Below are positions 1-64,000 of a stretch of DNA of 64,000 nt, one piece after another. Within the stretch, counting starts at the first letter, position 1; each line of letters starts with the position of its first letter. The stretch lies in the NCBI GenBank assembly GCA_043228905.1, contig JBHGNT010000020.1, positions 3,596,001 through 3,660,000 on the forward strand. The letters are read 5' to 3'. The position numbers were made by a program, and so were the translations under genes. The notes beneath the pieces were generated by a model. It saw only the letters and a list, made by a program, of their open reading frames with translations, was not told the origin of the DNA and made no database searches. The DNA is from Azolla caroliniana (taxonomy: Eukaryota > Plantae > Polypodiophyta).

Positions 1-2630
1 TACCGGTGCCGGTGATGATTCTCCTGCCGTCATGGCCGTCTTCAGTCCTTCCATGAATCTTGGCACGAGTTGTAGGAGTCTTCCTAGTGGCAGCGTAATC
101 TGGCATTCTTGCAACGCCTGCCGTGTCTCGTTCTCGGAGTGACTGCCGCCGGCAAGCCCTACGGTGTTCTCCTTTTGCCGTTGTAAGTCTGTGACATTCT
201 GCTCGTTTGCTTTCTTCACCCATTCCGTCGCTTGCTTCCGGATGGTCTCCTGCGTCTCCCATTCCTTGGCCATGCCCTTCGACCTTGTGGTCACCTGCTG
301 CAGATCTGCCACCTCAGGGACCACCATATTTACCGCCGGTCGTTTTTCATAGCTCTTCACCGGGCATTGATTACTATAATGGCCTTCCTGTCGGCAGTAG
401 TAGCAGTAGGCTTTTCGGGTATTGCTGGATTCGGCATTGTCTGTTGTACCCGAGGCAGGTCCTGTGGTAAGCGCGGGGTTTTGGGCCGGTTGGCTGCTTG
501 AAGCTCCTTGTTCCGGATCCCGTGGGTAGCCGCCTTTTTTGAAATGCCGTTTTTTGTTATAGTTCTTCTTATTGCGGTACTCTTGATGAGGTTGCTTGTT
601 ATATCTGCCGTATTCCTCCTGTTGTTGACGATAACCAGGGGAGTGCTCCCGGTCGTAATGTTCGTATCGTCTATTGTAATCCCGGTACCGATCATATCTA
701 TCATGCCAGCCATAGTTATCCCGCCGATCACCGTACCGGACATCATTCTCCCGTCGATCACCATACCGGACATCCTGTGCCGGTCGGTCGCGGTTCATTC
801 GCCGCCAGCGTTCCTCTTCCTCATCCCGGCTGCTGCGTGGCTCTATTTGTCGGACGGGCGGTGCTTGCCGGTTCAATAGATTATACTCGCACCTATCCGT
901 CGTATGGCCCTTGGATTGGCAGATTACACATTGTGTCCTCATAGTGCATTCTAGAGCCGAGTGTCTGGAATTCAAGCAGGTTGTGCACTGTATTGCTTGC
1001 CGAAACCAGAGGTCTTCATCAGACGGTAACGCTCGTTGGAGTGCTCCCAGTGTGAGCCAGGAGCTTGTCTTTTCCATCTCTCTCACCCGGTCAATGACCT
1101 GGTCGATGGTACTTGTGCGGAAGTCAATTACCGTGCAAACCGTGCGTAGGGGTTCCCGAAGCGCATTTAGGAATTTAGTCCGTAATTCCTCTTCTGGGGG
1201 TGCGCGGGCAAGCTGACTATGCATCCGTTGAAACCGGATGACAAACTGGGGAATGCTCTCCCCTGCCTCCTATTGGATGATATAAAATAAGCCCACCATT
1301 ACGGTCTGGTCCACCTCCTTTTGGAAAAAATGCAAGAATTTAGCTTTTAAATCTACAAAGTTGGTGATGGTAGACGGGTCCTGCGTTCGGCGCCATCTTG
1401 TTGCCGGTCCCTCCAATGTGACGCCAAATTCCGCTATCTTAGAGCGTTCCTCTTCTTCCGGGGTCAATCGCTGGGACACATGGTTGGCTTCCCATGTCTG
1501 TTCAAAGGCGTGCACATGAGCTTCCGCGTCCAGATCATTTCTATACTTGGAGTACTGGAACAGCATGTCGTCGTCCGATATCGGTGCGCGGGCTAGCAGT
1601 GTTGGTGGTCGTTCCTGGATTTTCTTCGGCGTCGGTGGTCTTTCCTGATTTGTTTCCGGCGTCGGTGGTCTTTCTTCTTCTTTTGGTGACAGAGGCCTCT
1701 CCTCCTCGACTTCTAGTGTCGGAGGTCGCTCTTTGTTTGCTGGTTCCGGAGGTTCTAGCCTTAGTAATTCCGGTTCCGGTGTCGGTAAGGTGTCCGATCC
1801 TTCGTCCTCCGGTCCGCTCGGGGTTTCGTTGCTGCTACGGTAGTTCGTGTGCACGCTGTATTCCCCTTCGGAATCCGATTCATACGCTGAAAAGGCTTCT
1901 ACTTCACCTTCTCCGTTTGCCAACGCCTGGAGAAGGGATTCGGTTTCCTGGAGGCTGCTTAGGCTGCTGCCGTCGTCCGGGTGCGATGTTTGCTGCAACT
2001 AGAGGGAGTCCTCCGGATTACGTTGGAAAACGAGCGATCCACTCTAATTTCCTGCGCTGCTTGCTGGAAAGCCTCACGTTTCCTTTGCCTTTTGGCAAGG
2101 TGTCGAGTTTGATCTGTAACCAGGTCGTGCGTTGATCTAGTCATCCATTCGTGCCGTCGTTCGCTGCAAAAACAGGAATCGTGGTCGCCAAAAACTGTGT
2201 TAACTCTTAGGGCTGGACAATGGCCTAACACAAGGTGTCTACGGAAGACACTTTACCAAAGGGGTGTTACGGCAACAAGATTAGACTCAACGATTAATCT
2301 GACTTAATTAGGTTACTTAGCATGATCGTCTTTAATAATCACACGCGTAAGATATAACAATGAATGCAGAACGACAATTAACACAGAGAGATAAAAACAC
2401 TAAGCTTTATTAATTAACCGTTGTTCATTACATTGTATCTGGGCCTTTAAATAGGTTTCCAGTCTGTATTACAAAACGGTGCCATCCGCACCTGTTCGGG
2501 ATCGGTCCGGATCCGGAACGGCATACCGATTCCGGTCCGTCCGTCCACACTCATAGCTTACTTACAACCATTCCGTCTAATTAAATAACTCCCCGTTTCA
2601 CACTCTGGACTCCTTTGTCGGCCGGTAACA
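1..2630 (-). mobile_element. 5' part of a Ty3/gypsy LTR retrotransposon (non-chromovirus, Athila/Tat-like); continues off the left edge
   Basis: LTR at about 2196-2630 (minus strand starts TGTTAC, ends GTTAACA). PBS TGGCGACCAC at 2190-2181 matches the plant tRNA-Arg(UCG) 3' end as recalled. Gag ORF 1998-1270 (DAEAHVHAFEQTW...LEGPATRW...LKAKFL) continues past a stop into Cys/His knuckles (CTTCLNSRHSALEC, CVICQSKGHTTDRC) and AVNMVVPEVADLQQVTTRSK. Confidence 0.8.
2196..2630 (-). repeat. 5' LTR of the left-edge gypsy element
   Basis: TG...CA ends with short inverted termini (TGTTAAC / GTAACA); next to the PBS; the sequence switches abruptly to integrase coding at 2631. Confidence 0.7.
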
Positions 2631-3039
2631 AGCTACGCAAGATACAAGAGGATTTATCTACTCATTTACAACAAGCTCAATAAACACACAAGGTTTACGC
2701 GGATCATCATCGGCTTCCATCCAGTTTTAACATTGGAGATCGGTTATGGCTACTACAACGACACATCAAGACTACTTGCCCATGCGAGAAGTTGGATTAT
2801 CGGCGATTAAGTCCTTTCCATATTATAGAAAAGATTAATGATGTTGCTTTTCATCTCGATCTACTTCCGCAACTACGGATACAACCGATGTTTCATAGTT
2901 CTCTCCTAGAACCCTATCAGGACAACACCATCCCAGGTCGTATTAAACCACCTCCACCCTCGATCGAACTTGAAGATGGATCTGAGTACGAGGTGGCCAC
3001 CATCCTCGATTCCAAGATTGTTCGCAACAAGTTCTATAT
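2631..3039 (+). pseudogene. Chromovirus (Tcn1-like gypsy) integrase C-terminus and N-terminal half of the chromodomain
   Basis: Translation KVYADHHR...FNIGDRLWL...IKTTCPCEKLDYRRLSPF...FHSSLLEPY...PPPPSIELEDGSEYEVATILDSKIVRNKFY (GPF-type region plus chromodomain start). Confidence 0.85.
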
Positions 3040-4543
3040 TTAACGATCACCCGACCCGACATTAGCTATCCCGTCGGAGTGAGCAGTCAATTCAGGTAGA
3101 AGCCAACCGTGGAGCACCTTCAGTGCGCGCATTGACTACTGAGGTATGTTAGCGGCACTAAGGACTGGGGACTTCTATACCAACATAGTATAACTGAGAA
3201 GCTAGTCGGATATACGAATGTCGACTGGGCTGGTGATGCATCAGATCGGCGATCAACATCCGGATTTATGTTTTCTCTGGGTAGCATAGCTGTTGCGTGG
3301 AGCAACAAGAAGTAGCTGACAGTGGCTCTTTTGAGCACTGAGGCTGAGTATTGGGGCGCTACCGTTGCCACCTATGAAGCCATTTGGCTTCGGCGGCTAC
3401 TGCAAGAACTCCGGATTGAAGAACTGACTCTGATCCTGATCCATTGTGACAACATGAGCAACATGCAGTTGGTCAAGAACCCCATGTTCCATGCTCGAAC
3501 GAAGCACATAGAAGTGCATTACCACTTTGTGCACGAGCGGGTCCTCAGTGGTGAAGTCGAATTCCCGAATGGATCAACAGGTTGCCGACATCTTCAACAA
3601 GGCACTTGGAACCGACAAGTTGCAACATTTTTCAGAGATGCTTGGTCTTCAACATCTTGACATGCCACAATTGAGGGGGAGAACTAGGAATGATATGGGG
3701 AGAACCAGAACCGGAACAGAAACTGGAAAAGCAGGAAATGGCACCGAACAAGCGGTCGGAGAGAAGGAAACAAACGAAGCAGGGGGAGACAATAACAAAA
3801 ACGGAGCCGAGTTGACTAAAGAAGTCGGCACATCCAATAAAGTTAGAACAAGTGGTGATAGCGGCAGAGTCAAGAAGGACAGAGCCGACCGGAGGAAGAA
3901 TGCCAAGACCTAGACGCGGTCCGCCGTGGTGAAGGGCCTGAAGATTGGAGAAGAATTGGAGACAACCAATTTGGACAAGAGTTGGAACGAATCGGAGGCA
4001 CTCGATTCAAAGAAGCCGAATCAATTGAAGGTCAAACAGAGGAGATCGTAGATGAAGTCGACACCGACACGAAGGAATCGACGGGTCAAGAAGCGCCGAA
4101 GTCGCAACAACGATAAAGCTGAGATGGGCCTTATGAGCAGACAAGTCGACTGAGAGGGTCGAGAGGCGCAGAACCGGACGGGTCGAGGAGCGTGAGCAAA
4201 GCAGGAAGATGCTAGGAGGAGCCAGAGGGAAGGACCGATAGACACTGACACCACGATTTGACCTCAAGTTGAACTTGACGGGCTGTGTTGAGCGGACAAG
4301 CTCAACCGGATCCGGATCAGTATTCGGAACGGACAACTGGATAGGTATCCGAATGGGTATCTAGAACCAAGAGCCGGATCAGATTGTATCCAATAGGCCG
4401 TTAGAGGCCTACAATCCTAGCATTGAAGTACTTGTCAGTCCTTTTAAGGACTTGTATAAAAATTGTTCTGTAGGACATTTGTATGTACAAAGTGTTCTTA
4501 TTTTGAATTGAGTTTATGATGTTCTGCTCTCTATGTCTCTCCC
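3037..4543 (+). mobile_element. Ty1/copia 3' fragment (element C, related to D): RT end, RNase H, 3' extension, truncated 3' LTR
   Basis: YLTITRPDISYPVG...DWAGDASDRRSTSG...STEAEY...CDN...HARTKHIEVHYHFV. The LTR starts TGTTGAGCGGACAAGCTCAAC at 4286, resembles the D LTR and is cut at TGTCTCTCCC (4534-4543). Confidence 0.85.
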
Positions 4544-4859
4544 GTGTACCATGCATTCTTAAGCTTCCATTAAACCTTCATTTTTGTTTTACTGTTGTTA
4601 TCCAACTGAGCCGGTTGGTCTACAAGTTTCCACACGCTATTCTTTTCAATTCGTGCCTTGATCGTCTCCTCTCTAGTTAGTGTCCTTGCACTTAGTTGTC
4701 TCTCCCGTGTACCATGCATTCTTAAGCTTCCATTAAACCTTCATTTTTGTTTTACTGTTGTTATCCAACTGAGCCGGTTGGTCTACAAGTTTCCACACGC
4801 TATTCTTTTCAATTCGTGCCTTGATCGTCTCCTCTCTAGTTAGTGTCCTTGCACTTAGT
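4534..4859. repeat. Tandem duplication, 2 x 163 bp
   Basis: 4534-4696 is repeated essentially identically at 4697-4859. Confidence 0.95.
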
Positions 4860-4980
4860 TGTGTCCCTGGCTTCTCGATTCTTTGGACTTTGCCTTTTCG
4901 GCTCGACCGATCCGATCATTCTTTGACGTTCCTTCTCCTACTATTCATTCGGCTCCTTTCTGCTCGGTTCCTTGTCGCAG
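4534..4980 (-). mobile_element. Displaced 3' tail of copia B (continues at 33220)
   Basis: GCAG flanks both ends of element A (4977-4980 and 33220-33223). Removing A joins this segment to the RNase H end of B. Confidence 0.6.
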
Positions 4981-5293
4981 TGTTGAGAATCAAGCTCAAC
5001 CTAGTCTAGTGTGTGAACACACCCTTGAGAGTGTGCACTCAAAGGTCAAAAGTCACCACTCTTATCTACACATTAACTATGTGTCATAGAATCATATTCT
5101 ATGACACATAACTAATGACTTTTCACATTCCCCATGGCCCATGAGCTTTGGTAGTTAATGAAGAGAGAGAGTGACTATATAAAGCACTCTCCTCCTACTT
5201 TGTAATTAGTTCAGTTAATCTCCTTTGAAATATACATTGTCTTGAGTATTCTATTAGTCTTCAAATCTATCTATCTTGTGTTTCTCTCTCTCT

Positions 5294-5350
<57 letters not shown>

Positions 5351-5410
5351 ACTCACAACACATATCTCTAGTCTATTCCGTTGCATAAGAATCACCATCG
5401 ATTCTTTACA
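4981..5410 (+). repeat. 5' LTR of A, contains a (CT)n(CA)n microsatellite
   Basis: TGTTGAGAATCAAGCTC...ATTCTTTACA; direct repeat of 32815-33219. Confidence 0.95.
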
Positions 5411-5921
5411 TGGTATTAGAGTGAGGTTGGTAGCTTGATCTCGCCCATCCGCGTGTGTTGAGCTCTACGCCGATGTTCAAGAAGAACCGGCTCATCGCCT
5501 CATCGCTATCGTAGTGCGACTACATAGCTCGTATTCAAGAGAGAAGAAGAAGGAAGAGATCTACATCGAACACCATGTATACTCAAATGGGGAGCGCTCT
5601 CCCTAGCGAGAAGTTGGACTGAAACAACTTCGCATATTGGGAGTACAAGATGCATCAATACCTTGTCAGTACATCAAAGGAGCACAAGAAAACTTGCCTG
5701 ACCCGGAAGACGCTATCGTGAAGATTTTCGGCAACGGTGTGAAAATTGCGTGAAATCAAGAAGGTGTAATGTGCACACGAATGAAAGGGGTGATGGTTAC
5801 ACTCATACGTTAGCATGTTGTAAATATAAATGTAATGAGAACACCTAAAACCTATTTGCATTTTCAAGCATGCACATACGAAGGGGTGCAAGTATTGAAC
5901 CTTGCACTTCCAAGATAGAAG

Positions 5922-6104
5922 ACAACTGACTTACCATTAGGCTAATCTATTTCTTTAGATCATCATTATGTTTTTCATATATGAATGCTCATACATGAGA
6001 GCTTGGATGAGGTACATGGTCATCATGCATCACATGTGATGCATGAGCACCAAATGGCAATCATGCATTGTATGCATATCTTACACCCTCAAATGCACAT
6101 ATGC
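5922..6104. repeat. Extra 183-bp unit duplicated in the 5' LTR of E only
   Basis: ACAACTGACTTACCATTAGGC occurs at 5922 and 6105 but only once in the 3' LTR. Confidence 0.9.
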
Positions 6105-7065
6105 ACAACTGACTTACCATTAGGCTAATCTATTTCTTTAGATCATCATTATGTTTTTCACATATGAATGCTCATACACGAGAGCTTGGATGAGGTACAT
6201 GGTCATCATGCATGAGCGCCAAATGGCAATCAAGCATTGTATGCATGTCTTACACCCTCACATGCACATATGTATGGGGGCATCTATATAAGTGGGAATC
6301 GATCAATGAATCAAGAGAGCTATGTATCAAGCAAGCTATGGATTAAATCAAGATATCTTAATAAGAAAACCTAGTTATTTTATTGGTGATGTGTCTTGTT
6401 TCTCTAAATTAAAGTCAAGGGTTCAAACCTAGAATTGGAATTTCAATCCGTCAATCAATCAATCAATCTATCTTAAACACTTCCTCCATTTCCGTTTTTC
6501 TCTCTCTCACTCTCAACCACATTAGTGAGTCACTTCAGCTGCCTACACGTCAATCCACCGCATTGTTGAGTTGGGTTTGGGTGCATCTTCGACAACAAAG
6601 GACGACCCGGCAATAAACGAAACGGCCAATTCCTTAGAAACAAAACTCACCCAATTCGTTCTCCTTGGTCAAAGACTTTAGTTGTCCCATTCGACCGACC
6701 CGTAGGCGCCAAAATCCCATCATCAATCCTCCATAACCACTAACGGATAGAGACTTGGTGCTTGTCCGTGTTTGTGATGTGCACATCCTGATGTTTGGCA
6801 CATGTGTCACGTGCCATGCGGCATCTATTTGGTGAACCCGACATGAACAACACAAGGTGGTAATGGGGGCATCGCGAATGATGGATGTGATCTTGGATGC
6901 ATACGACTTAGAGGAGTCGATAATAATAGAAGGTGGTCCGCGGCTTATGATGCTTCCATTTGTAAGGAAGGCCATCGAAATGATGTTTCATGATGATAAG
7001 GATAGAGCGTTGGAGTATCTCAAGTTTGTAAGGTAAGTCGAAAGACTATATCTAGAAATTCCGGA

Positions 7066-8829
7066 TTGGTACGAAGTGGTTCTGACGTCAAGATTTGGGC
7101 CTCAACCTTTTATGGTTTGCTCGATGGTGACGACGATGAAGATGATCGAGATTGGCATAGTTGCGGTTGTGAAGAGACATGTGACGAAGAACAAGGCTTT
7201 GAAGAGAGATATCGAGATCGACATGCCTATGGTCGTTACGAGGATCGTTGCAATCTCGACAAAGGAGAAACATGTGACGAAGAACGTGGACTCAAGAGGG
7301 AAGATCGAAAAGGATGCGATAATGAAGAGACATGGAACAAAGAACATGCGTTCGAGGGGAATGGCCAAGATACTCAAGGATGTGATCATGAAGAGATGTG
7401 CCACAAAGAATGTGGGTTCAAGGGAAAAGACCAAGAACGTGGGATGGAGTGGAAGGACCAAGATACTCAAGGATGCAATCTTGAAGCGAGATGTGACGCA
7501 GAATGTGGACTCAAGAGGGAAGATCGAGAAGGATGCGATAATGAAGAGACATGGAACGAAGAACATGCGTTTGAGGGGAAAGACCAAGATACTCAGGGAT
7601 GCAGTCATGAAGAGACATGTGACAAAGAGCGTGGGCTTGAGGAGAAAGGTCAAGATCTACATGGTCATGACAAAGACAAAGATCATTACAAACTCACAAA
7701 GAGTGCTCGAGATCTACAAGGTTATGATCGTGACAAAGATTACTGCAAACACAAGAGGAGGAATCAATGTCGAGCTCTTCATGGTTGTGCTAATGAAAGA
7801 GCACTCGACGAAAGTCATGACGGTGATTGTAGTTGGGATCAAGACTCTCATGGTTTAGATTTTGATGACAAGTATGATAGGTTTGATGAGAGCCACGAAC
7901 AAGAGAAGAGGTTAGGAAGAGACGAAAACTTTACATTTAAACGTAATGACGGTGATGATAATAACGATATGTATGATTTAGGGCTAGATGATAGTAAGGA
8001 AGAGTGTATTATTGAGGGTGAGAATGAGTGCCATGAGAAGAATGAGGGTTATGATGATAAAAAGTTGTGCACTTTCTATGGATATGGTTACGATAAGGGT
8101 AATGATGAGAATGTGAGTGACGAAGAGGAATTGTGTGTTTTAGGTTGCATTGGGTTTCTTCGAGATAGATTTTATAAGAGTTTCACTAGATCAAATGGTG
8201 ACATTCATGCGGGCATCCATTATGAAAATAGAGTAGGGGTTTGTGATGATGAGGACGTTTTACAAAAATATGTACATGATGATGTGGGGTTACATAATGA
8301 TCACATGGGTATAAGTAAGGAAAATCTAGAAAATGTTATTTGGGACGTGTCTAATGATGATGTTGATGTTGTGAGTTTATGTGGGAAGGATAAGAGTAAT
8401 ATTGAGGATAATCTAGAAAATGCTATGATGGTTTGGGACGTATATGATGATAATGTTGGTGTAGTGAGTGTGTTCAAGAAAGATGAGTTTAGGGTAGATG
8501 ATATTGAATATGATGGTTATCTCGTGATAAATGATTTGGTGATTAAAGATATACTTAACTCAAAGGATGATGATGATGTAAGTACAATTAACATTGAGGT
8601 TGGTATCGAAGAAGATGATATTGTGTTAAAATGGATGGTTATTACTTATAAAGAAGAAAGGAAAGAAGTGATTATGAGGACTACCCATGGGAAGGAAGGG
8701 AAAGATGCATCAAGATGGTGGGATGTCCAACTAAACAGAGGAGGTTGTATTGCCAACATTTTCATATCCCATCTCAAAGAAAAAGATTGGCTAATTAGAA
8801 GAAGCACTCGGTTTTTGGATTCGGTTTGA
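7066..8829 (+). CDS. Internal ORF of E: acidic Asp/Glu-rich protein with Cys-containing tandem repeats; function unknown
   Basis: 587-codon open frame with ETCDEERG / GCDNEETW / DTQGC repeats at about 7170-7760. No RT, integrase or protease motifs. The true start is uncertain; a degenerate upstream frame begins about 6881. Confidence 0.45.
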   Translation: MVRSGSDVKIWASTFYGLLDGDDDEDDRDWHSCGCEETCDEEQGFEERYRDRHAYGRYEDRCNLDKGETCDEERGLKREDRKGCDNEETWNKEHAFEGNGQDTQGCDHEEMCHKECGFKGKDQERGMEWKDQDTQGCNLEARCDAECGLKREDREGCDNEETWNEEHAFEGKDQDTQGCSHEETCDKERGLEEKGQDLHGHDKDKDHYKLTKSARDLQGYDRDKDYCKHKRRNQCRALHGCANERALDESHDGDCSWDQDSHGLDFDDKYDRFDESHEQEKRLGRDENFTFKRNDGDDNNDMYDLGLDDSKEECIIEGENECHEKNEGYDDKKLCTFYGYGYDKGNDENVSDEEELCVLGCIGFLRDRFYKSFTRSNGDIHAGIHYENRVGVCDDEDVLQKYVHDDVGLHNDHMGISKENLENVIWDVSNDDVDVVSLCGKDKSNIEDNLENAMMVWDVYDDNVGVVSVFKKDEFRVDDIEYDGYLVINDLVIKDILNSKDDDDVSTINIEVGIEEDDIVLKWMVITYKEERKEVIMRTTHGKEGKDASRWWDVQLNRGGCIANIFISHLKEKDWLIRRSTRFLDSV

Positions 8830-9357
8830 CAAGCCACATCAACTGCGCTCCAAGAAGATCAAAGAAGGAGGCCGGGTCGGGTATTGGTCTACAAAAAACT
8901 TCGGCAACCAACACAAGACGGCAATAAAGTTCGCAAGAAGTTGGTTCAGATCATATGTGGAGCTAGACGGATCAAGGTTGGCCATACCCATTACCAGGAA
9001 AAGATCTTCCAGAAAAGACTAGTTGAGGGTCCCGAGTTCAATGACCTCAACAATGAAGATAGTAAGGTGGAACCCACAAATGTGAGTGAGGTCAATGAAG
9101 ATGTGGAAGAATCTCACACCGTAGTTGAAATCTCACACTCTTTTCTTGGCACGTACCAGAGGACGTACGGTTTGGTGGGGGTGGATGTCGTGAAGATTTT
9201 CGGCAACCGTGTGAAAATCGTGTGGAATTGAGAAGGTGTAATGTGCACACGAATGAAAGGGGTGATGGTTACACTCATACGTTAGCATGTTGTAAATATA
9301 AATGTAATGAGAACACCTAAAACCTATTTTCATTTTCAAGCATACGAAGGGGTGCAA

Positions 9358-9410
9358 GTATTGAACCTTGCACCTCCAAGATAGAAGACAACTGACTTAC
9401 CATTAGGCTA
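9358..9410 (-). promoter_or_regulatory. tRNA-like Pol III A-box/B-box module in the E 3' LTR (second copy at 5892-5944)
   Basis: Minus strand: TAGCCTAATGG (fits TRGCNNARYGG), then GTTCAATAC (fits GTTCRANNC) 44 nt later, inside the stem GCAAG/CTTGC. Confidence 0.55.
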
Positions 9411-12400
9411 AGCTATTTCTTTATATTATCATTATGTTTTTCACATATGAATGCTCATACATGAGAGCTTGGATGAGGTACATGGTCATCATGCATGAGC
9501 GCCAAATGGCAATCAAGCATTGTATGCATGTCTTACACCCTCACATGCACATATGCATGGGGGCATCTATATAAGTGGGAATCGATCGATGAATCAAGAG
9601 AGCTATGTATCAAGCAAGCTATGGATTAAATCAAGATATCTTAATAAGAAAACCTAGTTATTTTATTGGTGATGTGTCTTGTTTCTCTAAATTAAAGTCA
9701 AGGGCTCAAACCTAGAATTGGAATTTCAATCTGTCAATCAATCAATCTATCTATCTTAAACACTTCCTCCATTTCCGTTTTTCTCTCTCTCACTCTCAAC
9801 CACATTAGTGAGTCACTTCAGCTGCCTACACGTCAATCCACCGCATCGTTGAGTCGGGTTCGGGTGCATCTTCGACAACAAAGGACGACCTGGCAATAAA
9901 CGAAACGGCCAATTCCTTAGAAACAAAACTCACCCGATTTGTTCTCCTTGGTCAAAGACTTCGGTGGTCCCATTTGACCGACTTGTAGGCGCCGAAATCC
10001 CATCATCAATTCTCCATAACCACTAGCGGATAGAGACTTGGTGCTTGTCCGCATTTGTGACGTGCACATCCTGATGTTTGGCATGTGTGTCACGAGCCAC
10101 ACGACAACACCGACTATGCAACATGGGAGCAAGTGGCGAGTCGAGTAATGTATTGCTTGGCGACATGTGTTCACGACCACATGCTTGGTTACATTTGAGA
10201 AATTGAGACGCTGAAGGAAGTGTGGGAAATCTACGAAAGATTTTCGCCGCCAACAAGACTGCGAGGATGCTTCAACTCCGCCAAGAGTTGAACAACATCC
10301 AACAAAGGGATATGTCCATCACAAGCTACACCTTGAAGATCAAGGTGCTTTGTGATGCACTCGGCTCAATAAGCGTCAATGTAGAGGATGAAGAAATGGT
10401 GCAAATATGTCTTAGTGGCCTTGCACCATGATTCAGCGTGATGCGGACCGCCGTACTAACACGGGAGAATCCACCCTCCTTCTTCGATCTTCAATCTATG
10501 CTATTGGTCGAAGAGAATCATGTTCGAACAAGGAGCAACACCTTGTAAGGCCACATGCTCTACACGCATTTGAATGGAGGAAGAGGACGTGGCTGAGCAA
10601 GAAGCCGATTTGGCCAATGACGAGGCGGCGGATGACGTCCGACTTACGACAACAACTCCCAATTTCAGCAACAAGACGGAAGCCATCGAGGAACCTTTGG
10701 AAGAATTGGGAGCTTCCATTCTGGTTTGAGTCGACAAAACTCGATCGAAAGCGGATATTGCGGTAAAATGCCATCATGAAGAAGAGTGCCGGAAGAAGAA
10801 GCGCATGTCGACTTCCACAAGCCGACAACTCACAAATTATGCCACTAACTCCGATTATGGAGGCCTTGGTGGAATGATCGTGATGAGACATAGAGAAAAT
10901 TCTATGCCGGCCTCTACTTCGACTAATGCCTCCAATCCGGAAAATGTATGGTTCGTCGACTCCGGTACTTCGAACCATATGACGTCCTGTCAAGAATGGT
11001 TCTGAGACTTACGAGAGCTAGATCGACCCGGTTATATCGAGACCAGGGATGACACCACTCATCCTATTCGACATATTGGCAATGTCCCATTCGGGGAAGA
11101 CGACGAACAAACTTCCATAAAAAATGTATTACATGTACCCACCATAACGAAGAATTTGGTCTCGGTCAGCCAAATAGTGGAGCAAGGGATGCAAGTTCAA
11201 TTCAACCAAGGTGGTTGCTTCATCGAGAAGGAGGCCGACTCGCTCGGGGTCGAAGGGAAGGTAGAAGGTCTATCCTCAAATCAAACGAGGTGAAATCATC
11301 CATGTACGCAAAGGGCCTCAAATCTGACACCGACATAGAGCTATGGCATAAAAGAATCAACCATATCAATCTCAACAAACTGAAGGCGATACAAACGAAA
11401 GGACTCGTCATCGGGATCCCGACCTTCAAAGAGAAAGAGATTGAAGGAGTATGTGAAGCATGCCAATTCGGCAAGCAACAACGACACCCGTTCCCGAAGG
11501 AGAGGAACGTGAACAAAGGCCTATTGGACGTGGTCCACTCAGATGTGTGGGGACCGGCACAGACGGCTACGTTCGGAGGGTGTCGGTACTATGTTACCTT
11601 CATCGATGACTTCTCTAGATACACATGGATCTTTCCCATGAGGATGAAGAATGAAGTGTTTACACATCTCCAAAAATTCAAACATGAAGTTGAAAAGACA
11701 ACAGGGCGTCATGTACGATGTCTTCGGTCAGATGGAGGAATACTTCTCTGATGCGTTCATAGCATACCTTTGACAAGAAGGAATTCGGCGAGAATTCACT
11801 TGTCAACACACACCGCAACAGAATGGTGTAGTCGAACGCAAGAATCGGCACATCCTCAAAGTAGCAAGGGACATGCTAAATGAGAAGCATATGCCCAAGT
11901 TGTGTTGGGCAGAAGCTGCAAATACCGCCGTCTACCTCATGAACTGGTGCACAACATCCGGAGTGCATGAGGTCACCCCGCACAAGAAATACTATAGGAA
12001 GAAGCCGGATCTATCCCATGTAAGGATATTCGGCTCCATTGCATATGTGCACATTCCCCATGAGAAGCGGTAGAAGCTTGACCCAAAATCAGAGAATTGC
12101 ATCTTCGTGGGGTACTCACTGGAGCAAAAGGGGTGCAAGTGCTTCAACCCCTCTACTCGGAAGACTCATGTAAGTCGGGATGTCGTCTTTGATGAATCGA
12201 CACCATGGTACAAACCCGAGCTGACTCCTCCCGAACCATCTATGAACGACCTCGACAACACAGAAGACGATGATCAAGTAAGGTCAATACTCGAAGAGAG
12301 TCCAATCTCAACCAGATTGAGCGGACCACAAGAGCCTCCGAGCAACCAAAGCACATCTCGGCCAAGTCCAAAGATGGACAAAGGGAAGGCCAAAATGTCG

Positions 12401-13016
12401 GAATATGAAGACGATCACTTCGACGGCAACGAATCGACTCATTCACTCGATAGTGAGTTCGATGGCTTTGATGTGTCTCTTACGAGGTCACCTGGAGTTG
12501 AGAAAGCACTCACATCAGCAAAGGAGAAACTCCGTCACTCCACCCGAGAGAAGAATCCAGTTAGCCGATTCGGCTACAACGACTCTATGGCATACCACTA
12601 TGCCTTTATGATGAAGGTGACAATAGTTCGAGAACCGGAGAGCTTTGCTGAAGCTGCTAAAGATCCGCGATGGGTCGAAGCGATGGACAAGGAGATGCAA
12701 GCTCTCAACAAGAATGAGACATGGGATCTCGTCCCTCACTCACCGCACAAGAAGGCAATCGATTGCAGATGGATATACAAAGTGATGTATAATGCCGACG
12801 GTTCTGTCAACCGCTACAAAGCTCGACTCATAGCAAAGGGCTACGCACAAACACAGAGCGTCGACTATGAAGAGACCTTTGCCATGGTGGCAAAGATGAC
12901 AACTGTGCGAACCATGATCGCACTTGCAGCGGCGAAAGAGTGGCACCTCCACCAGATGGACGTCAAAAACGTCTTTCTTCAAGATGAATTAGAAGAGGAG
13001 GTGTACACGATTCAAC

Positions 13017-16000
13017 TGTAGGGAATGAACAAGGCCGTCAGTGCGGAAGAGATCACACAGTATGAAACTGTGAGGAAGAAATACCTGCGTATGAGAAAGG
13101 CAAGAACAAAATACAGAGAGAGAGAGAGAGAGGCACAAAGAATATATCTATATTCATAAAAGGGCAACAACTACAACAATGAACAACCAACATTTACAAA
13201 AGGTTAGAAAGTCACTTTATATAGTGACTCATTTAGGGCAACTGCCCTTTATGTTATTTACAGAAATAGCCCGAACTTGGGCTCTCTAAGAGGATAGTGT
13301 GAATACGTCCATTATACATTTGTATTCAACACTCCCCCGTAATGGGCGTATACATGGGTTATCTAAAAAGTACGGGTATAGGCATAGGTTCTCGGACAGC
13401 TCGGTTTTGTTCGAATCGGCATGATCCGTAGACAGAAGACCGAACTGGTCGGGTCGGAAAAGCTGAAGCCGATCGTCAATGAACCGATGTCTGTTGTCCG
13501 AAACCGTCCTGCACTATGTCCGGCTTCAACCGGACCGATATGTTGTTATGCCCATCTGTTGCCGAAGAGACCGGAACCGGTCTGTCGAAAGACACTTGGT
13601 CATTCCATCTGCGACATTATCGGTTGTGGATATCTTCTCTAAACCGATTTTCCCGGAAATGACGTAGTCCCGAACAAAGTGATATCGAACTTCGATATGC
13701 TTGGAGGCGTTGTGATGAACCGGATTTTTCGACAAAGCAACAACACTCCGACTGTTGTTGTAGACAACTGGAGCCGAGTCGGAGTCGACCTGCCGAAACG
13801 TGTGCGCTAGCCGACCGAGCCATAAAGCTTCTTTCGCTGCGTCGGAGGCAGCTACATATTCTGCTTCGGTCGTTGAGGTGGTTGTGCACTCTTGAAGTTT
13901 CGACTTCCACGAGATTGGTCCATTGCCGAATTTAAAGCAATATCAGGTTGTTGACTTGCGACTGTCCACACAGTCGGCGAAGTCCGAGTCGGTGTAACCG
14001 ACTACGCCTGAAGTTGAGTTCGGACCGAAAAGGATGCCGTGGTCTTTTGTGCTAGCTAAATATCTAAACACATGCTTGACTGCGTTCTAGTGCGATCGGC
14101 CGAGATTGTGCATAAATCTGCTGATGACTCCTACGGCGTGAGAAATATCAAGCCGTGTCGCGACCATCGCGTACATCAGAGAGCCTACTGCCGGTGCATA
14201 TGGTACTGACTTCATGTCTTCCCCCTCTGGACCGGATGTCGAGCAGTCTTCGTTGAGAAAGCCAAAGATGAACGGGGAGCGGGGTCGAAGCAGACTTGGC
14301 TGATTGCATGGTGAAGCGTTCCAAGACACGTCCGATGTAGTCGGTTTGAGACAAAAAAAGCTGTCTTTCGACGCGATTCCGACTAATCTTCATTCCGAGT
14401 ATGTGTCTTGCCGGACCGAGGTCCTTCATGGCAAAGTTCAATCGTAGTTTTCGAACGAGTTCGGTGAGCTCTTTGGTATGCCGATCGGAGAGTAGCATGT
14501 CGTCCACGTAGATGATGAGGAAGACGGGAGAACCGTCTTGAGCTGTTTTGGTGAAGAGGCAGTGGTCCTCATCGCTCTTGGAGAAGCCGGCTGACTGGAT
14601 GAAATCGTCGAACTTCTTGTACCACTGTCGGGGTGCCTGTTTCAGGCCGTAGAGACTCTCCCTGAGTCGGCAGACTAGATGTTCCTGACCGGTGGCCACA
14701 AAGCCTTTCGGCTGCTCCATGTAGATTTCCTCCTTTAGATCACCGTGGAGGAATGCCGTTTTCACATCCAGCTAAATCAACTCCAAATTGTCGGCAACCA
14801 TAACACTGAGCATGACAATAAGGGTGGTCATTTTCACCACTGGTGAAAAGATTTCGTCGAAGTCGATGCCATATTCCTGTCGAAATCCCTTCGCAACTAA
14901 TCTGGCCTTGTACTTTGGAGTGGTCGAGTTGGACATCTCCTTTAGCCTATAGACCCACTTGCAAGGAAGAGCACGTCGATTATTCGGTAAGTCAACCAGA
15001 TCCCAAGTCTTGTTGGCGCGGATGGAGTGCATTTCCGACTCCATTGCCAGATGCCAGGTGGCTGAATCGGCAGCTGCCGATGCTTCTTTGTAGGACGTCG
15101 GTTTGCCAGCGTCGGTGAAGAAAATTCCGGGAGAGTACCTCTCCGGAGGTTGGACAATCTCTCGGATCTTCGAGGTATGACTAGATTGGTCGCACTGGGT
15201 GTCGATGTCGGATGGTCGGAAGCCGAGCCATTCGGCTGTGCCGAATCTGTGGATTCGGTGCGAGAGAAGTCGGTTACCCGTGAAACTGGTCTCGTGTTGT
15301 GTGATGGGCCGTCATGAAGGGTTGGCACTTCGGAAAATATTACCCTTCGGACTTCAATAGGCCTTTCGGCCGTTTTCTGCATAGTCGACTCGTTGAACAC
15401 GATGTCCAAACTTCAGACGATTTGCCTGTGCTCGGGGTCCCAGAGTCGGTATCCGATCTCGCCGTCGGGTCCATACCCGAGGAAAACGCATTTCCTTGAT
15501 CTCGGTTCAAGTTTTCGGCGGTCGTCTTTCGGTATGAGGGCGTATGCCTCGCAACCGAAAATCCTCAGCTTATCATAATTCGGCTTTCTGCCGGTCCATA
15601 TTTCCTGAGGTATCTTAAGTCCTAGAGGTCTACTTGGCGACATATTGATTATGTGTACTGCCGTGAGTAGAGCCTCTACCCAGAAGCCATCCGACAGTCC
15701 GGAGTGTTGGAGCATGGATACAACGCGTTCTTGAATCGTCCAATTCATGCATTTTGTGATTCCGTTCTGCTCCGGACTATATGGTGCCGTATATTCACGT
15801 CTAATGCTGCGTTCTCGGCAAAATTTGACGAATTCATCAGATTTGAACTCACCTCCATTGTCGGTTCGGAGACACTTCAGTTTCCGACCGGTCTGGTTTT
15901 CGACCATTGCGAGCCAATCAGAGAAGATCGAGGACACCCGATCTTTGGTTCTTATGGGGTAAGCCCACACCTTCCGAGTCGAGTCGTCAATGAAACTGTC

Positions 16001-18200
16001 GAAGTACGAGGCACCACCGAGTGATTGATGTGGCATCGGGCCACAGACGTCCGAGTGGACCAAATCGAGCGGGCTCGACTCTCTTGGTGCTGATGTCGGG
16101 TGTGATGTGGCTACCTGTTTGCCGTACTGGCAATGCTCGCAAAACTGATGGTCTGAGAAGGAGAGTTTCGGGATGTATCCGGCTCTGGATAGGTGCGTGA
16201 TGCCGGCCTTGCTGAGGTGTCCAAGTCGTCCATGCCATAAGGATGACACAAGGATATCTACCAGAAATAAGTCACCCTCTCTGAGTGTGACATACAAAGG
16301 GTACAATGAGTGTACCTTTGGTCCTCTAGGAGGCAAGAGGTTCCCTCTGTGGAGTGTCCACCCTCCTGATGAGAAACCAGCACGGATGCCAACTTCATCA
16401 AGTTGTCCGACGGAGATAAAGGGTCGTGAGAGCTCAGGAACGTGTCAGACGTTGTGTAGTACGAGTGTAGAGCCACCGGAAGGTTGAGCTCTACAGTGCC
16501 GATTCCGATGATAGCACAGTGCTGCGAATTTCCGACTCGAACTGAGTCGGAGTGCCAGTCCGAATATTGCCGAAACTGTGATCGGTGAGGTGTCACGTGA
16601 TACGACGCGCCCGAGTCCAGAAGCCATGTGCTCGATTCCTCAGTCGTAAGTAGAACTTCTGATTCGACTGGATTCTCTATGGACAATATGTTCGGGTCGG
16701 TCGTCAATATCTCGGCTGAAGAGCCGACGTAGTTGACTTCCTCATGCCGGTTACTCCTCTGATCAGCTCTCTGAGCTTTGTCTGTCTTTGACTTGAGTAC
16801 CCGACAGTCAGCCTTGATGTGTCCCGGTTTCTTGCAGTAGTTGCAGATTTAGGTTTCCTGGGACTTGCTGCGGCTTCACTGATTTGTCGGCGGTCGGGAA
16901 GAACTTCTTCCCCGGTTGTTCTATCGGTCGGTCGAACCTTGTACTACATAGGCTTCTTCTGCCGAGTCTTTGGTGAAAGACTTTCTCTGAGCTGCTTCAG
17001 TCAGGATTGCACTTGTGACTTCGGAGTACTTGATGGCAGTCGTAGAAGCGTTGCACACAGTTGTAACGAAGGTTTCCCAAGAGGAGGGGAGACTGCTCAT
17101 GAGTATCATTGCTTTGAGTTCATCCTCGATTGTCGTCCCCTATGACGAGATTTGGGAGCTCAAACTTTCGTACTCATTAAGGTGTGCCTGAACCGAATCG
17201 GAGTCTATCATCCGCAAGTTGTAGAGGTGCCGGATCAAATACATCTTCATTGAGGTGACCTTCTTTTCGTAGGTTTCGGACAGGTTCTTCCAAAGTTCGA
17301 AGGTTGTCCTGCACGATTGCAATGTGAAGTACACTGACTCCGATAGGTGCATCCAAATCGTGGCGTGGACGATTCTGTCCAGCTTCTGCCACTCATTTGC
17401 CTTGTATATTTCTGGAGCAGTTTCATTCTCAATCGGATCGATTTGACCCTTGACTATAAAATAGTCCTGCATTTGCTCCTTCCAAAAATTGAAGTTCGAA
17501 CCATCGAACCTCCTTAGACTCATTTCCGATGAGCCGGATGTTGATGCCATCAGATTCGGTTTCGGTTGACGAAGCTCGGTTCGGAATTGACTACGAACTT
17601 TGTTGGAGTGCAGCCAGTCGGCTCACCTGATATCGTTCTAGTCGGATTTGAACCCGAGTCGGTTCGGTTTTGGATATATGTATTATTGAACTTGCTCGAA
17701 TTGACTCTGGTAACTTGAGGGACAAAACCGACTGGTCTTCCCGAATGTTGCCGAGTCGGAGTGAGCCCAGTTCGCTTCCAAATATATATGCCAAATACCG
17801 ATTATTGAAACTGATTGTCTAGACTGATTCTGCTTCGAGTGACTGTAGCGACGAGAGAGACGGATCCAATTGATCCTCCCGAATGTAGCGACGAGAGAGA
17901 CCGATCTGCACCGAGTGGTTACAACGGGCGGCGAGCAGCGTTCGGTGACCTGTTCGGATGTCGTTTAACCGAGTGGAGCACGATTGTGTCAATGTTGCAC
18001 AAGGGGATTTCACCTCGAGCGGTTACGATCACGAGGAACAGATTACAGCCGGCTGGCTTACTCCAAGCGAAGATGATCTAACGCGATGAGATGCAAGCCT
18101 CGTTTTTCTTCTTCTTCTCTCTTCTCTGTTTCTTCAAATACAAAACAAAAAAAACAGAATGTTGTGATCCAAAGATTCGAATGGCGGCCGGCAACGGGAT
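13017..18200 (-). mobile_element. Ty1/copia F1, degenerate paralogue of F2, 5' LTR and PBS deleted
   Basis: 3' LTR 13017-13331; PPT (CTCCCCC on +) from 13332. Gag MASTSGSSEMSLRRFDGSNFNFWKEQMQDY at 17550; WLLDSGAS, VHSDVCGP, YVDDML and HIEVRYHF with stops and frameshifts. Inserted in A RT after VYTIQ; the right junction fuses to A RT (DINKVKSLL). Confidence 0.9.
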
Positions 18201-21200
18201 GGACATCAACAAGGTCAAATCCCTCCTTTTCAACAAATTCGAGATGACAGACATGAAAGAGCTCCACTACTTCCTTGGCATCGAGGTAATTCGGACTCCA
18301 GCTGGGATTATGATCTCTCAACGACACTACATTCTCAACTTGTTATTCAAGTTCAGGATGACTGAGTGCAAGTCTGTAGCAACATCTCTCAACTGAAACC
18401 TCAAACTAAATGTCAATTCTGGCACCATAGAGTGTGAGCTGACTCAATATCAATAACTGATCGGTAGTCTTATCTACCACACGATCACTCGATCATAACT
18501 GAGCTATTCAGTCGGCCTTCTTAGCCAGTTCATGCAAACACCACAAGATATCCATTTGGATTGTGCTAAGAGAGTGGTACGATACGTGAGCAAAACAATG
18601 GACTATGGCATTCTCTATAAGTTGGCCACGCCAATTCAACTCGAGGGGTACACGGATGTTGACTGGGTAGGCTACAAAGCCGATCGACGATCAACCTCTG
18701 GTTTCGTCTTCTCCCTTGGAAGTGGAGCCATCTCTTGGAGTAGCAAGAAGCAACCAACTGTCGCTCTTTTGAGCACAGAGGCCAAATACAGGGGCGTGGC
18801 GGTGGCTACATGTGAAGTCGTATGGCTTAAGAGGATATTGAAGGATCTGGGCGTTCCCATCAAAGATCCAATTCCCCTTTACTGCGACAACATGAGCAGT
18901 ATTTATTTGGCTCGGAACCCGGTGTTCCACGCACGCACGAACCATATCAAAGTGCACTATCACTTCATTCGAGAGCGCGTTCAGGTTGGTGATGTCGACC
19001 TTCAACATATCACTACGAATCTTTAGACATGTTAGGATTTCGGTCCCTCCGAATGGGATACAAGTACCCGGCAACGGAAGACCCGGTGAGAACCGGATGA
19101 GGAGTACCCGGCAACGGAAGATCCGGTGAGAACCAGATGAGGAGTACCCGGCAATGGAAGATCCGGTGAGAACCGGATGATGCAGGCCCGGTGAGAACCT
19201 CTCATCGGATGAAGGGACATATATGTAAATATGTTCTAGAGAGCCCACTAGGGTTATATTTGTAAATAGCCCGAAAGTCATATTAGTATAAATATGACCT
19301 AGGGCAAACAATATCTAGAGAATTTTGGTGTTGTTATATTGTTGTAATTGTTGTACAACAATTGTTGTAATTGTTATTGTTGTTATATTGTTGTAATTGT
19401 TGTAATTGCTGTAGAGGGAGTGATATAGAGAGTGTGTCTCTACTGTAACCGTCGCCAGGCGAAGGTTGAAAGCAAGAGGTTGTTGCCTCTGTGCTCCTTG
19501 TTGTATTCCTTGACATAGTGATTGTTTGGATTCTATGGGCTCCCATGGTTTTTCCCTCTCAGGGTTTTCCACGTTAACATATTGTGTACCCCCTCTCTCA
19601 CAATGTCCATGTATATGAGCATTTACTTTCATTGCCCATTTCTTCTGTGGTTGTGATTCTAACGAAGTGATTGAAGGCTCGGTTGTGGCCGAGCATTATT
19701 CCGCATATTCTTCACAATCTGGTATCAGAGCGAATCGACACAGAAAAATGGATGGTTCGTTGGGAGGCATGTTCAAGCTCACCGGCTCCAACTACTCAGT
19801 GTGGAAGTCAAAGATGAGGGACATGCTTGTGGTTAAAGATCTTTGGTTGCCGGTTCAGTTCCGGGACAAGAGACCGGACAAGATCGATGCCACAACATGG
19901 GAGGTGATGCACATGAAGACAACGACATACATCCGGTGTTTCATCGACATGAGCCTGTACAACAACTTCAATGAAGAGAGCAAGGCTCATGAGCTCTGGG
20001 AGAAGATTGACATTATGTTTCAGAACAAAAATGTTGTAAATCGGGTATCGGTGTTTCGAAAGCTAGTGTGGCTCCGGTACCAAGATGGCTCCAGTATGGC
20101 AGAGCACATGAATGCCTTCCAAGGGCTGATTCACCAGGCAACATCGTTGGAAGTACCTCTCGCCGATGAGGTACTAGCATTGCTCCTGCTCGGTTTCCTC
20201 GCCGTTAGTTGTCACTTTGGGCAACGCCGGTCCGGAAGGGAAACAACTATCCCTAGCAAGGGTCAAGTCGAGCTTGCTAGATGAGGAGGCACGTCGGAAA
20301 GACAAGGATACGAGCTCTGACTCCAAAGCGCTCCTTACCAAATTGGAACGCGGGAGACAAAGGTACCGTGGTCTCCAGAACCGGGAAAAGTCGGGGACAC
20401 GGTCAAAGTCAAGGGGGAGGCCTACTTGCTTCTATTGCGGCAAGCCGGGACACTTCTAGAAGAACTATTGGCATTTTCGGAAAGACAAGGAAACCGACAC
20501 TATTGATTCGAAGCGGTCACCGGATAGGAACGGTAAAGACCAGAGGGGGCCAGACCGGAAGGGAACGACGGCAATCGCGGCAAGTGTAGTGGAGTTGATG
20601 CTCATCACCGAGGAGAGTGAGTTGAACCTTGCCGGAGAGACAATGTGGGTTGTTGACTTCGGAGCGTCGTTCCACCTTACCCTGGACCGAAAATGTTTCT
20701 CATCCTACACAGCCGGTGAGCATGGCTGTGTCCGGATGGGGAATGAAGGTACATGCCAAATTGTCGGCATAGTAGACGTGTGGTTGACAACACCAACCGG
20801 ATGCAAGCTGCTGCTGAAGGATGTCTGACATGTTCCGGAGATTCGACTAAACCTGATATCAGCCGGTCGGCTAGATGATGAAGGCTACACGAGTAGCATC
20901 CGGAACGGTGTCATGAAGTTCAGCAAGGGGAGCCTGATAGTGGCTTGGGCAGGGAAGGTCAACACATTGTACCTGATGAATGCCCGGTTATGCCCGGAAG
21001 ATGTGAACGTTGCATCTGACACTACTGGTGAGCTGTGGCATAAGAGACTGTGTCACATGAGCGAGAAGGGGATGAAGAGGCTTGCCGAAGACAACCTCAT
21101 TCCGGTGAAGAATGTGCATCTTGAGGGGTGCACCAACTGCTTGGCCGGTAAGCAAAACCGGACCTCTTTCCGATCAAGGTCACCGATGAGATGTAATGCA

Positions 21201-21282
21201 CCACTGGAGTTGGTGCATACTGACGTGTGTCAAGTGGACACAAAGTCACATGCCGAAGTGCAGTACTTTGTGACGTTAATAG

Positions 21283-24200
21283 TGTCGAATACAAGTGTAT
21301 AATGGACGTATTCACACTATCCCTTGTATAGCTCTAGTTTGGGCCATTTGTGTAATTAGCGTAAAGGGTAGTTGCCCTAAGTCGGTCACTATATAAAGTG
21401 ACCTAGTAACCTCTTTGTAAGGTTGGGTGTTGTATTATTGTTTCTATTGAATAGAAAATCTTTTGTGCCTTTCTCTCTCTCTCTCTCTCTGTGCACGATC
21501 TTGGAAACTGCCATACGCAGGTAATCAGCACGAATCGAATGCTACTTGATCTTCAACATTGACGACATTGTCTCCAACATCTGGTATCAGAGCCTGCACA
21601 GTATTCGGTCCTTCAATCCGCTGTCGGCCGTCGTCTCAGCCTGCACAACATTCGGTTTCCTGCGTCGTTCGAAGAAGAGAGAAGAAGAAGAAAAACGAGG
21701 CTTGCATCTCATCGCGTTAGATCATCTTCGCTTGGAGTAAGCCAGCCGGTTGTACTCTGTTCCTTGTGATCGTAACCGCTCGAGGTGAAATCCCCTTGTG
21801 CAACATTGACACGATCGTGCTCCACTCGGTTAAACGGCATCCGAAGAGGTCATCAAACGCTGCTCGCCGCTCATTGTAACCACTCGGTGCAGATCGGTCT
21901 CAAGACAACAACCCCAATTCGTGCTTCATCCGGCTGATCGACATTCGGGAGGATCAGTTGGATCCGTCTCTCTCGTCGCTGCAGTCACCCGAAGCAGAAT
22001 CGGTCCAGACAATCGGTTTCAATAATCGGCATCTGGCATATATATTCGGAAGCGAACCGGGCTCACTCCGACTCGGCAACATTCGGGAAGACCAGTCGGT
22101 TCTGTCCCTCAAGTTACCGGAGTCAATTCGAGCAAGTTCAACAGTACATATATCCGAAGCCGAACCGACTCGGGTCCAAATCCGACTAGAACGATATCGG
22201 GTGAGCCAACCGGCTGCACTCCAACAAGGTTCGTAGTCAACTCCGAACCGAGCTTCGTCAACCGAAACCAAATTTGATGGCATCAACATCCGGCTCGTCA
22301 GAAATGAGTCTACGAAAGTTCGATGGATCGAACTTCAACTTCTGGAAGGAGCAAATGCAGGACTATCTCATAGTGAAGGGGCAAATCGATCCCATCGAAA
22401 ATGAAGAACCTCCAGAAGGATACAAACCAATTGAGTGGCAGAAGCTGGACAGAATCGTCCGCGCCACGATTCGGATGCACCTATCGGAATCGGTATACTT
22501 TACGGTGCAATCGTGTACGACAGCATTCGAACTGTGGAAAACACTGTCGGACACCTACGAAAAGAAGGTCGCTGCAACGAAGATGTTTCTGATCCGGCGC
22601 CTCTACAACTTGCGGATGAAAGAATCCGATTCGGTTCAAGCACATCTCAATGAGTACGAAAGCATAAGCTCCCAAATCTCATCTCAGGGGACGGCAATAG
22701 AGGATGAACTCAGAGCAATGATACTCATGAGCAGCCTTCCCTCATCATGGGAAACTTTCGTCACAACCGTGTGCAACGCGTCAACCACGGCTGTTAAATA
22801 CTCCGAAGTCACGAGCGCAATCCTGACCGAAGCAGCTCGGAGAAAGTCTTTCGCCAAAGACTCAACAGACGACGCTTATGTAGTACAAGGTTCGACAGAC
22901 CGATCGAACATACGAGGAAGAGATTCCTCACGGCAGCCGAACAATCAGCGAAGACGGAGCCAGTCACGGGATAATCGAATCTGCAACTATTGCAAGAAAC
23001 CCGGACACATCAAAGCCGACTGCCGCGCACTCAAGAACAAGAACGACAAGTCTCAGAAATCAGACAAGAAGAGTGGCCGGCATGAGGAGATCAATTACGT
23101 CAGCTTCTCAGCTGATGTGCTACCAAACGACCCGAATATACTATCAATCGAAAATCCAGTCGGATCAGCAGTTCTGCTCATGACTGAAGAATCGAGCACA
23201 TGGCTCTTAGATTCGGGCGTGTCATTTCACGTGACTCCTCATCGATCCCAATTTCGGCAATATACGATCCGTCACTCCGACTCAGTTCGAGTCGGCAACT
23301 CGCAACACTGTGACATCATTGGAATCGGCACAGTAGAGCTCAACCTTGCAGGTGGCTCTACGCTTGTACTTCACAATGTCCGACATGTACCCGAGCTCTC
23401 AAGGCCATTGATCTCAGTCGGACAACTAGATGAAGACGGCATTCGTGCCGGTTTTTCTTCGGGAGGGTGGACACTCCACAGGGGGAACCTCCTGCTTGCT
23501 AGAGGACCCAAGATACACTCACTGTATCCGTTACATGTTACGCTCAGAGAGGGTAACCTGTTTTTGGTGGATATTCCTGTGTCATCACTATGGCACAGAA
23601 GATTAGGACACCTCAGCAAGGCCGGCATTACGCACCTATCTAGAGCCGGATACATCCCTAAACTCTCCTTCTCGGACCATCAATTCTGCGAACACTGCCA
23701 GTATGGCAAACAAGCAGCCGCATCACACCCGACATCAGCACCAAGAGAAACGAGACCTCTCGATTTAGTCCACTCGGACGTCTGTGGCCCAATGCCGCAT
23801 CAGTCTCTCGGCGGTGCCTCTTACTTCGTCAGTTTTATTGACGATTCGACTCGAAAGGTGTGGGCTTATCCAATTCGCACCAAAGATCGTGTCTTCTCGA
23901 TCTTCTCCGATTGGCTCGCTATGGTAGAAAATCAAACCGACCGAAAACTGAAATGCTTTCGGACCGACAATGGGGGAGAGTTCAAATCAGAAGAATTCGT
24001 CAAATTCTGCCGACAACGCGGCATCCGACGTGAATTTACGGCACCACACAGTCCGGAGCAAAACGGGATTGCAGAACGAATGAATCGGACAATCCAAGAA
24101 CGGATAGTTTCCATGCTCCAACACTCCGGACTGTCGGATGGCTTCTGGGCAGAGGCTCTACTCACGGCAGTACACATAATCAATATGTCGCCAAGCAGAC

Positions 24201-26796
24201 CTCTAGGACTTCAAATTCCTCAGGAACTATGGATCGGCAGTAAGCCGAATTACGACAAGCTGAGGATCTTCGGATGTGAGGCATACGCCCTTATTCCGAA
24301 AGATGATCGCCGAAAACTTGCACCTCGGTCCAGGAAATGCATTTTCCTCGGATATGGATCAGACGGCGAAATGGGATACCGACTCTGGGACCCCGAACGC
24401 AGACAAATCGTTCGAAGTTCGGACGTTGTGTTCAACGAGTCGGCTATGAATCCATCAGTCGAAAAACCGATCGAAGTCCGAAGGGTAACATTTTCCGATG
24501 TGCTGACCCTCCAAGAAGGCCCCGCTCTTAACACACGGTCAGCTTCACGGGTAGCTGAACCTTACACTACCGACTCGGACAACTCCGACTCGGCACAGCA
24601 GAATAATTCGCTTTCGGACCATCCGACCTCGATACCCGATACGACCAGTCCAATCATACCTCGACGATCCGAGAGACTGTCGCAACCTCCGGAGAGGTAT
24701 TCTCCTGGCATTTTCTTCACCGACGCCGGCGAACCGACGTCTTACGAAGAAGCATCGACATCTGTCGATTCCGCCACCTGGCATCTGGCGATGGAGTCGG
24801 AAATGCACTCCATTCGGGCAAACAAGACTTGGGATCTGGTCGAATTACCTAAGAATCGACGTGCTCTTCCTTGCAAGTGGGTTTATCGACTAAAAGAGAC
24901 GTCTGATTCGACCACCCCAAAGTACAAGGCCAGATTAGTTGCGAAGGGCTTCCGACAAGAATACGGCGTCGACTTCGACGAGATTTTTTCACCAGTGGTG
25001 AAAATGACAACCCTTCGTTTTCTACTCGGCGTAGTGGCAGCCGACAACTTGGGGCTGATTCAGCTAGATGTCAAAACAGCCTTCCTCCATGGTGATCTTG
25101 AAGAGGAAATTTATATGGAGCAGCCAAAAGGCTTCGTGGCAACTGGCCAAGAACATCTAGTCTGCCGACTCAGGAAGAGTCTATACGGCCTCAAATAGGC
25201 ACCGCGACAATGGTACAAGAAGTTCGACGACTTCATCCAATCGATCGGCTTCTCAAAAAGCGATGAGGACCATTGTCTTTTTACCAACACAGCTCAAGAT
25301 GGATCACCCATCTTCCTCATCATTTACGTGGACGACATGCTAATTTCTGGACGCCACGCGGGCGAACTTGCCGATCTCATTCGGCAACTGCGGTTGAAGT
25401 TTGCCATGAAGGACCTCGGTCCGGCACAACACATCCTTGGCATGAAGATTAGTCGGCATCGCGATAAACGACATCTTTTTTTGTCTCAGACCGACTACAT
25501 TGGACGTGTCTTGGAACGCTTCAACATGCAATCAGCCAAATCTGCTTCAACCCCGCTCCCCATGAATCTTCGGCTCTCTCAGCGAGACTGCCCGACATCC
25601 GGTCCGGAGGGGGAAGATATGAAGTCGGTACCGTATGCACCGGCAGTCGGCTCCCTTATGTACCTGATGGTCGCGACACGGCCTAATATTTCTCATGCCG
25701 TAGGAGTCGTTAGCAGATTTATGCACAATCCTGGCAGATCGCATTGGAACGCAGTCAAGCATGTGTTCAAATATCTGGCTGGCACAAAAGAACACGGCAT
25801 TCTTTTCGGTCCGAACTCAACCTCAGGCGTAGTCGGTTACACCGACTCGGACTTCGCCGGCTGTATAGATAGTCGGAAATCAACAACCGGATACTGCTTC
25901 AAATTCGGCAATGGAGCAATTTCGTGGAAGTCGAAACTTCAGGAGTGCACAGCGACCTCAACGACCGAAGCAGAATATGTAGCTGTGTCCGACGCTGCAA
26001 AAGAAGCTTTGTGGCTCGGCCGGCTGGCGCACACGTTTCGGCAAGTCGACCATGACTCGGCTCCAGTTGTCTACAGCGACAGTCAAGGTGCTGTTGCCTT
26101 GTCGAAAAATCCGGTTCACCACAACGCCTCCAAACATATCGACGTTCGATATCACTTCGTTCGGGACTGCGTCATTTCAGGGAAAATCGGTCTAGAGAAA
26201 ATATCCACAACCGACAATGTCGCAGATGGAATGACCAAGTGTCTTTCGGCAGACCGCTTTCGGTCCCTTCGGCATCAGATGGGCGTAACGACAAACCAGT
26301 CCGGTTAGAGCCGGACACAGCGCAGGATGGTTTCGGACAACCGACATCAGTTCCTTAATGATCGGCTTCAACTCTTCCGACCCGACCAGTCCGGTCTTCT
26401 GCCTTCGGACCCTGCCGACTCGAACAAAACGGATATGTCCGAGAACCTAGGTTCATACCTGTAATCTTAGATAACCCATGTATACGCCCATTACGGGGGA
26501 GTGTCGAATACAAGTGTATAATGGACGTATTCACACTATCCCTTGTATAGCTCTAGTTTGGGCCATTTGTGTAATTAGCGTAAAGGGTAGTTGCCCTAAG
26601 TCGGTCACTATATAAAGTGACCTAGTAACCTCTTTGTAAGGTTGGGTGTTGTATTATTGTTTCTATTGAATAGAAAATCTTTTGTGCCTCTCTCTCTCTC
26701 TCTCTCTGTGCACGATCTTGGAAACTGCCATACGCAGGTAATCAGCACGAATCGAATGCTACTTGATCTTCAACATTGACGACATTGTCTCCAACA
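21283..26796 (+). mobile_element. Ty1/copia F2, full-length and very recent
   Basis: LTRs 21283-21579 and 26502-26796 differ only by 2 bp at a CT tract as far as I can see. TSD AATAG; PBS TGGTATCAGAGC 21582-21593; PPT ACGGGGGAG. Removal restores I integrase YFVTLIDDHSRKLW. Confidence 0.97.
22277..26308 (+). pseudogene. Gag-Pol polyprotein of F2 with a single in-frame TAG at 25196-25198
   Basis: Gag, CNYCKKPGHIKADC, protease WLLDSG, integrase VHSDVCGP/RTDNGGEF, RT QLDVKTAFLHG and YVDDML, RNase H TDSDFAG. ORFs 22274-25198 and 25328-26308 share one frame; LK*APR replaces LKQAPR. Confidence 0.95.
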
Positions 26797-28937
26797 AATA
26801 GACGACCACAGCCGGAAGCTGTGGGCCACACCGTTGAAGACGAAGGATCAAGTGTTATCCGTCTTCAAGGAGCTCCACGCAAGAGTGGAAAGAGAAACCG
26901 GCTGGAAGCTGAAGGCGGTTCGAGCAGATAACGGAGGCAAATACCGGGGGCAGTTTGAGGAGTATTGCTGCTCGAAGGGAATCTGGCTCGAATATACCGT
27001 GCCGAAGACTCCGGAACTAAACGGGCTGGCCAAGAGGATGAACCGGACCATAATGGAGAGGGTCCGGATTATGCTGGCACATGCAAGGTTACCCAAGACG
27101 TTTTGGGCTGAGGCGCTAGCAACAACGACATACGTGATAAACAGACCACCCTTAGTGCCCTTTGATGGAGACACGCCGCAGAGAGTGTGGACCGGTAAGG
27201 AAGTGTCTTACCGGCATCTGAAGGTGTTTGGGTGTCTCACTTACGTGCATGTTGCAAAGGACCGGAGAGCCAAGTTGGATCCAAAGTCCCGGCCTTGCAT
27301 ATTCCTCGGATACGACGATGATGAGTTCGGCTACCGAGTGTGGGATCCGGTCGACAAGAAGGTGTTCCGAAGTCGAGATATTATCTTCATGGAGGACAAG
27401 AACCTTGCCGATTAGGAGTCGGAGAGGAAGATAATGAACTCCGAGTCGACCGGTAAGAATCGGTTCGATGGGATGCAAACCCAACCGGCAAGGAGCCGGT
27501 TAACCCTCAAAGAACCGGTTGGTTATGGTGAGGATACCGAACCGGCAGAAGAAGGAGAGGAAGCTGAAACCGGAACCGGACAAGACCCCGAATCGGATTC
27601 GGATGAAGAAAAAATAGAGGAGCCGGTTGCCAAAAACCAAAGACGAAGATATCCTCTCAGAGAAAGAAGAGCCCCCCGGAGATTTCCGGATGCAGAGCAT
27701 GTGCTGCTAACAGATGAGGAGGAGCTGGAAAGCTTCAAAGAAGCAAAGGAGGACACCCACAACCGCAAGTGGTTGAGTGCCATGCAGGACGAGATGGATT
27801 CCCTGCATGAGAACCACACGTATGAACTGATGGAGTTGCCGGAAGGAAAGCAGGCACTCCGGAATAAGTGGGTGTACAAGCTGAAATCGGGAGATGCTGG
27901 TAACCCCCCGAGATACAAAGCCAAGATCGTGGTGAAGGGGTTCCAGCAGAAGAAGGGCGTGGACTTCGACGAGATATTTGCCCCGATGGTAAAGATGACT
28001 TCTATCCGGACGGTGTTGAGCATAGCGGCAAGCATGGACGTCGAGGTAGAGCAATTAGATGTGAAGACGACATTCCTCCACGACGACCTCGAAGAGGAGA
28101 TCTACATGTAGCAACCGGAGGGATTTGTGAAGAAAGGGAAGGAGCACCTGGTTTGCCGGTTGAAGAAGAGCCTCTACAGTTTGAAGCAGGCTCCCCGGCA
28201 ATGGTACTGGAAGTTCGACTCCTTCATGATTGACCAAGGGTACCACAAGACGCAGGCCGATCACTGTGTATTTGTGAAGAAATTCGATGGAGGAGACTTC
28301 TTGATATTGCTCCTATATGTGGACGACATGTTGATCGTCAGACAGGACCAAACGAAGATTCAGATGCTAAAGAAGGCCCTTAACCGGACCTTCTCAATGA
28401 AAGACTTGGGTCCGGCAAGACAGATACTAGGGATGCATATCATCCGGGACCAATCAAAGAAGCAATTGTGGCTGTCACAGAAGAAGTACGTGACAAAGGT
28501 GCTTCAGCGGTTCAACATGTCAGATGCGAAACCGGTCGGATCAACACTCCCAGCAAACTGCAGGTTATCTGGTAAGCAGAACCCGAAGACGAAGGCAGAA
28601 AAGGCGGATATGATGAAGATACCATATGCCTCTACCGTCGGGAGCTTAATGTATGCAATGGTGTGTACCCGACCGGATATTGGATATGCAGTCGGAGTGT
28701 TGAGCCGGTTTATGAGCAATCCCGGCAAGGAGCACTGGAATGCAGTAAAGTGGATACTCCAGTATTTGAAAGGCACCTCAAGTATGTGTCTCCGATTTGG
28801 CTCTGGTAAACCCCAACTTGACGGTTTCACCGATTCGGATATGTTGGTTGATGCGGATACCAACTGGTCAAGATCGGGATATGTTATGACATATGCAGGG
28901 GGAGCTGTTTCGTGGCAGTCGAGGCTGCAGAAGACAG

Positions 28938-31629
28938 TGTCGCGAAAATACAACGAGGACACGTGAACTTGAGGCAGGACCCCAGGGCCTCCGACCAGAG
29001 GACATCACATTCGTGCTTTTATATTTTTAACAATTAACAGAAATAAGAAATTTAATAATTTCATTAACAAAGGAAAAGAAAGATTACAATCAATCCCAAG
29101 ATTGGGATTACAAAAAGTTAAGGTAATGGAGATTGTTGGAGTAATAGATTAGAAGAAACTAAGATACGGATTCGATGAGAAAATTAGGGTTTTGAGTGTT
29201 ATGGCTTTCAAGGGAAAATTAGGGTTTCAAGTGTTATGGCTTCCGTAGGGAAAATTAGGGTTTCGAGTGTTATGGCTTCAATAAGATAAGAGAGCTAAGA
29301 AGGAAAAGAAAAATAAAAATATGGAGAGATGATGAGTGTAGGAAAACAAACAGAATTTATATGGAGTTCTCCGTTGATCATAGCCTTCAATGTTACTTTG
29401 CATGCCCACTTTTAGTTGCATGGCCTCTACTTTTAGTTGCATCCATTTTTAGTTGCATGAATTTTTCTTTTAGTTGCATGCGACCGTCCACATGGCCTTT
29501 ACTTTAGTTTCCTTTACTTTACTTTAATTAGCCACATGATCCTATCATCTGTCCGTCTCAATCGCAGCCCATCCAATCCGTCTGGTCCGCATCCGTCCAG
29601 TCCGGTTCCGGTTTGATGACTAGCTGGTTTCGGTTTGATTGCCGACCGGTTCCGATTCACTTTTCGACTAGTTCCGGTTTGCTTACCGGTCGGTTCCATT
29701 TTGATTACCAACCGGTTCCAATTTGCTTACTGGCCGATTCCATTTTGATTACTGGCAAATTATGGTTTGCTTACCGACCGGTTCCATTTTATTACCAGTC
29801 GGTTTTTGGGAACTTGGCCACATTTATCCATCTAGACAAAGTGGCCAAAGTGCTCTTAGCACAAATGAAAAATAAGGGATCTCAATGTGCTTATATAGCC
29901 AGGGCCTTAAGTTTCCTATCTATATGGGATAAATCATTTCTATTTTACCTATCTTCTCAAACTTTATGTTCACATAACTTGATATGTAGTTGTGTATTTT
30001 ATATGTAGTAAAATGCGTTTTGAAGCTCTTGAGTACATCCATATTTCTATAACAAGCCACTAAGCTAATATAAAATACTTATTTTATTATTTATTATTAT
30101 TATTTTAAATAGTTTTCATATCGTGTGTGAAAAACCACACGACATTCACCCCCACCAAACCTACACATCCACCTGTATGTGCAATTGTAGTGAGGTTCCT
30201 CTTTTGATTATTCTACTTCATCGATGTTTCTTCTTTATACCTGAACCGTCGTTGCCATCCGATCCACCATATTCTTCGCTCACTCTTTGCATTTCCGTGG
30301 CTGGTTGCCATGGCTCCCTTTTCTCTTGTAGAGCATAATGCTTCATTCTTTGTGCATGTGCCACCTTCATCTCGACCATCTCCTTGGTCATCTAATTTTC
30401 TTTTATCATTTTTTCTTGTTCCATGCATGCCTTTCGAAGGCCTTATCGAAATACTATTCTTGAGTACTCTTAGTGATCTGTTCTTTAGCGGCATGTTTTC
30501 CTCTAGGTCCTTAAGTGACCACATTGCATGCTTCCCACTTTCTCCACTTTCATGGTATACTCTTGTGTTGAAGTTGACCATGAATTCTACGCTAGTATTA
30601 TCCTTTTTCGATTTTGTGATCACATCTTTCGGATCCGCTTGGCCCATTTGGCCCACGCTTTGCTTTCTAAACTTTGCTCAGTCTCTTTGTCGCACACGTC
30701 AGCTTTTGTCTTCGTGGTTTGCTTGACCTCTTTATTGTATACATCGGCTTTGTCAATCCACTTGTCACCACCTTCCATCTCTTGGGTCTTACATCGGTTA
30801 ATGCTCAAGTCTCTTGAACGAGTGTGGAGGGATCCATACATTTTCATAGTTTGTCTTTGTCGTGCTACCCTTAGCCGCTTCCACCTTATGGTTGTCCGCA
30901 TTGGCTTTGGCCTTTGTTTCTTCAGCGCCACCTTCCATCTCTTGGGTCTTACATTGGTTAATGCCCAAGTCTCAAGAACTTTTGTGGGGAAAGTCTCTTC
31001 ATGATCATTGTCTACCCTCTTCATCTTGACATCTCCCTCTTCTTCGCATGTGTTAGCTTCGGCCTTTACTTCCTCGCCACCACCTTCCGTCTCATGGGCT
31101 TACCGGCCGGTTCCATTTTGATTACTAACTGGTTCCAATTTGCTTACCGGTCGGTTCCATTTTGATTATCGGCAAATTCCGGTTTGCTTACCGACTGGTT
31201 CCGATTTGATTACCGGCCAATTCTGGTTTGCTTACCGGCTGGTTCCGGTTCCATTATCGGCCAATTCCATTTTATTACCAATCAATTTTTGGGAACTTGG
31301 CCATAATCATCCATCTAGACAAAGTGGCCAAAGTGCTCTTAGCACAAATAAAAAATAAGGGATCTCAATGTGCTTATATAGCAAAGGCCTTAAGTTTCCT
31401 ATCTATGTGGGATAAATCATAGTTCTATTTTCCATATCTTCTCAAACTTCATGTTCACATAACTTGATATGTAGTTGTGTATTTTATATGTGGTAAAATA
31501 CGTTTTGAAGCTCTTGAGTACATCCATATTTCTATAACAAGCCACTAAGCTAATATAAAATACTTATTTTATTATTTATTATTATTATTTTAAATAGTTT
31601 TCATATCTTGTGTGAAAAACCACACGACA
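28938..31629 (-). mobile_element. Non-autonomous LTR element G (related to E and H), internally deleted
   Basis: Full 3' LTR 28938-30144; PPT (TTCACCCCCACCAAA on +) 30145-30159; partial 5' LTR 31098-31629. 4-bp TSD ACAG/ACGG; removal restores I RNase H LQKTVALS. Internal repeats encode KTQEMEGGDK, similar to ETGETEGGD in H. Confidence 0.88.
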
Positions 31630-32814
31630 ACGGTTGCGTTGTCAATCTCAGAAGCTGAGTACATGGCAGTTGTGGAAGCTGGCAAGGAAATACTATGGAT
31701 GAAGGACTTCATCGAAGAGCTAGGGATCCGTCAAAGTGCCATCCACCTTGTGAAGAACGCAACATATCATTCCAGGACGAAGCATATCCAACGGAGGTAC
31801 CACTGGATCCGGGAGTGAGTCGAAGATCGGGAGTTCTTGCTGACGAAAATCCACACGAAGGAGAACGGGTCAAATATGCTAACGAAGGTGCTGACATCCG
31901 ACAAGCTGGACGCATGCCGGAGGTGAATCAGATTGACGAAGCATCCCATGCCGGAGTGAAGGGGGAGTTTGTTAGGATTTCGGTCCCTCCGAATGGGATA
32001 CAAGTACCCGGCAACAGAAGACCCGGTGAGAACCGGATGAGGAGTACCCGGCAACGGAAGATCCGTTGAGAACCGGATGATGCAGGCCCGGTGAGAACCT
32101 CTCATCGGATGAAGGGACATATATGTAAATATGTTCTAGAGAGCCCACTAGGGCTATATTTGTAAATAGCCCGAAAGTCATATTAGTATAAATATGACCT
32201 AGGGCAAACAATATCTAGAGATTTTTGGTGTTGTTATATTGTTGTAATTGCTGTACAGAGCGTAATAGGGAGAGTGAGAGAGGGAGCGATATAAAGAGTG
32301 TGTCTCTACTGTAACCGCCGCCAGGCGAAGGTTGAGAGCAAGAGGTCATTGCCTCTGTGCTCCCTGTTGTATTCCTTGACATAGTGATTGTTTGGAGTTT
32401 GTGGGCTCCCATGGTTTTCCCTCTTAGGGTTTTCCACGTTAACATACTGTGTACCCTCTCTCTCACATTGTCCGTGTATATGAGCATTTACTTTCATTGC
32501 CCATTTCTTTTGTGGTTGTGATTCTTACGAAGTGATTGAAGGCTCGGTTGTGGCCGAGCATTATTCCGCATATTCTTCACAAGACAACCGACATCTTCAC
32601 CAAATCCCTAGGAGCCGACAAGCTTCGGCAATTCATGTTAGACCTTGGATTGATGATCCGTGACTTGCCAAGCTTGAGGGGGAGTACAAGCGAGAACCGG
32701 ATACCGTCCGAACTGGGTACGAGCCGAAGCGAACACCGAAGATCGTCCGAACCGGATACCAGCCGAAGTGGACATCAACCGAAGTAGCCGACCAAAGTTT
32801 AGCTTGAGGGGGCA

Positions 32815-33113
32815 TGTTGAGAATCAAGCTCAACCTAGTCTAGTGTGTGAACACACCCTTGAGAGTGTGCACTCAAATGTCAAAAGTCACCACTCTTATC
32901 TACATATTAACTATGTGTCATAGAATCATATTCTATGACACATAACTAATGACTTTTCACATTCCCCATGACCCATGAGCTTTCGGTAGTTAATGAAGAG
33001 AGAGAGTGACTATATAAAGCACTCTCCTCTTACTTTGTAATTAGTTTGGTTAATCTCCTTTGTAATATACATCGTCTTGAGTATTCTATTAGTTTTCAAA
33101 TCTATTTATCTTG

Positions 33114-33152
<39 letters not shown>

Positions 33153-33219
33153 CACACACACTCACAACACATATCTCTAGTCTATTCCACTACGCAAGAA
33201 TCACCATCGATTCTTTATA
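32815..33219 (+). repeat. 3' LTR of A
   Basis: Direct repeat of 4981-5410; terminal CA mutated to TA; microsatellite length differs. Confidence 0.95.
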
Positions 33220-36200
33220 GCAGTCCACCATCTTCCTTAGTGCTCCGAAGCGTTGTTCTGGGAGTGACTTTGTAAGGCAATCAACGATGTTCACCTCGAT
33301 GTTGATCTTCTGGACTTCAGGCTTCTTCTTCGTTACGAGCTTCCGAATATGATGAAACCGCACCTCAACATGTTTCATCTTGCATGATGAACTGGGTTCC
33401 GAATGAGGCGTATTGCACTTTGTGAGTTGCAATAGATGGTTGGCGTTGGGTGGTTGATTGGGCTTGTCACTGAAAAATCGGCCGATAGTCGGTGTAGCCA
33501 AATTGCTTCCTTAGCTACATCGGACGCAACTATGTATTTGGCCTTTGTGGTTTGCAAGACCATATATTCTTGCAGTTTCGACCTCCATGATATGGCGTCA
33601 CTGCCATAGGTGAATATATAGCATGATGTCGACTTCTGATTTTCCAGATTGCCAGCGTAGTCAGAGTCAGTATAGCCTTCGACTTTGGTCGGATTGTCTG
33701 ATTCGAATGTCAATTGATTGTACATCTTCAATTCCTTGCAGATACCTGAAAATGTGCTTGATAGAATCCCAATGCTTCTATCCTAGGTTTGACATTTAGT
33801 AACTGACAACCCATACGACATATGCAAGGTCAAGTCGAGTCACCACCATTGAGTACATGATACTTCCTACGACCGATGCATAGGGTATCTTTCCATTGAG
33901 CTCTCTCTCCTTGTCGGTCGAAGGAGAGTCCATGTCTGTTAGTCATGTCGATGTCAGGAGAGGAGTCAATTCCGGCTTAGCATTCTCCATGTTAAACCAT
34001 CTAAGCACCTTTTGGAATTGGAGAGCCGGGAGAGTCTTCGTCATCCGATTTCGTTCGATCCTCATGCCCAAGATATGTCGGGCTTTTTTGAGTTCCTTCA
34101 TAATAAAAAATTCATGAAGGCTCTGCTTCAGTATTCTGATTTCGGCTTCATTGCTCTGTACAATATGCAATATCGTCGACATACAGGATTAGGTAGATCT
34201 AGAACTTGGCGGTCAATTGCCGGATATACCCTGCATGGGTCGGAGTCTGACCGGTTGTAACCGAGCTACCCAGATGTACAAATCAAATTTATGATACCAC
34301 ATACAAGGAGCTTGCTTTAAGCCATATAGTCTCTTCTTCAACTTGCAAATGAGGCAACCTTGCTCCCCCGTTGCCGTGAAGCCTATCAGTTGAGACATGT
34401 AAATTTCTTCATCGGGATCTCCATGAAGGAAGACCGTTTTGACATCTAGTTGTTTGAGCTCTAGGTTTTCCGTCGCCATGACCTCGAGAAGAAGTTGAAG
34501 GGTGGTCATTTTGACTACCGACAAGAAGATCTCACTGTAGTCAACCCCATGTTCCTGTTTGAAACCTTTGTTGACAAGCCGAGCTTTGCACTTGGGTTGC
34601 TCTGAACTAGATACATACTTGTATCGATAGACCCATTTGCATGGTAGCAGCTTCCAATCAACTGGTAATTCGATTAGCTCCCATGTCTTAGCTTCCTTGA
34701 TCGACTCCATCTCAGATACCATGGCTTGTAGCCATGTTTCGGCATCCGGTGCGGCTACAACTTCCTCATATGTGTTGGGTTCGCCTGCATCAGTGTAGTT
34801 CACATAGTCAAGGCCTAGTTGGTAAAACTTTGTTGGCCTTCTAACTCGTCCGGATCTTGGTTGCCGAATTGATTGGTTCAGATCCTTTGATCGACGCTTC
34901 AGGAGTCCTTATGGAGGACTCACCCCTTGCAATAGGATTTTGGTAATGTCAAATCATCCTCCCCTTCCTCGGGATCGATTGACATAGGAGTTGGTGCCTT
35001 GGCCAATTCAGCTCGGCTTTTGGGCACCTTTAGCCTATTTGGGCAATTTGGTCGATTAAACTCTATCTGTTTCCACTTTGTCTCTTTCGACTCTGCCCTT
35101 GTTAGCTTTGCTTTGGTTCAATGATTTGGCTCTTGCCAATCGTCATCCTTTGGCTTTATTAGTCCTTGCCGATTTTCCCTCTTTGGCCCTTTGAGTTATC
35201 TTTGCTGATTTGGTGCTAGTCAATCTTTTGGTCGAATCAAGTTTGATTTCGACTAGTGGAACTCTACCAATTTGCATTCGATAGGAAGGTCATTGGCTCG
35301 ATTGAATTCAAGTCGTTGTCAAATCTCCGTTTCAGCCCGGTCAGTCGGTCGGTCTTTCTACGAACGACTTGTCAAGGTCAAATGAGACCTTTTTGTAGAT
35401 TTTCTTCGGCTGGGTTGGGTTGGAGAATATTGAGTCTTCATTGAAGACTCAATACTACTTTGGATAAATTCTAGTTCTGCGGATCCCATAACCGACAGCT
35501 GAAGTTCCCATTTGTCTCGTAGCCAAGAAATATGCACTTAAGTGCATGGGGTGCCAGCTTGGTCCTTTTATCCCTAGGGAGGAAAGCATAGGCTTCGCAT
35601 CCGAATATATGGAGCCTATTGTAGGTTGGCTACTTTTGTAGGACCATAGTGCCTATGGCACTTCGAGCCGAACTACTCTCGACAATGATAGATTTATCAA
35701 GTAAACGACCATGTGCAGTGTCTCAGCCCAAAATTCTAGCTAGAGTTCGGAATGCTAGAACATTGCCGTCACTCTCTCTTGGATTGTCCAGTTCATGCGT
35801 TCCGCCACACCATTCTACATGGGAGAGTATGGAACAGTTCTTTGATGCCATATTCCTTTTCAGATACAGTTTGAACACTCGAGAGGTGTACTCACCTCCG
35901 TTGTCGGACCGTAGTGACTTCACTCGGTGTTTGGATCGGTTCTCCACTTTGGCTAACCATTGAGAGAAAACCTCGAGCGCTTCATCTTTGGGCTTCATCA
36001 AGTAAGCCCAAACCTTCAATGTACAATAATTTGTGAACGTGTTGAAGTACTGGGTCGATGTCACATATATCGGTGTGGATCAATTCTAGGGGTTGTTGTA
36101 CCATCTCATAATGGAGAGAGTGTAGATTTTGGGCTTGTTTCTTGTAACGACAATGCTCGCAAAAGTTTGAATTCAACTAGAATTTCGGGATGTAGCTTGT

Positions 36201-38003
36201 CACCATTAGCTGGTCTAGTTCTGTTTGAGACATATGGACGAGTCGTACATGCCCTAAGTTTGATTATGAGAAATAAGTTACATTCATGTCCCCTTCTGGA
36301 CTAATCGCCATCAACGAGTACAAGTTGTTGTGCTTGTATCCGCAACTGATTTTCATATTCCCTTGGAGGATCATCCATGAAGACTCACTTAGAGTCATAT
36401 GATACCTGGCTTCAGCTAGCATGCCGATGGCGACTAGACTCCTCTTCAACTTGGGTACACGCCAGACTCAGTGCAGAGTGATCGTATTCCCGTTTGGTAG
36501 TTGAATGGGGACCTCGCCGATCCTTGTGATTATGCACACCTGCCCATTGCCGAGCTAGATTGTGCTGCCGACGCCGGCCAAGTAGTTCAAAAACCATTCA
36601 ATATTGGGAGTTACATGAAAAGTGGCACCAAAATCTAGCAACCACATTCGTGCATCTTGCATGTTGTAGAGGACTTCACCGGTGGAGGATTCTTACAAGG
36701 AGAGAACCTCTCCCGGGGCTGCCGGTAGGACAATGATTCAACTCGGATTGTGCTTGTGTCCAAGAAAAATGTTGGCCGTGCATCTTTCTTTTTATTGACC
36801 AACAGTCAGAAAATTCCGACGAGTCTTTTGCAATGGATGCAGAAACTGCTTGATCGCATACCAGAATAGTCGAGACGTTCTAGAATAGGCCTGGCCTCTC
36901 TCCAAGTGCATACATGTCTATTTCCAGGGTTCTTCCTCATCCATAATACTTTGATTTCTAGATCTCGAGGATGTTGGACTAGAGCTCCTCAACTTCGACC
37001 ATTGTTGATTATCTTTCCTCCTCGGTCGATTAGGACTTCGGTCAATTCTCTCAGCTGAGTTGGTCGAGTAGTGGGCTTTTGCCGAAGCATCGATAGTGAG
37101 ACCCATCGATTTTCGCCGAATATCCTCAATGAGGACCTCTCCTATCGTTTCGTCAAAGTTCAAATTTGTACTGTTGTTGGAGAATGTCGTGTAGAATACT
37201 TCCAACTTGCCAATAAGCTCAAGAGGAGGGAAAGGGCTTTAACTTCTTCTTCAAAGTTAATCCCTTGGGAGGAGAGCTCAGACAACACCCGGTTGAAGGT
37301 GTTGATGTGGGAGGTCACCGTATCCGTCTCTCTCATCTTCATATTGAACAATAGTTAGATCAATATGAGTTTTGACGAGGAGGACTTCTTCTCATAAATG
37401 GCTTGAAGTTTCTCCCACAAAGAGAATGTTTTTGTCTCCTTTGCTATGCTGAAACATATGTCTTCAGCCAAGTGCATCTTGATGGTCGACTTGGCTATTT
37501 CGTCCAGGGAATGTTATTCTTCTTTTGTCATCGAGGACAACTTGTTGTTGTACCGTATTGCCTCGATTTGACACTGGATGATCAATACATCTTGCATCAT
37601 CTCCTTCCATAGGGCAAATCTCTTTCCATTGAACTTCTGGATTTCCACGTTTGTGTGGGATGTAGAAGCCATCTTCTAGAAGTGAGGTTTTGTTGACCTG
37701 GTCTTTTCGTTCAGCCGGTTCTTACTTCTTTTTTAGCTTTTTGCAATTGATTGCCACTGGACAACAAGCTCGCTTTGATACCAAATTTTGAATATGAAAT
37801 GAGGATGAATATGTGAGGACTTGCAAGGTGATGTGAAGCAAACAACATGGATAAGAAAGAGGAGTAAAATGTGCACGATAAGAAGCAAGAGAAATTAGAT
37901 GAAGCTCTAATGGAAACTTGGTATTCTCTTCTATAAATTTCTCTATACAATGTTACACTTGGTCTTATATATACCCATGCCCTAACTTGAGGTCGTGTTC
38001 ACA
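33220..38003 (-). mobile_element. Old, heavily degenerate Ty1/copia B (F-related lineage)
   Basis: Putative 5' LTR about 37786-38003; PBS TGGTATCAAAGC at 37783-37772. Gag MASTSHTNVEIQKFNG at 37672; LRSDNGGEY, QLDVKTVFLHGD, YTDSDYAG and KHVEVRFHHI with many stops. Confidence 0.85.
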
Positions 38004-38019
38004 CTTAAGGATACAATTT

Positions 38020-41000
38020 TGTTGAGTGACAAGCTCAACATTGGGTGCGTAATATGACGCGTAACCCAGTGTGTAGATTGGGTGCATGAAAGAGTACGCA
38101 CAATAGGGCCGCATCGGTGTGAAAACCGAAGAGGCCATTAGAGCATTATTCCTCATAAGGAATAATTTTAGGAGTTAGTGTAGTAGGCTCATTTATGAGC
38201 GGTCAAGTACTATCAGCCCTATTGTCAGGGCTTGTATAAAAGGTGCCCACTGAGCACGGTGTATGTACAGATTGAGTATTATTTGAATTGAGTTTCTATG
38301 TATTGTCTCTCTGTCTCTCCCTCTCCCTCTCCATCTCTACGTCTTCTGTGTATTATCAAACTATCCTGTTCCTTCGAACTGTGTACTCTGTGTTTCGCAT
38401 ACGCTTCCGCACAACGTATTCTTTTACATGGTATCAGAGCGCGAGGGTTGAAGTCCTCTGCAACTGACAAGAAAAGTTTGTGACGAAACAGAGTTGAAGT
38501 TGTTCACTTTCGAGAAGAAAAAGACAGTACTATGGACAGAGGAATGGGAAGCTCACTTCCGACTGAAAAGCTTGACAGAAGCAACTACGCATCTTGGTCT
38601 TACAAGATGCACCAGTACCTGCTCAGCCATGGCTATTGGAGTTATGTCGAAGGAGAAAACGATGTGGCACTCAACTCGACACACAGGGACTATCCGGCTT
38701 GGGAACAAGCGGCAAGTAGAGTGTTGTACTGCTTCGCGTCCTGTGTGAGCGATCAACTTTTGAGCTATATTCGGGATGCCAAGACGCCGAAGGACGTGTG
38801 GACGAATCTCAAAAGGATTTTCACCGCCATCACAACGGCCAGAAAGCTGCAGCTTAGACAGGAGCTCAGCAATGTACGACAAAGAGATATGTCAGTGGCT
38901 GATTACACCACCAAGATCGAAGAAATCTGCGACTCTCTCGCCTTCATCAACGTGAACGTCGAGGAAGATGAAATGGTGCAGGTTTGTCTTGGTGGCTTGG
39001 CGTCAAAGTACGGACCTTTCCGAACGGCGGTCTACACGAGGGAGATTACGCCTTCGTTTTTCGAGCTTCAGTCAATGTTTCTCATAGAAGAAAACCACGT
39101 GGGTGCATCGATGAGTGCGCACGCCGATGGCAAGATGCTTTACATGGAGGATGATAGGCCCCGTGGTCGTGGTGGACGAGCCGGATCGGCGCACAATGGA
39201 GGCGGCTGAAAAGAGCAGAATGTATGGCATAATCGAGATGCCGAAAGCAATTCCGAACCCTCCGCAAGTAGGGGGAGTCATGGTGGCGCCGGAAGACGGC
39301 AAGAGAAAACCGCGCCGGAATGCTGGTAATGTGGCAAGAAAGGCCATAGGGAGAGCGAGTGCTGGAAGAAACAAGCCAACTCGGACAAAGCTGGACTGAG
39401 CGGAAGAGACGCAGGAAGGCTTCAAAGATCGCACTACACTGAGGGCTCTGAACGGGCCAGAGATGGAGTGGGCCCTGCCTTTGTAATGAAGCATAAGGCC
39501 AACTCAATGGCCGTGAACAACTCGAAATCAAGCGAGGTGTGGTATGTCGATTCCGGAGCGTCAAATCATATGACGAGTCACAAGGAATGGTTCTCGTACT
39601 TGGAGAAGTCGGAATCACGAGGGCTTTTCGAACATGTCGGTGAAGTTCCCCTCAGCCACGTTGGCAGAAGGGGAAGCTTATGAATGTGTTGTACGTCCCG
39701 ACAATAACGAAGAACTTGGTGTCAGTCAGTCAGATCGTCGACCAAGGTATGCAAGTTCGATTCACGCACCTCGGATGCTTCATAGAAGAGGAAGGCAAAG
39801 TCATCGTGCAAGGGCGCCATGAAGGGAGGATGTTTATCCACGACACTAATCAAGCCGGAACAACGTTGTACGTGAAAGGACAAAAAGTCGAATCGGATAT
39901 CAACCTATGGCACAAGCGGTTCGGCCACATAAATTTCCCACGGCTTTGTGAAATGCAAACGAAGAACATTGTTTTCGGGTTGCCGAAATTTCATGGTCGG
40001 AATGGCCAAGTCTGCGAAGCCTGTCAGATGGGAAAACAACACCGACTTCCATTCCCCAACGAGCGTAATCGGAGTCGTAATCCGCTCGATTTGATCCATT
40101 CGGATGTGTGGGGTCCGACACAGAACGTGAGTCTCGGTGGAAGCCGTTACTTTGTAACCTTCATCGATGATTTCACTCGGTACACGTGGGCATGCACGAT
40201 CGCAAAGAAGAGCGAAGTTTTCACATGTTTCCTGGAGGTGAAGAGCCTCACGGAAAGGGAAACAGGGCGTAAAATCAAATGTCTACGGTCCGATGGCGAG
40301 AAGGAGGGAATTCGATGCGAAAGGGTATAAGTGTTATAACCCCCAAATGAAGGAAGTACCCGTAAGCCGCGATGTCGTATTTGACGAGTCCGCTTCGTGG
40401 TACTTGCCTTCACCTCCAGTACCTCAAGACTCCATTCTGATTTCTGAAGAAGAAATCAGCGAGGCTGAAATGCCTCCACATGATGAGGACGTCGGAGCTC
40501 TAAGAGAGAGTTTGATCTCATTTCAGCTAAGCAGGCCGAATGAGGGGTTGGGCAGAGATGGCCAACTAGATGATGAGACGACGAGTAGTGGAGCCTCGGC
40601 CGTGCATTCCCCGCGTAGGAAGCCGAGGAGACGGCTTCTGTGCAAGGAAAAAGGCAAGAAGAAAATGCCGAAATACGACTTCGGCAGCGCCGAGTCAGAT
40701 CGGAGTGAGTATGACTATGGGCACACTGAAAAAGAACCTCCACGGAAGAGGTCGATAGTAGCCGAGAAGGTCGTGAAATCGGGTAACCATGAATTACGCC
40801 AATCTACCCACCTAAAGAACCCCGTAAAGAGATACAGGTATATTGAGTACATGGTGCACCACCACGCATACATGACGCGAGTGGCGGAAGTGTGTGAGCC
40901 GGCGGCTACGCAAAAGCGGCGAAAGACACGAACTGGCGTGTCGCAATGGAGGAAGAAATGCACACATTATTGGAGAATGAAACCTGGAACCTAGTTGACG

Positions 41001-43393
41001 CATCGAAGGGTGTGAAGCCGATTGGATATAGGTGGGTGTACAAGGTCAAGTACAACACCGACGGCTTGGTCAACCAATACAACGCCATGTTGGTAGTGAA
41101 AGGCTACGCGCAGAAGCACGGCATGGACTATGACGAAACCTTCGCGCCTGTCGCGAAGATGACTACCATGCGAGTCCTACTAGTCGTAGCAACGGCAAAG
41201 GGGTGGCACTTACATCAAATGGATGTAAAGAACGCGTTCCTGCAAGGTGATCTTGAGGAGCAAGTGTACATGGTACAACCCCCCGAATTTCTATCCGAAC
41301 AAAACATCTCGGCAGTTTGCCGATTGAAGAAGTCCTTATACGGACTAAAGCAAGCCCCGCGAGCTTGGAACGCAAAGATTACGCAACAGTTGTGTAGGAT
41401 GGGGTTTGCGTCGTCGAAATTGGACTCTTCTCTATTTGTTCTCCAAGGTCAATATGGACCGGTCAGCCTACTCTTGTATGTTGATGATTTAGTGATCGTT
41501 GGTGCAGACCTTGATGAAATCCGCCGCTTGAAGTCTTAGCTTGCAGCATCGTTTGAAATGAAGGATCTCGGAGACCTTCATTACTTCCTCGGGATCTAAG
41601 TGATCTGTACCTCCGAAGGCGTATTGATCAGCCAGCGTCATTACGCGTTGAATATGCTCTTCAAGTTTAGGATGGCAAATTGTAAGCCCATCTCGATCCC
41701 TCTAGATAGAAACGCAAAGCTTCGCCGAGATTCGGGGAAGGCGTGCAACCCGACACGGTTCCGATAGATTGTCGGAAGCCTTATCTATTTGATGATTACT
41801 TGGCCGAATCTTAGTTATCCAGTCAGCCTAATCAGTCAATTCATGTCGCAGCCCACGGCCGAACACTTTTAGTGTGCGCAACGGATTCTGTGTTATGTTA
41901 GCAGCACGAAAGACATGGCGTTGTTTTATCGGGCAGGCGTAGCCAAACAGTTAGTCGGCTACACGGATGCCGATTGGGCCGGAAACGCTAGTGATCGTAG
42001 ATCCACATCCGGATACGCCTTCTCGTTAGGAAGTGCGGTGATCGTGTGGAGCAGCAAAAAGCAGCCGACAGTGGCACTGTCAAGCACAGAAGCCGAATAT
42101 CGAGGGGCGACTGTCGCTATGTGCGAAGTCATTTGGCTGAAACGACTATTACAGAATCTGCAGGTAGAGGTGTTTGATCCGACGACGATCTTTTGTGATA
42201 ACCTCAGCAATATCCACCTTGTGAAGAACCTCGTTTTCCACGCCCAGACCAAGCACATTGAGGTGCATTACCATTTTGTCTGCGAGCAGGTCCTTTCAGG
42301 AGAAGTCGAATTGGTGCATGTTTCGACTAATCGGCAGATTGCCGACATCTTCACGAAACCTCTTGGTCTTGACAAGTTACGGCATTTCTCGGGTGCGCTT
42401 GGGTTGCGTCACCTCAACACGCCGAACTTGAGGGGGAGAAAGGAAGACAAACAGGAACAAGAGCATGAAAGAAACGGAGGTAAGCGTCATGGCGGAAGTG
42501 ACCGAGATGCGGAGTCGGATGAAGAATCTGACTTTGAACCAGCTGAAGAAGCCGAAGACGGAAGCAAGAGCAAGGGCTGTAAGCATAAGAAGGAGTTGAG
42601 GACAGTCGAAACAGGGGGAGATAAGGCCAAGACTAAGACGTGGTCTGATGTAGTCAAAGGCCTAAAGACAAGAGACGAATTGGAGATAGCCATTTCGGAT
42701 GAGAGCGGAATTGAATTGATTCAATCGGAATGTTTGATTCGGATACGCCGAATCGACTGAAGGCCATGCGGAAAAAAGGGCAACGAAGGACGCGCCGACA
42801 CCACGACAGCAAGGAAGCTAAGAAGGGCCGAACGAGTAGACAAGCCGACCGAAAGGGTCGAAGCGCGCGGAATCGAACGGGTCGAGGAGCGTGAGCGAGG
42901 CATGAAGCCAAAAGGAACCGGAGCGTAGATCCGGTGGAGCAAGTGGGACCTCAAGTTGAGCTTGAGGGGGAGTGTTGTGTGACAAGCTCAACATTGGGTG
43001 TGTAATATGGCGCGTAACCCCATGCCTAGACTGGGTGCGTGAAAGAGTACGCACAACAGGGCCGCATCGGTGTGAAAACCGGAGAGGCCGTTAGAGCGTT
43101 ATTCCTCGTAAGGAATAATTTTGGGAGTTAGTGTAGTAGGCTCATTTATGAGCGGTCAAGTACTGTCAGTACTTGTGTCAGCCCTATTGTCAAGGCTTGT
43201 ATAAAAGGTGCTCACTGAGCACAATGTATGTACAGATTGAGTATTATTTGAATTGAGTTTCTATGTATTCTCTCTCTGTCTCTCCCTCTCCCTCTCCATC
43301 TCTACGTCTTTTGTGTTTTACCAAACTGTCCTGTTCCTTCGAACTATGTACTCTATGTTTCGCATACGCTTTCGCACAACGTATTCTTTTACA
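38020..43393 (+). mobile_element. Ty1/copia element D (A/C-related), both LTRs present, integrase internally deleted
   Basis: LTRs 38020-38428 and 42973-43393; TSD AATTT; PBS TGGTATCAGAGC 38429-38440; PPT TTGAGGGGGAG. Gag MDRGMGSSLPTEKLDRSNY, WYVDSGASNHMT, IHSDVWGP, LYVDDL, YTDADWAG. CLRSDGEKE is fused directly to FDAKGYKCYNP near 40300. Confidence 0.95.
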
Positions 43394-43398
43394 AATTT

Positions 43399-44350
43399 GG
43401 AAGGAGTCGACCTTTTATGCCAACAAAGTGGTGTTGGATAAGCCAGTGGGGGAGACCACACTTGCCACCATTCAAACAATTGAGTCGAAAGGGAAACAAG
43501 TAGATGGTCAAGCATCGGTAATGACAATTGATACAATGCTGAGATTTCTGGATTTGTCACAATAGTTTGTCACAATATTACAATACAGCACAAGCTATGA
43601 GCTTGTGGAATGGCTCGTAGACAGACAACTTTTGCAGCATCCTAGCTAGCAAAAGAGCATGAGGAAAGGGTAATGATAAACAAAGCATTGACCGAAACGA
43701 CTAGGTCGACAAAGCATAATCAAGCGGGGATAGAAATTCTACCACTTCATATGATATTGGTTGAAGCATACAAGGAATTGGCTACGGCTCAAAAGCAACA
43801 AAGAATATGACTCAGATAAGTAAGAGAATGCAGAAAGAAGCCAAACATTTGGCTAAGGAGTGGATGAAGTCCAATGAAAAAGTGAAGCTTTTGGAGGAGG
43901 AACTACAAAAGGCCTAAAAAGCTTTAGTTCAAAATGATGAGATGGCTAATAATAATAATGAGATATTGTTGGAAGAATTAATAGCACAAATGGCAATAGC
44001 CGAAAAGGATAAGAAGATGAATAAAGCATTGGAAGAAGAAATTAATAAGCTAAAGGACGAAATAAGGCAGTTGAAAGATAGGGAGAATAAAGTGTGAGCT
44101 CAGGATGGACGAAGATTGAAAGAGATAAAAGAAGAATTTGATAAATTGAATCAGGAGCATCACAAGCTCATACAAGTGTTTAAACAACAAGAGAAGGAAT
44201 TAGAAGGGGCTAAAACTATAATTAAAAAGCAAGAAGAAGGCTTATAAAATGAGAAGACGTTGTATGATGAGAAAATAATGAAGATTCAGGAGGAAGCCAA
44301 TGAAGAAAAACAAAGCACGACTAAGGAGCTAGAGAGGATGGCCAAAACAA
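43399..44350 (+). pseudogene. Degenerate Glu/Lys-rich coiled-coil ORF fragment, probably a retroelement accessory ORF
   Basis: Purine-rich heptad-like coding (KVKLLEEELQKA, KALEEEINKLKDEIRQLK) with stops; no recognisable domain. Confidence 0.35.
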
Positions 44351-45935
44351 GAATGTTGGCTCCCCCTTTGGCTTTCCGGAAGTGTTGGCAATTCTTTTGG
44401 AAGTGCCCCGGCTTTCCGCAATAAAAGTAACTAGGCCTCCCCCTTCACTTCGACCCCGTCCCCGATTTGTCCCGGTTTTGGGGACTTCGATTCCGGCCTC
44501 TTCCCCGGTTATGGTCGTCTTCCGTAACCAAGGCCTTCGGATCGGTTCCAGACTCTCGGACCTTCCGGCGGGCTTCTTCGTTTAGCAAACTTGACTTCAC
44601 TCTCGCCAGGGATAGGTTCTTTTGTTCCGGTCCTGCATTGCCCAAAGTAACAACCAATGTCTCCCAGCTATCTGAAAAGGACCCGACCAATAACAATGTT
44701 AGTACCTCGTCAGCTAACGGTCTGGAATGTCGGCTCCCCCTTTGGCTTTCCGGAAGTGTCGACAATTCTTTTGGAAGTGCCCTTGCTTTCCGCAATAAAA
44801 GCAAGTGGGCCTCCACCTTGATTTCGACCTCATCCCCGATTTGCCCCGGTTCTGGGGACTCTGATTCTGGCCTCTTCCTCGGTTATGGTCGTCTTCCATA
44901 ACCAAGGCCTTCGGATTGGTTCCGGACTCTCGGACCTTCCGGCGCACTTCTTCGTTTCACAGACTTGACTTCACTCTCGCCAGGGATAGGTTCTTTCGTT
45001 CCAGTCCGGCATTGCCCAAAGTAACAACCAATATCTCCCAACTATTTGGAAGGGACCCGAACAATAACAATGTTAGTACCTCGTCGGCTAATGGTACTTC
45101 AAGCGAGGTAGTCTGGTTTATCAGCCCTTGAAAGGCGTTCAATGCTCTGTCATGCTAGCGTTGTTTTGATACCAGTGTCTCACTATCTTCTGGAATACCG
45201 AAACCTGATTTACGATGTTCTTATTGCATCGAATGTATGCCGTCATTTTCATGTGCATTACTTCCTAGGTCACAACATCGACTTTATCTGATCTTTTGTC
45301 TCCAAATTGTACCGGCAGCCAGAGATCTTTGACCACCAACATGTCCCTCATCGTCGACTTCCACACTGGTTAGTTGGAGCCGGTGAGCTTGAACACGCCG
45401 TTGAATGGATCTTCCATGCTCTAATACTAGTTTGTTGGAAAAAAAAAACAAATTAGGAGTGTCGGCCACAATCGAGTCCCAATCTCACTATGGAAGAAAT
45501 AGAAAGCATAAACAAGACGACACATAATATTAACGTGGAAAACCCTAATCAGGAAAAACCACGACAGTTCTCGTAACTCCGAATAGGATCACTATAGAGG
45601 AGAGGTACAACAATGTGAGACTCAAAGGAAACAACCTCAAACTCTACCTTCGCCAACCAACGGTTACAACAGAAAATCTCTCTCTCTCTCTCTCTCTATG
45701 TGTGTACAACCAGCAAGATAGTAGCAACAACTAACACACCTATAACAGTATTGCCCTAGTTATATTTATACTCATATAACTTTAGGATTATTTACAAATG
45801 TGACCTCCATTATCACGTCGAAACATATACATATACTAATATGTTTGGCCGGATACCAACGGGATCCATCCGATCCGATTTTCGGATATCTTCTGGATCC
45901 ATTGGATCCCATCCAAAGGGACCGAATTCCCAATA
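44351..45935 (-). mobile_element. Truncated copia K (I-related): 5' LTR, PBS and gag only
   Basis: LTR 45433-45935 whose start resembles the I LTR; degenerate PBS 45429-45418. Gag from 45417 MEDPFNGVFKLTGSN...MRDMLVVKDLWLPVQF. A 374-bp tandem duplication (44351 / 44725) covers the CFYCGKxGHFQKNC knuckle. Confidence 0.85.
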
Positions 45936-46384
45936 CGAAGGAACATGGGAGCTGACACAACATCTCAAGCATGCCCCAGACGCAGTTCGGGCATTTCATG
46001 AACGATATCCACAAAAACCAGTCGCGGGTCCTGGGAGACAGCCTCAAAGGGAGGATAATATCATAGACAGGATGCCACATGGAATGTAAGGGGTTAAACC
46101 CATGACCTCCTGGTCTTATTGGGCAACCTTATTGTATTGTATAAGATTCAACTTATTACATTGTAGGTTAATCACTAGAAGTTTCCTAGCTTTCATGCAT
46201 ACCTCCACATTCTTGTATAAATACTCAGGTGCACCTTGATTACAATCAAGGTGAACAACACTAGTTACGGAAGCATAATATCAGTTCTTGTTATCTTGTC
46301 TATTCTCTCTCTCTCCCTTTCTTGTTCTCTTGATTATACTCTCGCTTTCTCTTAGTATTTAGCCTCTTCTACGCGTCTGTGACA
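45936..46384 (+). mobile_element. Chromovirus 3' end: chromodomain C-terminal half, PPT and 3' LTR
   Basis: EGTWELTQHLKHAPDAVRAFHERYPQKP; PPT AAAGGGAGGATAA; LTR 46059-46384 with inverted termini TATCATAGAC...GTCTGTGACA. Confidence 0.8.
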
Positions 46385-47845
46385 GTAAGTCACCTTAATG
46401 GTAAAGGTTTGTATTGTTGCTTCATAGATTTCAAGAAAGCTTTTGATATGGTACCTTGTGAGCATCTTTGGAGGTGAATGGAAGAACTCGAGGTGCCAAG
46501 TTAATATATGCTTGCAATTTCCTGAATATATGAGAAGGTTATATGTTGTCTGTGTATGAGAGGTAGACTTTTAGATTTTTTCAATAGCACTATTGGTGTT
46601 AAGCAAGGATGCCCAGTCTCACCAACTCTATTTGGTCTATGCATTGATGAATTGGAAGAAATGGTTGCCAAGTTTGTAAAGGAAGAATGTGTTGAAGAAG
46701 TTGCCATTGGGAATGTTATCATTATGCTTTTGTTATATGGCAGATGATGTAGTACTTTTTGCAAATATTGTAGGAGATGCACAAAAGCTTATGAAGGCAT
46801 TGGAAAAAATTTGCATGTATACTAAATTAAGTGGCAATAGCTCTAAAACAAAGATTATGCTTGTGAAGAGCCAAAAAATAGATAAACCATGCATTATGTA
46901 CAATGATGAGCCACTTGAAAAATGTGTGGAAAACTTCAAATATATTGGCCTTGAAGTTCCTTCAAATCATAGATGGAATGAATGTGCTACACGCTACTTA
47001 GAGGCGGGAAAGCGAGCATATGATGCATTTGAGGACAAATGCAATCATGGATATATTAAGTGTTGGGTCCTCAAGAACTACCTTTTCGACACTTCACTGA
47101 CATTGGTGCTTCTACAAGTTAAGAAACAAATGTCATATACTCTCCTCCTTGAGATGGAATCACTTCCCATTGAGAACATGGCCATGGTAAGTTCAAAAAT
47201 GTCCCCCACATTGACTTCCTAGAATTGCATGGGAAGCAAACAAAAAGATCCAAAAGACGTATAAAAGCAAAATTTTGCGTTTCGGTTAGATGCAAGATAT
47301 AGAAAATTTGTTTGGTAGATGGGATGCAACACACTTGCTTTATGATGCATCACTAGATTCCTTTGTAAATGCAGCTTTTTGGCAACACCAATGTATCATG
47401 AGATGGGACAAATGTGGAGGCTCACACTTCACACATTATACTACACATGTTGCACCTAACTACAAAACCATATTCTTAGCGGAACAAGAAAACCATACAC
47501 ATCGATACATGTTAGAGCCCATCGAGTTATTTACCATTCGAACCATTGCTTCCATTCGACTTAGCTCACATGCACTGCGATGTGAGACGGGGTGTTCGGG
47601 TACACGTGATGAGAGTGGTCAACTATGCACACTTTGCCCTAAACAAGTTCGAGAGACCAAGTATCACACTTTGATACAATGCTCTACCTTCGATCATATC
47701 CGGCCATGCTTTCCACACATCTTCGACCAAAGCTCAATTATTGCACGAATTTCTCTCAAAACCACAATGTGCACTCTCGGATTGCAACATTCATTTGTAA
47801 AGTTCTTAAACATTGAGATTCGCTACTTACTTTCACATGTATAAC
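46385..47845 (+). mobile_element. Non-LTR retrotransposon (LINE) ORF2 remnant: RT and C-terminal Zn-finger; RTE/RTEX-like
   Basis: CCFIDFKKAFDMVP, GVKQGCPVSPTLFGLCID, LLLY/ADDVVLFA (frameshifted), FKYIG and IRLSSHALRCETG...LCTLC...HTLIQC. Confidence 0.85.
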
Positions 47846-47966
47846 GTGAAATGTAATATTTTTAGTCTCATAGGTCAGTCATATTTGACCTCCCTTTTGC
47901 TTGAGTCTTCTTGCATAACACTTTGCTTGCACGCCAACAAACACATGAGAGGTTTTAGCTCACCAA

Positions 47967-48144
47967 TTTCTTCTTCTTCTTCTTCTCTCTATCCATCCAC
48001 TCACCCATCCATTCACCCATCACAATCTTCTTCTTCTTCTTCTTCTTCTTCTTCTTCTTCTCTCTCTCTCTCTTCATCCTCTCACCCATCATCAATCATC
48101 GTCATCACCACCACCACCACCACATCATCATCATCATCATCATC
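47967..48144. repeat. (TCT)n, (CAC)n and (CAT)n microsatellites in the 5' leader of the host gene
   Basis: Simple repeats directly upstream of the ATG at 48145. Confidence 0.9.
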
Positions 48145-48399
48145 ATGACCAGGAAAACAGAGGAATGGAAGCAGAGGGCAGAGCTCCCATGGCGCCAGAA
48201 GCCCCCCCAGAAGGAGCCCTTGAAGATGAGGGTTACTAAAGACCAAGGCTCCGAATCTACCATGTATTTGCCTGCCACCACCCAGAAACAGAACCCGAGA
48301 GATCGTCTGCGTGAGAGGGCGCGTCGTCGCCATGAAGAAGAACACGATGGCTTCGGTGCCGATCCTCGCCTCCAGATTGCCTTCAGCAAGAATTTCAGG
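48145..48399 (+). CDS. Exon 1 of a conserved uncharacterised plant protein (147 aa, 3 exons)
   Basis: ATG at 48145; MTRKTEEW...DPRLQIAFSKNFR; donor AGG|GTGCGT at 48400; 255 bp, phase 0. Confidence 0.85.
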
Positions 48400-48473
48400 G
48401 TGCGTTTTGTTTTCTTCTCTCTCCCTCCCTCCCTCTGTCTCTATGTATTCTTAAACTTCTTGCTTCCTAGTTT

Positions 48474-48491
48474 CCATACATACATGCATAC

Positions 48492-48536
<45 letters not shown>

Positions 48537-48572
48537 GTGTATCTATCTATCTATCTATCTACCTATCTATAT
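48474..48572. repeat. (TACACA)n and (ATCT)n microsatellites in intron 1
   Basis: Directly visible simple repeats. Confidence 0.9.
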
Positions 48573-51500
48573 ATGGAGAGAGAAAGAGATGATGTATTAT
48601 TTTACTTTTGTCTTCGGAAGCTAAATTTCATGAACTATGTATGGAACCCATGCGAGAGTGAGAGATGATGATGATGATGAATGATGAGAAATTTACAACT
48701 ACAAGGGGCCGGCCAGCATGACTCATGGGACCAACAACTGTTCCGAAGAACTTTTTCTGTGTAGGAGGGAGGATTTTAAAATGATAGAATAACAAGAATA
48801 AAAGGAAGAGCTGAAGTTAAAAAAAGCTAACTTGTTTGTTTCCAAATCTTATTGTTTGGAACTTCTGTGAGTTTGATTCTGTGGCCAAGAGACGAACAAA
48901 GAATCAAACCTTAACTCATGGTTCCATTGTCGTTACGAGTTCTTGAAAGCTAGTACAACCTTGACCGAATAAAACCTTAACTCATGTTGTACGGGCACAT
49001 CCACGTGTTTCTTCAACACGCCATCTTGCAGACCATATCCGAATGTATAGGATCCTGAGGAGTGAATTACATTCGCTTTTGTGGTTCTTCTGTCATAACT
49101 GCCCAATTTCCCATGTGGCTTCTAGAGGTGTTCTCATTCTCAATGTGTAATTCAACTGAATTGGCCTTCATACAGTTTCTAGAAGCGCTACAGAGTAGAG
49201 GATTGGGCTCTTAACCCCTAAATGGCTGGCATAGGAATCTCCTTTGGATTATTTTCTTTATTTCATTCCATGAGCTTGCTGAAACATTGCCTCATCAAAC
49301 TTCAGTTCCATATGTCAAAGGTTGCACTGACTGCATATGTATCAAATACTAATGAATGCTCTAATCTCCCATCTATGGGTTTGTGCTCAAGTAGCACATG
49401 ATCTCAAATTCATAATAGTGTGCTGTGATGGCATCCATTCTCCTTGTTAGACACCTGTCCAAGTGTGTCAAACCCAAGGTTTTTGAAACCGTGAAACCCC
49501 TTGAATTGGCTGATCGTCACAGTTCACTCTGGGATGCTGACTTCCATATTTCACAGTTATCAGCACAATGACTTTGGTTTAAGCCACGTTGACTACTAGG
49601 CAAACTATGTTCACAGAGAGTATGTACTGTTTTTAAAAGCTTCTAGAGTCTCAGCTTAGAATATCTGAAAGGTATGACATTATCTGCATAAAGCAGAAGG
49701 AAGTTAAATATCCAGTGGGTGGTTTTTCCACATGTTTTCCTAAGGCTTATGGGATGAATTCTTTTAGTTGGGCAAATGGAGTAGGCAATAGGGACCGTCC
49801 TTGTTTCTCTCCCATGGTGCTCATATACTCTTTAGAAAAGCCTTTATTTCTCTATCTGCACCTTACTTGCTGGTATAACTGGGCCACCATTGCTCTCATG
49901 CATGTTAGTATTCCAAGTTGTCCTTGGTATTGTGCTGAAATCCTTCATAAAAACTACGAAAAATTGGCAAATGGTTGCCCTTTAAGCCGACTCCACACCG
50001 TTACAACACACAGGCAAATGAGATGATCGATAATTCTGTGTTTGGGTCAGAAATCTGATTGTCCCAGAACACCCTTGCTTGTTTTTTGCCCATTCACTGA
50101 GCTGCTGTTGAGTGGTTCTGTCAGAAGTTTAGCCATGCAAGTGTGCACCCTGTGTGTGTGTTGGTGAGGTAATATCTAGTCCCGCCTATGTATAGTGTCT
50201 TGATCCAGTTGCCTTTCCAGCCTCAAGCAACCTTATGCTATTGCAAGCAATTTTAGCATTTTTGAGCATAGACGAAGTTTATCTGCAGTCCTGTCATTTG
50301 GAAGTTTTTTCATCTATTTCAGAGTAGCCTTATACTCAAAAGCCATTCATGATTACACTGTGTAATAGTTGGTGAGATAATGTCTATTCCCTCCTTCTAG
50401 TGTCTTGATCCACTAGACCAGTCATTTTAGCATTTTTGAGCACAGGTTAAGTTTATCTGCAGCCTTGTCATTTACAAGGTTTTTCGTCCATTTCATTATG
50501 CTCTCATACTCGAAAGCTTTGATCCACATTTCTGGAAACACACCGCTCATGAATTTTTTGTCCTTCATGTATGGTTGTCTAGATTGCTTCAGCCAATGAA
50601 GAATACCTGTTTACTGCCATGCACTGTCCATTGATAACTCTCTATGCCCCCCCTGTGTCTTTTTATTAAGATCATTTTGTTTCCATTTCAGAGGATATTA
50701 TGTTCTCTTGATAGTTTTATCTTATATGGTCAATTGGAGACATGCATTAGTTTAGCTTCCCCCGTAGAGAATTTATTCATACAACTTTGCATGGTGATCC
50801 AAATTTGGGGATTTACTCCCAACTGAGAAAATTGTCATTTCCATTTGGGATATATTTTTGTACAAGCATTTTCATTATGTTTCTAGTGAAAAATCTCTGC
50901 CTGTATATGTCCGATCCTTGCATTCATGTCTCCAGTAACCAACACAAAGCCCGTATTTAGCATATTTAGCAATGTCAAAGCAAAGGTGGTCTTGTCTACC
51001 CCAAAGCATGATCCCAGTGTTTCGCGAAGAATAAGTATAGCTTGTGAGATACATCTGTAGCTCCAAAATTTGACTTGTTATCGACTTGTGCTTTACTCTT
51101 TCTGGTTATTGTAGGAGTTCTATCATTGGGGATGAAGTATGTTATGTTTTGGAGGTAGGCCCGAGTCGTGCATAGGAACATGGCACATTGTTCATGATTA
51201 ACCTATGTGCACACAAAGGCACAATTGGAATTTGGTGTCTGTTTTCTGTCTCAGCTACTTACAGTAATCAAACCCAAAGTTGTTGTGGTGTCTTCTTGTG
51301 CTATTCCATGCATCCCAAGGTTTTTCAATCAATTTAGCTTTTCCTGTTGCTTACTACCCAGACTTTTTGGGCTTGAGGACTTGCGTCTTAGACATGCATG
51401 ATTCCCTTGCTTTTCCTGTTGCTTACTACCCAGACTGGTACATAGGAATGATTTTTCAGCTTTTCAATTCCTTCACTTGGCACTTTTGGTAGGTAGCTTA

Positions 51501-52940
51501 AGTGATTTTTACAATAGTATATTTATCTTCATGTTTGGATAGACATTTGTCATTTTCTCTAGCTGTGTATTCTTCATCAGGCAAACTTCACACATCGCTA
51601 TAAATAAAATGCCAAGTTTGTCAATTAGCCAAAGAACATGTGAATTATCCTTGCATTTGTGGATAATATCCTAGGGAATTTTTTTAGCTTAACTTATTAG
51701 ACTTCAGAAATGTTCTTTACCGGTTTTCCTTTTATATATGTTGGAAGTCAATTATTGTCAACCAACTAGAATACAAAAATTCTTTACGAAGCTCAAGACT
51801 GGTCATGCATATAAAAAGGAGGGAAATGATGAACTTTAATTGGTCTTTAATAAAGTGAAACCTTATGGTGTAGTACTTGGTGGCTGAAAAGTGTGTATTT
51901 TATGTATAATATACATTTTTAAAGTCTGAAGTATTTAACATGTATTCGACATTTTAAAACTACCATTTCAAAATGTTCCATGTATTTACACTTTTGAGTT
52001 CAATAGAACATACTACCATCATGGCACCATAGTATGCTAAAAATGTTACGCCGCCAAAAAACACAGGTTACTAACAGCTTGAATGCTATTGGAATGGTGC
52101 AAATGTAGCTTTTATTATGTAAAGAAATCTTGTGATAGTCCAAAATCAACAAGAACTGAGACTACCTGCATGCGTGCACACCTTAAAATACCAGTTGCTC
52201 AACTACATCATATTTGTAAAATACTTGGCATAAAATACATATGTTAAGTATTTTAAAAGTATTGTTTTAAAAAAAATACTTGAAATATGTATTCTAAAGA
52301 TAATATGTTAAATTCGTCTTATGTTTGTATTGCATCTAACAATTGTTTTACTAACTTTGGACGATTTGATTTCTCTAATTCATACAAGTATCTCACAGAA
52401 AACTTCATGTAACAAAGGAATCATGCCAAAAATGTTTCTCAATGAAGGAATCATTTCATCTCAAAAATTTTAAAGAAATTTTAAGTCCAAACTTTTATTA
52501 TTATTTTCAGGAACTATACACGTGTGTGTTTTTATACTCTTGTTATGTATAGGGAAAAGATTCTGAAATACCCTTGAGTTTTTCTTTTTTTACCCAGATG
52601 CCCTGGGTAAACCCCCTTCTAGAGAAGGTATATGTACTACTTGCGCAATTATATGGTCATGTCATCCCCTTCTCTCTTTGTTGGGTGTTGACTAGGAGTA
52701 TTGGGGGAAAATAAAATAACCGACGGGTGTGTCAAGGATTTCTATACACACATAAAGAAAGTATAAATAGATAGATAACTTTTTAAGTCTATGGGAGGCC
52801 AATTGCGATCTATGAAGACAGGGCCTAGCCCATGGCGAGGATCGAACTTGGGTTCTTTCTCTCAATTTTATCTCTTCGATGCTACAGTGTAAACCACCAA
52901 GACAACAGCCATACTGATTGCTAATTCTTTTTTGTTTCAG

Positions 52941-53055
52941 TTCCTGAAAAGGGTGTTTAGTGCGGATACCATACTGATGCCTCTTCCTCCGGATCTCAGA
53001 AGAAATGCTGCACGCAACCTTGGTTTCTTTACTCGGATTTTTACGCAATTTTTTG
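52941..53055 (+). CDS. Exon 2 of the host gene
   Basis: Acceptor TTTTTGTTTCAG| and donor G|GTGAGT. FLKRVFSADTILMPLPPDLRRNAARNLGFFTRIFTQFF matches a recalled plant motif FLQRVFSIDT..PLPP..RNLSFFTRIFTQFF. Confidence 0.9.
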
Positions 53056-53220
53056 GTGAGTGTCAAGGGTAGTTTGATTTCACGTGATTCCAATGAACTC
53101 ATTTAGTGTTATTTTGCTTTGCATGTCTTGTTTGAAATCAAGCTATTATATTTGATTGAGTACAAAGAAATAATGTATTCTTTTTTCTTTCATGAATACT
53201 CAATGGTATACTTTGCTCAG

Positions 53221-53294
53221 ATCCAAAAGGAATACAAGATGCCCAGAAATCAATTGGCCTTGGTCGTGAGGAGCGAATACGGCATGTTAGATAA
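53221..53294 (+). CDS. Exon 3 of the host gene
   Basis: Acceptor CTTTGCTCAG|; DPKGIQDAQKSIGLGREERIRHVR*; exon phases sum to 444 nt. Confidence 0.9.
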
Positions 53295-54299
53295 AGAGGA
53301 TGTTTTCTGCAGTCATTTTATTTGCATATGTAATATTGATCTCTCTTGATTATGAGGATTAATTCTCTAAATTGACATTGCTTTCGCTTGTTGTGGATTT
53401 TGTGCTACGTACATGGCAAGTATTAAAATGGTTGTGTTTGCATAATTTAGGGATACATCTTCGACAACAATTTATAATACCAAGTAATTGCTGTTGCAAA
53501 TGTGTTATCCCCTGCCATGAACGATAGAAAATGAGTGAAGTAATTATTTGACACGTTTATCATTTTCATGAGCACATTTTCTTGATTTTCATTGTGTTTC
53601 TGATCTTGAGAACATGTACAATATACATCTTGCTAAGGAATGACATGATTGATCTTGGGAGGGGATTCCTCCATATATCTCCAAAGATGCTCATAAAGCA
53701 CCATATTAAAAGCTTTCATGAAGTCAAAATATAATCCTGTACTTGTCAAATGTAGTCATGGGATAACTAATTTTCTTTATTGTTGCTCGACTGTTTTATC
53801 TAACGTAGTTTTGGGATCTTCTGAAAAACCCCACCATTAGCCTTGAGCATTGGCTCAAAGCTCCAACACCAAAGATGTAAAATCTTTTGGTATCCTCAAG
53901 GTCGTGTACGAGAATCTGCTAGCAAGATGGGTAAGTGTGTGTTAAATTCACCCTCATGCACCTTATGATAGACCAACTACCAAAGCAAACACTAAACTAA
54001 TTTGAGGCTTTATCACAACTTGAGCACTCGATAGAAGTGATGAGCACTCGATAGAAGTGTGACACTATGAAAAGTTGCCAACATGGCTTCTCTTCCATTA
54101 ATTCGCAATCAATGCAATTAGGGTATGGAAATGATCATGTGGCGATAGATAGATAGATAGATAGATGGACACACACACACACACACACACAAGCACAAGC
54201 ACTTACACTTTAGCACTATGGAGGAGGTATGTTAAATGAGGAAACCCTTGTAAAGGTTAATAATTTCATAGTTATAGTTCTTTATTTAATTACATTATA

Positions 54300-54742
54300 A
54301 CTATGTCCTTTTCACACTTGTCTAGCTTCGCCTTTCCACACGTCGTTACTTGCTATACGTCGGCCACTTCTGTTATCAACATGTTTACTGCCGGTGCTTT
54401 GCCTTTTCCCTTCTCTAGGTAATGGGTAGCATAATGCCCTTCTTTCCTGCATTGATAACGCAATGGCTTGATTGCCTCACTCATTTCTCCTCTTTCCTTG
54501 CAGGTAGGTTGTGGGCCAAAAGTCGGTCGCATCGTCTCCTCCTAACTCCTAGGGTTGTATTGAAATGGCGTGGCCTTTTTAGGCCGTGTGCTATCTTCCT
54601 GAGCTCGCCAGTTATCTTGGGCCGGATATTAGCGAGCCCCTTGCTGATTAACTTCAAATCACCTCGAGTCATAGTTTCCCATTATTGAAAGGTTTTATGT
54701 CAAGTCATTTTTCTTGATCGTATGGCAGTGAGTAGTCCCTCT
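54300..54742 (-). pseudogene. Gypsy gag zinc-knuckle fragment, same lineage as the left-edge element
   Basis: Minus strand YQCRKEGHYATH...APAVNMLITEVADV*QVTT resembles RPAVNMVVPEVADLQQVTTRSK at about 270-345. Confidence 0.6.
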
Positions 54743-55545
54743 TGTTGGAGTTTGAGACTGTCAATGCAGAAACATGAACAACACCTTATGATGAAGATCA
54801 CCAAGTTAACACGTTAAAGCAAGATCAAAGGGACAGAGTGAGAGAAAGAGAGACAAAGAATGGCACAGAAGATGTAACTGTATTATTCGAACTCAGAGTT
54901 ACAACAAATGAAGGGTACAACCTATGAGCTAGATTACAAAGCCAATTTTATACTAACTAAGCTAGGGTAACTGCACTTTGACATATTTACATAATTGAAG
55001 GGTACAACCTATGAGCTAGGTTACAAAGCCAATTTTATACTAACTAACCTAGGGTAACTGCACTTTGACATATTTACATAATTGAAGGGTACAACCTATG
55101 AGCTAGGTTACAAAGCCAATTTTATACTACCTGAGCTAGGGCAACTACACTTTGACATATTCACATAATTGTCCTAGACCTAGTTTGTCCAAGGGACAAT
55201 GTGAATACGGCCATTAAACACCCGTAGTCGACACTCCCCTGTAATGGGCGTATACACTAAGGAGAGACCTGTAATATAAAACAAAAGATACAGGTTATAC
55301 AAAGAGATGCTATGATAGATTGGCTTGTAAACACAGGCCGAGTCAATGACGACCGAGAGAAAACACAGGCTGAATCAGTTGGTTTGATTGCAGAAGTCGG
55401 TTCAATTGTCAAGGCCGAGTGCTCAAAGCTATCTCTATTGTCCGAATTGATCGGACTAAATACTCCTTAAGCCCATTTGGTGCCGAAGTGACCGAAATCG
55501 ATCAGCTCCGAGACACTTGGTCATCCCGTCTTATATGTTGTCTTA
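54743..55545 (-). mobile_element. Copia J (F family) 3' fragment: RNase H end, PPT and 3' LTR
   Basis: LTR 54743-55233; CTCCCCTGTAATGGGCGTATAC follows it as in F1; DGMTKCLGADRFRSLRHQMG. The LTR holds 3 x 87-bp tandem units (54909, 54996, 55083). Confidence 0.85.
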
Positions 55546-56429
55546 AATGTGGATCGGTTTAATGTTCTTTATTAGCATTTAAAATCGCTTGATCTCATAT
55601 GTCCCTCAGAGGGAAACGGTGATTTAGTGTGATGCACCCTGGCAAACCATTATCGTCTCACAAAAATTGTGGACATTTTAAAAAGAAAATAAGAGAATGC
55701 TTTGTTTGTGTAAAGAGAATCCTCAGGCACAAAAATGAATCGTTGTCCTTGTGAGAAATATGATGATCGATTCTAAGTTACATTCCTTTTCGCTTCCATA
55801 AACAGTGAAGAATCCATAACGATGTGTAACTCTTTTAACACAACCAAACATTTGCCTCATTCACGTTGCAGTATAATGACTATAAACTATGTTTGTGTCT
55901 GCTCATACCTTTGTATCTGGCAGCCATAGATAAACTATGAGAGCTACTTTACTTCCACTACAGAATGGTACCTTGCATAGGCAACATACAGAGATTAATG
56001 GATGTTCAAAACTACCGTACTTCCATAGAATTCCAATGGATAAATACATCAATTCATATTTCCTTATAGTTTCTTTGAAAAATGAAGAGATTTATTCCAC
56101 GAAAGTTGCGCTCTGACATGGATCTCTATGCAAGAAGTCCGAAAGATTGGCAAAAAAGAACGAGAGAGAGATTGAGAGAGGAATTTGCATCGTATCAAGA
56201 TTCACGGTTTCCTTATCATTTCTTCACCAAATGAAGGAAAACTGTGTTCTGACGTGCATATTTCTCATATAAAAGTGATGTCTCATGGAAAGAGAGGTTG
56301 TGGTGAAACAAGATGAGATTAAGGAATTAAGGAAAGAGATTTTGATGTCTCATGGAATCTTATCAAGTGTAATTGTAGCAAAGACTGTGAACTTACATCG
56401 AAATTCTAAACCAGAAATCCATCAGGTGG

Positions 56430-58215
56430 AACATCAGACATGGGCGCCTTTCGACAAAGCTGCAAAAATTAATAGCTTTAGTCGAGTTGTTGCGATTGGG
56501 CTACAAGAAAGGATCCAGGAGCTATAGAGGGAACATCAGACATGGGCATCTTTCGGAAGAGCATTACTGAATGAATACAACCTCAACGATATGTCAAGGA
56601 TGACAAGGCGAGCTTTCATGGATCGGGTAGAGTCTGTTAAACATTTAAGTGTTTTGGAAGTGTTAAAAGAGTATTCAGAAATATTTGAGCAATTAAATGT
56701 TAGGGATAGAAATATAATAATGCCAGATAAAATGTTGTTTCTACAAGCCACTAATATTAAAGACATGAAGGACTTCAGAATGCTTCTAGAAGATCAGAAC
56801 ACTCCGAGTGGACTTACCAAAGACTGGGAGGAGGTGAAAAGGGTGTGCGCCCATTTCTGTAAAAGAAAGTTATGGTTTATGGAGTTGCCTGAGAGGAAGG
56901 TAGACGAAACGGGGAATGACTCAATGGGGGAAAAGAAAGTAGAAGAGTCACTCTTGCATGAATTGGTGAAAGGCATGAAAGACTTGTCAATCAAAGTGAC
57001 AAAGCTGATATTAGGACAAAGCTCAACTTCGTCGAGGCAAGGAGGTGGAATGGTCCGAAGGTGTATGTGGTATGACAGTATTGACCATAAGAAGAAAGAC
57101 TGTCAAGAACATAGGGATGCTCTTAATCATGATAAAATCTATTATCAAAATGGTAAGATTCACTTGACAGAGACTTGACAACCACCTCAACTCAACTTCG
57201 GGTGAGGTGGAATGAAAAAGCTAATGGAAGATGCCGAGAAAGAAACAACTCAACCGATACAATCCGTGGCAACGTTAGGGTTGCATGTAGAAGACTCATA
57301 TGGTGGATCTGGCTTTTGGCAAGATGTGATGGATGATGCAAGAAAAGGGAAGGTTCGAGTGGATGAATTAAAAAGAGCATGAGATGAAATACGGAACTTC
57401 ACTAGATGGAATGATCCAATGACACGCTATTAGCATTCGCCCAAGCGAATGCACGACAGGTAGTAGTGGAAGAGAAGCGAAAGAGAGTTGAGGAGGCTGA
57501 TCCGGCAAAGAAACATGAGACACGAGAACAAAAGAGAAGGGAGATGGAAAAGGGTGCTCCTGAGACGAAGGAGCTGATAGAGTAAAAGGGAAGACATGCC
57601 CATTTTTTAGGCTTGCTTCAAACATAGAAACAACGATGGATATCAAAAAGGTACTAGAAACAAGAATATTAAATAGTAAGGTAGAATTTACTTTAAGATA
57701 AGTGTTGGGTATAGCGAAGAAAGAATTTCATGAAGTTATCATAGATATTATTAGAAGAAAGAGACAGGTGACGAAAGGAAATTATGGGAGGTTGTGCAAC
57801 AACAGTCCAAGATTTGTATGGTGGCACCATCACTGCTACAAGTGTAAAAAAGCAAAAATGATGTTGGGGTTCATGAAGGGGATAAGACCACTGGGCTTGA
57901 GCAACAATGGAGGCGCCTGTAAAAATTGGGGAGCAACAAATTCCATGTATTGCTTTGATCGATCATGGATCCGAGATTAACATGATGTCGTCAGAATTTT
58001 ATGCTCAAAGACGGTGGCCGATTGACAAGAATCATGGGTGGAAGATAAGAGCTACCACAAAGACTACGGAGGATCTATTCAGAGCATGCCTCAGTGTGAA
58101 GGTAACAATTGGAAATGTGTCGGTGAATCAAAATTTATTTGTGCAAGATCGATCAACCTACCCCGTCATCCTTGATGAACCATACATCACTGCAGTAAGG
58201 ATGGAAACAAAGGTG
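56430..58215 (+). pseudogene. Gypsy gag-protease remnant L (Phygy-like), homologous to the Gag of H
   Basis: Gag HQTWASFGRALLNEY...DKMLFLQA...GLTKDWEEVKRVC; knuckle CMWYDSIDHKKKDC; aspartic protease IALIDHGSEINMMS...WPIDKNHGW...YPVIL. Confidence 0.8.
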
Positions 58216-58472
58216 CATGACATTATACCATTTCTCCTTATGTACCTCAGTCATGACCTCTTCATAGCATTCTGGTTCCCCTTCATTAGTCAAGAGAATA
58301 TATTGATTGGTTGGATACCGAGTGGAGGTCTTCCTTTGTCTTCGTGGATATATTCTTCCTTCAACAAACGATTCAGATTCGGTTTCTTCTATAAGCTCAT
58401 CTTCCTTAGAACAACCTTTCACTCTAGGCCTCCGATGAGAAGAGAACAAGCCTTAGAACTGGTTCACACAGA
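58215..58472. other. Two short copia fragments in opposite orientations
   Basis: 58215-58406 (-): YPTNQYILLTNEGEPECYEEVM...KWYNVM. 58407-58472 (+): RTTFHSRPPMRREQALELVHT. Confidence 0.75.
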
Positions 58473-60244
58473 ACTGAGTCGGCTGACACTCAACAACAAA
58501 CACATGCACCCCTTTAATCTTCCTCCAAAATTGCCCTGATGTTTGGTTCTGCTACGGTGTCTGTGTCTGGGGACGGCGTAGGGCCCGTAGGCGCGTCATT
58601 GTGTGGTTCCCCTGCTTAGTCGGGAGGGCTTCCCATGGTGTCGTTGTCGTCCTGTGTGGGCGGTCCGGGTTCTGTTGGCTCTTCTTGGGCTATTGGGGTT
58701 GGTTCAGCCGTTCGCAGGCTTGCGGTAGGTCGCGGCTCTATTTCGTCCGTCACTTCCTCCGTGATGTCGATCGTCGTTGTACGCTCTGGAGAGTGGGGTT
58801 GCAGTTCCTCTTGGTCCGGAACGTCCTCCGTGATGTCAGCCGTAAGCGTATGCTCCGGTGGGTGGGGTTCCTCTTGGTCGGTGGTTTCGCTGTCTGGTAT
58901 TGCGGGGGACTCCGCTCGCCGGTCTGTGCTGTTCACCGTAGTGGTAATTTCTAGTGGCATGGCCTGAGGTTCCTCTTCTTCGGCAATATCTAGAATTGGT
59001 GTCGTGATGGATTCCTTGTTTGTTCACGCACTGCCGGCTTGCGTGATCTAGTGAAACAGGTCCTCCTGACTTTCACCAAAATCATGTAGTAGCTGCGCGA
59101 GTTCCTCGGAATTTTGGTCCGCTAGCGTGCGATAGTCCTGCGCTAGGTCCTCGCATACTGCTGCAATTCTTTCCTCATTGAGTTTGTAGAACCCTCGGCC
59201 GTCTTTCCTTCGGTTCTCCCAGTCCGCTCGATACGTATGCAATTCCGCCACTTGTGCAGCCCATGCCATCCATCCTTTGTCTAGCGCCGATTTTAATTGC
59301 GTCGTAAACCTCTCCTGATTTGTTTGTAGAAGGATACACATGTTGTCTGTTATGGCTTGGCAACGGTTGCGTGCTTCTTCTATAGATTTCTTGAGGTTTG
59401 CAATTTCTTGCTGACTAACCGCCGCCGCTTCCTCATACGTGCTCCTCATTCCTGCCCAAAGCTGGGATTCCTTCGCATGTAGTTCTTCCAGTTTTCCCAT
59501 TTCATTGTCAAGGCGGATTTCTAGGTGATGCCTTCTCTCCTGTTCTCCCACCATCTGCTCATCGAACCATGCTTTCTTCTTCTCCAATAAGGCCCAGAGT
59601 CCCGTGATTGCCGCTTCCGATTTTTTCGCTTCCGCCCGTTGTCGCGAAGATTCGCGCGTGCGTGTGCTACTCGAGCGACCACCGGGGTCTTGGACTGGGG
59701 AGGACGTTCGCGGAATTATCGACGCTAGATGACGATCAATGTAAGATTGGATGAAATTTGTTCACTTGAGAAGAAGAAAGATTGTACACTTGAGAAGTAG
59801 AAAAACATGAAGAAGATAAAGACAAATATGATTATATTGATGATAGTGGTGTTGGTGATATCACATATTGAGCCCCCCTTACACAAGCCCAACTAGAGGC
59901 TTTTATAGGTCTTTCCATGCTCGTGACATGCACATAATCATGGGCTAAAACCATGGTTTTGTGCACACGGTTTTGCTTATGTCATGCACAAACCATGGGT
60001 TTAAAACCATGGTTTTGTGCACATGGTTTTCTATGGTTGTTTCGTCTATAATTTGTATATGAAAAGGAAATACATATAATCTACACTATATGATAGTTGT
60101 CCTAGTGGAAAGGCAATTATCTTGTATCTTAGAGGTGCAAGGTTCAATCCTTGCTTGCACCCCTCTGTATGAACTCAAGTGCCACTAGGCTAGGTTTATC
60201 TGCTAAGTGCATGTGCAATGTTGCACATCCTTGGTTTATTCGTC

Positions 60245-62470
60245 TCACTCGGTTTCACACCGTAGCCGAAAATCGTCACGACATCCACCCCCACCAAACC
60301 CGCACATCCTCCGGTATGTGCCGAGAAAGGTGAAGAGGTGAGATCTTTGGCAATGGTGATCAACCGAGTTCCTCGGCACGCTCGTCGACTTCGTCTTCCA
60401 CTTCGAGTATGCGCAATCTTTCCAACCGAACCACCGTAGCCACCCGATCCACCATCTCCGGCGCTCACACCTTCTTCCCCGATCGGTTGTAGTAGATCTA
60501 TCGAACGATGTCGTCGATACGACCGCTCTTCCTTTGTCCACCGCGCGTGTCCTTCGATTGGACTCCTGGCCACTCCTCACGCTCACCGTCTTCAACTGGG
60601 TATTGTAGATCGTTCGTGTCAATCTCCGATTAGGTCGGGTTTGCCCTTGTCCGGATCGGTCTCCACCGATCGCTTCTTGGCTTGGTTGGTCTTCGTCTGC
60701 ATTCACATTTCCCCGAGTCAGGCTCGACCGATTGATTCTGGCTGGGTCAGCCCCCTTTTGGATCGGAATCGTCCGATCGATTTTCGCCGAATCAGGTTTC
60801 GGCCGGGTCGGCCCCGGTCGATCGGCTCCCATGTGGATCTTCCTTCGTTCGGGTCGGAATCCCGGCCTGATCGTCTTCCGGTTCAACCGGTTCTCGACTC
60901 TTCCTTCCTTCCCGCATGCAACCTCTCCATCGAACTCAACCGCAGCTTCATCCTTGGCCTCTACGTCGGCCATATCCTTCCCTCCGTGTATGCTCGCCTC
61001 GAGCCATATTGTCTCCTCTTCGCCACCTCCTTTATCTTCAGTCTTATGCCGACACACGGTCTCGACTGCCGAAGTCTCCGGAACCGGTGTGAAGGAATCC
61101 CTTCGCTCATGCACATTTACCTTGTCTTCTTCATCGCCCTTCCGGTCGTCCTCTTTTTTGTCCACACATTCCGTCTCTCCGGTCTCACGTTGACACACGT
61201 GCACAACCGCCGAAGTCTCTAGATTAGGTGTGGGGATATCCTTTCTTCCTTGATCTTCTTCCTCCTTGTGTTGGGCCTTCGTCTTCCTGTCACCACCTTC
61301 CGTCTCTCCGGTCTCACGTTGGAACATGGGCGCAACCGCCGAAGTCTCTGGAACAAGCGTGAAGAAAGTGTCGACATGGCTATCCGTCGTCGACTCATCC
61401 ATAGCCACCTCCGACTCGATGTCGTTTGTCATGGCTACCTCCTCAATCTCTTCAGACTCAAACACTTTTTCTCCCTCGATCATGCAAGCTTTTCTCATGC
61501 TTGCGCCGTCATCACCCGATGTTTCGTACACAATGCGTGTTTCGAAACATTTATCCTCCCTCGAAGTGGCCTTCGCCGTCCTCAAGTCATCGGCCTCCTC
61601 CTTCGCCGTCGTTTCTTTGTAAGACAAGAAGGTGACTTGTTTCACACCTTCTCTCTCGATACCGTCATACCGAACCAGAGCCTTTGTATCGGCCACTTCA
61701 TTAACCCGCATTTGTTGGGAGGTCTCTTCTTCCTCGATCACCATTCGCCTCGGTTTTGTCTCCCTTTTAAGCTTCATTTCTTTTGTTGGTGGCGCGTTGT
61801 TGCATCTCGTCCCTATTCGATCGTCCCTCATGGGCCGTCTTGTTGTTGCCGATATTCTCGCTTGCCCCTTATCGTGTAGTCGGCATACACTTTCCACTTT
61901 GCTCCAATCCTCGATGAGGCCATTTGCACCATCATCTTCTTCGAGTTTGAGGCCGATCGCCATCCTTTCCATTCGATCGATTGACTTCACGAACATAAGG
62001 ACCTTATCGACCCCCACCGATCTTTGTTCCCGCTCCGACAATTGAGAAAAATGATGCTCGAAGTCTACGAATGCTTGTGTCGCACCTTGGTGGGTCTTCG
62101 CTGATGTCACCCATTGGTCGAAGTTGCGTCGATCTCGTCCCTTCTGCCTCTCATAGCCATATTCCTCCAATAGAGCCTTCTCGAAAGTCGCCCACGAATC
62201 ATGAGCTTCTAGAAGCTCTTTTACATCTTTGAAGATCGGTTGAGACACCACCCGACAAAAGTACTCTAGCCTCATAGCTTTGTCCACACCTCTTGAATCC
62301 ATCTCCGCATTGTAGACTTTTAGGAAACTTTGGACTTCGGCACCGTTGAAATAACTCATTCGTTCGACCACCTTGTCGACGGCTTGTTGGGCTTCATTTC
62401 TTCTTTTCCCTTCTCTCAGAAACTCCATCATCCTTCTTGACATTGCCTCCATGAGATATTCGCCATCCAT
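60245..62470 (-). CDS. 741-aa Gag-like protein with a long acidic, repetitive tail; no protease, RT or integrase
   Basis: ATG about 20 nt after the PBS. The N-terminal ~200 aa align by eye with L Gag (HDSWATFEKALLEEY...DKVLMFVK...GLIEDWSKVESVC). PETSAV...RETGETE repeats. The frame runs through the PPT and stops inside the 3' LTR. Confidence 0.85.
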   Translation of the reverse strand: MDGEYLMEAMSRRMMEFLREGKRRNEAQQAVDKVVERMSYFNGAEVQSFLKVYNAEMDSRGVDKAMRLEYFCRVVSQPIFKDVKELLEAHDSWATFEKALLEEYGYERQKGRDRRNFDQWVTSAKTHQGATQAFVDFEHHFSQLSEREQRSVGVDKVLMFVKSIDRMERMAIGLKLEEDDGANGLIEDWSKVESVCRLHDKGQARISATTRRPMRDDRIGTRCNNAPPTKEMKLKRETKPRRMVIEEEETSQQMRVNEVADTKALVRYDGIEREGVKQVTFLSYKETTAKEEADDLRTAKATSREDKCFETRIVYETSGDDGASMRKACMIEGEKVFESEEIEEVAMTNDIESEVAMDESTTDSHVDTFFTLVPETSAVAPMFQRETGETEGGDRKTKAQHKEEEDQGRKDIPTPNLETSAVVHVCQRETGETECVDKKEDDRKGDEEDKVNVHERRDSFTPVPETSAVETVCRHKTEDKGGGEEETIWLEASIHGGKDMADVEAKDEAAVEFDGEVACGKEGRVENRLNRKTIRPGFRPERRKIHMGADRPGPTRPKPDSAKIDRTIPIQKGADPARINRSSLTRGNVNADEDQPSQEAIGGDRSGQGQTRPNRRLTRTIYNTQLKTVSVRSGQESNRRTRAVDKGRAVVSTTSFDRSTTTDRGRRCERRRWWIGWLRWFGWKDCAYSKWKTKSTSVPRNSVDHHCQRSHLFTFLGTYRRMCGFGGGGCRDDFRLRCETE

Positions 62471-62972
62471 CTTCGTTCTCCCCTACTGCTCTTCACGTCG
62501 GGTTCACCAAATGATGTCGCGAAGATTCGCGCGTGCGTGTGCTACTCGAGCGACCACCGGGGTCTTGGACTGGGGAGGACGTTCGCGGAATTATCGACGC
62601 TAGATGACGATCAATGTAAGATTGGATGAAATTTGTTCACTTGAGAAGAAGAAAGATTGTACACTTGAGAAGTAGAAAAACATGAAGAAGATAAAGACAA
62701 ATATAATTATATTGATGATAGTGGTGTTGGTGATATCACATATTGAGCCCCCCTTACACAAGCCCAACTAGAGGCTTTTATAGGTCTTTCCATGCTCGTG
62801 ACATGCACATAACCATGGGCTAAAACCATGGTTTTGTGCACACGGTTTTGCTTATGTCATGCACAAACCATGGGTTTAAAACCATGGTTTTGTGCACATG
62901 GTTTTCTATGGTTGTTTCGTCTATAATTTGTATATGAAAAGGAAATACATATAATCTACACTATATGATAGT

Positions 62973-63025
62973 TGTCCTAGTGGTAAGGCAATTATCTTGT
63001 ATCTTAGAGGTGCAAGGTTCAATCC
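62973..63025 (+). promoter_or_regulatory. tRNA-like Pol III A-box/B-box module in the H 5' LTR (second copy at 60098-60150)
   Basis: TGTCCTAGTGGTAAGGC (A-box/D-arm-like, 1 mismatch), then GTTCAATCC 44 nt later inside the stem GCAAG/CTTGC. Confidence 0.55.
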
Positions 63026-64000
63026 TTGCTTGCACCCCTCTGTATGAACTCAAGTGCCACTAGGCTAGGTTTATTTGCTAAGTGCATGTGCAATGTTGCA
63101 CATCCTTGGTTTATTCGTCTCACTCGGTTTCACACCGTAGCCGAAAATCGTCACGACACCGTAATTGGGCATTTTCTTCTTTCGTTCGGGTGTGTTGTGC
63201 TGTCTCCACTGCGAGTTTCTCTTCAAGGGTCTTCATTGCCTTTCGGCCGTTGGCCCGGATGTCCTTTTCTCTATCCGAGGATTGGCGAAGTTCAGCGCGG
63301 AGATGGTCAATCTTTTTTAAAATTGCTTAAAGTGTGCGGCACTTCATCGGGGGTTGTTTGGGGTGGACTCAAGTTTAGATCTTAAAAAAGCATTGATATA
63401 TTATACCCCTAGTGCTTGCCACTCATCACTTCATATCATATATACTATATCCCTTGTAGTCATATACCAACATAAATTTCTATTTTTATTACATCATATA
63501 TTCTATACCTCCTAGAAGTCGTACACCCCCATAAACTTGGTTTTCTTCCCTCTACTTCTCTTACTCTTTCAATTCTCCATACTAATAACTTTACCCCTAC
63601 AAAAACTAGCAACTATTACAAAACCCTAAACCCTAACCTTCTAAACATACGCTCCATCCTACCCCACACTACCATATTTCCCTCTCTCATATCTTTCCCT
63701 CTTTTTCTCCCCTTCTCTCCTCTCTCTCCTCTTTTGTTCCAATACAGATACATGGCCACAAACGTCTCAACAGGAGAACCCAAAACACAATCCATTCAAC
63801 ATCGTACACCCAACGCCGACGCACCCACAGATCCACCCTCAACCACCATCGCCGACATACCGACGGATCTACCCACAACCACCATCGACTTTGTGCCGGA
63901 TTCTCCACCAATGACGACAAATCTCAAGCACGTCGTCGCCAACACTCAAACGACCGTTGTAAACAAGGAAGCTCCCTCACCCCACCCTCTTTCTTGTCAA

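Follow-up and report, generated by a model that had tools for sequence, protein, structure and literature searches.

A tRNA-derived promoter block in the U3 region of Phygy-type Gypsy LTRs, a candidate TFIIIC site upstream of the predicted Pol II promoter

The long terminal repeats (LTRs) belonging to two retrotransposons, designated E and H, in the window (the whole 64,000-nucleotide stretch of DNA analysed here) carry in U3 a tRNA-derived block that no longer forms a cloverleaf but retains the A and B boxes of a tRNA-type Pol III promoter. Blocks of the same kind recur in other LTR families, in either orientation and at a nearly constant distance upstream of a TATA-like box. The reading we favor, at a probability of roughly 45%, is that a captured tRNA promoter core is kept as a predicted TFIIIC site, acting at the DNA level beside the Pol II promoter of the element. 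Free orientation, lost cloverleaf, kept boxes and fixed TATA distance, taken together, fit such a site better than they fit a functional transcript.

The window consists of nested LTR-retrotransposon DNA from a plant, probably a seedless one. Element H, 3.5 kb in length and encoded on the minus strand, has an LTR pair only 4 differences apart, with the 5' LTR (644 bp, TG...CA) at 62515..63158 and the 3' LTR at 59640..60283. On the same strand are a primer-binding site (62494..62509), a gag-like ORF of 745 codons with no pol (60245..62482; gag profile E-value 3.5e-67) and a polypurine tract, or PPT (60284..60300), which is common to E and G; the target duplication, CCGT/CCGT at 59636-59639 and 63159-63162, is of NCGN type. 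The H ORF itself returned no Pfam match, while its relatives carry Retrotrans_gag or DUF4100, the named ones being from Adiantum and Riccia at about 30% identity. Element E occupies 5714-10106 of the plus strand (4.4 kb), and its primer site and PPT are identical to those of H. It has a 5' LTR at 5714..6822, a primer-binding site at 6830..6845, an internal ORF in a 607-codon frame at 7006..8829 and a 921-bp 3' LTR at 9186..10106, all on the plus strand, and it is flanked by ACGC (5710-5713) and ACAC (10107-10110), which have one difference. Searches of the E ORF with Pfam and the gag profile gave no match, so that the initial annotation's description of the carriers as gag-coding holds for H and is not supported for E, whose ORF cannot be recognised as gag. 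One metagenome locus, L001, has an ORF 63-74% identical to that of E, both being repetitive, acidic and about 600 codons long, and the LTR of that locus has a block of the H type. The primer site of E and H, also present in 17 loci, is one we take to be of tRNA-Trp type, in agreement with a row of the Phygy supplement.

By these sequence marks, E and H are Phygy-type Gypsy elements (non-chromovirus Ty3/gypsy), an assignment made by target duplication, primer site and domain order. The clade was described from Physcomitrella, with a 4-bp NCGN target duplication and a tRNA-Trp primer site as its marks (PMC6317226). The likeness extends to the target sites of H (CCGT/CCGT) and of E (ACGC/ACAC, with the one difference), to the Trp-type primer site, and to loci L055, L019 and L074, which have the order RT-RH-INT, no chromodomain, and a PPT and LTR start in common with E and H. 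Unlike the elements of that description, E and H are non-autonomous, and the passages of the source that describe the clade mention no tRNA-like LTR block (PMC6317226). The nearest named relatives of the pol sequences are proteins of the liverwort Riccia sorocarpa, at 65%. Also in the window is element G (29600-31629, minus strand), with Phygy-type ends and PPT, LTR ends that are short tandem repeats, and an insertion point at an NCGN site within a Copia RNase H region; a primer site was looked for in G and not found. A decayed gag and protease at 56400-58250 (plus strand) mark a further Phygy-like element, around which no LTRs were seen and no block lies nearby.

In H, the tRNA-derived block lies on the plus strand, antisense to the element, at 62973..63028 in the 5' LTR (Rfam RF00005 alignment, and profile E-value 4e-16 as a member of the profile seed) and at 60098..60153 in the 3' LTR. 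Its A box, TGTCCTAGTGG, is found at 62973-62983 and 60098-60108, and its B box, GGTTCAATCC, at 63016-63025 and 60141-60150, within a short inverted repeat. In E the block lies on the minus strand, at 5889..5944 in the 5' LTR and 9355..9410 in the 3' LTR, with the A box TAGCCTAATGG at 5944-5934 and 9410-9400 and the B box GGTTCAATAC at 5901-5892 and 9367-9358. The A and B boxes thus occupy the places given for them by the initial annotation in all four LTRs and stand in tRNA register, 44 nt from the start of the A box to the G of GTTCAAT. TAAG, stated to follow the A box, does so in three of the four copies, but the H 3' LTR has AAAG (A at 60109). E and H LTRs share a 71-nt block with 82% identity (E-value 1e-15) and their first 31 nt, with nothing else below an E-value of 0.01, just as had been noticed by eye. 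The boxes do face opposite to the element, H having its primer site and PPT on the minus strand and E on the plus strand. Both B boxes are intact against GWTCRANNC, and since an A box and a workable spacing accompany them, the blocks of E and H have the sequence features of a type 2 Pol III promoter. An A+B pair at 42-46 nt with no more than one mismatch occurs in the whole 64 kb at the four E and H LTR sites only. G, reported to lack the module, does lack it by profile search, although both of its LTRs hold a sense A-box-like 11-mer (30057..30067 and 31542..31552, minus strand) without an intact B box, the only candidate being a B-like site with 2 mismatches.

Two further features of these LTRs deserve description. 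H has a second, sense A-box-like 11-mer at 63057..63067 (minus strand), 42 nt from the reverse reading of the palindromic B box; no two-way promoter is claimed, because across the H family this 11-mer shows identities of 0.33-0.82, which is not above background. E has a second, decayed tRNA-like block in sense orientation at 6376..6429 (plus strand) of its 5' LTR, with a counterpart at 9659-9712 (plus strand) in the 3' LTR whose B box is damaged and with homologues in L002 and L073 (profile E-values 0.002-0.003). An internal duplication within the E 5' LTR (5922-6103 / 6105-6272) copies the A-box half of the antisense block only, at 6127-6117.

Covariance-model evidence places the block within the tRNA family while separating it from any gene for a tRNA. 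In a narrow scan of H, positions 8-63 of Rfam RF00005 align to 62973-63028 with one insertion and one deletion; the score for the H block, 13.2 bits with an E-value of 2.8, is below the gathering threshold of 29. Rfam found no tRNA match over the whole window, over 660-800 of L055, or over ten short loci, and ARAGORN called 0 tRNA genes in the window (with lowered thresholds its output is noise, 194 calls at -ps80). When 16 families are set in tRNA numbering, the acceptor and anticodon stems are paired at 23-49% and the D and T stems at 58-71%. Because the former pair near chance, as had been claimed from E and H, we conclude that no tRNA is made, and a functional tRNA gene is rejected on the missing cloverleaf, the ARAGORN result and the sub-threshold Rfam score. 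A copy of the primer tRNA is rejected as well, the primer 3' end having CACGT at positions 61-65 and the block CTTGC; so is a shifted T stem as a general feature, which is paired at 67% in antisense and 40% in sense blocks. All profile matches with E-values below 0.02 in 324 kb of loci, fetched by LTR, lie in a Phygy-type LTR wherever the context is readable, and no free-standing SINE-like copy was seen in that sample, which is biased to LTRs. A captured tRNA-type promoter in U3 of larger ORF-bearing elements is what is supported of the suggestion of a captured tRNA or SINE head, a SINE being one possible source of it.

A metagenome scan by a PPT/LTR-start pattern, blind to the block, returned at least 121 loci, and viral contigs held no match to that pattern. 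With the window included there were at least 125 matches, from which 7 that were not LTR-like and 19 shorter than 150 nt were dropped, leaving 99 LTRs in 51 families. A fixed textbook A+B consensus with a spacing of 42-46 nt, a range chosen from the E and H finding itself, is present with up to 2 mismatches in 12 of the 51 family representatives among the matches listed, against a mean of 0.31 and a maximum of 2 in 100 dinucleotide shuffles and 2/28 and 3/27 in control stretches. With one mismatch at most the count is 8 of 51 representatives among the matches listed, and 0 in the shuffles and all controls. When the spacing is left free (25-89), A+B counts peak at 43-44. Among the matches listed, a profile built from 21 blocks, whose seeds match by construction, detects the block in 36 of the 99 LTRs, which belong to 16 of the 51 families, and it gives no match in reversed sequence.

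Among the 16 carrier families listed, nine hold the block in antisense orientation and seven in sense, so that antisense is not the rule, and the proposal of a specifically antisense promoter is not supported; one of the sense families, L006/L055, has an uninterrupted pol of 1174 aa with RT, RNase H and integrase domains. This freedom of orientation suits a role at the DNA level. The remaining 35 of the 51 families among the matches listed, including the pol-bearing L019 and L074, have no block, which makes it dispensable; many of these LTRs are only partly visible, a TATA-like box being seen in 15 of the 35. Several LTRs are composites. L021 (LTR 1-850) and L078 (1-710) join the head of one family to a U3 segment of another, with block and TATA-like box, and in the chimeric LTR of L046 (850-1067) the join falls within the block, past the A box. 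The LTR of L052 (885-1247) ends about 17 nt short of the A box on the upstream side, and the sequence beyond matches no other locus. It is one case in 37 metagenome matches inspected, and either an insertion directed at a Pol III site or an ordinary rearrangement could account for it. An upstream motif shared by sense and antisense groups, which would link them to one capture, was present in 9 of 16 families against a shuffle mean of 5.5 and was not significant (P 0.06).

The comparisons show the block to be real and lineage-wide, and they provide moderate evidence for constraint upon it. From G18 to T54 the distance is 35-37 nt in 16 of 16 families, with spacers only 0.16-0.24 identical, so the conserved spacing noted in E and H extends across families. 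AGGT in the variable loop, which lies outside the search motif, is common to sense and antisense groups, and the flanks are about 0.3-0.4 identical; the cross-family alignment was anchored on A-box core columns, which therefore carry no weight in it. Family 0 was delimited on the resemblance of its LTRs as a whole, and 11 of its 12 members were compared, a duplicate having been removed. Identity in its box columns is 0.945, as compared with 0.71 in the anticodon arm and 0.76 in the remaining U3 columns, the latter gap-poor and non-CpG (unfiltered values are stronger); the boxes differ from other U3 columns at P 0.006 and from the rest of the block at P 0.004. For seven hand-picked E-type LTRs the values are 0.87 for boxes, 0.76 for anticodon arm and 0.70 for U3 (P 0.009). 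The expectation that box residues vary less than their neighbors is thus borne out in family 0, but for the E-type LTRs a comparison within the block gives no clear excess of box conservation (P 0.11). All of these P values are rough and inflated, because the sequences are related.

Variation within public DNA contigs of three related organisms points the same way. Counting as common any variant above 6%, 7 of the 17 positions in the anticodon arm are affected and 1 of the 20 in the variable loop and T arm (Fisher P 0.014). The report behind these counts stops roughly 30 nt short of either end, so that the A box lies outside it, and another variant listing comprises 40 of 135 rows. The single T-arm-side variant is the free position N59 (63023), the sole common variant in 63008-63027. 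Contig depth peaks over the B box were not taken as copy numbers. The invariant B-box bases are all intact in nine of the 16 family representatives; of the others, five have C56T, a CpG-decay product, one G53A and one C61T. TTTGA occurs in 5 families and TTCAA in 8, both of them decay products of TTCGA. In yeast, loss of that B-box C severely lowers TFIIIC binding (PMC4228148).

Relative to the predicted Pol II promoter, placement is regular. TATA-like boxes, which are motif calls with promoter function supposed from them, lie at 62775..62783 (minus strand) in the H 5' LTR, 190 nt from the A box, and at 9567-9575 (plus strand) in the E 3' LTR, 157 nt from the block. In all eleven carrier families with a TATA call, among the matches listed, the block is upstream of the TATA-like box; the exception is the second, decayed sense block of E, which sits downstream. 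In nine antisense LTRs, representing about three U3 backbones, A box and TATA-like box are 157-205 nt apart (sd 17), and A box and LTR start 136-663 nt (sd 180); sense blocks are about 146-215 nt from the TATA-like box. Upstream flanks of the block are 68-90% AT. Of the 7 sense families, 5 have a T4 run no more than 38 nt past the B box, and of the 9 antisense families, 7 have one no more than 51 nt past it, counts made without a shuffle control. H has no T4 within its LTR; the first to follow lies at 146 nt, beyond the element, or at 605 nt, within gag. The blocks of H and E have somewhat better folds than shuffled sequence (z -1.8 to -2.4); for the L055 block, which is in sense, no such advantage is seen (z +0.9). 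Between block and TATA-like box, the H U3 holds palindromic AAAACCATGG repeats (62807-62903 and 59932-60028) that are well conserved in family 0 and can fold as a long hairpin, with a weak match to MIR1513.

A TFIIIC site of the kind we favor would have arisen by capture from a tRNA gene or the head of a tRNA-derived SINE, either once with later inversion or repeatedly, and U3 recombination would spread the block between LTR families. TFIIIC would bind the B and A boxes and would load TFIIIB on the AT-rich flank; nucleosomes would be positioned by this complex, which would stand as a barrier or roadblock at a distance of about one nucleosome from the TATA box, and the Pol II promoter would thereby stay usable although the chromatin is repeat-dense. 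Pol II would still produce the genomic RNA, with any short RNA from Pol III as a by-product. Yeast Pol III complexes have barrier, insulator, nucleosome-phasing and roadblock effects beyond transcription, and yeast tRNA genes can also have the opposite effect, repressing nearby Pol II promoters (PMC4228148). The wider proposition, that full-length plant Gypsy elements able to mobilise themselves, together with their parasites, bear in U3 a swappable, reversible tRNA-promoter cassette that recruits Pol III factors of the host, fences off and keeps open their own Pol II promoter and counters silencing, is speculative, and we regard it as doubtful.

Were the short RNA itself the point, as a decoy, a small-RNA precursor or an antisense regulator, the block would be a working Pol III mini-gene. 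That A box, B box and spacing are all kept, and not the B box alone, would then be expected; T4 runs stand close behind the B box in most families, the H and E blocks show their modest folding excess, and Pol III transcripts from foamy-virus LTRs provide a precedent in the published account consulted (PMC3993851). The families nevertheless have no RNA sequence or fold in common beyond the boxes, as the z of +0.9 for L055 illustrates, and H lacks a T4 inside the LTR, so we hold the mini-gene to be unlikely. Slightly less likely again, in our judgment, is a neutral relic, an old piece of tRNA or SINE that rides in successful swapped U3 cassettes and has no current function. The 35 of 51 families among the matches listed that do without the block, the B boxes damaged in 7 of 16, the CpG-decay forms TTTGA and TTCAA (5 and 8 families), the swapping of U3 seen in the chimeric L021, L078 and L046, and the half-copies in the E duplication and L046 are all what such a relic would leave. 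It does not explain why substitutions avoid the boxes and fall on the anticodon arm and N59, why the block is the sole alignable part of an otherwise unalignable E/H U3, or why spacing stays fixed across spacers diverged to 0.16-0.24 identity.

An improbable reading makes the block a Pol II factor site or palindrome that merely resembles a tRNA promoter, or a landing pad for elements that target Pol III sites. The B box does sit in an inverted repeat and is nearly a B box on both strands, and L052 breaks about 17 nt upstream of the A box (1 of 37 matches); a full tRNA register that includes the 3' side of the D arm and the variable loop would be unexpected of a Pol II site, and by eye the other inspected matches keep ordinary U3 upstream, contrary to a landing pad. 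Pairing at the RNA level is very improbable. In HIV-1, pairing of U3-R with the primer tRNA reportedly helps minus-strand transfer, and the antisense position in U3, with conserved bases that are the universal loop bases of tRNA, would allow genomic RNA of the antisense families to pair likewise with the D and T loops of the primer. The block mismatches that tRNA at positions 61-65, however (CTTGC, CACGT), and in seven families, including the pol-bearing one, it is in sense orientation and cannot pair. To the idea that Pol III makes the genomic RNA of the element, as in Cassandra and as proposed for Helenus, we give almost no credence: seven families have the block in sense, as it would need, but E, H and seven other families have it in antisense, T runs occur 23-38 nt behind the sense blocks in 5 of 7, and the elements are protein-coding, 3.5 to over 6 kb long, with a TATA-like box downstream. 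A block borne by coding elements in both orientations, upstream of a predicted Pol II promoter, cannot serve to make genomic RNA.

Pol III promoters in plant LTRs are described from miniature, non-coding elements, whose transcription they are thought to drive. Helenus TRIMs, described by Kojima in 2024, have tRNA-derived sequence in both LTRs with conserved A and B boxes and no functional tRNA, and their proposed origin is a piece of SINE or tRNA entering an LTR (PMC10886601). E and H resemble Helenus/TRIMp3 in having tRNA-derived A and B boxes in both LTRs. Helenus elements are non-coding and 311-1263 bp long (the screen limit being 1 kb), with transcription proposed from the tRNA-like promoter (PMC10886601), whereas the carriers described here are at least 3.5 kb, contain ORFs, include one family with intact pol, and have the block in U3 upstream of a TATA-like box in either orientation. 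The sole plant Helenus in the portions of that study used here, from Selaginella and compared by eye, has a 120-bp LTR, a 5-bp target duplication and a near-complete tRNA in sense orientation (PMC10886601). Membership of E and H in Helenus/TRIMp3 is rejected on size, coding content and orientation, and most sense copies have T runs a short way downstream. Helenus-like elements could arise from a larger carrier that shrank. The same source remarks that tRNA-like parts are present in "not a few LTRs" of Repbase, and it covers TRIMs only (PMC10886601), so that related cases may sit undescribed in Repbase; that LTRs can acquire such motifs is repeated, in the part available, by a paper of 2026 (PMC13570524). 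Full-text literature searches, whose coverage left subscription journals and Repbase largely outside, did not turn up any account of a Phygy LTR with a block of this kind.

Other systems share single aspects. Cassandra TRIMs also have the Pol III promoter of a small-RNA gene inside plant LTRs, but theirs is 5S-derived, in sense, and drives the transcript of a non-coding element, in the account given with Helenus (PMC10886601). The miRNA genes of foamy-virus LTRs are A/B-box Pol III units in the LTR of a coding retroelement otherwise transcribed by Pol II; a functional RNA from them, provided with hairpin and terminator, has been demonstrated (PMC3993851), whereas the block described here is tRNA-derived and has no common RNA fold. 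Yeast tDNA and ETC sites, as treated in the sections cited, are TFIIIC sites with product-independent effects on neighboring Pol II transcription and chromatin, but they are host loci and not retrotransposon-borne, ETC sites need no Pol III, and the sections cited show no such case in plants (PMC4228148). Sister families with, without and with a flipped block constitute a ready comparison for TFIIIC boundaries in plants and for their use by transposons against silencing.

Other repeats of the window may be recorded here. Two Copia copies, at 13115-18125 and 21281-26705, are about 85% alike and inverted relative to each other, with another element between them. An 87-bp unit is repeated three times in tandem at 54906-55171, at the end of a Copia-like LTR; an exact tandem duplication of about 165 bp lies at 4534-4865; and a 46-bp palindrome at 5071-5117 is repeated at 32906-32951.
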